NCBI GenBank assembly: GCA_023819605.1
Contig: JAMWCB010000001.1
Coordinates: 1 to 41,555, forward strand
Reading direction: 5' to 3'
Source of the DNA: Candidatus Omnitrophota bacterium
GTDB lineage: Bacteria > Omnitrophota > Gorgyraeia > B26-G9
Length of the DNA: 41,555 nt
The notes beneath the pieces are model-generated. The model made no database searches. It was not told where the DNA came from and saw only the letters and a list, made by a program, of their open reading frames with translations. Both the position numbers and the translations under genes were made by a program. Positions 1 to 41,555 of this stretch are shown here, one piece after another (within the stretch, counting starts at the first letter, position 1; each line of letters opens with the position of its first letter).

Positions 1-745
1 ACAATAATAAACATTTATTGACTTTGCCGGCGGGAATTTGCGGAGTGATCGTGCCGGTATCGCTGAGTTCGGTCTCGTCAAGCGTAACCTCGCCGGTGCG
101 AATCGTCGTATCCGTAGAAAATTCCGCGACTTGCCAGACGATATTCAGGATCCGGTTATAATCGTAGCTGGAATCGCGTTTCAACTGCAATGTATTATCA
201 TCGGTCAAGTGTCCGGTAACTTTGACGGATTCATCATCATCAGATTGTGCGTTATACCAGCGGGTATTCACCAGCACAAACGACTTAGTTGCGTCTACGG
301 AAGTCGGTAATACCACATCTTTCGTCGTACACGACGTATTGGTGGTCGGCCCGTACACCATGGAACTAAACCCGCGCTGGACAAACACGCCGTCTTCAAA
401 TTCCAGGATATAGAACCGCACGTTTGCCGAGGCATTGCCGTAATCGCGGCTGATAATCAAACTGGTATCGCTTTCGAAGATGCCGGAAAACAAACTATTA
501 TGGATAAAATTACTGGTGTTCGTATCGACGTTCGGATAGACAAAAATCAGCGATTTTGTCTGGTCCAGCTGATTGATCGGCACGCTGACCGTGGCGTCGT
601 CGATATCGAAATACACGTCGCCGGTTTGTACGCGTTTGAGCTGAACCGCCTGCGCCGGCGGGCACCACAACGCCAACAAACAACTAACCAGCAGCAACCC
701 TGCGCCGAACCATCGGATTCCCGTCATTGCCTGCTTCCTGGACAT
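1..745 (-). CDS. Hypothetical secreted protein, partial (C-terminus lies beyond the window start)
   Basis: Not in the ORF track because there is no stop in the window. Manual minus-strand translation from ATG 745-743 gives MSRKQAMTGIRWFGAGLLLVSCLLALWCPPAQAVQLKRVQTGDVYFDIDD... and stays open to nt 1 (248 codons). GGAGG lies 9 nt upstream. The N-terminus is signal-peptide-like and ends AQA. No family recognised. Confidence 0.55.
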   Translation of the reverse strand, partial: MSRKQAMTGIRWFGAGLLLVSCLLALWCPPAQAVQLKRVQTGDVYFDIDDATVSVPINQLDQTKSLIFVYPNVDTNTSNFIHNSLFSGIFESDTSLIISRDYGNASANVRFYILEFEDGVFVQRGFSSMVYGPTTNTSCTTKDVVLPTSVDATKSFVLVNTRWYNAQSDDDESVKVTGHLTDDNTLQLKRDSSYDYNRILNIVWQVAEFSTDTTIRTGEVTLDETELSDTGTITPQIPAGKVNKCLLL

Positions 746-793
746 GTTTTGTACCTCCCCTGGATTCCCGAATGAGGGAATCATCACCACTAA

Positions 794-1240
794 TCATTTT
801 TGAACGGCATTGGCTGCTGCCGCGTCTTCCCGGCTGCTCAACGACGGCGCGCCCGGCTGTACGAACGTCACGGATTTCACCATCGATGCGCGCACTTTTC
901 GTCCATCATCGCGCGTTTGCGTCACTTCATCATAAGCGACCAATACGGTGTCGCCGAACGACAGATCTTCCCATTTACTGCGGCGGATCAATTTCGTTTT
1001 TTTTCGGTCGATCACAAAAGCCGCTTCCAACCCGGCGCCGCTTGCCGGATCGATCCCATAGTTCACCGACAAAAAATTACCGCTGATGCCGCTAATCTCA
1101 CCGGTCAGTTCTTTTGCGACTACCTGTTTCTTCGGCGCGGCCGCAACGGCCGGATCTCCGGCTAACACATCCGCGCACAACCACGCGCTGCTCACCATGG
1201 CCATCAAAAATGCGCTCCCCATCCTTATATACTGCTGCAT
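794..1240 (-). CDS. Hypothetical exported protein (148 aa)
   Basis: ATG at 1240 is preceded by GGGAGGG. The start overlaps the upstream stop (TAATG, 1238-1242). Signal-like N-terminus MGSAFLMAMVSSAWLCADVLA. No family recognised. Confidence 0.6.
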   Translation of the reverse strand: MQQYIRMGSAFLMAMVSSAWLCADVLAGDPAVAAAPKKQVVAKELTGEISGISGNFLSVNYGIDPASGAGLEAAFVIDRKKTKLIRRSKWEDLSFGDTVLVAYDEVTQTRDDGRKVRASMVKSVTFVQPGAPSLSSREDAAAANAVQK

Positions 1241-2460
1241 TATTCATCCCTCCCTGGCCGATGCTGCTCTTTACGAACCACCCGTATACTGGCAAAGGTA
1301 AAATCCTGCGCCGAATTTCCGTCTCGTCGCACACTGAGCACACCGCGCATCTGTGAATTTTCCACCTCGCCGCGCCATGAAGCGGTTCCGTTCCCGGAAG
1401 ATTGCATTGTTTCCCAAGACAGTAAGGCTTCCTCGCGCGTCACGGAAAAATTACTCGGCCCGAACCCTTGTTCCGTCAAAAAAGCTGAACTGAATTTACC
1501 CTGAAAAAATGTTAGCGCGTCGTTTTTGACGGCTCCATCCGGCGCAACCAAACGAATCCGCCATTCGGTATTTTCTAAATCGCGCACCGTGACGGATGCC
1601 GTTTCAACGACCACTGCCGGCGCTCCACGTTCCTCGACGCGCACCTGCCGCTTTTCCGGGCGCACAAACAACACACCGGCAAACGCGGCCGCGAGAAGAA
1701 TTACCATCAAAACAAACTGCCGCACCGACGAAAATTTCGAACGAGAATTAGAATTACGCGGCTGGTCCGCATCCGGCGCTGTCGGCGCAGGGGCAGGCTG
1801 CCGCATCGCGTATATTTCTTCCTGAACACGCTGCATAAATTCCGGAGATCCGATAATCCCCTTGCGCAATCCTTTTTCCAACTCCGCCGGCTCCTCGCTT
1901 TCTACCCATGCGGCTAAGCGTTCGTCATAACTGCGTTCAGACAAAATAACTTTCAACCCTTCAGAAAACGATTCCAATGGCACGCTTCCCGGCGGGCAGA
2001 GCGCACTATTTCCAGCGGAACGATACCACGCAGAGCTGTTATACGCCACCGGCTTCGCCTGGCCACTGCTTTCGCTTTTTTTTGCCGCCAAATGAATAAT
2101 ATGGCACATCGCCACTACATATACCGGAGAATCTTCCACCACTACTGCCCGGAACCGCTCCCGGAACAAATGGCCTTTACGCTGATACTGTCCGTTATAA
2201 TATTTTGTATACGCCGAATTTAAATTATGCATAAACTGGGATACGCCGGCTTTATTGTCCATGGCCAGCAATAAATGCATCTGCTCCGGCAACAACGCAT
2301 ATGCGCGAATGCCCGCGCCGTATTCCTTAATATATTTCGCCAATAAACTCATGTACATTTCGTAATCGCACTCCTGCGTAAAAATCTGCACTCCCGGTAA
2401 ACTACGGCACGTTATATAATAAACACATCCCTGTATATAAACTCTCGGTAAACGCGGCAT
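1240..2460 (-). CDS. IS200/RayT-like (Y1 HUH transposase fold) domain protein, apparently catalytically degenerate, with TM helix and C-terminal extracytoplasmic domain
   Basis: 406 aa, ATG 2460. The N-terminal ~130 aa follow the REP-associated tyrosine transposase pattern (PRVYIQGCVYYITCR, LLPEQMHLLL, KGHLFRERF). The HUH position reads Q-M-H. The helix that normally carries the catalytic Tyr (Y-I-x-x-N-P) reads MCHIIHLAAKK. A linker follows, then one TM helix (FVLMVILLAAAFAGVLFV) and a ~135-aa C-terminal domain. Confidence 0.7.
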   Translation of the reverse strand: MPRLPRVYIQGCVYYITCRSLPGVQIFTQECDYEMYMSLLAKYIKEYGAGIRAYALLPEQMHLLLAMDNKAGVSQFMHNLNSAYTKYYNGQYQRKGHLFRERFRAVVVEDSPVYVVAMCHIIHLAAKKSESSGQAKPVAYNSSAWYRSAGNSALCPPGSVPLESFSEGLKVILSERSYDERLAAWVESEEPAELEKGLRKGIIGSPEFMQRVQEEIYAMRQPAPAPTAPDADQPRNSNSRSKFSSVRQFVLMVILLAAAFAGVLFVRPEKRQVRVEERGAPAVVVETASVTVRDLENTEWRIRLVAPDGAVKNDALTFFQGKFSSAFLTEQGFGPSNFSVTREEALLSWETMQSSGNGTASWRGEVENSQMRGVLSVRRDGNSAQDFTFASIRVVRKEQHRPGRDE

Positions 2461-2509
2461 ACGCTCATCGCATCCTTTTTCTTTCTTTTACCAATCCCTG
2501 CACCGCTTT

Positions 2510-2558
2510 TGCCTGGCACTTTTTACACCCCAACCCCTGGTGCCTGGCACTTTTTACA
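2510..2558. repeat. 18-bp perfect direct repeat x2 (TGCCTGGCACTTTTTACA), 31-bp period, upstream of the Y1-like gene
   Basis: Copies at 2510-2527 and 2541-2558, read directly. They lie 50-98 nt upstream of ATG 2460 (minus-strand gene). The second copy sits in the palindrome GTGCCTGGCAC. Confidence 0.85.
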
Positions 2559-2560
2559 TA

Positions 2561-2595
2561 AATAAAAAAATACCCAGGCAAAATACTGCCTGGGT
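2561..2595 (-). terminator. Rho-independent terminator (minus strand)
   Basis: On the minus strand: ACCCAGGCA-GTATTT-TGCCTGGGT (9-bp stem, 2572-2595) followed by ATTTTTTTATT (2561-2571). Confidence 0.7.
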
Positions 2596-2985
2596 AAATG
2601 AAATTTCTCTCAGATGTCTTCTTTGGATGAGCAGCCTGCCGATCCCGTAAAACCAGGATGCACGGCTTTGCGTCCTCGTGTTACCACGCACGCTCACACC
2701 CAGCGTGTCCGTCAAAATCCATGACGGAAGTTTGCCTTTTTCTCCTAATAAAATAATACCATGGAATCCCGCATTCTGCAACTTTCGGCGGAATTCCACA
2801 ACCAAGCGAATCCGTTCTAAACCTACCGCACAAAACATGCCGCATCCTTGCGCTTACTGGATCTCGTTGGTTCGTCCCGAGCATCCGCGCTGTCAAAAAC
2901 GCAGACTCGGGTATTTCTTTTACTATCGTTCGGCTACCCGCGCTACCAATCTCCGCTTTTTCTTCCGGCGGTGCGTGTAGTTCAT

Positions 2986-3744
2986 TTACCGTTTACCGGT
3001 AGCGCACAAATACAAAGAAAACTCCTCTTTCCCGTCGGCACGCACCAGCTCGTCCATCCGCTGCTGATCATACGCGGCAATCGCGCAGGCGCCGGCATTG
3101 ATTGCTTCGCAGGCCAGATACAAATTCTGACAGACATGGCCGGCATCCAGAGCGATGACCTTGCCGGCAGCCGCGCCATAGCGCCACTCCATGCGGTAAG
3201 GAACCGCCGTCCAGATGAACGTCGCGGCCGTCGCGGCAAGAAACTCCTGACCCAACGCCGCGGCAACCAATTTCGCGGCTAAACCCGCATCTGCATACAC
3301 GCACACCAATTCATGCGATAAAGGCAAATAACGGTATATCCCCCGCGGCAGCGCTTCAATCCGCAGCGCGCACACATAGGTCTCAAACGCATGCCGCGCC
3401 CCGGCTGACGGCACGGTGCGAAAGGTCGCCGTATCGCCGAACTTCCGCTGCAGCCCCTGCGCCGCCCAGAGCAAAAACGCTGTTTCTTCCAGCGAAAACG
3501 GCTGCGCCGCAAATTTTCGGCGGCTTCGCCGGCTGTTCATTGCGCCGGCCAGATCGACGCTGCCGATACGCGTCCACTGCGCGCGTTTCGGCAAAACGAT
3601 ACGCGCGGCCTGCGGATCGGCCGCTTTTTCAAACGGCGGCGGCGGAATACCTCTGCCCTGATCGGTTTTCGAAAAATCGACCCGCCGGCGCACCGTATCT
3701 TTTAAAAATTCCCGATACTGAACATCCCCGGGTAGGTCGCTCAC
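2986..3744 (-). CDS. SagB/ThcOx-type nitroreductase-family dehydrogenase
   Basis: 252 aa. The GTG start at 3744 forms GTGA with the upstream stop. Nitroreductase-fold motifs typical of the SagB subgroup: NSRRSRRKF, FRTVPSAGARHAFETYV, GIYRYLP, AVPYRMEWRYG, ALDAGHVCQNLYLACEA. Confidence 0.8.
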   Translation of the reverse strand: MSDLPGDVQYREFLKDTVRRRVDFSKTDQGRGIPPPPFEKAADPQAARIVLPKRAQWTRIGSVDLAGAMNSRRSRRKFAAQPFSLEETAFLLWAAQGLQRKFGDTATFRTVPSAGARHAFETYVCALRIEALPRGIYRYLPLSHELVCVYADAGLAAKLVAAALGQEFLAATAATFIWTAVPYRMEWRYGAAAGKVIALDAGHVCQNLYLACEAINAGACAIAAYDQQRMDELVRADGKEEFSLYLCATGKR

Positions 3745-4859
3745 GCGTTCACCTTTTGAAATATTTTCCGGTCGCCGTCGATCATTTTAAAAAGCTGCCG
3801 CGCCTCGCCCAATAATATTTCCGTCGCCCCCATGACAAAATAACCGAACGGCTGCAAGGCCTGATAAAATTTCATAATCAAATGTTCCTGTAAACTCCGG
3901 TTGAAATAAATAAACACGTTCCGGCACAGCACGATATCGACATGCTCCACCGGCAGATCATGGATTAAATCCCGCGCTTCAAAACGCACCATGCTTTTCA
4001 GATGCGGGACGATTTGAAACTCATCCTGCACCGGCAAAAAAAACCGCTGCAACCGCTCGGCGTTGACGTTTTTTACCATCTCCCGCTTAAAACGGGCGGC
4101 CGGCGCCTTGCGAATACTTGCCCGGTCGATATCCGTGCCGATAATTTCCACGGCAAGAGGGTCTGCTTCTTTTTGCATCGATTCATAAAAAAGAATCGCC
4201 AGCGAATAAGCCTCCGCGCCGCACGACGACCCGGCGCTCCACACGCGCACGCGGCGCTGTCCGTTTTTTTTCTTGTGCATAACCACTGCCGGGATAATCC
4301 GTTCCTGCAAAAACCTCCACACCTCCGGGTCGCGGAAAAAACTGGTCACATTGATCGTCAAAGCGTCGAAAAGTTTTTCGTACTCTTCCGCATCGTGAGT
4401 CAACACCTGCAAATACTCGGAAAACGTTTCCACGCGTTTGGCGCGCATCCGCACACCAACGCGCCGCTTCAATAAATCCTCGCGGTACTGTGAAAAATCC
4501 ACGCCCCGGTCGGCTTTGATTTGCCGCAATAAAAGCTCGTACGCTTCCGCCGTATCGGCGGCGCGCACCGCCGAAGTCTTATGCACGGGATTCGCGCTGA
4601 CTACGTTTACCGCGGCCATCAACTCGCGCAGGATAACCGCGCTGTTTTCCGCCTTGGAATTCTCTACCAAGAGCACCATCGCGCCTTTATCCGTCGTGAC
4701 GTATTTCGGCGGCACGCGCGTCAGGGCATACGCTAATATATCTTCATAACACTGTTCGCAGGTGCAAATATCTTTGCGCGTCGCCAGCATATTTTTTAAA
4801 TAATTTCTGGCCAGCGTTTCCATGATATTATAGGGGGCTGTTCCTTCACCGCTCGTCAT
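3741..4859 (-). CDS. ComFB-domain / CheR-type protein-glutamate O-methyltransferase fusion (paralog 1)
   Basis: N-terminal ComFB-type domain (NIMETLARNYL...DICTCEQCYEDILAYALTRVPPKYVTT...VVSANP). Then the CheR N-terminal helical domain (DFSQYREDLLKRRVGVRMR...TINVTSFFRD) and the SAM-MTase core (RVWSAGSSCGAEAYSLAI, IGTDID, LCRNVFIYFN). Start set at ATG 4859 by alignment with paralog 2; the ORF-track start is 4913. Confidence 0.85.
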   Translation of the reverse strand: MTSGEGTAPYNIMETLARNYLKNMLATRKDICTCEQCYEDILAYALTRVPPKYVTTDKGAMVLLVENSKAENSAVILRELMAAVNVVSANPVHKTSAVRAADTAEAYELLLRQIKADRGVDFSQYREDLLKRRVGVRMRAKRVETFSEYLQVLTHDAEEYEKLFDALTINVTSFFRDPEVWRFLQERIIPAVVMHKKKNGQRRVRVWSAGSSCGAEAYSLAILFYESMQKEADPLAVEIIGTDIDRASIRKAPAARFKREMVKNVNAERLQRFFLPVQDEFQIVPHLKSMVRFEARDLIHDLPVEHVDIVLCRNVFIYFNRSLQEHLIMKFYQALQPFGYFVMGATEILLGEARQLFKMIDGDRKIFQKVNA

Positions 4860-7125
4860 GCGCGCGCTTCTTTCCCTGTTTTTTTCGCAAAAAATCCCGG
4901 CGGATATCGGCAAACTCGAAGAGATGCTGTTGCCAACCGCGCGGTTTGGTATCCGTAGCTAAAAGGGCGTACACTTCCTGATCCGTCTGCGCCGACAGCA
5001 ACCGGCCGCGGTTTTCCGGTCGGCTAAAAAAAGCGCTGACCTGCGCGATAAACTCTAAATACGGCTCCGCGGCTTCCTCCGGCGCCAAGGTCAGCACGAA
5101 AATCTGCGCCGGTTTTCCGTCGAGCGACTCGAAACCGGCGCCGTCTTTTTTTATGCCGATCGCCACCCGCAGAGAATCTACCACGCGCGTACGGGCGTGG
5201 GGCAAGGCGATGCCTTCCTGCATGCCGGTGGACATATGCCGCTCCCGCTCCATCACTTCCCGCACGACAGTATCCTGTTCGGCTGGGGGCAATTGGCCGG
5301 CCTGCGCGAGCAGCGTCACTAATTCCTGAACAATCTCCTCTTTACTGTTGCCCTGCAGGGCAACGCGTACCGCCTCCGGATGAACATATTTTGCCAAAGA
5401 CTTCCTTCGACGATGTGCGGCCGGCGGCGGATTTTCAAAAATCTTCCGGCCGATTTCCATCCGTTCCGTGACTTTTTCAAGATTTTTTATCACGGATTCG
5501 AACTGCGCCAGCGCTTCATAAAAAAGCGTGTGCACAAACGTCGCGTCTTCTTCCGCGCAGTCAAAAATAAATTCATCCGGCGCATAGCCGAAAGAAATAA
5601 ACGTATTATCGCGCCGCAGTTCATAGCGTTTTTCCTCATGAATCAACAACGCATAGAACCCGTCCTGTTCAAACGCCTGCAAAACCTTCTGCTGCAAAAG
5701 CTCCGCGGTTTCGCGGTTCGGAATGCGATAGCGGATCCGCCGGCGCTGCAAATTCAGACCGTCGGTCTGCCGCAGCGCCGGTTTGTTGCGCGACAGGGCC
5801 GCGGCCATCAACGGCGGCGAAAAAAGCGTCGTCATGAAGACCATGAACACCGCGCTACTGAATACATTTTGCGAAATAATGCCGGAGGCCAGGCCGATCC
5901 CGGCGATGATCAACGCCACCTCTCCCCGCGGCACCATCCCCAATCCGATGATCGACGCGCCGTGCAGCGTAAAATTCAAGCAATACGCCGGCAGCATACC
6001 GCCGAAAAATTTTCCCAGCACGCTGAAGAGCAGATAAATCAGCCCAAAGGACAGAAGCTGCGGCGAAAATAATTCCCGGATATTCACCATCATCCCCATC
6101 ACGCAAAAAAACACGGGCACCATCAATTGCTGAAAAACGCGCAAATGCTTGCGCAGGACAATGGCCAAATCGGTTTTGGACAGGGAAATTCCGGCTACAT
6201 AGGCGCCGATAATCATCGCCAGCCCGAATTTTTCAAACAAACCCGCGGCGAGCAGAGCCAGCGCAAACCCGATAATCGTAATCGATTCCGTATTCCCGCT
6301 GCGTTTGAGCACACGGCTGAACGGCCGGGCAAAGGCGATTCCCAAGGCGCTGGCTCCCAGCCATAGCCCCACGGTTTTCAAAAAAACTGCCGCCAATGCC
6401 GGCAGGTCAAATCCGGCCTTGCGCCGAATCATCCCCATGATTATCGCCAAAGCCACAATACCGAGCACGTCGTCTATAATTGCCGCGGAGAGAATCGTGG
6501 TGCCTTCCGGGGAATCCATTTTCCGCTTATCGGCAAGAATACGCGCGCTGATTCCCACCGACGTGGCCGTGCCGATAATCCCCAGGAATAATACCGCCGG
6601 ATCCGTAAACCGGTGCGCCTGTCCGGTGGCCGTGCCTAAAAAGAAAACCGCGCTGAGCGCGCAAAACACGAAACTTACCACCACGCCGCCGCAACCGACC
6701 AGCGCGCCGGCCAAAGAAAAGCGGAATAAAACGTCCAAATTGGTTTCCAGGCCGACCATAAACAACAGAATAATCGAGGCCAGGGTCGCGACGCCGTACA
6801 GTTCCAACGTAACCGGGAATGCCGGTTGAACCGGAAATAACCCCTGGGCAAATCCCGGCAGGGGGATACTCCCGAGAAGATAGGGGCCGATAATCACCCC
6901 GCTAAAAAATTCTCCCATGACCGCCGGCACGTTCAGGGCATGAAAAAACGCGCCGCCGAGCCGGGCGGCGACTAAGATGATCCCCACCTGAAAAATAAAC
7001 ATTGTCGTCTGTTCGATAAACGCGCCGTCCGCGCCGCCGGACGCACAACAAAACGCCGGGGCCAGGCAGACGAACAGCCCCGCGCCGCATACACTGCCGA
7101 TACTCCGCACTATTTTACTGCCCAT
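4846..7125 (-). CDS. CPA2-type cation:proton antiporter fused to a C-terminal PTS EIIA type-2 (fructose/Ntr-like) domain
   Basis: Start moved to ATG 7125 (MGSKIVRSIGSVCGAGLFVCL...), because the track start 7329 lies inside the upstream gene. Multi-TM Na+/H+-exchanger-family core (VMGEFFSGVIIGPYLLG...). A ~150-aa cytoplasmic linker follows. The C-terminal EIIA-2 domain carries the GIALPHAR His motif. Confidence 0.85.
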   Translation of the reverse strand: MGSKIVRSIGSVCGAGLFVCLAPAFCCASGGADGAFIEQTTMFIFQVGIILVAARLGGAFFHALNVPAVMGEFFSGVIIGPYLLGSIPLPGFAQGLFPVQPAFPVTLELYGVATLASIILLFMVGLETNLDVLFRFSLAGALVGCGGVVVSFVFCALSAVFFLGTATGQAHRFTDPAVLFLGIIGTATSVGISARILADKRKMDSPEGTTILSAAIIDDVLGIVALAIIMGMIRRKAGFDLPALAAVFLKTVGLWLGASALGIAFARPFSRVLKRSGNTESITIIGFALALLAAGLFEKFGLAMIIGAYVAGISLSKTDLAIVLRKHLRVFQQLMVPVFFCVMGMMVNIRELFSPQLLSFGLIYLLFSVLGKFFGGMLPAYCLNFTLHGASIIGLGMVPRGEVALIIAGIGLASGIISQNVFSSAVFMVFMTTLFSPPLMAAALSRNKPALRQTDGLNLQRRRIRYRIPNRETAELLQQKVLQAFEQDGFYALLIHEEKRYELRRDNTFISFGYAPDEFIFDCAEEDATFVHTLFYEALAQFESVIKNLEKVTERMEIGRKIFENPPPAAHRRRKSLAKYVHPEAVRVALQGNSKEEIVQELVTLLAQAGQLPPAEQDTVVREVMERERHMSTGMQEGIALPHARTRVVDSLRVAIGIKKDGAGFESLDGKPAQIFVLTLAPEEAAEPYLEFIAQVSAFFSRPENRGRLLSAQTDQEVYALLATDTKPRGWQQHLFEFADIRRDFLRKKQGKKRAHDER

Positions 7126-7741
7126 CGGTATATTCCCTATGGTTACGCAGCGCGCGCCCCGCCGCAGCCGAGGATTTGCCGCTGCTTCCCGCGCCGACTG
7201 CCGGAAAACCGTCGGCCGGATTCCAAAGCCCCCGTTCCTGCGCGCGCGCGTCTGATTGCAACCGCCGCAACAACTCCGCATATTTAACGTTCGGCGGCAT
7301 GGTATAGACCGCGGCATAGCCGTCGGCAACCAGTTTTCCGTTCACCAACGTCCCGTCCGGCAAAAACACATACGCCAACAACCGTCGATACCGATCGCGG
7401 CGCTCAACATCAAATTCCAAACGGACCGCCTTTGCCTCGACCAGCGACCGCGTATAGAGCCGGGCGCGCGCTCCCTGCGCCGCGATTACCGTCTGGTCGC
7501 GTTTGGTGCGCGCGCTGTCCCGCTGCATTTTACCTGAACGGTGGCATTCCGGCGTATCGATACCGAGCAAACGCACCCGCTCGCCGTTCGCGAGCAGCAG
7601 CGTATCGCCGTCGATAACTTTTTCCACCACGATCTGCCGGTACTGCGCAGCGTTCCAGTAGGTAGCCACGCCGGTTCCCACGGCGAGCAGCGCCACCCAC
7701 GCCGCTGCGGCGGCGCGCGCCAGCCGGCGCCGGCCGCTCAC
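7115..7741 (-). CDS. Membrane-anchored thermonuclease (staphylococcal nuclease, SNase family)
   Basis: SNase motifs: VIDGDTLLL, RVRLLGIDTPE, RDRYRRLLAYVF, NGKLVADGYA, ARAQERGLW. The N-terminal hydrophobic anchor is LARAAAAAWVALLAVGTGVATYW. Preferred start is GTG 7741, which forms GTGA with the upstream stop. The track start 7861 would overlap the upstream gene by 124 nt. Confidence 0.8.
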   Translation of the reverse strand: MSGRRRLARAAAAAWVALLAVGTGVATYWNAAQYRQIVVEKVIDGDTLLLANGERVRLLGIDTPECHRSGKMQRDSARTKRDQTVIAAQGARARLYTRSLVEAKAVRLEFDVERRDRYRRLLAYVFLPDGTLVNGKLVADGYAAVYTMPPNVKYAELLRRLQSDARAQERGLWNPADGFPAVGAGSSGKSSAAAGRALRNHREYTDGQ

Positions 7742-8829
7742 GCCGCTTTCAATTTTTGATATATCCGGCACGCCGCATCCACTTCCCGGAACAATTCCCG
7801 CGCTTCTCCCAGAAGCGTTTCGGAATTGCCCATAATAAAATACCCGCCTTCCGCCAAACAATAATAGTATTTCATAATCAACTGTTCCTGCAGGCTGCGG
7901 TTAAAATAAATAAAAACATTGCGGCAGAGGATCATATCCACGCCGCTGATCCCCGCATCGTGGATTAAATTCCGTTCTTCAAAATGCACGGCGGTTTTAA
8001 TATGCGGCACGACGATGAACTCGTCGTCCACCGGCAGGAAAAACCGTTTCAGGCGCCGCGCATTGACATTGCGCAGGACATCGCGCCGATAATGCCCTTT
8101 GCCGGCCTGGCGCAGGCACGCTTTATCGATATCCGTGGCGACAATCTCAAACCGCACCCCGCGGGGATGCGTTTCCAAAAGTTCATAGAGCATAATCGCC
8201 AGTGAATACGGCTCTTCTCCGTGCGAACACCCGGCGCTCCAAATACGCACCGGCGATCCCGCCGGCGCCTTACGGCCGATAATCTCGGGAACAATTTCAT
8301 TTTCCAATTTTTCCCACACCGCGTCATCCCGGAAAAACGACGAGACATTGATCGTTAAAACATCGAATAATGCTTCATATTCCTGCGGCTCATGCGTGAG
8401 AATCTGCAGGTATTCGGGATACGTCTCCACCTTTCGCTCGCGCATGCGCACGGCGATGCGGCGCTGGAGCATACGCTCGCGGTACTGGGAAAAATCGACG
8501 CCGCGGTCAAGCATGATTTGCTTCATGAGCAACTTATACGCGTTCTGCCGATCATCCTGCTTTTCATGGCGCGGGTTGCTGCTGACCACCTGGATGGCGT
8601 TGAGCAGCTCTTTTAAAATCAACGATGATTGCTCGACGGCAACCTGCTCGATATGCGTATGCATGGCGCCGGCCTCCGACGTCACATAGCGGGCGGGGAT
8701 CCGGCTGAGCGCGTACGCGTAGATATCGTCACGGCAGCGTTTACACGTACAGATATCCCGGCGCGGCCGCAACATATCGTCGAGGTGCTTCGCAACGATG
8801 GCTTCCATGATATTCCGCGCTCTAACCAT
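7738..8829 (-). CDS. ComFB-domain / CheR-type protein-glutamate O-methyltransferase fusion (paralog 2)
   Basis: Same architecture as 3741-4859: NIMEAIVAKHL...DICTCKRCRDDIYAYALSRIPARYVTS (ComFB), DFSQYRERMLQRRIAVRMR...TINVSSFFRD (CheR_N), RIWSAGCSHGEEPYSLAI / ATDID / LCRNVFIYFN (MTase). ATG 8829 overlaps the cheC stop by 8 nt. Confidence 0.85.
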   Translation of the reverse strand: MVRARNIMEAIVAKHLDDMLRPRRDICTCKRCRDDIYAYALSRIPARYVTSEAGAMHTHIEQVAVEQSSLILKELLNAIQVVSSNPRHEKQDDRQNAYKLLMKQIMLDRGVDFSQYRERMLQRRIAVRMRERKVETYPEYLQILTHEPQEYEALFDVLTINVSSFFRDDAVWEKLENEIVPEIIGRKAPAGSPVRIWSAGCSHGEEPYSLAIMLYELLETHPRGVRFEIVATDIDKACLRQAGKGHYRRDVLRNVNARRLKRFFLPVDDEFIVVPHIKTAVHFEERNLIHDAGISGVDMILCRNVFIYFNRSLQEQLIMKYYYCLAEGGYFIMGNSETLLGEARELFREVDAACRIYQKLKAA

Positions 8830-9478
8830 GGTTCATTTTCCGCAACGACTGACGGGCGGCGTGTAAACTGCGTAATTCCGCGCACATCACCGCCGTTATT
8901 TCCCGGCAGGCGTGCGGCGACAAGATCAGCAAAAAAGACCCGGACAAACGGCTGGACATCGCCCGGAAGGTCATGGTATGCACGTACACCTGCTGCTGAA
9001 AATCAGCCGGCTTGACACCGTAACTCATCACGTCCGACAGCATACCGCTGGTCAGCACCGGAATGGACGGGATCACCGACTTGCGCAACAAAACGCTCAT
9101 CGTATTCGAATACGCCGAAACCACGATATTACCGATTTCTTTAATCGACGAAATGCCCATTTCCGTCAGAAATCCGCAGCTTTCCCCCGCCTTACTGCGA
9201 AACAACGACGCAAAGTCATAGGCGGTTTTCTCTTCAAAAACCAGCGAAACGAAACCGCTAATGCCGGCCAACATCTGGCAATGCACGCCGATGACCATCG
9301 CGTCATTGATGCGGTAATTCCGCGCGATATCCCGCACGGCAATTGAGTCCAAGGACGGCGCTTCCAGGACCACGGAGCGCTTGATCATTTGCGAAAAAGC
9401 CTGTGTCGAATTGCCGGCGCAGATACTGCCGACTTCCCTGATAATATCCGGTTGGGTTAAACGCCGTTCGCCTGCCAT
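8822..9478 (-). CDS. cheC: CheC-family (CheC/CheX/FliY-like) CheY-P phosphatase
   Basis: Two copies of the D/S-x3-E-x2-N-x22-P motif. The first is DIIREVGS-x22-P, with N replaced by S. The second, SSIKEIGN-x22-P, is intact. Start set at ATG 9478 (MAGERRL), which has GGGAGG 6 nt upstream and lies downstream of the predicted promoter. The track start is 9556. Confidence 0.75.
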   Translation of the reverse strand: MAGERRLTQPDIIREVGSICAGNSTQAFSQMIKRSVVLEAPSLDSIAVRDIARNYRINDAMVIGVHCQMLAGISGFVSLVFEEKTAYDFASLFRSKAGESCGFLTEMGISSIKEIGNIVVSAYSNTMSVLLRKSVIPSIPVLTSGMLSDVMSYGVKPADFQQQVYVHTMTFRAMSSRLSGSFLLILSPHACREITAVMCAELRSLHAARQSLRKMNHG

Positions 9479-9527
9479 ATCGACCTCCCTGTACGCCGCA
9501 GGTAATGGATACCTCTTATGTTTTCGT

Positions 9528-9556
9528 AGTATACCACAGCGCGATGCGGCGGACAA
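9528..9556 (-). promoter_or_regulatory. Sigma70-like promoter for the cheC operon
   Basis: Minus strand: TTGTCC (9556-9551), 17-nt spacer, TGg-TATACT (extended -10; hexamer 9533-9528). It lies ~45 nt upstream of ATG 9478. Confidence 0.4.
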
Positions 9557-9650
9557 TCATTGATTTCCGGTAATTTAAAAATTAAAATCAGGGCGGGGCG
9601 GAACGTCCGGCCACTCTCACCGTCCGTTGTATAAAAACCGCGCCGCCGCC

Positions 9651-10592
9651 TCAAAAAAACTGCTGCATATCCGCGGGTATCGGCGCGGTAAACTCCATCC
9701 ACTGCCCGGTGCGGGGATGGGAAAAACCGAGACGATACGCATGCAGCGCCTGCCGGTTTATTCGCTGCGCGATGCCGGTTTTCCCGTAGGTCGTGTCTCC
9801 CAACAACGGATGGCCCAGATGCGCCAAATGGACCCGGATTTGATGCGTACGGCCGGTTTCCGGATATACCTCCACGACCGTAAAGTGGCCGGTGCGTTTG
9901 AGCACCCGGTATACCGTGACCGCCGCGCGGCTATTGCTATAGAGCACCTGCATTTTTAAACGATTTGCCGGATTGCGCCCCACGGGCGCGTCGATGCACC
10001 CTTCGTCATGCTCGACGCTGCCCAGAACAACCGCCACATACACTTTGCGGACCGTATGTTCTTTAAACTGCGCGGCGAGTTTCCAATGCGCGGTGTTCGT
10101 CTTGGCAATGACCATGACGCCGGAGGTGTCCTTATCCAGGCGGTGCACAATGCCCGGCTTGGCCGCGCCGTTTAAATCGGATAATTTTCCGGTATGCGCG
10201 GCCAAGGCGTTGACCAACGTGTCCTGCCGATGCCCGGCCGCCGGATGAACAACCAACCCGGCGGGCTTGTCGACGACAAGCACCTCCTCGTCTTCAAACA
10301 GAATATTCAACGGCAACGATAGGGGAAGAATCTCCTGTTCTTCCGCTGCTGCCTCGATCCGCGCCGCGATATAATCACCGTTCTGCACCTGATAATACGG
10401 CTTCACCGTCAGGCCGTTGACCTGCACGTTCCCGGATAAAATAGCGGTTTTTACCTGCTGCCGGGAAAAATGACCGGTGAGCCGGCTGCTCAACCATCGG
10501 TCCAGACGCGCCGGCGCGTCCTGACCGGAAACGGTGAATTCTTTTTTTTCCAGCACGGTAATCCTTTCCCCAGGGTACCGATCAAACAACAA
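9651..10592 (-). CDS. rluD: RluA-family 23S rRNA pseudouridine synthase (RluD-like) with S4 domain
   Basis: S4-like N-terminus (RLDRWLS). Catalytic motif HRLDKDTSGVMVIAK. C-terminal motifs GRTHQIRVHLAHLGHPLLGD and LHAYRLGFSHP. The start is uncertain: TTG 10592 abuts the lspA stop, and GTG 10556 is the alternative. Confidence 0.9.
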   Translation of the reverse strand: MLFDRYPGERITVLEKKEFTVSGQDAPARLDRWLSSRLTGHFSRQQVKTAILSGNVQVNGLTVKPYYQVQNGDYIAARIEAAAEEQEILPLSLPLNILFEDEEVLVVDKPAGLVVHPAAGHRQDTLVNALAAHTGKLSDLNGAAKPGIVHRLDKDTSGVMVIAKTNTAHWKLAAQFKEHTVRKVYVAVVLGSVEHDEGCIDAPVGRNPANRLKMQVLYSNSRAAVTVYRVLKRTGHFTVVEVYPETGRTHQIRVHLAHLGHPLLGDTTYGKTGIAQRINRQALHAYRLGFSHPRTGQWMEFTAPIPADMQQFF

Positions 10593-11117
10593 CTATGCAA
10601 ACGTATGTTTTCGACAGAGCAGGTACACCAATCCCGCCGCGCCGCAGGTAATCAGGCTATCCGCAAGATTGAACACCGGCCAAACCCGGAAATCCAAAAA
10701 ATCGACGACATATCCCCAGCGGACCCGATCGATCAAATTCCCCGTTGCGCCGCTGAGGACGAGCAGCAGCGAATACCGCCAAATGTGCAGATGCAGCGGA
10801 CGGTGAAATTCGGTGCGCCGGATCAACAACCAGAGAATCAGCACGATCGCCGCGATCGAAATATAGGCTAAGATCCAATTTTTATGGCGAAACAATCCGA
10901 ACGCGGAACCGGTATTATACACGAGCGTGATGTGCAGAATATTGGGGATTACCGGAATGCTTTCATTTTGATGCAGCCGCTTGAGCACCGCGAGTTTTGC
11001 AATCTGATCAAAAAAAACCAGCGCAACGCCGAACCATACCTGAAAAACCGCCGCGGCGACATCCTTAACGGCCACGCTTTTCCTGTTTTTGCTTACAGTC
11101 GCGGCACAGCGTCGCAT
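10593..11117 (-). CDS. lspA: Lipoprotein signal peptidase II
   Basis: Motifs NTGSAFGLF, GATGNLIDRVRWGYVVDFLDF and FNLADSLITCG, with 4 TM segments. The start is uncertain. ATG 11117 overlaps the dksA-like gene by 53 nt. GTG 11075 gives ~160 aa with an 11-nt overlap. Confidence 0.9.
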   Translation of the reverse strand: MRRCAATVSKNRKSVAVKDVAAAVFQVWFGVALVFFDQIAKLAVLKRLHQNESIPVIPNILHITLVYNTGSAFGLFRHKNWILAYISIAAIVLILWLLIRRTEFHRPLHLHIWRYSLLLVLSGATGNLIDRVRWGYVVDFLDFRVWPVFNLADSLITCGAAGLVYLLCRKHTFA

Positions 11118-11442
11118 ACGGAATCGCTTTCAAACGGTCTTTGGCGATCTTTTCACCGCAGCTTTCGCAATCGCCGTAGGAACTTTCCTCGATTTTGCGG
11201 ATCGCTTCGTCGATGCGATAGAGCATCTCCTGATCCCCGCTGACCCGCCCCAGAGAAATTTCCCGTTCGAAACTGCCGCTGGCGGCATCGGCCATATGCA
11301 CGGAATAAGACGATAAATCGCCGCTGGCTTCGCGCAGCGATTTTTTCATCGATTCGTTTCCGATATTTTTAATCTCGTCGGACACCTGCTCGCGCAACTC
11401 CAGCAGCTGTTTTTTTAAATCCTGCAGTTCTTTCTTGTTCAT
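11065..11442 (-). CDS. DksA/TraR-family C4 zinc-finger protein
   Basis: Start moved to ATG 11442 (MNKKELQDLKK...), preceded by AGGAAAGGAG. The track start 11628 lies inside ileS. Coiled-coil N-terminus, then CESCGEKI...CRDC, a four-Cys zinc finger. Confidence 0.8.
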   Translation of the reverse strand: MNKKELQDLKKQLLELREQVSDEIKNIGNESMKKSLREASGDLSSYSVHMADAASGSFEREISLGRVSGDQEMLYRIDEAIRKIEESSYGDCESCGEKIAKDRLKAIPYATLCRDCKQKQEKRGR

Positions 11443-11461
11443 CAGCGGAGCGCTCCTTTCC

Positions 11462-14311
11462 TCATTCTGCCTTCTGCGTCCGCGGTAAATTCCCGTAACA
11501 GCGCGTACACAGTGACGGATGCTCTGTGTGACTGCCAACCCCTGCGGCATAATTCCAACACCGCACACATTTTTCGCCGTCGGCATGCGCCACGCCGACA
11601 AAAAGCGTCCCGGAAATTGTTTTTCCATCTTCCAAGGTAAGTTCTATAGTATAACCATTGCCCCCGGGGCTGTCAACATTTTCTTCGATCACCACCTGCG
11701 AAACGATAAAAATAGCCGGCCATTGATCCTGATACGGCACAAGCACCGCGGCCAGCGGGTCATCCCGGCGGTACCGCAGCGTCACCCGCGCGTCTAAACT
11801 ATTGCCGATCAATTTCACGCCGCGCGCGGCTTCCAGTTCCTTCAACACCGCTTCCCGCACCCGGACCAGCGACTGCCAACGCCCTTGCAGAGCGCCGTCC
11901 GCGGCGCAGGCTTTAACCGCCGGCCAGGCCGTAAAAAAAATACTCTCCTCTTTCGCCCCCGGCATCGCCTGGTACGCCTCCTCGGCGGTAAACGGCAACA
12001 CCGGCGCGATGATCCGCACCAGCACACTCAAAATTTCATACAGCGCGGTCTGCCCGGAACGCCGCGGCAGCCCGGCCGCCGCAAACGTATACATCCGGTC
12101 TTTGAGAATATCCAAATAAAATGAGCTCAGCTCGACGACACAGAAATTATAGACTAATTTCACCGCCTGATAGAAGGTAAACGCCTCGTAGGCGCGGCCG
12201 ACCTGCTGCAGCAACGCATGCGCCGCGGAAACCGCCCAGCGGTCGATCTCGAGCATCGACGCATAGTCCACCTGATCAGCCTGCGGATTAAAATCAGAGA
12301 GATTGCCCAGCATAAATTTCCAGGTATTGCGGATTTTGCGGTAACTTTCGCTGACCCGCGATAATATTTCATTGGACATGCGCACATCGTCGCTGTAGTT
12401 CGACGAAGCGATGCATAAACGCAGCACGTCGGCGCCTAACTTGTCGATTACTTCCTGCGGGGAGATGACATTACCCCGCGATTTGGACATTTTCCGGCCC
12501 TCGCCGTCGACGGTAAACCCATGGGTCAACACCGTCTTAAACGGCGCCGTGCCGTCCATACCCATTGCCGCCAATAACGACGACTGGAACCACCCGCGGT
12601 GCTGATCGGATCCTTCCAAATACAAATCCGCCGGATAGCCGAGATTTTTCCGGCCGGCCGCCCGTAATACCGCGTAATGGCTCACTCCGGAATCGAACCA
12701 GACATCGAGGATATCCGTTTCTTTGGCAAAATTCTTTCCCCGGCACTGCGGACAGGCAAACTCCGCCGGCAACAACTCCTGCGGCGGCCGGATAAACCAG
12801 CAGTCCGTGCCTTCCCGCTCGACCAGCGCGGCAACCTGCTCGATTACTTCCGGGCTGAGAATCGTCGATTGACAACCGCGGCAATAGAACGCCGGAATCG
12901 GCACGCCCCAGAGACGCTGCCGGGATAGGCACCAATCCGGGCGATTATGAATCATCCCGGCGATTCGATTCTGCCCGGATTCCGGGACCCAGCACACGTC
13001 CTGAATTTTCGCCAGCGCCCGTTCACGCAACTGATCATGATCGATGCGCATAAACCACTGTTCGGTAGCCCGAAAGAGAATCGGTTCCTTGCACCGCCAG
13101 CAATGGGGATACGAATGTTGTATGGTGCCGGCAAATACTAACGCGCCGCGGCTCTGGAGCAGCTCGATCACCCGTTTGGCGGCTTTCTGTATATGCAGGC
13201 CGCCGACCTCCGGAACGTCCGCGCCGAAACGGCCCTTCGCATCAACCTGCATAACTGTTTCCAAGCCGTAGCGTCTGCCGACCTGAAAATCTTCCGCGCC
13301 GTATCCCGGCGCGATATGCACCACGCCGGAGCCGTCTTCCGCGCTCACGTAATCGGCGAGGACCACTTTTCCCGGGCGAGACAAAAACGGATGCGTATAC
13401 TGCACATGTTCCAATTGCCGGCCCGCGAGCGTGCCGACGACCGAACTGCCGCTGATCCCGGCGCGAGCCAACACGGCCGGCGCCAGTTTTTCTTCGATCA
13501 CATAAACTTCCCGGTCGTTAACCCGGATCAGCGCGTAGGTAAAATCCGGATGCACCGCGCAGGCGACGTTCCCCAGCAATGTCCAGGGAGTGGTCGTCCA
13601 AATCACCATGAACAAAACGCTGTTCCCTAAATTCGGCGTTCCCGCGGGCAGCGCACCGGATACGGCAAACCGGACAAAAATCGAAGCCGAGGTGTGCTCT
13701 TCATACTCAACCTCCGCTTCGGCCAACGCGGTCTCACACTGCGCGCACCAATTCACCGGTTTACAGCCGCGATAGATCAGTCCGTTGCGCACCAACATGC
13801 CGAACGCGCGGATAATCCCCGCTTCATAGTGCGGCGCGAGCGTCAAATAGGGGTTATCCCATTCGCCGAAAATTCCCAGCCGTTTAAATTCTTCGCGCTG
13901 AACGGCGACAAATTTCAACGCGTAATCATGCGCTTTTTTCCGAAAATCGACCTGTTCGACCTCATCTTTGCGCTTGCCCAACTCTTTAAACAATTGATGT
14001 TCCACCGGCAGCCCGTGGCAATCCCAGCCGGGAACATACGGCACGCGGTATCCGGCCATCGTTTTATATTTGACGATAATGTCTTTGAGAATTTTATTCA
14101 AGGCGTGGCCGATATGGATATGCCCGTTGGCATATGGCGGGCCGTCATGCAGAACATACACGGGGCGGCCGGCAGCCCGCTGCTGCATGGCGCCGTAAAT
14201 ATCCCGGCGCTGCCACTGTTCCAGGAACGCCGGTTCGCGTTGCGGCAGATTGGCTTTCATCGAAAAATCAGTCTGCGGCAAATTCAATGTGTTTTTATAA
14301 TTAATTTCCAT
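11462..14311 (-). CDS. ileS: Isoleucine--tRNA ligase (bacterial type 1, C-terminal zinc finger)
   Basis: MEINYKNTLNLPQTDFSMKANL, HIGH motif (PYANGHIHIGHALN), KMSKS motif present, C-terminal CVRCWNY...CTRC. Start at ATG 14311 rather than the track start 14344. Confidence 0.96.
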   Translation of the reverse strand: MEINYKNTLNLPQTDFSMKANLPQREPAFLEQWQRRDIYGAMQQRAAGRPVYVLHDGPPYANGHIHIGHALNKILKDIIVKYKTMAGYRVPYVPGWDCHGLPVEHQLFKELGKRKDEVEQVDFRKKAHDYALKFVAVQREEFKRLGIFGEWDNPYLTLAPHYEAGIIRAFGMLVRNGLIYRGCKPVNWCAQCETALAEAEVEYEEHTSASIFVRFAVSGALPAGTPNLGNSVLFMVIWTTTPWTLLGNVACAVHPDFTYALIRVNDREVYVIEEKLAPAVLARAGISGSSVVGTLAGRQLEHVQYTHPFLSRPGKVVLADYVSAEDGSGVVHIAPGYGAEDFQVGRRYGLETVMQVDAKGRFGADVPEVGGLHIQKAAKRVIELLQSRGALVFAGTIQHSYPHCWRCKEPILFRATEQWFMRIDHDQLRERALAKIQDVCWVPESGQNRIAGMIHNRPDWCLSRQRLWGVPIPAFYCRGCQSTILSPEVIEQVAALVEREGTDCWFIRPPQELLPAEFACPQCRGKNFAKETDILDVWFDSGVSHYAVLRAAGRKNLGYPADLYLEGSDQHRGWFQSSLLAAMGMDGTAPFKTVLTHGFTVDGEGRKMSKSRGNVISPQEVIDKLGADVLRLCIASSNYSDDVRMSNEILSRVSESYRKIRNTWKFMLGNLSDFNPQADQVDYASMLEIDRWAVSAAHALLQQVGRAYEAFTFYQAVKLVYNFCVVELSSFYLDILKDRMYTFAAAGLPRRSGQTALYEILSVLVRIIAPVLPFTAEEAYQAMPGAKEESIFFTAWPAVKACAADGALQGRWQSLVRVREAVLKELEAARGVKLIGNSLDARVTLRYRRDDPLAAVLVPYQDQWPAIFIVSQVVIEENVDSPGGNGYTIELTLEDGKTISGTLFVGVAHADGEKCVRCWNYAAGVGSHTEHPSLCTRCYGNLPRTQKAE

Positions 14312-14360
14312 ACCCCTGCCCTCAAATATTCTGGCTCCCATCACCGTTCATATTGTACGA

Positions 14361-14389
14361 TTCATAACAAATACGCTAAAATTTTGCAA
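14361..14389 (-). promoter_or_regulatory. Candidate sigma70 promoter upstream of ileS
   Basis: Minus strand: TTGCAA (14389-14384), 17-nt spacer, TATGAA (14366-14361). It lies ~50 nt upstream of ATG 14311. Confidence 0.35.
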
Positions 14390-14525
14390 GCCAAATTTAT
14401 CCGCGGCCGTTATCGCCGGCCGCATATTCGGCCGCGCCGGGCAACCTGCGTCCGGAAACAACCGCACCGCGCGCTTGCCCCGCTCCGAAGCGTGGGACTA
14501 TGCCGCCGCGGCAAACCTTGCGGCT

Positions 14526-15326
14526 TCAGCGTTTGCTCAGGCGCCGGGCCCGCGCCGCCGCAGCCTGAACCGTCTTGACCATCATCCGTTCCAAGCCGGC
14601 TGCCTGCAAGACCGCCAAACCGGCTTCCGTCGTCCCTCCCTTGGAGGCGACGCGACGGACCAATTCCTCCGGCGCAATGCGCAGCCGCGCCAAAACTCCC
14701 GCTGTCCCGCACAGCGTCTGCCGGCAAAAAAGCGCGGCCAGATCCGCCGGCAAACCGGCGCGGCGCGCGGCCTTCACAAATGCCGCCAGAAAAAACGCGA
14801 TAAATCCCGGACCGCTGCCGCTCACGGCCGTAACGGCGTCCATCTGTTTCTCCGGAACTTCAAACAGGGCGCCGACCGTTCCGAAAAGAATCCGTGTCAG
14901 CCGGCCGGCCTGCGCGGTGGCATAACGCCCCCGACAAAATGCCGAAATACCCTCACCGATCAATGCCCCCATATTCGGCATAACCCGCACCACCGGCACA
15001 TTCCCGCTAAAAAATTTTTCAATATATCCGGTCCCGATCCCGGCCGCAATAGAAATAACGGTATGCCGGCTCTGCACGCGCGCGGCGATTTCCGTCAATA
15101 CCCCGTCCATTTCCTGCGGCTTGACGCAGAGCACGACGACCGCCGACCGCTCGACCAATTCCGCCAGGCTCAGGCGCGCCATCCGGTATCGCCGCGCCAT
15201 TAATCGCTGGCGCGCCGCCTGGACATCGTGGCCGGCGACGGTAAACCGGTCATGTCGATAGATCCCCCGCAGAATCGCTTCGCCCATATTTCCCAAGCCG
15301 ACAATGCCTACGCCGATTCGCTTCAT
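14526..15326 (-). CDS. proC: Pyrroline-5-carboxylate reductase
   Basis: N-terminal Rossmann motif IGVGIVGLGNMGEAI. C-terminal motifs SGSGPGFIAFF and VASKGGTTEAGL. The ATGA-type overlap with yggS is 4 nt. Confidence 0.9.
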   Translation of the reverse strand: MKRIGVGIVGLGNMGEAILRGIYRHDRFTVAGHDVQAARQRLMARRYRMARLSLAELVERSAVVVLCVKPQEMDGVLTEIAARVQSRHTVISIAAGIGTGYIEKFFSGNVPVVRVMPNMGALIGEGISAFCRGRYATAQAGRLTRILFGTVGALFEVPEKQMDAVTAVSGSGPGFIAFFLAAFVKAARRAGLPADLAALFCRQTLCGTAGVLARLRIAPEELVRRVASKGGTTEAGLAVLQAAGLERMMVKTVQAAAARARRLSKR

Positions 15327-16069
15327 TGGCTGCCTCCAAAAATCGCCGTGCCCACGCGCACTAACGTCGCGCCTTCCTCAATCGCCGTTTCGAAATCATG
15401 ACTCATGCCCATCGACAAAACCGCCAAAGGCTGCCGGCCGGTTGCCGCGAACTCGTCATTGATCCGATCGAACAGGCGCCGCAAGCGGCGAAAATACGGC
15501 CGCGCCGCTTCCGGATCTTCAACCTGCGGCGCCATACCCATCAATCCCCGCAGGCGCACCAGCGGGTATGCGCGCAGCGCAGAAATCAATGCCCCGGCCG
15601 ACGCCGCGGCGATCCCGAACTTTTGTGTTTCTTCGGAAATATTCACCTGAATCAAAACATCCACCGGCCGGCCGCTGCCTGCCGCCCGCGCCTGCAGGCA
15701 CGCCGCTAAAGGTATACTGTCCACGGATTGAATCAAATGCACCCACGGCAGCACCTTCGCCGCTTTATTCGTCTGCAGGTGTCCGATGAGGTGCCAGCGC
15801 AACCGCTGAAACTGAACCGGCGAAAGCGCGGCCTGTAATTGCTGATACTTACGCAACGCTTCCTGCACGCGATTCTCGCCTAACTCCGTCACGCCGCAGT
15901 GCACGGCGGCGCACACCTGCTCAATAGCGGCCTGCTTGGTCACGCAGACTACGGCAATCTCTTCCCGCCGCCGCCGGCTGCGCTGCGCGGCGGCGCAGAC
16001 CCGCCGCTCGACGTCTGCCAAACGCAGCCGCACCGCCTCCCGCACCATACCCGCATCCGCGCCAGCCAT
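15323..16069 (-). CDS. yggS: YggS-family pyridoxal-phosphate homeostasis protein
   Basis: Motifs VTKQAAIEQV, FGENRVQEA, WHLIGHLQTNKAK-like (HLIGHLQTNKAAKV), LSMGMSHDFETAIEEGATLVRVGTAIFG. Confidence 0.85.
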   Translation of the reverse strand: MAGADAGMVREAVRLRLADVERRVCAAAQRSRRRREEIAVVCVTKQAAIEQVCAAVHCGVTELGENRVQEALRKYQQLQAALSPVQFQRLRWHLIGHLQTNKAAKVLPWVHLIQSVDSIPLAACLQARAAGSGRPVDVLIQVNISEETQKFGIAAASAGALISALRAYPLVRLRGLMGMAPQVEDPEAARPYFRRLRRLFDRINDEFAATGRQPLAVLSMGMSHDFETAIEEGATLVRVGTAIFGGSQ

Positions 16070-16071
16070 CG

Positions 16072-17505
16072 CTACGCCACACAGATCCGGTTCTTGCCGC
16101 CGCTTTTCGCCTGATAGAGCGCCTTATCCGCAGCGGTAACGAAATCTTCTTTAGACATGCTCTTTTTAAATTCCGCCACGCCGCCGCTGACCGTCATTTT
16201 CTTATAATGGCGCTGCGTGCCGGTCTCAAACTTCAATTCATCGATCGACTGCCGGATTTTTTCCGCAACCGTCACGGCTTCGCCGATACGTGTTTCCGGC
16301 AAAATGACCGCAAATTCCTCGCCGCCGTACCGGCAGGGGATATCGACTTTGCGCACGGCCTTGCGGATGGTTTTCGCGATCTGCTGCAGCACCAAGTCGC
16401 CCAGCGGATGCCCGTAGGTATCGTTGAATTCCTTAAAAAAATCGATATCGAACATAATCAACGCTAACGGATGCGGATAGCGCTGCACACGCAGCACTTC
16501 CGCGGTAAGCTGTGTCTGAAAATAGCGGTGGTTATACAATTCCGTCAACCCGTCGGTAATCGCCAAATTTTTCACCTCGCCGTACAGCTGCGCATTCTCC
16601 AGCGCAATCGCGGCGTAATTGCAGACCAGGCCGATAAACCGCGCTTCCTCCTCGCTGAATTCCGGCACCGGCATTATTTCCAGGCGGTCGGTGGCGTTAA
16701 TGACTCCGATCACGCGATCCTTAATCTTCAACGGAATGCAGAGCAACGACTTCGACTGGTATTGCGGCAGATTTGTCCGGCCGAAATGCATATCCTCCTC
16801 GATATTCGTCACCACGACCGGCTTGCCCTCTTTTGCCGCCCAGCCGCTAATCGACTCGCCCATGGCCACCCGCGTAGTCTGAATAACCAAATCTTCCAAC
16901 CCGATCGCCGCGGCGATCGTCAACATATCCTCCTCATCGCGCAACATCAGCGAACACGTCCGCGCGCCGAGCAGACCGGCAATCTGCCGCACGATGCACT
17001 GAGCCAGCTCGTCAAGGTTCAGAATGGAATTTAAAACGTGCCCGATCTGCAGCACGGTCTGGAGCTTCTCTTTTTCTTTTTGCAGATTAAGCACCAACTG
17101 TTTATTCTCCCGCAATAACGCCCGTTCTTTCAATCCCCGTTTAATCAATAATTTGACGTGGCTGACGTCGAACGGTTTCGTCACATACTCGTACGCTTCC
17201 TCGAGCACCGCGCGAATCGCCGATTCCGTCGTGGGGTAGGCGGTAATCAGAATCGCGCAAATATCCGGACAATTCTGTTTCAAAACCCGCAGCACACTCG
17301 TGCCGTCGATATCCGGAAGCTTTAAATCGATAATCGCCAAATCAAACTCTTGCCGCTCGGACAACCGCATTGCTTCCGCGCCGCTCTGGGCAGCATGCAC
17401 GGTATAGCCTTCTTCGCGTAAAATAGCGCATAACGAATCCAAAATAACCGGTTCGTCGTCGACTAAAAGAAGCGTGCCGCTCTGCGCCGGAACATTCGTA
17501 GCCAT
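16072..17505 (-). CDS. Response regulator REC-GAF-GGDEF diguanylate cyclase
   Basis: REC domain (LLLVDDEPV...DLAIIDLKLPDIDG...KPF). GAF domain (LGARTCSLMLRDEE...LLCIPLKIKDRVIGVINATD). GGDEF domain with active-site GGEEF and an RxxD I-site in the canonical position (RKVD-IPCRY-GGEEF). GAGGAG RBS. Confidence 0.9.
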   Translation of the reverse strand: MATNVPAQSGTLLLVDDEPVILDSLCAILREEGYTVHAAQSGAEAMRLSERQEFDLAIIDLKLPDIDGTSVLRVLKQNCPDICAILITAYPTTESAIRAVLEEAYEYVTKPFDVSHVKLLIKRGLKERALLRENKQLVLNLQKEKEKLQTVLQIGHVLNSILNLDELAQCIVRQIAGLLGARTCSLMLRDEEDMLTIAAAIGLEDLVIQTTRVAMGESISGWAAKEGKPVVVTNIEEDMHFGRTNLPQYQSKSLLCIPLKIKDRVIGVINATDRLEIMPVPEFSEEEARFIGLVCNYAAIALENAQLYGEVKNLAITDGLTELYNHRYFQTQLTAEVLRVQRYPHPLALIMFDIDFFKEFNDTYGHPLGDLVLQQIAKTIRKAVRKVDIPCRYGGEEFAVILPETRIGEAVTVAEKIRQSIDELKFETGTQRHYKKMTVSGGVAEFKKSMSKEDFVTAADKALYQAKSGGKNRICVA

Positions 17506-17515
17506 AGACTTCTCC

Positions 17516-18385
17516 TCATTGATCCGGCACCGGTAAACGGATCGTAAACGTCGCTCCCGCCTTGCCGCCGCGATTATTTTCCGCCCGAATCGTCCCGTGG
17601 TGATTATGAATAATTTCCCGGGTGATCGCCAACCCCAAACCGATACCTTTGACTTTCGTCGTAAAAAAAGGTTCGAAAATCGACTCCAAACACTCTTTCG
17701 CGATTCCCGGACCGCTGTCGCTGATCCTGATCACGACTTCCGCGCCTTCCTGCGCCGCGCTGATCCGCAGGGTACCGCCGCCGACCATCACTTCGCCGGC
17801 ATTGATCAATATATTCATCAACACCTGCCGGATCTGCTGGCTGTCCATCCACAGCAACGGCAGCGCGTCCGGAATATCGCGCTGAATAACCGTATGACTG
17901 AAACAACCCTGCTGCGCCGCGGAGAGAACCGCTTCATGAATCGCCTGGGTGATACTCGCGCGCTCAAAGCAGGGCTGGCTGATTTTCGCGTGCTGCAGGA
18001 TATTCGCGATGATCGTATTCGCAAAGACGACTTCCCGATGAATCGTGCGGATAATCTCCGGGAGTTCCGGCTGATCGTCGACGCGGCGCAACAGGTACTC
18101 GGCCGCAACTTTGATCCCGCTCAAGGGATTGCGCAATTCATGGCCAATCACCGCCGCCATTTTCCCGAGCGTTTCCAAGCGGTCGGAATGACGGGACTGC
18201 TGGTCCAACCCGTGCAAATCCTTATCCGTGCGTTTTAACGTATGCAGCTTTCCGCGCAATTCGTGCATAAGCGCGTCCGCCTCCGCCGCCGATAATCCGT
18301 CTAAACACCGCACCATGCACGCCAGCAGCGCCTGCAAGCTCGGCGCTTCTTGAATCAAATGTTTGACCTTCTGAAAATCGCTCAT
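17516..18385 (-). CDS. Cytoplasmic histidine kinase (HisKA + HATPase_c, no TM segment)
   Basis: H-box IGHELRNPLSG, N-box NILINAGEV, G-boxes ISDSGPGI and GIGLGLAI. ATGA overlap with the upstream kinase. Confidence 0.85.
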   Translation of the reverse strand: MSDFQKVKHLIQEAPSLQALLACMVRCLDGLSAAEADALMHELRGKLHTLKRTDKDLHGLDQQSRHSDRLETLGKMAAVIGHELRNPLSGIKVAAEYLLRRVDDQPELPEIIRTIHREVVFANTIIANILQHAKISQPCFERASITQAIHEAVLSAAQQGCFSHTVIQRDIPDALPLLWMDSQQIRQVLMNILINAGEVMVGGGTLRISAAQEGAEVVIRISDSGPGIAKECLESIFEPFFTTKVKGIGLGLAITREIIHNHHGTIRAENNRGGKAGATFTIRLPVPDQ

Positions 18386-19728
18386 TCATGCACCTGCTCG
18401 CCTTCCGGCGGGCTGTCGCGCAGCGGAACGCGCACGATAAACGACGCGCCTTTTCCCGGCTCGCTTTCCAACGAAACCGTCCCGCCATGGTTATGCACGA
18501 TATTATAGACAATCGACAATCCCAAGCCCACGCCCTTGGCCCGCGTCGTAAAAAAAGGCCGAAAAATCTTCTCCCGGACTTCCGCCGCGATGCCTTCCCC
18601 GGTATCGGTAACCCGCACCTCGACCATGCCGCCCTGCAGCGCCGAAGCAATGGTCAACCTGCCGCCCTGGGGCATTGCCCGAATCGCGTTATTCAATAAA
18701 TTGACCACCACATGCTTCATTTGGCGCGGGTCGAAAAAAAATTGCGGCAGCAACGGCGTAAACGCGCGCTCCACGCTCACCGCCGTGTTGCGCATAGAAA
18801 ACGCGACCATGCGTATCGACTGCTCCAAAATACGGTTCAAATCCGCCCGCTCCCAAACAAGATTCTGCGGCCGCGCGTAGGTCAGCACATTCGTCACCAC
18901 CGTGCTTGCGTAATCGATTTCAAACCCGATATCTTCGAAAATTTCACAAAGTTCCGGCTCTTCAATCTTCACCTTGCTCCGCAGGTAACTCAGGGCCATT
19001 TTAATTCCGGTCAGCGGATTGCGCAAATCGTGGCTGATCGATGCCGCCATTTGCCCGAGCACGGCCATTTTTTCATGCTGAATACGCTCCTCTTGCGACT
19101 GCTGCAGCGTTAAATAGGAAAAATACGCTCCTAAATATCGCCGCTGCACTTGCATAAAAAAGCCGATGATCCCGGCGCAAAACACCAGAAAAAAAACCGC
19201 GTCGCGGCCGACTTCCCGCCAAAAATTGTCGACGAGGGGCTGCCAATTAATGATCGTCACGACCACGCGCTCTTTCTGCGGCATCGGCGCCGCCAGCACA
19301 AAATATTTTTCGCCGTCGCTTCGAATCAGCTGATCCGCCCCCTGCCGCATACCCAGCGCTTCCTGAACGAGGCCGGCGACCGTTCCCTGCAATAAAAGTT
19401 CCCTATCGCCGCTGGCAAACAAAAGATCCCCATCCCAGCCGAACAAGCCGATATTCCGTATACTCGCGTTGACATTTTGGCCGGAAACCCAGAGTTGAAA
19501 CCGTTCATCCTGATACGCATAATTGGTTAAGTCGAGGATGGTCATCAACGAATATGACACATTCCACGCTTCGCGGCGGAAATCAGCGACAAGATGCCGG
19601 TAATGCGCAAACGCGCGCACACCGGTAATTAACGAGGCGCAGGCTATACAAAAAAAGACCAGGGCCAGAACAAGCCGGCTGGTTTTTGCCGGGACGGAGA
19701 CCGGGAGAAAATTTTCATCCATGGACAC
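18382..19728 (-). CDS. Membrane sensor histidine kinase (two TM segments flanking a ~150-aa extracytoplasmic region)
   Basis: TM1 LVLALVFFCIACASLITGV, TM2 AVFFLVFCAGIIGFF. H-box ISHDLRNPLTG, N-box LLNNAIRAM, G-boxes VTDTGEGI and GVGLGLSI. The first codon at 19728 is GTG; an ATG follows at 19722. Confidence 0.85.
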   Translation of the reverse strand: MSMDENFLPVSVPAKTSRLVLALVFFCIACASLITGVRAFAHYRHLVADFRREAWNVSYSLMTILDLTNYAYQDERFQLWVSGQNVNASIRNIGLFGWDGDLLFASGDRELLLQGTVAGLVQEALGMRQGADQLIRSDGEKYFVLAAPMPQKERVVVTIINWQPLVDNFWREVGRDAVFFLVFCAGIIGFFMQVQRRYLGAYFSYLTLQQSQEERIQHEKMAVLGQMAASISHDLRNPLTGIKMALSYLRSKVKIEEPELCEIFEDIGFEIDYASTVVTNVLTYARPQNLVWERADLNRILEQSIRMVAFSMRNTAVSVERAFTPLLPQFFFDPRQMKHVVVNLLNNAIRAMPQGGRLTIASALQGGMVEVRVTDTGEGIAAEVREKIFRPFFTTRAKGVGLGLSIVYNIVHNHGGTVSLESEPGKGASFIVRVPLRDSPPEGEQVHE

Positions 19729-19811
19729 AATCCCCGCTCATCAGACACGTTTCGGATAGATTCATCGTTACCCTCGTCAGCCTGCGGCGGCCCGGCAGGG
19801 CTGTAGTTCCG

Positions 19812-19841
19812 ATGATACCATGGTTATTCCGAAACTGTCAA
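19812..19841 (-). promoter_or_regulatory. Sigma70-like promoter for the kinase operon
   Basis: Minus strand: TTGACA (19841-19836), 18-nt spacer, TGg-TATCAT (hexamer 19817-19812). It lies ~85 nt upstream of the start codon. The -35 box is the edge of a repeat also found at 26339-26391. Confidence 0.45.
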
Positions 19842-19887
19842 TGAAACTCGCCCGGGCTAAAGCCGGGCGAGCTGAGCGGAATCCCGC
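19836..19887. repeat. Dispersed ~52-bp hairpin-containing intergenic repeat, copy 1
   Basis: TGTCAATGAAACTCGCCCGGGCTAAAGCCGGGCGAGCTGAGCGGAATCCCGC. It matches 26339-26391 in the same orientation with about five differences. It contains the 8-bp stem TCGCCCGG/CCGGGCGA. Confidence 0.8.
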
Positions 19888-20096
19888 GCCCCGAACGGAG
19901 CGCCCCGTTGAACGGTTCAAATCGTTCAACGATCTGAACCAGCGGCCCGGAGGGCGGCTATTTCACCCGCCCGGTGCATGCGCCGAGCGGACTTGCCTTT
20001 CCGCCGCGACAAATCCGCCCGGCCTCGCCCGCGCTCCGGGCGGCCGGCTCCGGCATACCTGCCGGAATTATGAAAGTGTGCGCGGATAAAAATTCC

Positions 20097-21350
20097 TCAC
20101 GCACTGTTCTGGTGCGCCGCCATAATCGAATCTTTCACCGCGGAAAAATTACGCATATCATCCATTATTTTTTCAAATAACTGTTCCTGTTCCGCGGTGA
20201 CCGCGCCGACTTCCGATGCGACCACCGTAACTTCCGCGGCAATCGGCAGAACACTTTCCATGCACGCGCGGATATTTTCCAAGCCGGAAATCACGCTCAG
20301 CGTCGTTTCACTGATCCCGGTGACTTTGTCTTTGGCTTCCAGGCTCGCCGCATGCATATTCTGAAAAAACCCGGCTAAATGCCCGACATTGCCGATCGCT
20401 TCATTCAACGATTCTGTGCCCTCGCCCATGCACTGAGCCGCAAACGCCGTCTTTTCCAATATTTCCCGAATACGCACGCCGATGCCCTTCGCCGATTCCC
20501 CGCTCTCTTCCGCCAATTTCCGCACTTCCTCGGCGACCACGGCGAACCCCCGGCCGGCTTCGCCGGCGCGCGCGGCTTCGATCGCGGCATTCAGCGCCAG
20601 CAAATTCGTCTGATCGGCGATGCGCGTCAAAAGGTTAACGATTTCGTTGATACTGTTCGATTTCTCCACCAAATCATTAATCGCGTCCGCGGAATGAGTA
20701 TTGGTGTCCCGGCAGTTCGTGATGAACTTGGACGTTCCGTCCGCGTATTTCTTACCTTCTGTCGCCGCTTCATACGCCGTCTTGGAAGAACTCACCGATT
20801 CTTTCGCGCTCTCCGTAATGTACGAAGAGGATATGGCGATCGCTTCGATCAAGCCCAACGTCTGCTCAATCTGTCCGGACTCCTCTTTGGTTTTTTGCGC
20901 TAATTTTTTCACCGTCCGGCTCAACTTCGCATCCGCGTCCATAATCCGCTGGCACGTCGCGAACAAGTCATCAACCAGGCGAAAAACCGTTTCCCGGATC
21001 TGCACGTTTTCTCCGGCCAGCGCAGCAAAATGCGTCGCGCAGTTATTCACCTGGTCGGCGATCCCGGCAATTTCCGCCGGACCGGAAATACGCAGCTGAT
21101 CCGATAATTGTTGCCGGCCGGCGGCATAGGCGGCCACCCCCCCCCGCAGAGCGTGTAGCGGCCGCGCTACCTCTCGCCGCAATAGAACGACGGTTATCGC
21201 CGCCGTGCACAGACAAAAAACGATTTTAAAAAAAATAATCCCGCCCACCGACAGCACGCCGTGGCTCACGGATATGTTCAACCACAGCGAGAACCCGGTC
21301 ACAACGAGACCGAACCAAATACACAATATGCCGGCTATTTTTTTTATCAT
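20097..21350 (-). CDS. Methyl-accepting chemotaxis protein (two TM helices with ~8-aa loop, HAMP, short signalling domain)
   Basis: The highly conserved hairpin tip is [41 protein letters not shown]. The N-terminus [53 protein letters not shown] leaves no periplasmic domain. The track start 21356 is TTG; ATG 21350 is preferred. Confidence 0.9.
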
Positions 21351-21357
21351 CAGCAAC

Positions 21358-21582
21358 CTAAAACTGTACTTGGATGACTTTTTTCCCGCCGCCGATATCT
21401 TTTGCCGACAGCATCGTCCGTTTCGTGCGGTCGCACCACGCGCGCACGTCTTTTTCGAACGTGGAACAATCCGCCGTCACTTCCAATATATCACCCGGCT
21501 TCATTTCCGGAACTTTCTGAGCCAGTTTCAATACCGGCTGAGGGCATTTCAAACCAACCGCATCCAATTTTATCACCGCCAT
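21358..21582 (-). CDS. tusA: TusA/SirA-family sulfur-carrier protein
   Basis: 74 aa with the [14 protein letters not shown] (CPxP) active-site Cys motif. GGAGAGG RBS. The stop lies 7 nt before the MCP ATG. Confidence 0.8.
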
Positions 21583-21701
21583 ATCCGCACCTCTCCTCGT
21601 TTAAGGGGCCACACCCTCCCGCATAGGGCCGTCGCAACCGTTGCGCCGGCCTGGAGAACGACATCTAAAAATTTTTTTAACAAACACCTCATGATATTTC
21701 G

Positions 21702-22145
21702 CTATACCGCAGTTTCTTTGCTTTCCGCCGTATGCGGCAAACGCAGCGGTCCTAAAGCGCGCACGGTTTCAATCATCTCCCCGGCCACCCGGATAAATTT
21801 TTCCCCTTCGCTTGCCGAAACCCAATCCAGGCAATACCGCTGTTTCTCGATACCAAAATCGGAAAGCACCTGCTCCAGAATTGCGTGCCGCTTAAGCATC
21901 TTATAATTACCTTCTTTATAATGGCAGTCGCCGGGATGGCAACCCAAAATCAGCACCCCGTCGGCGCCCTGCCGAAACGCTTCCAAAACGAACTGCGGAT
22001 CGATACGGCCGGTGCACATCACCCGCACAATCCGCACCAATTCCGCGGGGACTTTACGCTGCGCCCGTCCGGCAGCATCCGCGCCGGAATACGAACACCA
22101 GTTACACAGAAACGCCACGACTTTCGGCTGGAATTGTTCAGACAT
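21702..22145 (-). CDS. mvhD: MvhD-like hydrogenase iron-sulfur subunit (methyl-viologen-reducing hydrogenase delta subunit family)
   Basis: VAFLCNWCSYSGADAAG...VMCTGRIDP...GADGVLILGCHPGDCHYKEGN is the characteristic Cys pattern of MvhD. Confidence 0.85.
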   Translation of the reverse strand: MSEQFQPKVVAFLCNWCSYSGADAAGRAQRKVPAELVRIVRVMCTGRIDPQFVLEAFRQGADGVLILGCHPGDCHYKEGNYKMLKRHAILEQVLSDFGIEKQRYCLDWVSASEGEKFIRVAGEMIETVRALGPLRLPHTAESKETAV

Positions 22146-22156
22146 AACGCTCCTTT

Positions 22157-24388
22157 CTATTTCAACAAAGCTTGGATTTCAGCGCAAATCTGCTCATCGC
22201 GGAAATGCTGTCCGACGATCGCGCCGCTGGGACAGGCCGCCACGCAAATACCGCAGCCACGGCACAATACCCCGCTGATCACCGAAACGTGTTTTTCTCC
22301 GTCATAACTGATCGCGTGGTAGGGGCACAAATCCACGCAGGTTTTACAACCGGAACAGCGTTTTTCATCGACCACCGAAACCGCCGGCTCAAGCTGGATT
22401 TTTTCTCCCGGAACCAGCCGCGAGAGCACCATACCGGCAGCGGCGACTCCCTGCGCTACCGAACCGGCCACATCCTGCGGCGACTGCGCGCAGCCGGCGA
22501 CCAAAATTCCGTCGCGCGCCGTGGCGAACGAGGACAACTTCACATGCTCCTCGATAAAAAAACGCGCGCCGTCGACCGGCACATCGAGCAGACGCGACAA
22601 GGGCTCCGCCTGACGAGAACCTTCCATGGCCGGCGCCAACACCACCATATCCGCGCGGACATTCAGACGTTTCTCGCGGCGCAGCGTGCCGCCCGCGCAA
22701 TTCGCCTGCTCCTCCACATCCACCCCGGCAATCTCGAGAACACCGTCGGTTTGGCCGATCTGCAGCGCATTCGGATTGCGCACCCGCAGATAATGCGTAT
22801 TCGTTTCCCGGATCAGCTGTTCGAAGAACGGCTGCATTTTTTTACCCGGAAAACACAAATCGGAATAAATACTGAGCACCTGGGTTTCCGGAAGTTTATG
22901 ATGGATCAGGCGGGCGAACTTCGCCAGGTACGCGCAACAAATCCCCGAACAATAATCGCGGTGCTCCGCCGTGCGCGAGCCCACACAATGCACTAAGGCG
23001 ATCGTCCGCGGCACGCTGCCGTCGCGGCGGACGATTTTACCTTCCGTCGGACCGCTGGCGCTCATCATCCGCTCGAAGGCCAGACTGGTGTACACATCCG
23101 GAATTTTCCCCAAACCCAAATTTCCGAGGGGTGCGGCATCGAACAAATCGAAACCCGTAGCGGCAATCACCGCTCCGACTTTCAATTCCCGCACTTCATC
23201 ATCCTGGCCGTAGTTAACCGCCCCGAACGCGCAAGCCGCCTCGCACAGCGAACATTCCTTGCCCTGGAAACGTAAACAATGCGCCTTATCGATAACCGGA
23301 ACATTGGGCAGGACTCCCGGATACGGCAAATAAATCGCTTTCCGTTTGCTTAAATTTTCGTTAAATTCATTATCCAATTCCACCGGACAGGCTTCCACGC
23401 ACGCACCGCAGCCGATACATGCCGGCTCGTCCACGCCGCGGGCTCTTTTTTTGACTTTGACTTCAAAATTACCGAAATAACCCAGCACTTCCTGCACATC
23501 CGAACAGGTCAGCGTTTCAATCCGTTCATTGTGCAAAACGGCATCCATCTTCGGTTCCAGCATGCACGGCGCGCATTCCATATTCGGAAACGACTCTTCA
23601 TAGCGCACGGTTTTACCGCCGATACACGGCAACTGCTCCACAAGATATACCTTGCGCTGCTTCTGGGCCAACGCCAGCGCGGCGCTCATCCCGGTAATGC
23701 CGGCGCCGATAACCAGCACATCCGGACAAATATCGATTTCTTTTTCCTCCAACGGCTCCTGCACCAACACCCGCCGCACCGCCGCCTTAATCATCAACGC
23801 CGCCAGATCCGTTGCCTGCTGCTTATCGGACATAATCCATGCGCATTGCTCCCGGATATTGGCGATCCGCAAAAGATACGGATTAATTCCGGCCTGCTTG
23901 AGCACCTTCTTGAACGTATGCTCATGCTCTCGCGGCGAACACCCGGCAATAACCACGCGCGTCAACTGGTTCGTTTTAATATCTTCCGCCAACCCCTGCT
24001 GCCCGTCGCCGGAACACAGCAGCGAAAACGCCTTGACCAGCACCACATTATCCAAGAGCCTGGCGGCTTCGATCAACGCGGGGAAATCCAAAGCCTCTTT
24101 TAAATTCGGACCGCATTCGCACAAAAACACACCTACTCGCTCCGCGGTGGACACCACCAATTTTCCGGAAATTTCCTGCCCTTCCGTGGCGACGATTTCC
24201 ACCGCGACGTTTTCCAATTTCGACCCTTTGGTCAAACTCGCGAACCATTGCCGCAGGACTGCTTCGCTGATCCCCAACCCGCTGCCGACATTGAGGACCA
24301 CTTTATTGACTTTTTCAATGTCGAAACGCGGCTCAATCACCTGGAGAAGCCTGACCACCAAATCTTTAGTAATTTGTACTTCCCGCAT
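22157..24388 (-). CDS. hdrA: HdrA-like heterodisulfide reductase subunit A (FAD, multiple 4Fe-4S) with an ~85-aa N-terminal extension
   Basis: The canonical HdrA N-terminus starts at VGVFLCECGPNL...VVIAGCSPREHEHTF...IREQCAW. FAD motif VLVIGAGITGMSAALALA. HdrA hallmark CVGSRTAEHRDYCSGICCAY. Ferredoxin CxxCxxCxxxCP motifs occur in the middle and at the C-terminus. ATG 24388 has a GGAGAAAGCGGGGGG RBS. Confidence 0.9.
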   Translation of the reverse strand: MREVQITKDLVVRLLQVIEPRFDIEKVNKVVLNVGSGLGISEAVLRQWFASLTKGSKLENVAVEIVATEGQEISGKLVVSTAERVGVFLCECGPNLKEALDFPALIEAARLLDNVVLVKAFSLLCSGDGQQGLAEDIKTNQLTRVVIAGCSPREHEHTFKKVLKQAGINPYLLRIANIREQCAWIMSDKQQATDLAALMIKAAVRRVLVQEPLEEKEIDICPDVLVIGAGITGMSAALALAQKQRKVYLVEQLPCIGGKTVRYEESFPNMECAPCMLEPKMDAVLHNERIETLTCSDVQEVLGYFGNFEVKVKKRARGVDEPACIGCGACVEACPVELDNEFNENLSKRKAIYLPYPGVLPNVPVIDKAHCLRFQGKECSLCEAACAFGAVNYGQDDEVRELKVGAVIAATGFDLFDAAPLGNLGLGKIPDVYTSLAFERMMSASGPTEGKIVRRDGSVPRTIALVHCVGSRTAEHRDYCSGICCAYLAKFARLIHHKLPETQVLSIYSDLCFPGKKMQPFFEQLIRETNTHYLRVRNPNALQIGQTDGVLEIAGVDVEEQANCAGGTLRREKRLNVRADMVVLAPAMEGSRQAEPLSRLLDVPVDGARFFIEEHVKLSSFATARDGILVAGCAQSPQDVAGSVAQGVAAAGMVLSRLVPGEKIQLEPAVSVVDEKRCSGCKTCVDLCPYHAISYDGEKHVSVISGVLCRGCGICVAACPSGAIVGQHFRDEQICAEIQALLK

Positions 24389-24760
24389 ATCCCCCCGCTT
24401 TCTCCGTTCACGTCCGCGGATAAACCCTACCGCCGGACAGAACGAATGATCCTGCCATACACGGAATGATTAAAGAGTCACCAGAAAAAATTTAGAAATG
24501 AGTAATCCCATCACGCCTCCCTGCGTCAAGAAATTGTACATCCAACCGCCCTTTACCTTAAATCTAACACAACAAAATTTTATTGCAACTATTTTTCAAA
24601 TTTTTTTTCGATACCGGTCGTTTCCCGGCATCAAAAAAATATTGGCTATTAAAGCCGAAAAATAACTCTCCGGCAGAAGCATGAAACGACTTCTCTCCTC
24701 CGGCAAAACATGATAGGATATACCTGCTTTGAACGATGAACAAAAAAGGAGGCGTACAGC

Positions 24761-25399
24761 ATGAACACATCCGGCCCGTCGCCGCGCATACCGCAGGAAG
24801 ACATTGACCCGCAATTTACCGACCGCTGGTCGCCGCGTTCTTTCCGCCCTGCTTCAATCCGGCAGGAAGAACTGCTCAGCATACTGGAAGCGGCGCGCTG
24901 GGCGCCGTCCTGTTACAACGACCAGCCCTGGATTTTCTGTTACGCGATTCAGGAAGAGCACCGCCGCGCATTCCTCAGCGCCCTGGCGGAAAAAAACCAG
25001 CGCTGGGCGGCGCACGCGCCGGCGCTGCTCTTTCTCGCCTATCGAAAAAATTTCGCGCATAACGGCAAATCGAACCGCTGGGCGGCATTCGATTGCGGCG
25101 CTGCCTGGATGTCCCTGGCATTGCAGGCGCGTAAACGCGGCCTGCACGCCCATGCCATGGCCGGCTTCGACGCCGACAAAGCGCATACGCTCCTGAACCT
25201 CCCCAAAGACCGTTATGAAATCATCGCCGCCGTTGCCGTCGGCAAACGCGGCAGTCCGGAACAACTCGACGACGAATTCCGCGACATGGAAAAACCGAAT
25301 CAGCGGCAAGCGCTCGACGCATGCGCCCACGAAGGCGCGTTCAGCGCCGCCGCAGCGCGCGCCGGAATGACACCGCCGGCCCCCGGCCGTGATATATAA
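24761..25399 (+). CDS. Nitroreductase-family protein
   Basis: [38 protein letters not shown], plus the [15 protein letters not shown] pattern. AAGGAGG RBS. Confidence 0.85.
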
Positions 25400-25410
25400 G
25401 GAGACCGCCG

Positions 25411-25977
25411 ATGAACGAAGAAAAAGTTACCGCACTGATCAAAGAATTGCTCCGCGAACTCGGTGAAAACCCCGAACGGGAAGGCTTGCGCAAAACCCCG
25501 GAACGCGTCATGCGTTCGTATAAATTCCTCACGCAGGGATACCAACAGAATCCCGAACGGATCATTAACAACGCCGTCTTCGAATCGCATGTCAACAATA
25601 TGATCATCTGCAAAGACATCGAAATTTACAGCCTCTGCGAGCATCATCTGCTGCCTTTTTTCGGCCGTTGCCATATCGGCTATATCCCGCGCGACAAAGT
25701 ACTGGGTATCAGCAAACTCTGCCGCATCGTCGACGTATACGCGCGCCGCCTGCAGATTCAAGAACGGCTCACCGCGCAAATCGCCCAGGAAATCAACGAA
25801 CGCGTTAATGCCCGCGGCGTCGGCGTCGTCATTGAATGCCGCCATTTATGCAAAATGATGCGCGGCGTGGAAAAACAAAACGCGACGATGACCACCTCCT
25901 CGGTACTCGGCTGCTTTCATGACGAAGCGGCGACGCGGGCGGAATTCCTCTCCCTGATCAGCCGCCACCTCGCTTAA
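25411..25977 (+). CDS. folE: GTP cyclohydrolase I (type 1)
   Basis: [72 protein letters not shown]. Confidence 0.95.
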
Positions 25978-25981
25978 TAAT

Positions 25982-26125
25982 GGGGTCAGACCTCGAAACT
26001 CGAACAAGGACATAAAAACACTGCGGGCAGCATAGTAGACCGATGTCTGAGAGACGACCGTTCCCGCGATAAAACAGCGATCACGATGACGATGGACGAG
26101 GGACGCGAAGAGCAAGAACGATGCA
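25982..26125 (+). repeat. ~150-bp dispersed repeat, copy 1 (inverted partner at 33183-33338)
   Basis: GGGGTCAGACCTCGAAACTCGAA...CTGCGGGC.GCATAG...CTGAGAGACGACCGTTCCCGCGATAAAACAGCG...ACGATG...GAGGGACG...GAAGAGC. Aligned by eye to the reverse complement of 33183-33338, most positions are identical, with a few indels. Confidence 0.8.
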
Positions 26126-26315
26126 AGCTCCAAGCCGCAAGTTGCAAAGACCGATCGACGAGAGACGCTCTGAAAAGCCCGACGGATGAGAAACGAAAGA
26201 CGACGGACGAAAAGAAGCGACGAGTTCCAAAGGAAAAATGACGAAGTATAGTTATATATGAACAGCCGCAAGCGAAGTAAAAATCTATATCTTCCCGCAC
26301 AGGTTCTATGCTTTC

Positions 26316-26344
26316 ATCATAATCCCGCAGGATTTGCGTGTCAA
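26316..26344 (-). promoter_or_regulatory. Orphan sigma70-like promoter (no downstream ORF)
   Basis: Minus strand: TTGACA (26344-26339), 17-nt spacer, TATGAT (26321-26316). The -35 box is the edge of repeat copy 2 (26339-26391), the same layout as the kinase-operon promoter. Confidence 0.4.
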
Positions 26345-26391
26345 TGAAACTCACCCGGGCTAAAGCCCGGGGTATCTGAGCGGAATCCCGC
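26339..26391. repeat. Dispersed ~52-bp hairpin-containing intergenic repeat, copy 2
   Basis: TGTCAATGAAACTCACCCGGGCTAAAGCCCGGGGTATCTGAGCGGAATCCCGC. See copy 1 at 19836-19887. Confidence 0.8.
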
Positions 26392-26405
26392 AATTCCGCT
26401 TTCAA

Positions 26406-26430
26406 CCCCGGCCTAAAGGCCGGGGTTTTC
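26406..26430 (+). terminator. Terminator-like hairpin (plus strand)
   Basis: CCCCGGCC-TAAA-GGCCGGGG (8-bp GC stem) followed by TTTTC on the plus strand. It lies ~430 nt downstream of the folE stop. Confidence 0.45.
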
Positions 26431-26566
26431 AAAGATGCGTGGATAAATTTGCTTTTGTTGTTTGCGGGAACTTCGCATATCCACCATCGACCGCATTCTA
26501 CAATGCGGGATTGTGGAACTGGTTTTTAAATTTTTATGGTCTGCCCCTCTGCGATCCTCTGCCCTG

Positions 26567-27346
26567 TCATGCGTCACTCGTCACTTCCGCGAATCGATAC
26601 AACCGGCCGGCATAATCAACGACGAGGATATGCAACAGCGGTAACATATAAAGAAACAGCGTTAATTCCGAAATGCTGCGCAATGGCAACGATGCCTGCA
26701 CGGTCAGACCGAGCACGCAATACAGTGAAACAAGGATCGCGCAGCACAGAAACAACGGCAACGTGAACCGCAGGAACACGCCTTTTTTACCGGTAATCCG
26801 CCAGACGGTAGCCAAACGCGTTCCTGCCCAATAGCGCCCCGGGACCCATTGCCCCCGCCATAAGAAAACCGCCGCGTATGCCGGCCAGAGGCGAATCACG
26901 CCGACGCTCACGCTAATACCACTTAACAGCAAAAACGGCATCCCGGCATTGGCGATCGGCAGAAAAGATCGCAACAGCGTCCAGAAAAATAAAAAGAGGA
27001 AAAAGGCCAGCAACGGCGCAAACACGCTATACAAATGGATCAGCGCGCCGGCCCGCCACAGATCCATCACCGCTTCGCTGCGGATGCGCAAGGCGCGCGC
27101 CGCGCCGGCAACCGACAGCGTACTGACGCCGGCCGACAAAAAAAAAGCCACCTCCGGCGAAGGCGACAATTTATTCACAATAAAAAAAGCGACAATACCC
27201 GGCAACATAACGCTGTACCGCCGGGACAGAATCCGATGCGCCCGCGCTATCGAGGCGGCAAGCGCTCGCATTATCTCCGGAAAACTCAACGTGTGTTCCG
27301 GCGTTGAAACCGCTTTGTTACGCGCTCGATTCACCGGTGTTCTCAT
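26567..27346 (-). CDS. Hypothetical multi-pass membrane protein
   Basis: 259-aa ORF with at least six hydrophobic segments (e.g. MLPGIVAFFIVNKL, LLAFFLFLFFWTLL, FLLLSGISVSVGVI, LFLCCAILVSLYCVLGL). ATG 27346 overlaps the cutA end by 29 nt; an alternative ATG is at 27271. No family recognised. Confidence 0.55.
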   Translation of the reverse strand: MRTPVNRARNKAVSTPEHTLSFPEIMRALAASIARAHRILSRRYSVMLPGIVAFFIVNKLSPSPEVAFFLSAGVSTLSVAGAARALRIRSEAVMDLWRAGALIHLYSVFAPLLAFFLFLFFWTLLRSFLPIANAGMPFLLLSGISVSVGVIRLWPAYAAVFLWRGQWVPGRYWAGTRLATVWRITGKKGVFLRFTLPLFLCCAILVSLYCVLGLTVQASLPLRSISELTLFLYMLPLLHILVVDYAGRLYRFAEVTSDA

Positions 27347-27650
27347 CTACCCAATCAAGATACGGCTGATGTCCTGCGATGATCGGCAGCGCAATAATTT
27401 CCGGAACCGTGTAACTATGCAGCGACTTCACCGTAGTCTGCACCTGCGAAAACAGCGCAGCGCGCGTTTTAACGATCAACAAAATTTCCTGCGCGTTTTC
27501 GCATTTCCCCTGCCAAGTGAACAGCGACTGTACCGCCGTAGTGTTCACACATGCCGCCTCGCGCCGCTCCAAAAGAGCCTCCGCAATTGTCTGCGCTTCC
27601 TGGGGCGAAGACGCCGTAATCAAAACAACAATATAGCCCGTATCGCGCAT
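27318..27650 (-). CDS. cutA: Divalent-cation tolerance protein CutA
   Basis: 110 aa: VVLITASSPQEAQTIAEALLERREAACVN...FTWQGK...EILLIVKT...LHSYTVPEIIALPI...YLDWV. Confidence 0.85.
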   Translation of the reverse strand: MRDTGYIVVLITASSPQEAQTIAEALLERREAACVNTTAVQSLFTWQGKCENAQEILLIVKTRAALFSQVQTTVKSLHSYTVPEIIALPIIAGHQPYLDWVDENTGESSA

Positions 27651-27661
27651 CGGCCGGCACC

Positions 27662-27865
27662 CTACCGTCGCAGCGTAATTTTATAATCCTGATCACCGCT
27701 AATCACGACATGGCCTTCCCTGCCCAGCCACCCGACGCTCATCAAGACCAATTCTCGCGGCCGCCCCAAACAGTTGATCATTTCCGATAAGAGCGATTCT
27801 TTATTCGGCCGGTTTTCGAGAAAATGCCAAATCTCGCCTGCGACAATCCCGATTTCAATAATCAT
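27662..27865 (-). CDS. Small winged-helix protein (DUF2582-like)
   Basis: 67 aa. IGIVAGEIWHFLENRPNKESLLSEMINCLGRPRELVLMSVGWLGREGHV resembles the DUF2582 winged-helix family from memory. GGGAGGG RBS. Confidence 0.6.
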   Translation of the reverse strand: MIIEIGIVAGEIWHFLENRPNKESLLSEMINCLGRPRELVLMSVGWLGREGHVVISGDQDYKITLRR

Positions 27866-27939
27866 AGGCCCTCCCTTTTTACCCCGCTCAATCCCCTATT
27901 TCGCCGTTTCCTATTTTCCGGATTTTATTCCCACGCCGG

Positions 27940-28356
27940 TTACTGCTGCAAGGTGGCGATACTGACCTGCTCCAGGCCGGATGTCCGGCATAAATCCCAA
28001 ATGCGCACTACGTTCTCCAGCGGCGTCTCTTTATCCGCCTTAATCATGAGTATTTTTTTATCTTTCTGTTGTGCCGCCTCGGCCAAATAGGCCCGTAATT
28101 CCTCAATCGTCACTTTTTTATCCATCACAAAAACTTCGTTACTGCGCGTTAACGTAATGACGATATTTTTATCCGTTACCGCTTCGGCAGTCGCCGCCGA
28201 CGGCAAATTAACCTTTATCCCGGGGAAAATAACATAATTTGACGTAAGCACAAAAAAAATCAGCAGCAAAAAAACCATATCCACCAAAGGCGTAATATTG
28301 ATTTCTTTCTGACCGCGTTCCAATTCCAAATGCTGACGAAAGCGCATCTCGATCAC
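27940..28356 (-). CDS. exbD: ExbD/TolR-family biopolymer transport protein
   Basis: EINITPLVDMVFLLLIFFVL TM motif with conserved Asp, and a periplasmic C-terminal domain. GTG 28356, or ATG 28347. Confidence 0.85.
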   Translation of the reverse strand: MIEMRFRQHLELERGQKEINITPLVDMVFLLLIFFVLTSNYVIFPGIKVNLPSAATAEAVTDKNIVITLTRSNEVFVMDKKVTIEELRAYLAEAAQQKDKKILMIKADKETPLENVVRIWDLCRTSGLEQVSIATLQQ

Positions 28357-28359
28357 CCA

Positions 28360-29037
28360 TCATTTATTCTGTGTGAGCACATTCATCAATTCCGTCGCCG
28401 CGGTTTCCATACCCAAGACAATATCCTGAACCTTACCGACCAGGTAATTATACGCCACAAAACTGGGTATAGCCACGACCAGCCCGGCGACCGTGGTAAT
28501 GAGCGCTTCCCAAATTCCTTTCGCCAGCAACGAAGGATCGACCACGGAAACCGCCGTCGCCCGCTCCTGAATTGTCTGAAACACACTCACCATACCGGTA
28601 ACCGTCCCGAGCAACCCCAACAGCGGGCTAACATGCGCAATCGTTGCCAAAGAACTCAAGCTTTTCTCAAGCAGCGGCACTTCCTGTGCGCCGGCATCGG
28701 CGATTGCCTCGCGTATCTCCTGGCGCGAACGTTCATGCGCCTCAATTCCAGCCTTAAAAACCTGCGTTACCGGGGAACGAACCCTCTCGCATAATGCCTG
28801 AGCCTCCTGTATACGGCCGCGTTTCAATGCCAACGTCACATCATCGATAACTCGCCGCGATTGCCGGCTCACCTGATAAAGAAAAACATAGCGCTCAAAA
28901 ATTATTGCGATGGAAAATATAGAGCACAATAAAATCGGCACCATCACCAGGCCGCCCTTATGAACGATGTCAACTTTCATAAATACAAAAACAGCAAATA
29001 GTAACGATACACCGCCACACATCAGTCGATAAATCAT
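28360..29037 (-). CDS. exbB: MotA/TolQ/ExbB-family proton channel protein
   Basis: Three TM segments. Conserved C-terminal core LATIAHVSPLLGLLGTVTGMV...ALITTVAGLVVAIPSFVAYNYL. Confidence 0.85.
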   Translation of the reverse strand: MIYRLMCGGVSLLFAVFVFMKVDIVHKGGLVMVPILLCSIFSIAIIFERYVFLYQVSRQSRRVIDDVTLALKRGRIQEAQALCERVRSPVTQVFKAGIEAHERSRQEIREAIADAGAQEVPLLEKSLSSLATIAHVSPLLGLLGTVTGMVSVFQTIQERATAVSVVDPSLLAKGIWEALITTVAGLVVAIPSFVAYNYLVGKVQDIVLGMETAATELMNVLTQNK

Positions 29038-29050
29038 GTTGTCATCCTAT

Positions 29051-29088
29051 TAATTAGGGACACATTATTAATTATAATTAGGGACACA
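29051..29088. promoter_or_regulatory. 14-bp perfect direct repeat x2 (TAATTAGGGACACA, 24-bp period) in the exbB leader; candidate operator
   Basis: Copies at 29051-29064 and 29075-29088, between the predicted promoter (29116-29144) and ATG 29037. Confidence 0.45.
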
Positions 29089-29115
29089 AGTAAATTTTAT
29101 TTTATTCTTGTTTTT

Positions 29116-29144
29116 ACTTTATCAGATACTGTGAAGTTTGTCAA
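29116..29144 (-). promoter_or_regulatory. Candidate sigma70 promoter for exbB-exbD
   Basis: Minus strand: TTGACA (29144-29139), 17-nt spacer, TAAAGT (29121-29116), in an AT-rich intergenic region. Confidence 0.35.
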
Positions 29145-29216
29145 GAATCTTTACGGAAGGCAAATATTTATTCGTCGCTGATAACCATTCAATTTATCTC
29201 AAAAAATTTCTCATAT

Positions 29217-32030
29217 TCACATATCCACATTGCGCTGCACATGTTTTTTTAAAAAGTGTCCCGTGTATGAACTATCCGATTCCATCACCTCGTTCGGACT
29301 TCCACACACCAATATATGTCCCCCTTTTTCACCGCCTTCCGGACCAAGATCAATGATGTAATCAGCCGTGCGGATCACATCCAAATTATGCTCAATCACC
29401 AAAACCGTATTTCCAAAATCGACCAAACGATGCAAGACATTCAATAATTTTTCCACGTCCGCAAAATGCAAGCCGGTCGTCGGCTCGTCCAAAATGTAGA
29501 ATGTTTTCCCCGTACCCCGGCGGGAAAGTTCCGCAGATAGCTTGACCCGCTGCGCTTCGCCGCCGGACAAATTCGTCGCCGCCTGGCCGAGCTGGATATA
29601 TTCCAAACCGACATCGCGCAGGACTTTTAATTTTTCGGCAATACGCGGAATATCCGCAAACAATTCCACGGCGGCTTCCACACTCGTCGATAGCACATCC
29701 GCGATGGAATGCCCCTTATATTTCACGGCCAACGTCTGCTCGTTAAAACGCTGCCCTTTACATACCTCGCACTCCACATACACATCCGGCAAAAAATGCA
29801 TTTCGATTTTTTTAATCCCATCTCCCTGACACGCTTCGCACCTGCCGCCTTTGACGTTGAAACTGAACCGCCCCGGCAAATAACCGCGCAGGCGAGATTC
29901 GGGCAATTGCGCAAAAAAATCGCGGATCGGCCCGAATATTCCCGTATACGTCGCCGGATTTGAACGCGGCGTGCGGCCAATCGGCGACTGATCGATCACA
30001 ATGACCTTATCGATATGTTCCACGCCGCTCATCCGTCTGAACGCACCCGGCTTCTCGCGGCTCTGATGAAGCTTTTTCGCCAAAGCGCGATACAGAATAT
30101 CCTCGACCAATGTCGATTTTCCCGAACCGGAAACACCGGTAACCGCGACAAAAACTCCCAGCGGAATCGTCACGTCGATTTTTTTTAAATTATGCTCAGC
30201 CGCGCCGAAAATCATCAGGCGTTTGTTTCGCGCGTACGGCCGCGGCGTACGGCCGGCGCCGACCGCCAGCGTGCCGTTTAAATACTGGGCAGTGCGCGAA
30301 TCGCGGCATTGCAGCACCTGCGGCAAGGTTCCCTGGCAGACGATTTCGCCGCCGTGGCGCCCTGCGCCCGGCCCCAGATCCACGATATAATCCGCGGCGC
30401 GCATCGTCGCTTCGTCATGCTCGACGACCACCAACGTATTGCCCAAATCGCGCAACGCCTGCAGCGTCGCCAGTAATTTTTCATTATCCCGCTGATGCAG
30501 TCCGATACTCGGCTCATCCAGAATATAAATTACGCCGGTCAAGCGCGAGCCGATCTGCGTAGCTAAACGAATCCGCTGCGCTTCGCCGCCGGAGAGCGTG
30601 CCGCTCTGACGGTCAAGACTTAAATAATCCAATCCCACATTCACCAAAAATTCCAGGCGCTGCCGGATTTCTTTAAGCACCTGATACGCGATTTGCCGCT
30701 CGCGCTCATTCAGCGACAAACTTTGAAAAAATTCATGGGCGCGGTTGACGGAAAAACGGCAAATCTCATCGATATTTTTTCCGGCGATTTTCACCGATAG
30801 GCTCTCCGGACGCAGTCGTTTGCCGGCGCACACCGGACAGGCCTGCGTGCTCATATACTTATTAATTTCTTCCTTCAGAAATTCGCTGTCGGTTTGCTGA
30901 AACAGCCGTTCCAAATGCGGAATAATTCCTTCGTATCGTTTCCCCCACACCTGCACATCCCCGCCGTAGAGAACTAATTTTTGCACCGCTGCCGGCAGAT
31001 GGGAAAACGCGTCGTCGAGGCTGAACCCTTCTTGTTCCGCCAAAGCCGCCAACAGGCTGCGGTAGTACATTAAATACCCTTTACCGCCGCGCCGCCACGG
31101 CTCCAGCGCCCCTTCCCGCAGCGATTTACCACGGTCAGGCACCACCAGTTCCTCATCGATTTCCATCTTCGTGCCCAGGCCGCTGCAGACCGGGCATGCG
31201 CCATAGGGACTGTTGAACGAAAACATACGCGGCTGCAATTCGTCATAGCTGATGCCGCATTCCACGCAGGCGTAAATTTCGCTATACAGCGTTTCCTGCA
31301 GCGTACCGTCCGCCTGCTCCTGTCCCACGACCAAAGCGCCCTTGCCGACTTTCAACGCGGTTTCCACCGAATCGGTCAACCGCCCCTTCACCTCCGGCTT
31401 CAAAATCAACCGGTCAACAATCACCTGCACGGAATGACTTTTTTTCTTATCCAAGCGAATCGTATCCTGAACTTCATGGATTACCCCGTCGACCCGCACC
31501 CGCACAAAGCCGGATTTCGCCACCTCGTCGAACAAACGGCGATACTCCCCTTTGCGGCCGCTGACGATCGGCGCCAAAAGATAAATCCGCGCGCCGGAAG
31601 GTAATTGCAGAATCTGTTCGACAATCTGCTGGCTGGTCTGCTGGGTGATGCGTTTACCGCACCGGTGGCAATACGGCACGCCGACGCGCGCGAAGAGCAA
31701 ACGGAAATAATCGTAAATTTCCGTCTGCGTCGCTACGGTAGAGCGGGGGTTGCCTCCGGCGACCCGCTGCTCGATAGCAATCGCCGGCGACAACCCGTCG
31801 ATTCGTTCGACATCCGGCTTATGCAGCTGTTCCAAAAACTGGCGCGCGTAGGCGGATAAACTTTCAACATATCGCCGCTGGCCCTCGGCGTAAATCGTGT
31901 CAAACGCCAGCGACGACTTGCCGGAACCGGACAGCCCCGTGATCACGATAAACTTATTCCGGGGCAAATCCAGATCAATACCTTTTAAATTATGTTCGCG
32001 CGCGCCGCGGATAACAATATTTTCCATCAT
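29217..32030 (-). CDS. uvrA: Excinuclease ABC subunit A
   Basis: IRGAREHNLKGIDLDLPRNKFIVITGLSGSGKSSLAFDTIYAEGQRRYVESLS. Two ABC modules (second Walker A: GVSGSGKST; signatures LSGGEAQR). Zinc-finger Cys pairs. Confidence 0.97.
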   Translation of the reverse strand: MMENIVIRGAREHNLKGIDLDLPRNKFIVITGLSGSGKSSLAFDTIYAEGQRRYVESLSAYARQFLEQLHKPDVERIDGLSPAIAIEQRVAGGNPRSTVATQTEIYDYFRLLFARVGVPYCHRCGKRITQQTSQQIVEQILQLPSGARIYLLAPIVSGRKGEYRRLFDEVAKSGFVRVRVDGVIHEVQDTIRLDKKKSHSVQVIVDRLILKPEVKGRLTDSVETALKVGKGALVVGQEQADGTLQETLYSEIYACVECGISYDELQPRMFSFNSPYGACPVCSGLGTKMEIDEELVVPDRGKSLREGALEPWRRGGKGYLMYYRSLLAALAEQEGFSLDDAFSHLPAAVQKLVLYGGDVQVWGKRYEGIIPHLERLFQQTDSEFLKEEINKYMSTQACPVCAGKRLRPESLSVKIAGKNIDEICRFSVNRAHEFFQSLSLNERERQIAYQVLKEIRQRLEFLVNVGLDYLSLDRQSGTLSGGEAQRIRLATQIGSRLTGVIYILDEPSIGLHQRDNEKLLATLQALRDLGNTLVVVEHDEATMRAADYIVDLGPGAGRHGGEIVCQGTLPQVLQCRDSRTAQYLNGTLAVGAGRTPRPYARNKRLMIFGAAEHNLKKIDVTIPLGVFVAVTGVSGSGKSTLVEDILYRALAKKLHQSREKPGAFRRMSGVEHIDKVIVIDQSPIGRTPRSNPATYTGIFGPIRDFFAQLPESRLRGYLPGRFSFNVKGGRCEACQGDGIKKIEMHFLPDVYVECEVCKGQRFNEQTLAVKYKGHSIADVLSTSVEAAVELFADIPRIAEKLKVLRDVGLEYIQLGQAATNLSGGEAQRVKLSAELSRRGTGKTFYILDEPTTGLHFADVEKLLNVLHRLVDFGNTVLVIEHNLDVIRTADYIIDLGPEGGEKGGHILVCGSPNEVMESDSSYTGHFLKKHVQRNVDM

Positions 32031-32069
32031 CTTGCCTCGGTCGATGCCGCCTGCGGCTTGTAATGATCT

Positions 32070-33179
32070 TTACTTTCCCGCCGTTAACTCCTGCAAGAGG
32101 ATCTTCACAATCCGCACCGCGGCTTTTCCATCCCAAAATTTCGGCGTTTTGCCCTGCTTTACTTTTCCCTGTAAAATCGCCCGCATCGAACGGCTGATTT
32201 TTTTCAGATCGCGGCCGACTAAAATATTCGTACCCTCGGTAATCGTAACCGGACGCTCCGTGTTCTCGCGCATCGTCAAACACGGAACCTTTAAGAAAGT
32301 CGTCTCCTCCTGAATCCCGCCGGAGTCAGTCAGAACAAAACGAGCATCTTTCACCAGCCGCACGAAATCGACATACCCCTGCGGTTCGACTAAAATCAAA
32401 TTTTCCAAACTTTGAAAAACCGCATCAAGTTTATGCTCGCTGATTTTTCCTTTTGTCCGCGGATGAATCGGCCAGACCAGTTTCACCTGCGCCGGTATCT
32501 GCCGCAAAATCCCGGCGATTTGCTCCAACGCTTCCTTGGAATCGACATTACTCGGCCGGTGCAGCGTCAAAACACAATATCCCCGCGGTTGAAGATTTAA
32601 CGCCGACAAAATCCGCGATCGATTAATCTTTGGCAGATGCGCTAACAGCGTATCGATCATCACATTGCCGACATAAAAATATTTTTTCGCCGGCACGCCT
32701 TCTTTTTTTAAATTTTTCATCCCGCTGGTTTCGCTGACAAACAAATAATCGGAAATCGCGTCGGTGACCAGGCGATTGATTTCCTCAGGCATCCGGCGGT
32801 CGAAACTCCGCAAACCCGCTTCCACATGCGCCATGCGGATATTCAATTTCGTCGCCACCAGCGAGCAGGCCACCGTGGAATTGACATCGCCGACCACAAT
32901 CACGCAATCCGGCTTGTGCGCGAGGGCTACCTTTTCAAACTCAAGCATAATTTTAGCGGTCTGCACCGCATGCGAACCGGAGCCGACCTCCAAATAAATA
33001 TCCGGCGTCGGGATATCCAAATCCTTGAAAAAAACTTCGGACATCTGGTAATCGTAATGCTGCCCGGTATGCACGAGCAGTACTTCCACCTGCCGCCGCA
33101 CCTTCCGGAATTCCCGCATCAACGGCGCAATCTTCATAAAATTCGGCCGCGCCCCGGCCACCACCATGATTTTTTTCAT
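32070..33179 (-). CDS. wecB: UDP-N-acetylglucosamine 2-epimerase (non-hydrolysing)
   Basis: MKKIMVVAGARPNFMKIAPL, VHTGQHYD, HVEAGLRSFDRRMPEEINR, TDSGGIQEE. Start moved to ATG 33179. The 15 codons upstream in the track ORF lie inside the ~150-bp repeat. Confidence 0.9.
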   Translation of the reverse strand: MKKIMVVAGARPNFMKIAPLMREFRKVRRQVEVLLVHTGQHYDYQMSEVFFKDLDIPTPDIYLEVGSGSHAVQTAKIMLEFEKVALAHKPDCVIVVGDVNSTVACSLVATKLNIRMAHVEAGLRSFDRRMPEEINRLVTDAISDYLFVSETSGMKNLKKEGVPAKKYFYVGNVMIDTLLAHLPKINRSRILSALNLQPRGYCVLTLHRPSNVDSKEALEQIAGILRQIPAQVKLVWPIHPRTKGKISEHKLDAVFQSLENLILVEPQGYVDFVRLVKDARFVLTDSGGIQEETTFLKVPCLTMRENTERPVTITEGTNILVGRDLKKISRSMRAILQGKVKQGKTPKFWDGKAAVRIVKILLQELTAGK

Positions 33180-33182
33180 ATA

Positions 33183-33338
33183 GCCATCCTCGTCTTTCGC
33201 TCTTCGCAGCTCGTCCCTCGCCATCGTAACCGCTGTTTTATCGCGGGAACGGTCGTCTCTCAGCCGTCGGTCTATGCCGCCCGCAGCGTTTTTATTTCCT
33301 TGTCAATTTTCGAATTTCGAGTTTCGAGGTCTGACCCC
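33183..33338 (-). repeat. ~150-bp dispersed repeat, copy 2 (inverted relative to 25982-26125)
   Basis: The reverse complement reads GGGGTCAGACCTCGAAACTCGAAATTCGAAAATTGACAAGGAAATAAAAACGCTGCGGGCGGCATAGACCGACGGCTGAGAGACGACCGTTCCCGCGATAAAACAGCGGTTACGATGGCGAGGGACGAGCTGCGAAGAGCGAAAGACGAGGATGGC. It forms the 5' leader of wecB. Confidence 0.8.
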
Positions 33339-33366
33339 AATCAGCTGGCTGACCCCAATCAGCTGG
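33331..33366. repeat. Perfect 18-bp tandem duplication (CTGACCCCAATCAGCTGG x2)
   Basis: Units at 33331-33348 and 33349-33366, abutting the stop codon (33367-33369) of the SxtJ-like gene and the end of repeat copy 2. Confidence 0.9.
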
Positions 33367-33726
33367 CTACCACATTTTTTCGAAACTTGGTTTATCCATC
33401 GCTCGATTAACGTCGATAAAATATGACGGATACCGGCGTGAAAGCATCAACGGGTCTTTCGTAAACAATCTCGACAGCAACGCCAATGGACATAAAAATA
33501 AAAAAAATAGCAGCGTTAAAATCACCCGGGGCACGATGCATCCCAGAATATGGGCTATGTTCATCCAACCCTGTTCGATACGTTGACTCAACGAATCGGA
33601 TATGATGCCGATACAGCCCACACCCAGCGCGACATATACCGCCCACGGCCAGAACAAAAACACATGCAGCGCCAAAAAACCCGTAGAAATAACCAAGAGC
33701 GTATTTTTCGGTGTACCTGTTTTCAT
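33367..33726 (-). CDS. SxtJ-family small membrane protein
   Basis: Start moved to ATG 33726 (MKTGTPKNTLLV...). Pattern IAHILGCIVPRVILTLLFFLFLCPLALLSRLFTKDPLML...DKPSFEKMW matches my recollection of the SxtJ family, which accompanies carbamoyltransferases. Confidence 0.7.
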   Translation of the reverse strand: MKTGTPKNTLLVISTGFLALHVFLFWPWAVYVALGVGCIGIISDSLSQRIEQGWMNIAHILGCIVPRVILTLLFFLFLCPLALLSRLFTKDPLMLSRRYPSYFIDVNRAMDKPSFEKMW

Positions 33727-33740
33727 CGCGTCCTCACCAC

Positions 33741-33896
33741 TTAAAACAAAGCGTAAATAAAAGGAGCAATGGCGCTCCCCCCGCCGAATACCATGATCGC
33801 CCCGAAAAGCAGCAAAACGATAATTATCGGCGCCAGCCAAAATTTCTTACGTTCTTTTATAAAGAGCCACAAGTCGCTCAAAAACCCCATACTCAT
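33741..33896 (-). CDS. DUF5989 (SxtK-like) small membrane protein, 51 aa
   Basis: Below the ORF-track length cutoff. Manual translation: MSMGFLSDLWLFIKERKKFWLAPIIIVLLLFGAIMVFGGGSAIAPFIYALF*. It has the KKFWL.PII..LLL...SA.APFIY.LF signature. The ATG overlaps the upstream stop as ATGA (33893-33896). Confidence 0.75.
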   Translation of the reverse strand: MSMGFLSDLWLFIKERKKFWLAPIIIVLLLFGAIMVFGGGSAIAPFIYALF

Positions 33897-35275
33897 TCCT
33901 TTGGGATGATATTTTTTTCCAAAAGTCGAGCCCCAATATAATCGGCTATTTCCTGGTATCCTGTTTCGTTCGGATGCCCGTCATAGCGAAAAAAATACGC
34001 GGTTTTATCCGGCAGCCGCCGAAAATGCTCGATCAATTCAATATACACTAACGCATGCGCCGCGGCAATCGACCGATAAATTTCGCCGATCCGGTTATTT
34101 TTCTCAAGGTACTCGGCCAGCACACTATCACTCGGATTGCGCATAACCAGATGTCCGATAAAAAAATTGTCCGGTATATTGACAAACACCAGCCGCGCGC
34201 CGTGCGTATCGCACATTTTTTTCATTTCCTGAAAATCCTGATCCATCGTTCGCGCAGCCCATTGAGTGGCTGGATGGCGCAGGTCATTAAAAATCATTTC
34301 ATGCAGCGGAAAATCCATGTAATAGCTCAATAACGCGGGGTTTAAATTCCCGCCGCGGAATAACTCCTGCACGGAACTATCCCAGGTCGAAAAATTAATC
34401 CGCTGCAAATCGTTAAACGCGTTGATGCGCGCTGTTGCCTGCCGTTTCCAGATTAATTGCACTTCGACCGGCCGCGACATATTTTGTTTCAGGCGCGACA
34501 TAACGTTTTTAAACGAAGCCGCCAGATAAAGACGCGCCGCCGCATGTGCTTTTCCGGATAGAGTATTCCAAAAACTGCCGTTCGGGTTCGGGTGGCGCGC
34601 GCGGTAGTTATCTTCATACAGCTGTACCAAATCATCCCCCTCCAATACCCCCACCAAAACCAAATCCGGCTTCAGCAGCGGCACCGCTTTTGCGATTATT
34701 TTCTTATACGTTGCCGTGCACTGGCCCGGCTGCCCCAGATTCAAAACCTCGATATTTTTATAGCCTCTGCCCGCTAAATATGTTTCTAATTTTTTCGGCC
34801 ACGAATTTTCAACGCTCACTCCCCAACCGAACGTAAAAGAATCGCCCACGCATACCACGCGGAATTTACCGCCTTTGTCCACCGCTACCGCCCGGTCACG
34901 GAACCCCAAACTATTAATCTCCGCGGTAAAATCGAATTCCGTCGTATGATAGCGGACGCGCGTTTGCGGCTGAAAAATAAGGCCTTCGCCTGCCCGCGGA
35001 ACCGGCACCACCCGGTCGATCACCACCAAAACCGCAAAAAAAATCCCGGCATACGCGCAGGCCAGCAAAATGTTATTGACGCGTTCGCTGGTCTTATTTT
35101 TCATCACCAGCACGATACTCAACGCGCCGGCGATGCAGACCGCCCAATAAAAAAAATGCAACGTCGCTGACGCAAACGCCGGCGTCGATGCGTACAAGGC
35201 GTAAAAGCTTACCGGATTCCAAAACAGCAACGCCAGCGCGATAAAAAACGCATAAATCCTATTCTTTGCAGTCAT
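33893..35275 (-). CDS. Membrane-anchored SGNH/GDSL-type hydrolase-family protein
   Basis: 460 aa. N-terminal TM segments, then block I FRVVCVGDSFTFGWGV (GDS-type serine). Later motifs LNLGQPGQ and HPNETGY (possible block V D-x-x-H variant YDGHPN). Confidence 0.7.
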   Translation of the reverse strand: MTAKNRIYAFFIALALLFWNPVSFYALYASTPAFASATLHFFYWAVCIAGALSIVLVMKNKTSERVNNILLACAYAGIFFAVLVVIDRVVPVPRAGEGLIFQPQTRVRYHTTEFDFTAEINSLGFRDRAVAVDKGGKFRVVCVGDSFTFGWGVSVENSWPKKLETYLAGRGYKNIEVLNLGQPGQCTATYKKIIAKAVPLLKPDLVLVGVLEGDDLVQLYEDNYRARHPNPNGSFWNTLSGKAHAAARLYLAASFKNVMSRLKQNMSRPVEVQLIWKRQATARINAFNDLQRINFSTWDSSVQELFRGGNLNPALLSYYMDFPLHEMIFNDLRHPATQWAARTMDQDFQEMKKMCDTHGARLVFVNIPDNFFIGHLVMRNPSDSVLAEYLEKNNRIGEIYRSIAAAHALVYIELIEHFRRLPDKTAYFFRYDGHPNETGYQEIADYIGARLLEKNIIPKE

Positions 35276-35277
35276 CG

Positions 35278-37143
35278 TTAATCCGCTTTAAATTTTTCTA
35301 TCCACTTTCCGCGGTTTTGCCAATCCGGCTGCTCGTTTTTTTTCAAAACGAAATTACCCACCACCAGATAATCCATTTCCGTGCGCATAAAACATGCATA
35401 CGCGTCTTCCGGCGTGCACACCACCGGCTCGCCGCGCACATTAAAACTCGTATTAACGAGCAGTCCATAGCCGGTCTGCGCTTTAAACGCGCGCAGCAAT
35501 TGCCAAAAGCGGGCGTTGGTCTGCTGATGCACTGTCTGCACCCGCGCGGAAAAATCCACATGCGTGATTGCCGGCACATCGCTGCGTTGGATATAGAGCT
35601 TTTCCATGATATCCAGCTCCGCGTAGCCTTCCGGCACCGGCTTGCGCCGTGCTTGTCGGAGCGGCGCGACTAAAAGCATATACGGCGAATCCACCGGCAG
35701 ATCAAAAAAATCCTGAGCGTCTTCCGCGAGTACCGCCGGAGCGAACGGCCGGAACCCTTCGCGGTATTTTATTTTTAAATTCATCTTTTTCTGCATTTCC
35801 AAATTTCTTGCGTCGCCCACTATACTGCGGTTTCCCAGCGCCCGCGGCCCATACTCCATCCGCCCCTGGAACCATCCCACCACGTCCCCCGCGGCCAGCC
35901 GGCCGGCGGCGAGTGCGCAGATCTGCGCAAAATCATCGTACCGGGCATAGGCGGCCTTATATTTTTTTAAAACTCTCTCGATTTCTTTATCCGAAAAATC
36001 CGGCCCCAGATACGCGCCCTGCATTAAATCTCCCGCTCCGCTCAACGTGCGCTGATTTTCAAAATAGCCATAGTACGCCATATACGCCGCGCCCAACGCG
36101 CCGCCGGCATCCCCCGCCGCCGGCTGGATAAAAATATCCTTAAAAATATTTTCCTTCACTAAGCGCCCATTCGCAACGCAATTGAGCGCCACACCACCGG
36201 AAAGGCAAAGATTGTCCGCTCCGGTAATTCTTTTCGCTTCCGCCGCCATTTTAAACACAATGTCTTCGGTTACTTTTTGAATCGCGTAGGCTAAATTGCA
36301 GTGCTTTTGCTCGATCCTGCCGTCCCCGGCCACCGCCGGCATGCCAAAGAGCTTTTCCCATTTTTTTTCAACTACCATTGTTAAACCCGTCGCGTAATTA
36401 AAATACTCCTGATTGAGCCAAATCGATCCGTCATCTTTAATGGAAACCAGCTGGTCGGTAATTAAGCGGATAAACTCTTTTGTCTGCGGCGCGGCGGGAT
36501 TGCCGTACGGCGCCAGTCCCATCAATTTATATTCGCCGGAATTGACGCGAAACCCCAAGTAATACGTAAATGCCGAATAGAGCAAGCCCACCGAATGCGG
36601 AAACCGCATTTCCTTGCGCATGGTTATCCGCGACCCCTGCCCCTGACAAATCGACGCCGTCGCCCACTCCCCGACCCCGTCGATCGACAATATCGCCGCT
36701 TCCGCGTACGGCGACGGATAAAACGCGCTTGCCGCATGCGAAAAATGATGCTCGGAAAATAAAAGCCGCAATTTCTTCCGGTCATACGCTTCCACGTCCG
36801 CCAGTCCGTCAGAGAGCATTTTTTTAAAAAAAAGTTTCTCTTTCATCCATACCGGCATGGCACTCAGAAACGAACGCAGCCCGCGCGGCGCAAACGTGTA
36901 ATACGTTTCCAGCAGCCGCTCGAACTTCAACAGCGGTTTATCATAAAAAACCACCGCGTCCAGCTCGTCGATCCGGCAGCCGGAATACTCCAGGCAGTAT
37001 TTGATGGCGTTGACCGGGAAATCCGGGGAATGTTTTTTCCGGGTAAAACGTTCTTCCTGCGCCGCCGCGACCAATGTACCGTCCTGTACCAACGCCGCCG
37101 CCGAATCATGGTAAAACGCCGACACACCCAAAATAGTTTTCAT
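35278..37143 (-). CDS. Carbamoyltransferase (NodU/CmcH family)
   Basis: MKTILGVSAFYHDSAAALVQDGTLVAAAQEERFTRKKH, LCLSGGVALNCVANG, FQGRMEYGPRALGNRSI, NTSFNVRGEPVVCTPEDA. Confidence 0.92.
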   Translation of the reverse strand: MKTILGVSAFYHDSAAALVQDGTLVAAAQEERFTRKKHSPDFPVNAIKYCLEYSGCRIDELDAVVFYDKPLLKFERLLETYYTFAPRGLRSFLSAMPVWMKEKLFFKKMLSDGLADVEAYDRKKLRLLFSEHHFSHAASAFYPSPYAEAAILSIDGVGEWATASICQGQGSRITMRKEMRFPHSVGLLYSAFTYYLGFRVNSGEYKLMGLAPYGNPAAPQTKEFIRLITDQLVSIKDDGSIWLNQEYFNYATGLTMVVEKKWEKLFGMPAVAGDGRIEQKHCNLAYAIQKVTEDIVFKMAAEAKRITGADNLCLSGGVALNCVANGRLVKENIFKDIFIQPAAGDAGGALGAAYMAYYGYFENQRTLSGAGDLMQGAYLGPDFSDKEIERVLKKYKAAYARYDDFAQICALAAGRLAAGDVVGWFQGRMEYGPRALGNRSIVGDARNLEMQKKMNLKIKYREGFRPFAPAVLAEDAQDFFDLPVDSPYMLLVAPLRQARRKPVPEGYAELDIMEKLYIQRSDVPAITHVDFSARVQTVHQQTNARFWQLLRAFKAQTGYGLLVNTSFNVRGEPVVCTPEDAYACFMRTEMDYLVVGNFVLKKNEQPDWQNRGKWIEKFKAD

Positions 37144-37310
37144 AGGAGCCTGATTAAAATTTGGCTTAATTTTGATTTTTGAGGTCTGCCCCCAAAACGC
37201 CCTTTTAACTTATAAGGTTTAAATATTTTATCACGCTGTTAGTCAGTCAAACAAGTTAAATAGCGCCCGGAGAAGATTGCTCGAAAAGATTATTTGCGAA
37301 GTCTATACGA

Positions 37311-40300
37311 TCAGTAAAAAAGAAACCTGTTCAAAGCAGAAATCAATGGCTGTAACAATACCCGCACACCTGCGCGCAGACGCGGGCGCTCCGTAATATA
37401 ATCGGATAGGGAAGGACTGAAGGCATAGTAATAAGTTACCATGGTTTTGCCCGCCGCGGTTTTCAGCAGCCAGCGATCGCGGAATCGGCATAAAACGATA
37501 ACTTCCGCGGCCAGGGGCGAGCCAAAAGCGGCCGTGGCGATAAAACAGCCGCCTCCCCCGCTGCCGCTGTTACTGCCGGCGGGATCCGGCGGTGGAGAAT
37601 TTTCGCTAACCGGCGCGGTTACGGTTATCGAAATACTTTTATGCCGGATAGTCGCGGCGGCATCGGTGATCGCGCAGCCGACCGAATAGACACCGGCCGA
37701 GGGAAAAAGATGTAACGGATTTTGTTCAGCGCTCGAGGAGCCGTCTGAAAAATCCCACGCGAACGTGTACGGGGGAATGCCGCCCTGCGTCGCGGCGTTA
37801 AAGGATACCCTCAACGGTGCGGCGCCCTGTTGATGATCACTGGAAATATACGCTAAAAAAGGAGCGGTGCCGAGCTGCAAAGCGGTATAGTTACTATGCG
37901 GTATATATACTTCCCGATAGGCTTGCAGGCTTTCCGCCGGAGGCTGCGGTACTGTGTACGCCGCGCTCGTCAGCTCCGAAGACAGCGCCACCGCCTGCCA
38001 GCCTGTGTACTCGTTATACGCGTAAAGCGCTACCGTTGCAGCGTCCAGTGAAGACGGAAACGGAATGCGCAGCATCACCGGCTGATCAAAAACGATGCGC
38101 GGCTGCACGGTGAACGGTGTGCCGATCGGATATGCGATATTCAGTTCCGGAACCGCACCCGCGGCGGTTGTATCGAAACGCGGCGCAATCGATTCCGCCG
38201 CGCTATACACAAGCTGGACGCCGCTGAGCGACCCAGTTGAAACAGTCAGCGTTGTCTGCGCGCCGGAATTTAACTGCGTCACCGCTGGTGATGTCAAGCG
38301 CGCAGATTGTGCCTCCGCGCTGGTTTGAATCTGAAACGTATACGGGTCGGACGTAAAATTCTGCCCGGTACTATCCTGAGCGGTTACGCGATATTCGACG
38401 ACACTCTCATAATCAAACATAACGCGATAGCGGCCGCCGGCCGGCGCGCCGACGATTGGTTCCGCCACCACGATGGAATTTTCCGTATTATCGATAATTT
38501 TATACACCGCCGCCTGCGCGGTATTGGGATTGAGATACATACCGCTGAGCGTATGCGGGATAAATCCCGCGGCAGCGTCATACAGTTCATTGCCGCCGAT
38601 CTGGCTGACGCGGCCGGTCGGCAAATAATACATATACCAGTAATCGTCGATCTGCCCAATTCCGGCCGGACGGCAGTTAAGCACTCCTCCCGCAAAAGAA
38701 ATACCGTTAATAGTAACTTCACAGTGTATCGTGCTTTCACGCACCCCGCGGTGCGCCCGCAACCGGCCGAGGATAACCATATCCTGGGGCACATAACGAT
38801 TGCGCTCGGATAGTCTGCACGCAGGATAACAGAGCGTATAGTCAAGACTGATTACCGGGGAAGACTGCGCCCCCGGGCCGTTAATCGGCGCTACCCTGGC
38901 CACGGCATACGTTTCAGTGACGGGATTTATACCGCGCATTCCCGTCCAAACGAACGTCCACTGCCACCCGTCCGCGGCCGGAAATAATTCGGGCAGTTGG
39001 GCGCCTGCTGCCGGCGCATAGTCCTGCAGTTGGCCGGTTATCGACGAGCCGTCGGCACGGCGGGCAACGCACTTGACTATTCCGATTCCCGGCGCGAACC
39101 AGCGTTCAAGAGAAACTATATCCGGATGCGGGGAATACCCCGGTTCGAATTCCTGCCGGGTTTTTACGCTCGCCGCAAACGTGCCGGCCGGAACCGATAC
39201 TTCCCCCTCTTCGGCGCTGAGCGCATAATGTTTACCGGCGAACTGCTGCGAAAAAGGAACCGGCAGTTTCAGCAAATACTCGCCGTTATCCGCGTACATT
39301 AACCCGAGTGCCGTCCATGCCGCGCCGGAAATCAGTGCGCCGCAGGACTCGACGGCGGAATACGCGTCCTTAAACACCGCGCTGCAACCTGTCGCGCCGG
39401 TTGTAGAATTCGTGATCTCCAGGACAACCCCCTGCCCCCACGCCATCTGCGGATATGGCCAGACAATCAACAGGACTTCACGTGCCGCGGCATGGTGCGC
39501 ACTGTCCGTAACCTGGCAGGAAAAACTGTAGATACCGGACGAAACCGGAACCCCGGACAATGTCACGGAAGCAGCGTCGAAATAAATTCCGGGAGGCAAT
39601 CCGCCGCTTATCTGCCAGGAATACGGCGGCTGTCCGCCAGTTGCCTGCAAAACCTGCGAATACGCGGCCGTTAGATGAGCATCGGCCGCAACGGTCGTGG
39701 TAATCTGCAGAGCCGGATCAACAATTAATTGCACCGCGGCTGTCCGGCTAAGCGCTCCGCTGGTGCCGCTGAGCGTCAGCGTATATGTCCCGGGAGTTAA
39801 ATCCGGCGAACCGGCCGCGGAAAGCTCGGCGGTAGTTCCCGGTAAAATAAACGCGGGATACACTAATCCCACTGCACCGTTTACCGGCTGGGGCGAAACC
39901 GCAACGGAAAGGTTTATCGCCGCATTAAACCCGTTTTCTCCGGAAACGGAAATGGTATACCGCGCTGTTTCTCCGGCAAAAATTGTCTGAGCCGCGGGCA
40001 CCGGCGCCGGTGTAAAAGAAAAAGCCGGCAGCACGGTGCGGAAACTGGTCTCCGCCGAATAATCCGACCAGGCGCCGCGCGCATCGGCATAGCGCGCCCG
40101 CCAATAATAGTTTTTCCCATCCTCTAATACACCGGCGGGAACCGGCAGAATCGTTAAATTGACACCATTGAATGTTTGTGAATACCGTGGCGCACTGTAA
40201 TCGTTCGAAACGACGCTTATTTGCCACTGCGTTTGCGCATGCGCGTCGTTGTCCGGATCCCGAAAATCCGAAACCAGCAACTCCACGGATAAGCTGTCGA

Positions 40301-41099
40301 CAATCATGGCGTCATCAGGATATAAATGTATCGGCGAATTTGGCGGGGTATTGACTGAACTGATTGCTTTGGAAGTAAAACTGGTTTGCCGCGAATACTC
40401 CGACCAGGCGCCATGTTCGTCGGCGTAACGCACGCGCCAATAATAAGTAGTTGAATACTGCAAAATACCGATCGGAACGGTTAATGACGTCAGATTTGTG
40501 CCGCTAAACGTCTGCGAGTAAACCGGGCTTGCATAATTGCCCGCGACGGTGGTAATCTGCCACTGGGTTTGCGCGTGCGTATCGTTATCGATATCGATAA
40601 AATTATTCGCCCGTAACGTTACCGGCAAGGGAACCTCCGGCATTCCATCATTGGGATACACATTATACGGCTTATTCGGAACGGTGTTTGCCGGACGGGT
40701 GGAAAAACTCGTCTCTCCGGAATAATCCGACCAGGCGCCGCGATTATCCGCATACCGTAGCCGCCAATAATATGTTTGGGATGGTTGCAAAATTCCGGCA
40801 GGAATAGTCAGGGTTGTTAAATTACTACCAGTGAAGATTTGAGAATAAACAGGGGAAGTTGCATAAGTACCGGTCGAAGAGCGGATTTGCCATTGCGTCT
40901 GATAATGCGTATCGCCATCCTGGTCAAAAAACGGCGAACCAATAAGCTGTTCCTGTAAAGAATATCCACCGGTATCATGATCCGGGTATATGTTTCCCGG
41001 AAATTCCGGCGGAGTATTGGTCTGGGCGATTACGTAATTGCATTCGCCAACTGCGCCGATAATCATGAACAGTGCATACAGAAAATTAATAATGCGCAT
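37311..41099 (-). CDS. Large secreted/surface protein (1262 aa): three FN3-like tandem repeats, Ig-like and PKD domains, CFIATAA-type C-terminal domain
   Basis: Start set at ATG 41099 (MRIINFLYALFMIIGAVGECNYVIAQ, signal-like), because the track start 41159 lies inside the upstream terminator hairpin. Three ~108-aa repeats occupy ORF aa 48-375. A putative Ig domain follows (LQATGGQPPYSWQISGGLPPGI...SGIYSFSCQVTDS), then a PKD-like domain (PPYTFAWDFSDGSSSAEQNPLHLFPSAGVYSVGCAITD). The C-terminus reads GSGGGGCFIATAAFGSPLAAEV... Confidence 0.8.
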   Translation of the reverse strand: MRIINFLYALFMIIGAVGECNYVIAQTNTPPEFPGNIYPDHDTGGYSLQEQLIGSPFFDQDGDTHYQTQWQIRSSTGTYATSPVYSQIFTGSNLTTLTIPAGILQPSQTYYWRLRYADNRGAWSDYSGETSFSTRPANTVPNKPYNVYPNDGMPEVPLPVTLRANNFIDIDNDTHAQTQWQITTVAGNYASPVYSQTFSGTNLTSLTVPIGILQYSTTYYWRVRYADEHGAWSEYSRQTSFTSKAISSVNTPPNSPIHLYPDDAMIVDSLSVELLVSDFRDPDNDAHAQTQWQISVVSNDYSAPRYSQTFNGVNLTILPVPAGVLEDGKNYYWRARYADARGAWSDYSAETSFRTVLPAFSFTPAPVPAAQTIFAGETARYTISVSGENGFNAAINLSVAVSPQPVNGAVGLVYPAFILPGTTAELSAAGSPDLTPGTYTLTLSGTSGALSRTAAVQLIVDPALQITTTVAADAHLTAAYSQVLQATGGQPPYSWQISGGLPPGIYFDAASVTLSGVPVSSGIYSFSCQVTDSAHHAAAREVLLIVWPYPQMAWGQGVVLEITNSTTGATGCSAVFKDAYSAVESCGALISGAAWTALGLMYADNGEYLLKLPVPFSQQFAGKHYALSAEEGEVSVPAGTFAASVKTRQEFEPGYSPHPDIVSLERWFAPGIGIVKCVARRADGSSITGQLQDYAPAAGAQLPELFPAADGWQWTFVWTGMRGINPVTETYAVARVAPINGPGAQSSPVISLDYTLCYPACRLSERNRYVPQDMVILGRLRAHRGVRESTIHCEVTINGISFAGGVLNCRPAGIGQIDDYWYMYYLPTGRVSQIGGNELYDAAAGFIPHTLSGMYLNPNTAQAAVYKIIDNTENSIVVAEPIVGAPAGGRYRVMFDYESVVEYRVTAQDSTGQNFTSDPYTFQIQTSAEAQSARLTSPAVTQLNSGAQTTLTVSTGSLSGVQLVYSAAESIAPRFDTTAAGAVPELNIAYPIGTPFTVQPRIVFDQPVMLRIPFPSSLDAATVALYAYNEYTGWQAVALSSELTSAAYTVPQPPAESLQAYREVYIPHSNYTALQLGTAPFLAYISSDHQQGAAPLRVSFNAATQGGIPPYTFAWDFSDGSSSAEQNPLHLFPSAGVYSVGCAITDAAATIRHKSISITVTAPVSENSPPPDPAGSNSGSGGGGCFIATAAFGSPLAAEVIVLCRFRDRWLLKTAAGKTMVTYYYAFSPSLSDYITERPRLRAGVRVLLQPLISALNRFLFY
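40035..41018 (-). repeat. Three in-frame tandem ~108-codon repeats inside the surface-protein gene
   Basis: The repeat signature D.D.D.H.QTQWQI....G.Y..P.YSQ.F.G.NLT.L..P.G.L....TYYWR.RYAD..GAWS.YS..TSF occurs three times in the translation. Confidence 0.85.
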
Positions 41100-41129
41100 A
41101 TTTTTACCAGCTTGGTGATCGTGCCTCTG

Positions 41130-41171
41130 AAAAAAAAACAGGCCACAAGGCATTCCCATCCCTGTGGCCTG
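41130..41171 (-). terminator. Rho-independent terminator (minus strand)
   Basis: Minus strand: CAGGCCACAGG-GATGGGAATG-CCTTGTGGCCTG (9-11-bp stem, one bulge) followed by a T9 run (41131-39). Confidence 0.8.
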
Positions 41172-41188
41172 GTAGTTACGCCGGTTAT

Positions 41189-41555
41189 TTAAATAGACAT
41201 TTCGTACATCTGTTCACGCACCGCCGATTCTTTTTGCGGAAGTACGCGGATCATCGCTGCGGTAAGAGACGGTGCCGCGGTCTCTGTCGCCGTTTGCGCA
41301 ATTTTACTAACACCGGGTGCAATTTTTCCCCGGCGCGCTTTGTCATCGAGCATCCGCCGGGCAATTCCTTGTCCCTCCGGTGAATCCGGCGTATGCAGAA
41401 CAGCAATTTTCGCGGACGGCGCTCGCGCGGCTATCTGCGAATTTACCGGCTGCTTCCCTTTCGATTTACCGGCTGATTTCTGCGCAGGCGCAGAAGCTTG
41501 CACCACGCGCACAGAGTCGAGATCATTATTTCGAGAAACAACCGGCGCCACAGTG
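41189..41555 (-). CDS. Hypothetical protein, probably partial (reading frame open to the window end)
   Basis: The track start 41551 is a GTG, and the frame remains open to nt 41555, so the true start may lie outside the window. It is an Ala/Ser/Pro/Lys-rich sequence ending ...LPQKESAVREQMYEMSI and is followed by a strong terminator. No family recognised. Confidence 0.35.
   Translation of the reverse strand, partial: TVAPVVSRNNDLDSVRVVQASAPAQKSAGKSKGKQPVNSQIAARAPSAKIAVLHTPDSPEGQGIARRMLDDKARRGKIAPGVSKIAQTATETAAPSLTAAMIRVLPQKESAVREQMYEMSI

Follow-up and report, generated by a model that had tools for sequence, protein, structure and literature searches.

Six consecutive minus-strand genes in a Candidatus Omnitrophica MAG, coding for a CheC-family protein, two ComFB-CheR fusions, a nuclease, an antiporter and a nitroreductase-like protein, raise the question of whether genes packed end to end also work together. 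The window analyzed here was the whole 41.6 kb contig that carries them. The initial annotation had regarded the six genes as an obligatorily co-expressed module of a new kind, and the layout that it described was recovered in full, with each open reading frame overlapping the next start-on-stop (Table 1). With the start codons chosen in that annotation, the junctions consist of ATGGTTAG at 8822-8829 (8 nt), GTGA at 7738-7741 (4 nt), 11 nt at 7115-7125, 14 nt at 4846-4859 and GTGA at 3741-3744 (4 nt). Three of the starts match the lengths of deposited NCBI proteins (363, 759 and 372 aa), and the most likely start of the CheC gene is ATG 9478, which has AGGGAGG in front of it and yields 218 aa, the same as the deposited protein. 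Tight gene packing is common on this contig. The six-gene run is denser than the contig background, as 5 of its 5 junctions overlap versus approximately 4 of the 25 other same-strand junctions.

The transcription signals that had been claimed were also located. A pattern scan found a promoter-like site (TTGTCC-17-TATACT with TG upstream, read from 9556 to 9528) in the 172-nt gap after rluD, and a hairpin followed by a T-run at 2596-2561, where a terminator had been placed at 2561-2595. In a hairpin scan, no clean intergenic terminator was detected within the six-gene run, and one terminator-like hairpin (7 G-C pairs and T6) was found inside the antiporter reading frame (6970-6951). Terminator-like sites numbered 20 versus 13.0 (sd 4.6) in shuffles, i.e., not clearly above expectation. 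Given a single upstream promoter-like site and overlaps at all five junctions, and with the six-gene run free of clean intergenic terminators, it is plausible that the six genes are co-transcribed and translationally coupled. The proposed co-expression is thus plausible as far as a common transcript is concerned, but a conserved functional unity of the six genes is not supported. The complete overlap could reflect selection for stoichiometric co-expression, which is compatible with the comparative data described below, as the relatives compared share no more than 44-64% identity.

Table 1. Features of the locus and its surroundings, with the basis of each assignment.
Feature	Coordinates	Strand	Basis
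Two overlapping genes 3' of the riboswitch	794..2460	(-)	ORF + Pfam
Intrinsic-terminator hairpin, 11 pairs, and T-run	2561..2596	(-)	pattern scan
c-di-GMP-I (GEMM-I) riboswitch aptamer	2627..2746	(-)	RF01051 covariance model
SagB-type nitroreductase-fold dehydrogenase, 252 aa	2986..3744	(-)	Pfam + TIGR03605
ComFB-CheR 2, 372 aa (ComFB + CheR_N + CheR)	3741..4859	(-)	Pfam, alignment
CPA2 cation:proton antiporter with PTS EIIA(Ntr)-type domain, 759 aa	4846..7125	(-)	Pfam Na_H_Exchanger + PTS_EIIA_2
SNase-family thermonuclease homolog, 208 aa	7115..7741	(-)	Pfam
ComFB-CheR 1, 363 aa (ComFB + CheR_N + CheR)	7738..8829	(-)	Pfam, alignment, model
CheC-family protein, 218 aa	8822..9478	(-)	Pfam, structure-database similarity, ortholog alignment
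Sigma-70-like promoter candidate	9528..9556	(-)	pattern scan, 9/12 matches
REC-GAF-GGDEF diguanylate cyclase	16072..17505	(-)	Pfam
Membrane protein with MCP signaling domain	20097..21356	(-)	Pfam; context, outside operon

Comparison with ten related Omnitrophota loci (L002, L004, L089-L093, L095, L097 and L105), in which the conserved part lies downstream of rluD, did not bear out the idea of a conserved six-gene module: gene order is unconserved for three of the six genes and largely so for a fourth. The CheC-like gene followed by ComFB-CheR recurred in 10 of 10 loci, and this part of the proposed neighborhood stood the comparison. The nuclease was present in a single locus (L089), and none of the ten had the antiporter-EIIA gene, the second ComFB-CheR or the SagB-like reductase; synteny with relatives stops after the nuclease. 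ComFB-CheR 1 is, on this synteny, a conserved core gene of the locus. In L002, L004, L093 and L095, a small ComFB gene lay between the CheC-like gene and ComFB-CheR. Upstream, all loci that were long enough shared the histidine kinases, REC-GAF-GGDEF, yggS, proC, ileS, dksA, lspA and rluD. Downstream, most syntenic loci had a PilZ gene within approximately 3 kb, and a PilZ gene also adjoined ComFB-CheR in L001 and L104. These PilZ genes 3' of ComFB-CheR are small and single-domain (119-138 aa). Searches of the window by tblastn with the relatives' PilZ, GNAT and small conserved protein gave zero matches.

A wider scan of a genome collection with the ComFB-CheR alignment returned 80 loci, 74 of which were ordinary CheR genes of other phyla because the scan patterns fell in the generic CheR domain; near-full-length matches were limited to L005-L010. 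In L009, a more distant Omnitrophota locus, ComFB-CheR is directly followed by cheY and then cheA. Tandem ComFB-CheR pairs occurred in L103, L008 and L006, and those of L103 and L008 adjoin pilin or type IV pilus genes. In L007, an MshEN-PilB ATPase gene is located directly upstream of ComFB-CheR. A metagenome scan with the CheC-like alignment returned 11 loci. Several distant CheC-like loci were not counted as the same cassette: L098 has two CheC-like genes in tandem next to an RND efflux operon, and L100-L102 have a classical flagellar cluster.

The family assignments made at the outset (CheC, CheR, ComFB, SNase, Na_H_Exchanger, PTS_EIIA_2 and nitroreductase) were each supported by profile searches. 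For the CheC-like protein, the Pfam model PF04509 scored 26.8 bits (cutoff 22), and residues 9-153 matched Thermotoga maritima CheC structures 1XKR and 2F9Z (E=2e-12). CheC-family proteins dephosphorylate CheY-P, and the active sites of CheC, CheX and FliY are marked by two motifs of the form D/S-x3-E-x2-N-x22-P. In the CheC-like protein, site 2 is intact (S-x3-E-x2-N-x22-P; S110, E114, N117 and P140) and invariant in the orthologs aligned. Site 1 is degenerate (D-x3-E-x2-S), with D11 and E15 kept and Ser18 replacing Asn in 5 of 5 orthologs aligned. The protein thus has one canonical site, as in CheX-type members. It shares full-length similarity and the second motif with 1XKR, whereas it differs from the CheC/CheX/FliY phosphatases in Ser for Asn in motif 1 and in having no adjacent CheD or CheY gene. 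The CheC-like subfamily comprises 31 clusters, and every source-named one is from Omnitrophica/Omnitrophota; on cluster membership, the protein is a member of a small Omnitrophota-only subfamily. Many of the cluster members are on contigs of the same size as those with ComFB-CheR matches.

CheR enzymes methylate chemoreceptor glutamates, and in Salmonella CheR the catalytic Arg is located in FFRD, the Tyr in IYF and SAM is bound by a glycine-rich motif. The corresponding motifs (FFRD, WSAG..G.E, TDID and CRNVFIYF) are invariant in 15 family members including both window copies, with invariant positions F165, F166, R167 and D168, W197, S198, A199 and G200, and C302 through Y308. CheR_N (PF03705) scored 45 bits in copy 1 and 52 bits in copy 2, and CheR (PF01739) scored 172 and 171 bits, respectively. 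The closest solved relatives are the CheR structures 5FTW, 5XLY and 1AF7. An AlphaFold model of ComFB-CheR matched 5FTW, 1BC5 and 5XLY, which confirmed the CheR fold; with a pTM of 0.60, it leaves the interface between ComFB and CheR undefined. The two CheR proteins are 54% identical in amino acids and CheR 1 is the closest relative of CheR 2, with no ortholog closer to CheR 2 among the 120 best matches. At the DNA level, the two copies are in register exactly 4000 nt apart, with patches of 70-79% identity. On these alignments, the second ComFB-CheR is a local duplicate.

The N-terminal ComFB domains (PF10719; 74.1 bits in copy 1 and 66.2 bits in copy 2) align to BsComFB (4WAI, E=1.3e-6) and CdgR (8HJA, E=0.0067). 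ComFB was only recently recognized as a third widespread c-di-GMP receptor family. Its members bind c-di-GMP and c-di-AMP (PMC12448109). In BsComFB, the ligand is contacted by Asp33, Ala36, Leu37, Asn40, Arg/Lys41, Val47 and Tyr55, and the double mutation of D33 and K41 abolishes c-di-GMP binding (PMC12448109). The window domains match the ComFB/CdgR receptors in Pfam domain, in the Cys triad and in the key Asp/Lys-Arg pair; this pair is present in both copies (D35 and R43 in copy 1) and in 13 of the 15 family members. In copy 1, D35, A38, R43 and V49 are kept, Leu37 is replaced with Tyr (also hydrophobic), Asn40 with Ser and Tyr55 with His; copy 2 keeps D, A, R and V and has Asn40 replaced with Thr and Tyr55 with Val. 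Since two contact positions (Asn40 and Tyr55) differ, nucleotide binding by these domains and its specificity are only putative.

The ComFB-CheR architecture itself has been noted for Candidatus Omnitrophota (UniProt A0A1G1PT98; PMC12448109). Thus, the statement that no described system has this composition is true only of the accidental six-gene set and does not extend to the fusion, which was already in the literature. That report gives the architecture only; the CheC-like partner, PilZ neighbors, tandem duplication and riboswitch are not described there.

The SNase-family protein has an N-terminal hydrophobic anchor, and its ortholog in L089 (57% identity) occupies the same position, directly after ComFB-CheR. 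The antiporter-EIIA protein contains the histidine motif IALPH. Its best homologs (~50% identity) sit among unrelated genes, and judged from these it is a widespread stand-alone architecture, elsewhere unlinked to CheR. With 102.9 bits (cutoff 78.4), the reductase is recognized by TIGR03605, the SagB domain model, and shares this domain match with SagB-type dehydrogenases of azoline/TOMM peptide maturation. The latter have a cyclodehydratase (YcaO/SagCD) and a precursor peptide encoded nearby; Pfam scans of the window's ORFs detected no such partner domain. A defense-system reading was dropped, as PADLOC matched nothing beyond SNase, generically, and a methyltransferase, weakly.

Canonical che operons contain cheA, cheW and cheY, with or without cheB, alongside cheR. 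In agreement with the initial annotation, Pfam scans of the 41.6 kb did not detect CheA, CheW, CheB or a stand-alone CheY; unlike in a canonical operon, none of these genes adjoins the window cheR genes or occurs elsewhere in the window. This absence across 41 kb is weak evidence, because an MCP is encoded in the window and ComFB-CheR adjoins cheY and cheA in L009. The MCP protein is a candidate for methylation by the CheR proteins. The REC-GAF-GGDEF gene, which is preceded by two histidine kinase genes (17516-19728), keeps its synteny with the cassette in every relative examined, and its product is a candidate local source of c-di-GMP. The MCP, REC-GAF-GGDEF and the two histidine kinases had not been mentioned in the initial annotation.

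Taken together, we favor, with a probability of about 0.6, the explanation that the locus is a clade-specific Omnitrophota signaling cassette that was extended in this lineage with unrelated co-transcribed genes. Its conserved core consists of ComFB-CheR and, ahead of it, the CheC-family protein, in which one phosphatase-type site is intact; ComFB-CheR is a predicted chemoreceptor-type glutamate O-methyltransferase with an N-terminal ComFB domain. A cyclic dinucleotide, plausibly c-di-GMP from the syntenic REC-GAF-GGDEF cyclase, would bind ComFB and change how active the fused CheR is, or its oligomeric state, and in this way set how far MCP-type receptors, for instance the one encoded at 20097-21356, are methylated. 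The CheC-like partner may remove phosphate from a CheY-type receiver, or hold back the same branch of adaptation in some other way. Kinase genes of the chemosensory pathway would be located elsewhere in the genome, and the likely output is a type IV pilus or other motility or surface behavior. The nuclease would be a sporadic neighbor of the cassette. The duplicated ComFB-CheR, the SagB-like reductase and the antiporter, with EIIA as a regulatory domain of its own, would have been added in this lineage, sharing the transcript and, on present evidence, not the function.

The closest known parallel is in Pseudomonas aeruginosa, where the c-di-GMP-bound PilZ adaptor MapZ inhibits CheR1 and thereby MCP methylation (PMC6370697). 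A c-di-GMP receptor controls CheR in that system, and we propose the same logic here by inference. The complex of CheR1 with c-di-GMP-bound MapZ (5XLY) is among the best structural matches of the window CheR, and small PilZ genes lie just 3' of ComFB-CheR in relatives, though none was found in the window. In contrast to MapZ-CheR1, the putative sensor in the window is ComFB rather than PilZ and is fused to the enzyme. By this analogy, the best reading of the locus is a cyclic-dinucleotide-gated CheR, as a fused counterpart of MapZ-CheR1, plus co-transcribed passenger genes. If true, a ComFB-fused CheR would let a second messenger act directly on chemoreceptor adaptation, adaptor-free, and would offer a handle on signaling in uncultivated Omnitrophota, which are believed to live in dependence on contact with surfaces.

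Type IV pili are also controlled by chemosensory systems with a dedicated CheR, e.g., PilK in Pil-Chp and FrzF in Frz. ComFB-CheR genes of other Omnitrophota adjoin pilin, PilM, secretin and MshEN-PilB genes; the window differs from Pil-Chp and Frz in having no pilus genes, and the pilus link is one of neighborhood in distant relatives only. A broader proposal, which we consider tentative and rather doubtful, is an Omnitrophota adaptation unit composed of ComFB-fused CheR, the single-site CheC-like protein and a small PilZ, in which a second messenger would set the receptor methylation that steers type IV pili, for example in host-cell attachment or predation. In the window, this unit would be duplicated and, through translational coupling, tied to an ion transporter as well as a secreted nuclease; with the c-di-GMP riboswitch that follows, the whole locus would respond to one signal.

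Three other explanations need to be weighed against the cassette. Slightly less probable than the broader proposal is that ComFB serves as a zinc-stabilized dimerization or targeting module and not as a sensor; it might pair CheR paralogs or dock CheR on a pilus or receptor complex, and the methyl acceptor may be no classical MCP. Asn4, Glu7, Asp33 and Tyr46, which the literature gives as dimerization residues of BsComFB, are conserved in the window together with the Cys triad, and both the two substituted contact positions and the free small ComFB gene of some relatives would suit such a role, as would the tandem pairs of several lineages, which fit heterodimers. However, retention of the D33/K41 pair in both copies and most family members speaks against this reading, c-di-GMP parts abound nearby (GGDEF, PilZ, MshEN and the c-di-GMP riboswitch), and CheR_N and the catalytic motifs are typical for receptor methyltransferases.

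We consider it improbable that, as the initial annotation had suggested, all six proteins form an integrated module in which methylation and dephosphorylation control antiporter ion flux and/or extracellular nucleic-acid processing, independent of chemotaxis. The overlap at every junction, which is so much rarer among the other same-strand junctions, points in this direction, as do the single promoter-like site, the one recurrence of the nuclease directly after ComFB-CheR and the lack of CheA, CheW and CheB in the window. Against it, the antiporter, second CheR and reductase are missing from all syntenic loci, the antiporter-EIIA is self-contained and found in unrelated neighborhoods, an MCP is encoded in the window, and ComFB-CheR accompanies cheY-cheA or pilus genes in other Omnitrophota. 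An assembly chimera in the antiporter-to-reductase part of the contig is the least probable explanation, and a very unlikely one. The loss of synteny after the nuclease would fit a misassembly, and the similar patches of the two CheR copies are able to mislead assemblers; but the identity between the copies is far below that needed for collapse or mis-joining, every junction is an in-frame overlap of intact ORFs, and GC content and skew are uniform over the region. The comparison with relatives, in favor of the extended cassette, narrows the experimental targets from six proteins to two and one candidate receptor. It also suggests a caution for genome scans, as full start-stop overlap in a compact genome alone does not define a functional module.

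The presence of a c-di-GMP-I riboswitch directly 5' of the supposed operon terminator is a new observation. The aptamer scored 38.2 bits with RF01051, only 3 bits above the gathering score of 35, and had a fold z-score of -5.4. It keeps the conserved GGCAAAC and GACGCAAAGCC cores and shares these and a terminator with GEMM-I riboswitches, but departs from them in its low margin and in its first hairpin, which carries a 50-nt insertion. The terminator hairpin (2596-2571) follows the aptamer directly, 30 nt on, and is probably both the predicted expression platform of the riboswitch and the first point at which the six-gene transcript would end cleanly. An Rfam search found no riboswitch in the loci of nine relatives, and the element is therefore specific to this contig among the loci examined. 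It occupies the position at which relatives have the PilZ gene and represents an independent predicted c-di-GMP-responsive element at the same locus. Together with the terminator, it probably gates the next two genes as well as read-through from the operon. These two genes (794..2460) are the likely riboswitch-regulated genes. One encodes a 148-aa protein for which family searches gave no match. The product of the other has 406 aa; its N-terminal domain resembles Y1 transposases of the IS200/REP type, and its C-terminal extension is transmembrane. The gene 3' of this GEMM-I riboswitch thus codes for a Y1-transposase-like membrane protein.

Comparison of the gene neighborhoods of ComFB-CheR and CheC-like homologs did not support the novel six-component module that the initial annotation had proposed for the six minus-strand ORFs filling the region 2986-9556 (in transcription order, CheC-like, ComFB-CheR 1, SNase nuclease, antiporter-EIIA, ComFB-CheR 2 and SagB-like reductase). 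Only the first two genes form a conserved pair, with the CheC-like gene located upstream of ComFB-CheR in ten distinct related Omnitrophota loci (L002, L004, L089-L093, L095, L097 and L105; 44–53% identity to the window protein for CheC-like and 57–64% for ComFB-CheR). The two are directly adjacent except in L002, L004, L093 and L095, which have a small free-standing ComFB gene in between. SNase followed ComFB-CheR in one of the ten loci (L089, 57% identity to the window nuclease), and homologs of the antiporter, second CheR and reductase were detected in none. These three genes are lineage-specific passengers, and the nuclease is a sporadic neighbor. In another relative, L001, ComFB-CheR occurs without the CheC-like gene. 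The CheC-like subfamily comprises 31 clusters, and every cluster with a named source belongs to Omnitrophica/Omnitrophota; many are on contigs equal in size to those bearing ComFB-CheR matches.

Where contigs were long enough, relatives also shared the upstream order of histidine kinases, REC-GAF-GGDEF, yggS, proC, ileS, dksA-like, lspA and rluD. This synteny (9651-19728, compared with L001, L002, L089, L091 and L105) mixes signaling and housekeeping genes. All five relatives carry lgt ahead of rluD, and all but L105 also have a stand-alone REC gene; neither gene is present in the window. A PilZ gene is usually found within about 3 kb downstream in the relatives' loci. A small conserved protein of 55–74 aa without a Pfam match (motif YVRGKWISTKYYxIWQEYYD) recurs downstream of ComFB-CheR, either after PilZ (L001, 12210-12410; L002, 13130-13354) or ~300 nt after ComFB-CheR (L090, 3092-3259), and is absent from the window.

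Start-on-stop overlap was confirmed at all five junctions of the cluster, at exactly the coordinates of the initial annotation when its start codons were used. These starts reproduce the deposited protein sizes for three genes (363, 759 and 372 aa), and for the CheC-like gene the most likely start is ATG 9478, which is preceded by AGGGAGG and yields the deposited 218 aa. As a rough baseline, about 4 of 25 other same-strand junctions of the contig overlap and several more have gaps of 0–11 nt; thus, the cluster is dense, although this genome packs genes tightly anyway. In relatives the spacing varies, from 4 nt of overlap in L090 and L105 up to gaps measuring 3–33 nt, so tight linkage is conserved, whereas overlap itself is not. 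It is unlikely that the arrangement is an assembly chimera, since the ORFs are intact and overlapping and composition is uniform. A defence-system reading of the cluster found no support. The promoter-like site (9556-9528) was recovered by our scan. The 5' part of the antiporter ORF contains a terminator-like hairpin (6970-6951, minus strand; 7 G-C pairs, then T6), which might lower transcription of the genes beyond it or be a chance match; the total of terminator-like sites in the scan was not clearly above shuffles.

Features of the window (overlaps follow the start codons of the initial annotation)
Feature	Position	Strand	Details
Overlap CheC-like/ComFB-CheR 1	8822-8829	-	8 nt
Overlap ComFB-CheR 1/SNase	7738-7741	-	GTGA
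Overlap SNase/antiporter-EIIA	7115-7125	-	11 nt
Overlap antiporter-EIIA/ComFB-CheR 2	4846-4859	-	14 nt
Overlap ComFB-CheR 2/reductase	3741-3744	-	GTGA
Membrane protein with typical MCP signaling domain	20097-21356	-	419 aa, short; canonical signaling hairpin
REC-GAF-GGDEF diguanylate cyclase	16072-17505	-	domain search
Two histidine kinases	17516-19728		domain search
c-di-GMP-I riboswitch aptamer (RF01051)	2627-2746	-	Rfam, 38.2 bits vs gathering score 35
Strong terminator hairpin	2596-2561	-	11 pairs, T-run; between six-gene cluster and next gene
406-aa protein	1240-2460	-	N-terminal IS200/REP-type Y1 transposase-like domain, transmembrane segment, C-terminal domain
148-aa protein	794-1240	-	hydrophobic N-terminus; no family match

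Profile searches backed the earlier domain calls for all six proteins. The CheC-like protein matched Pfam CheC weakly (26.8 bits vs cutoff 22) and T. maritima CheC with E=2e-12; two proteins had the ComFB+CheR_N+CheR architecture, the nuclease was SNase, the antiporter Na_H_Exchanger+PTS_EIIA_2, and the reductase had a nitroreductase fold and passed the SagB domain model. A second nitroreductase-family gene (24761-25399) lies on the opposite, plus strand and is among the few such genes, the contig's genes and GC skew being otherwise almost uniformly minus-strand. The antiporter-EIIA fusion is common in Omnitrophota and occurs in bacteria labelled Auribacterota, Elusimicrobiota, Chlamydiota and Thermodesulfobacteriota. 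The best homologs share only about 50% identity with the window protein, and three neighborhoods checked were unrelated to one another and to this locus. The EIIA domain has the IALPH histidine motif, so the transporter carries its own regulatory input. ComFB-CheR 2 is a local duplicate, because it is closest to copy 1 (54% identity) and conserved patches of the two genes (3864-4250 vs 7864-8250), exactly 4000 nt apart, align gaplessly with 70–79% of nucleotides identical. Tandem ComFB-CheR pairs are also present in other lineages (L103, L008, L006), where Pfam missed the N-terminus of the second copies, which retain the DICTCxxC signature.

The reading with the best support is that the locus encodes a CheR gated by a cyclic dinucleotide, together with a CheC-like partner, for a chemosensory pathway encoded elsewhere. 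Characteristic CheR motifs were invariant in all 15 family members, both window copies included, and among solved structures the nearest matches are CheR proteins, including CheR1 bound to c-di-GMP-MapZ. The ComFB domains retain the Cys triad and D35/R43, equivalent to D33/K41 of BsComFB, whose double mutation abolishes c-di-GMP binding (PMC12448109). However, two BsComFB positions differ here: Asn40 is replaced by Ser or Thr, and Tyr55 by His (copy 1) or Val (copy 2). Overall, cyclic-dinucleotide binding is plausible. In the CheC-like protein the second active-site motif is complete, and the first has Ser for Asn in 5/5 aligned orthologs. ComFB-family proteins bind c-di-GMP and c-di-AMP, and their fusion to CheR in Candidatus Omnitrophota has already been listed, without further study, in a paper that does not mention a CheC partner (PMC12448109). 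In P. aeruginosa, the c-di-GMP-bound PilZ protein MapZ inhibits CheR1 and thereby decreases MCP methylation (PMC6370697). By analogy, a cyclic dinucleotide bound to the fused ComFB would gate the attached CheR and hence methylation, and the CheC-like protein would be its putative partner, with putative phosphatase activity. The likeness would be in c-di-GMP-type control of CheR, whereas the proposed sensor here is fused to the enzyme.

As the initial annotation had noted, domain scans found no CheA, CheW, CheB or stand-alone CheY in the 41.6-kb window. However, that annotation had overlooked the MCP, the diguanylate cyclase and the two histidine kinases. The MCP gene, 11 kb upstream of the CheR genes and adjoining the kinase/GGDEF block, encodes a candidate CheR substrate; the genes for the pathway kinase would be outside the window. 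In more distant Omnitrophota loci, ComFB-CheR is followed by cheY and cheA (L009), is beside a type IV pilus cluster of pilins, PilM, secretin and MshEN-PilB (L103, L008 and L007), or adjoins two PilZ genes (L104). A distant CheC relative (L100, 26% identity) is in a classical flagellar cluster (2448-15146) with CheD, CheW-REC, EAL-HDOD, a MinD/FlhG-like ATPase and a 181-aa ComFB-domain protein right before FliD, an arrangement that connects CheC with ComFB and with c-di-GMP turnover in another organism. These neighbors place the family in chemosensory, motility and c-di-GMP settings. Next to the PilZ pair and ComFB-CheR of L104 is a called gene (12157-21089, minus strand) whose 46,785-residue product extends beyond the locus. 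In L098, two tandem CheC-like genes (7326-8606; 31–34% identity to the subfamily) are beside an outer-membrane/HlyD/AcrB efflux operon; neither CheR nor ComFB was found in their vicinity.

We also detected a c-di-GMP-I riboswitch, new at this locus, 240 nt past the reductase stop, with conserved GGCAAAC and GACGCAAAGCC cores. The hairpin with its T-run, previously read as the operon terminator, is present, but because the aptamer ends 30 nt before it, it is most likely the expression platform; shuffled sequences fold far less well than this region (z = -5.4). The riboswitch would most likely control the genes for the 406-aa and 148-aa proteins, which overlap by 1 nt. No clean terminator was found in the intergenic DNA that separates the reductase stop from the riboswitch; transcripts reading through from the six genes would therefore meet the same switch. 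A possible promoter (2781-2753; TTGCAG, 17 nt, TATTAT, with a TG two bases ahead of the TATTAT hexamer) was seen by eye and was unscored by the scan, and a 94-aa ORF overlapping the aptamer (2554-2838) is probably spurious. The riboswitch was found in 0 of 9 relatives' loci, where PilZ genes occupy this region instead. Between the hairpin and the gene start at 2460 are two direct copies (2502-2527 and 2533-2558) of a 26-nt element, TGTAAAAAGTGCCAGGC..., whose GCCTGGCA core is also complementary to one terminator arm; they could form alternative pairings or a binding site. A Y1-transposase-like membrane protein encoded behind a c-di-GMP riboswitch is unusual. In L090, a Y1_Tnp gene (9135-9785) is also near the cassette.

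Follow-up and report, generated by a model that had tools for sequence, protein, structure and literature searches.

The locus studied here raises the question of what input reaches a chemoreceptor whose gene directly follows hdrA, mvhD and tusA and which itself lacks a ligand-binding domain. A first-pass annotation of the window, the whole 41,555-nt stretch of Candidatus Omnitrophota DNA that was analysed, proposed that the receptor may read the redox or persulfide state of a stand-alone HdrA-MvhD-TusA module. The ORF list and the sequence agree on its gene order, with hdrA, mvhD, tusA and mcp all on the minus strand at distances of 11, 119 and 7 nt (Table 1), and all four ORFs are intact across 4.3 kb. 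Equally, the large ORFs of the window include no HdrB or HdrC, no hydrogenase and no formate dehydrogenase, as that annotation had stated. The ATG at 21350 as the mcp start is backed by the N-terminus M-x-KKI, which is kept in homologues, and a scan of the 7-nt gap between tusA and mcp found neither a promoter nor a terminator. A promoter-like site in the 368-nt gap 3' of mcp appears to mark the genes beyond it as a separate transcription unit.

Table 1. Features of the hdrA-mcp locus and of the genes beyond it, in window coordinates
Feature	Position	Strand	Description
hdrA ORF	22157-24388	minus	743 aa; HdrA-type FAD/4Fe-4S protein (Pfam)
HypA-like N-terminal segment	24137-24388	minus	residues 1-84; in-frame fusion to HdrA
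HdrA core	22157-24136	minus	N-terminal Cys, FAD-binding, inserted and C-terminal ferredoxin domains
mvhD (FlpD)	21702-22145	minus	147 aa; PF02662 E 1e-48, full-length profile
mvhD-tusA spacer	21583-21701	minus	119 nt
tusA-like gene	21358-21582	minus	74 aa; PF01206 E 2.4e-18, CPQP
mcp ORF	20097-21356 from TTG; 20097-21350 from ATG	minus	419 aa from TTG; 417 aa from ATG
Promoter-like site	19812-19841	minus	TTGACA-18-TATCAT, 11/12, TG-extended
HK-HK-RR/GAF/GGDEF genes after mcp	18382-19728, 17516-18385, 16072-17505		domains by Pfam

The receptor has a clear signalling domain (MCPsignal PF00015, E 1.3e-33, 116.7 bits against a cut-off of 34.6), and the 33 letters of its hairpin tip are invariant with its homologues. 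Hydropathy and an AlphaFold model (mean pLDDT 72) bear out a topology of two transmembrane helices with a loop of about 7 residues and no periplasmic domain; the model contains helices at residues 2-27 and 35-88, a loop at 28-34 and a long antiparallel helical hairpin that turns at residue 262. TM1 starts the protein, and we found no ligand-binding domain, no PAS and no further Pfam domain in the window MCP. Its HAMP region is probably weak or diverged: PF00672 scores 19.1 bits, below the 25-bit cut-off, and AlphaFold confidence is low there, while Pro64 and Asn102 are conserved at HAMP-typical positions. The expectation of a conserved Cys in the HAMP or proximal region failed, as none is conserved across the MCP subfamily. 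Consequently, any read-out would have to rely on contact between the proteins, not on thiol chemistry of the receptor.

The small protein encoded upstream has the TusA fold and the CPxP Cys (PF01206, 66.1 bits against a cut-off of 28.6) and retains all three Cys of its subfamily, C13 in CPQP, C39 in DC[PS]TF and C50 in WC, which are invariant in 38 homologues. Aligned with E. coli TusA, these positions correspond to Cys19, Asp45 and Cys56, respectively, and C39 lies in a DCP motif, as in YedF. The protein scores 41.1 bits against the NCBIfam TusA equivalog NF001423, below its 78-bit cut-off. Judged by sequence, it is a member of a distinct subfamily and not an ortholog of the tRNA-thiolation TusA. 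DsrE adjoins the same subfamily at three related loci (L118, L120 and L121). Sulfur carriage is well established for the TusA family, and DsrE-TusA pairs act as sulfur relays. Persulfide carriage by the three-Cys protein is putative, and the DsrE neighbourhood gives it contextual support.

We then compared the neighbourhoods of this 74-aa subfamily, which is present at no fewer than 582 genome loci; the neighbour counts come from the best 80 of these, 78 of which have enough downstream sequence. The gene after TusA encodes a true MCP in 32 of the 78 and a hybrid histidine kinase in 14, and elsewhere a STAS partner-switching protein, a split MCP or a two-CW protein; about a third of the TusA copies precede unrelated genes, such as uvrC, apgM or DUF3373. 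HdrA and MvhA are encoded upstream of TusA at 46 of 59 loci among the best 80, in the order hdrA-mvhD-mvhG-mvhA, and complete che operons are often found beside the cluster. In one relative (G017; 65% identity to the window in TusA, 63% in MvhD and 55% in HdrA), the order is hypA-hdrA-mvhD-mvhG-mvhA-hycI-tusA-mcp, and metagenome contigs L034 to L037 have the same order, with the L034 cluster embedded in cheY-cheW...cheA-cheB-cheW-cheR. Geobacteraceae loci L093 and L112 read MCP-mvhG-mvhA-hycI-hdrA-mvhD-tusA. The window locus, from hypA/hdrA to mcp, is a stripped-down, hydrogenase-less version of a cluster that is widespread across bacterial phyla, with the general order hdrA-mvhD-mvhG-mvhA-(hycI)-tusA-transducer.

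The tusA-mcp adjacency is far beyond chance and is kept across several phyla, whether the genes upstream encode Hdr/Mvh, HdrA-MvhD alone or DsrE. Among the four homologues closest to the window MCP, three (P0003, P0004 and P0005) directly follow a TusA of the same subfamily, and TusA stays upstream even when DsrE replaces Hdr/Mvh. The closest homologue, P0002, has no tusA in the 80 nt of upstream sequence present. Because the adjacency is conserved and the 7-nt gap holds no promoter or terminator, functional coupling of TusA and the receptor is the best-supported reading. The persistence of the hydrogenase-less window locus and the existence of dsrE-tusA-mcp triads both suggest that TusA and the MCP are the core pair. 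An input gene that stays fixed while the output modules vary typically marks a sensory input.

The same neighbourhoods could arise if Hdr/Mvh and TusA worked in the cytoplasm as an H2:sulfane-sulfur (or other) oxidoreductase, with TusA carrying the substrate, and if the receptor were merely co-expressed, sensing by its own CZB, two-CW or membrane hairpin, without direct signalling from TusA. The known role of the TusA family and of DsrE-TusA relays, together with the triads, fits such a metabolic module, as do the TusA copies followed by unrelated genes and the Geobacteraceae clusters, where MCP and tusA lie at opposite ends. Many TusA-adjacent transducers bear their own Cys-rich, redox-type sensors (CZB; two-CW NF045718), so TusA need not be their input, and neither a Cys nor, apart from HAMP, any special domain is common to all the TusA-adjacent transducers. 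However, the subfamily of the window MCP lacks any sensor domain and yet has TusA immediately upstream in three contexts, TusA-transducer pairs exist without Hdr/Mvh or DsrE (L066 and L116), and the window genome has retained both TusA and the MCP despite losing the hydrogenase. We consider this metabolic explanation unlikely.

The first-pass annotation took HdrA-MvhD-TusA to be a module that stands alone and overlooked that in relatives it is almost always part of an Hdr/Mvh [NiFe]-hydrogenase cluster, with the hydrogenase genes between mvhD and tusA. A comparison with the gene orders in L027/L099, L034, L036 and L037 and at 46 genome loci shows that the position of the 119-nt spacer is filled in relatives by mvhG, mvhA and usually a HycI-type protease gene (about 3 kb). 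The spacer itself has no Rfam match, and its fold is no more stable than that of shuffled sequences (z = 0.05). Across the genome, a 181-contig MAG that is 92.7% complete, a profile search found no PF00374 [NiFe] large subunit, tblastn found no match with the MvhA, MvhG or HycI of relatives, and no PF02754 CCG (HdrB-type) domain was detected, with controls matched in 12 of 14 genomes. A motif scan for HdrB/HdrC within 10 kb was negative at 84 of 85 related loci. The genome does encode three [FeFe] hydrogenases, as well as che clusters. The window HdrA is sister to that of L037 (SH-aLRT 97), and the loss of the Mvh hydrogenase is, from this placement, a derived state, sister to an intact cluster.

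The fusion at the start of HdrA bears on the same loss. Residues 1-70 match Pfam HypA (E 1.5e-5), and the segment is 34% identical to the separate 84-aa hypA product of G017; in other relatives (L099 and L110), hypA is a separate gene immediately before hdrA, and its product begins MHEIGIVED. The window segment starts with MRE where relatives have the nickel-binding MHE, so that His2 is lost. To judge from these alignments, the HypA-like part is a remnant. The remainder of HdrA has FAD and Fer4 domains by Pfam and keeps 23 of 23 Cys columns (compared with 48 cluster homologues) and 88 of 90 conserved columns, and scores 614.7 bits against NCBIfam HdrA2, below the 1100-bit cut-off. MvhD shares 63-70% identity with its counterparts in intact clusters and keeps 20 of 20 conserved columns. 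As a [2Fe-2S] electron-transfer subunit, it ordinarily connects HdrA with the Mvh hydrogenase.

Could the whole locus be decaying, with genes that persist after deletion of mvhG-mvhA-hycI only because the loss is recent, and with an adjacency that is inherited and not functional? Hydrogenase genes are missing from both the locus and the nearly complete genome, hypA is fused to hdrA without its nickel motif, the HdrA branch is longer than that of its sister (0.50 versus 0.30), the window TusA has the most departures from consensus among 75 sequences, and the module is patchily distributed, occurring in 2 of 18 genomes of the family. The longer branch, the TusA departures and the loss of His2 may well be signs of relaxed constraint. 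Nevertheless, the four intact ORFs, the retained HdrA and MvhD residues and the perfectly conserved hairpin tip of the MCP all speak against decay, and, as the nearest intact cluster is about 59% identical, a very recent loss is unlikely. Furthermore, an Eisenbacteria locus (L108) carries a second, independent hydrogenase-less cluster inside an intact che operon. Decay is therefore quite improbable. An assembly artefact, such as a collapse or a chimeric junction at the 119-nt spacer, is barely credible, since, although the MAG is in 181 contigs and the exact MCP and TusA sequences are known from one contig only, the junction lies mid-contig (41.5 kb) in even composition, no mvhA or mvhG fragment occurs elsewhere in the assembly, and the hypA-hdrA fusion and the change from MHE to MRE are independent signs of lost hydrogenase function.

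We return to the sensory reading. The widespread cluster probably translates internal redox or sulfur conditions into swimming or signalling. For the hydrogenase-less cluster, we assign a probability of about one half to a mechanism whereby HdrA-MvhD sets the state of TusA and the MCP reads it, resulting in energy taxis. Counting against it, disulfide reduction is not known for HdrA by itself, and the genome has no HdrB/CCG protein; the sensors that many TusA-adjacent transducers carry themselves, the lack of a shared Cys, the P0002 locus, the signs of relaxed constraint and the patchy distribution also weigh against it. The signal carrier would be the three-Cys TusA-like protein, whose thiol, persulfide or disulfide state would be set by the flavin and Fe-S module of HdrA-MvhD. 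Electrons would come from H2 in intact clusters and, in the window, from another reductant, for example ferredoxin reduced by the [FeFe] hydrogenases. The cytoplasmic part of the MCP, either HAMP or the signalling bundle, would contact TusA and read its state, and the output would pass to CheA/CheW systems whose genes lie away from this locus, on contigs C115 and C143, yielding a redox or sulfur 'energy taxis'. The original idea of a receptor reading the redox or persulfide state through TusA is partly supported: of the outcomes named as refuting it, neither a non-conserved adjacency nor a promoter and terminator between tusA and mcp was observed, but no receptor Cys is conserved. In a more general and more tentative form, the TusA-like protein would be a dedicated carrier whose state is set by Hdr/Mvh, HdrA-MvhD or DsrE and which delivers it directly to interchangeable transducers: MCPs, hybrid histidine kinases or STAS partner-switches.

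HdrA-MvhD(-MvhGA) clusters that lack HdrBC are common in bacteria. Their steady pairing with a special TusA and varying transducers suggests that many such clusters sense H2, redox state or sulfane sulfur and do not conserve energy. If so, they would be a new class of sensory hydrogenase, and chemoreceptors would be fed in a new way, through a small sulfur-carrier protein. If the dedicated-carrier form is correct, chemotaxis and two-component signalling would have an undescribed input route, shared by hundreds of genomes in six or more phyla, and many bacterial 'group 3c' Hdr/Mvh hydrogenases would be sensors rather than energy enzymes. The window serves as a natural dissection, where the hydrogenase is gone and HdrA, MvhD, TusA and the MCP remain with key residues intact.

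Several known systems share parts of this arrangement. The MvhADG-HdrABC complex of methanogens is electron-bifurcating, and its [NiFe] group 3c enzyme is classed in HydDB as '3c heterodisulfide reductase-linked' (PMC5037454). As in that complex, the window HdrA has full Cys ligands and an FAD domain and is followed by MvhD, and in relatives MvhG and MvhA follow, with VhuG and VhuA as best NCBIfam matches; unlike it, the window lacks HdrB/HdrC (CCG) and MvhA/G and has a TusA-like protein and a signal transducer in their place. The annotated Mvh cluster of Geobacter sulfurreducens includes a methyl-accepting chemotaxis transducer, 'MvhV' (PMC7894505). HdrA-MvhD is thus encoded with an MCP there as well, but the MCP comes first, tusA comes last and the hydrogenase is present; in the literature, we found no published functional link among this cluster's MCP, TusA and enzyme. 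TusA and DsrE sulfur-relay proteins are also linked to Hdr-like (sHdr) sulfur oxidation (PMC6067878). The TusA fold, the CPxP Cys, the linkage to Hdr-type proteins and the DsrE of some relatives are shared, whereas sHdr systems have HdrB/C and lipoate-binding proteins, both absent here, and the window subfamily has the extra invariant Cys of the DCP motif and scores below the TusA equivalog cut-off.

HydDB also lists putative sensory hydrogenases, namely [NiFe] groups 2b (histidine-kinase-linked) and 2c (diguanylate-cyclase-linked), and a 'chemotactic', MCP-linked [FeFe] group C2, and it lists no chemotactic [NiFe] class (PMC5037454). These classes resemble the present cluster in that the genes of a redox enzyme module are linked to signalling outputs, MCPs included, but they lack HdrA, MvhD and TusA, and the window version lacks any hydrogenase. 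Aer-type energy-taxis receptors consist of an N-terminal PAS-FAD, a membrane hairpin, HAMP and a signalling domain. The window MCP differs from Aer in having no PAS, with the flavoprotein HdrA and the small Cys protein as separate polypeptides; like Aer, it combines a membrane hairpin of minimal periplasmic loop with a putative, diverged HAMP and a signalling domain, and its presumed input is the redox state of a cytoplasmic flavin.

We found that the ORF coordinates match exactly the gene order, minus strand and successive gaps (11, 119 and 7 nt) reported by the first-pass annotation for hdrA, mvhD, tusA and mcp, four co-directional genes whose receptor it had proposed to read the redox or persulfide state of the HdrA-MvhD-TusA module. 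The mcp reading frame is also open from a TTG at position 21356; we take the ATG as its start because an M-x-KKI N-terminus is conserved among homologues. A promoter or terminator in the tusA-mcp gap would count against coupling of the two genes, and a scan of this gap for promoter- or terminator-like sites found neither. The 368-nt gap 3′ of mcp contains a near-consensus promoter-like site, and the HK-HK-RR/GAF/GGDEF gene set that follows it is treated as a separate transcription unit. A riboswitch or other RNA element was rejected for both the leader and the 119-nt spacer, as neither region had an Rfam match at E ≤ 0.1 and the spacer folds no better than shuffled sequences.

Table. Positions of the features discussed, in the window or in the related locus named.
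Feature	Locus	Position	Strand	Description
hdrA	window	22157-24388	-	ORF, 743 aa; Pfam FAD and multiple 4Fe-4S domains
HypA-like domain	window	24137-24388	-	first 84 residues of HdrA, fused in frame
mvhD	window	21702-22145	-	ORF, 147 aa; Pfam FlpD/MvhD, E 1e-48
tusA	window	21358-21582	-	ORF, 74 aa; Pfam TusA, E 2.4e-18; CPQP motif
mcp	window	20097-21350	-	ORF, 417 aa from ATG; Pfam MCPsignal, E 1.3e-33; sub-threshold HAMP
membrane HK, soluble HK and REC-GAF-GGDEF diguanylate cyclase	window	16072-19728	-	directly downstream of mcp; own strong promoter-like site
ComFB-CheR fusion, first paralogue	window	3741-4913	-	ComFB, CheR_N, CheR methyltransferase
ComFB-CheR fusion, second paralogue	window	7738-8829	-	ComFB, CheR_N, CheR methyltransferase
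CheC-like gene	window	8822-9556		
exchanger-PTS fusion	window	4846-7329	-	827 aa; Na+/H+ exchanger membrane domain and C-terminal PTS EIIA-2
transposase-domain ORF	window	1240-2460	-	406 aa; IS200-like Y1 transposase domain; near left window end
dsrE-tusA-mcp	L118	7388-9251		compact triad
dsrE-tusA-mcp	L120	946-2809		compact triad
dsrE-tusA-mcp	L121	1248-3111		compact triad
hdrA-mvhD-tusA and partner-switching genes	L106	2866-7585		HAMP-like/STAS protein, STAS protein, RsbW-like kinase/SpoIIE phosphatase fusion
second HdrA-like gene	L028 (contig C66)	3402-5675	-	757 aa, 38-41% identical

The window TusA belongs to a tight subfamily (74 aa, 62-73% identity across phyla) with three invariant cysteines, C13 (CPQP), C39 (DC[PS]TF) and C50 (WC), which align with the active Cys19, Asp45 and Cys56 of E. 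coli TusA, respectively; the DCP motif that results at C39 is as in YedF. A profile scan of species-representative genomes with this subfamily returned at least 582 loci, and among the best 80, which were annotated, the carriers include Nitrospirota/Thermodesulfovibrionales, Thermodesulfobacteriota, Geobacteraceae, Omnitrophota, Elusimicrobiota, Planctomycetales and Eisenbacteria. For the TusA copies followed by 900 nt of sequence or more (n = 78 in the refined count), we identified the first same-strand gene downstream, setting MCP labels by domain-specific queries and Pfam and separating HAMP-rich hybrid kinases from MCPs. The next gene is a genuine MCP in 32 copies, a hybrid histidine kinase in 14 (mostly kinases with a Cys-rich two-CW domain at the N-terminus) and another ORF in 24, while in 8 copies no ORF of 120 aa or longer is present there. 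With an MCP next in 32/78 copies from several phyla, the tusA-mcp adjacency is conserved in related genomes. The other ORFs include signalling genes (split MCPs, two-CW proteins, an RR-HisKA protein and the HAMP-STAS protein of locus L106); the rest are unrelated, for example uvrC, apgM and DUF3373. Upstream sequence of 6 kb or more is available for 59 copies, and in 46 of these both HdrA and MvhA are encoded upstream. The Geobacteraceae place the MCP at the opposite end of the cluster. Loci L034, L047, L058, L060, L066, L108 and L110 have complete che operons beside the cluster.

Hybrid histidine kinases, not MCPs, follow tusA in the Thermodesulfobacteriota loci L057, L064, L074, L077, L079, L087, L096, L104, L105, L109, L114 and L117; these kinases have an N-terminal Cys-rich two-CW domain (CW..C....C......CW...C), then soluble HAMP-like units and PAS. 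The L110 MCP has a match to the NCBIfam two-CW model NF045718. The triads of L118, L120 and L121 are without Hdr/Mvh and their flanking genes differ by contig, while their TusA has the same three cysteines and is 64% identical to the window TusA, and their MCP has the hairpin type of the window MCP. With its partner-switching cascade, L106 adds a third kind of output to the same input genes.

Hydropathy and an AlphaFold monomer model (mean pLDDT 72; helices 2-27, 35-88, 92-261 and 263-416) give the window MCP two TM helices joined by a loop of ~7 residues, then a long signalling hairpin; therefore, as previously claimed, it has no periplasmic ligand-binding sensor. Its nearest homologues are short hairpin-type MCPs (416-437 aa, 29-37% identity over ~90% of the length). 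One of them (P0003) sits after hdrA-mvhDGA-hycI-tusA, and two (P0004 and P0005) sit after dsrE-tusA on three contigs with otherwise different neighbours; for the closest (P0002), a 2-kb contig gives 80 nt of upstream sequence, and this contains no tusA. The window MCP itself is not conserved in the family, and candidate orthologues in 40 relatives were rejected as generic matches at 25-33% identity. We also rejected a special domain common to all TusA-adjacent transducers. The HMM of its 'LALGLSE..F...GD..VR' units matched 80 of 120 generic MCPs, so these units are merely HAMP, and it had no match in the window MCP subfamily; a dedicated TusA-receiving domain is therefore unsupported.

We propose that HdrA-MvhD would determine whether TusA (C13/C39) is in a thiol, persulfide or disulfide state, with electrons supplied from H2 via MvhAG in intact clusters and presumably from another reductant in the window version. 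The receptor may then sense TusA through a protein contact made by its cytoplasmic HAMP or bundle, and would signal via CheA/CheW encoded elsewhere. A weak point is that we know of no action on disulfides by HdrA without HdrB. The chief rival holds that Hdr/Mvh-TusA is a metabolic unit and that the receptor is merely co-expressed with it; many TusA-neighbouring transducers do carry their own CZB or two-CW sensors, and beyond HAMP no domain is common to all of them, which we count as a further weak point of the signalling mechanism. Our main argument for a functional coupling of TusA to the transducer is that the pair recurs with three upstream partners (Hdr/Mvh, HdrA-MvhD alone and DsrE) and with at least three output types, a combination typical of a sensory input module. 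The proposal that the receptor reads the module thus has partial support: tusA and mcp are truly adjacent, lie close together and keep this arrangement in other genomes. A thiol read-out on the MCP itself is unsupported, as no Cys is conserved in it.

The HdrA-MvhD-TusA module is present as described, with the qualification that it derives from a broader Hdr/Mvh-TusA-transducer system and lacks the hydrogenase. Neither hdrB/C nor a hydrogenase or formate dehydrogenase is found in the window, whose large ORFs are otherwise housekeeping or unrelated. The same-family relative G017 encodes hypA-hdrA-mvhD-mvhG-mvhA-hycI-tusA-mcp on one contig (65, 63 and 55% identity to the window for TusA, MvhD and HdrA, respectively), and metagenome contigs found via TusA and MCP homologues have the same order; the L034 cluster has cheY-cheW on one flank and cheA-cheB-cheW-cheR on the other. 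In relatives, the position of the 119-nt window spacer is occupied by ~3 kb with the genes of an Mvh-type [NiFe] hydrogenase and of the protease that matures it. The hydrogenase loss is derived, because the window HdrA is sister to that of L037, a full cluster (SH-aLRT 97), and 46 of the 48 sequences in the HdrA tree come from hydrogenase-bearing clusters. It is independent of a second loss, in the Eisenbacteria genome L108. The fused HypA-like part of HdrA reads MRE where relatives have the nickel-binding MHE, and is a further trace of the lost hydrogenase function; in relatives it is a gene of its own, 84 aa long and with an MHE start, and L099 and L110 have this hypA, truncated (N-domain-only), directly upstream of hdrA. 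The TusA module occurs in only 2 of 18 family genomes. Near the related clusters, a CCG-motif regular expression for HdrB/C, unvalidated on known HdrB, matched 1 of 85 loci.

All four window ORFs are intact. At columns at least 95% conserved in homologues, HdrA keeps 88/90, including all 23 Cys, and MvhD keeps 20/20. TusA keeps its three Cys and carries K55R, E63I and I72V, the most substitutions among 75 sequences, and the HdrA terminal branch is 0.50 for the window versus 0.30 for its sister. Taking these values together, we read the copy as a maintained, somewhat faster-evolving variant; early decay is conceivable. It is unlikely that the missing hydrogenase is an assembly artefact. The window corresponds to contig C42 in a MAG of 2.26 Mb that is 92.7% complete, and this genome, as assembled, contains no [NiFe] large subunit and no tblastn match to MvhA, MvhG or HycI.

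The same genome has no CCG-domain (HdrB-type) protein and no DsrE, and it encodes three [FeFe] hydrogenase catalytic subunits (C100, C90 and C91) and two che clusters (C115 and C143). A second TusA-family gene lies on C138. The HdrA-like protein of C66 has a ~300-residue N-terminal extension without a Pfam match, and its gene has a TPR/SPOR protein and a radical-SAM MiaB-like gene as neighbours, with no Hdr/Mvh partner. In the window, the fusion of a ComFB-type domain to a chemotaxis methyltransferase looks unusual.

Among known systems, HydDB recognizes 2b and 2c as sensory [NiFe] groups and, among the [FeFe] enzymes, C2 as a putatively chemotactic one; it has no chemotactic [NiFe] class, and describes group 3c only as bifurcating (PMC5037454). 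No publication that we found gives a functional account of an Mvh/Hdr-TusA-MCP link, and on a TusA-MCP or Mvh-MCP mechanism our literature search found only the Mvh cluster of Geobacter sulfurreducens, annotated with an MCP, 'MvhV' (PMC7894505). Compared to known redox- and energy-sensing arrangements, the new element is the TusA-like protein as the probable link to the receptor.
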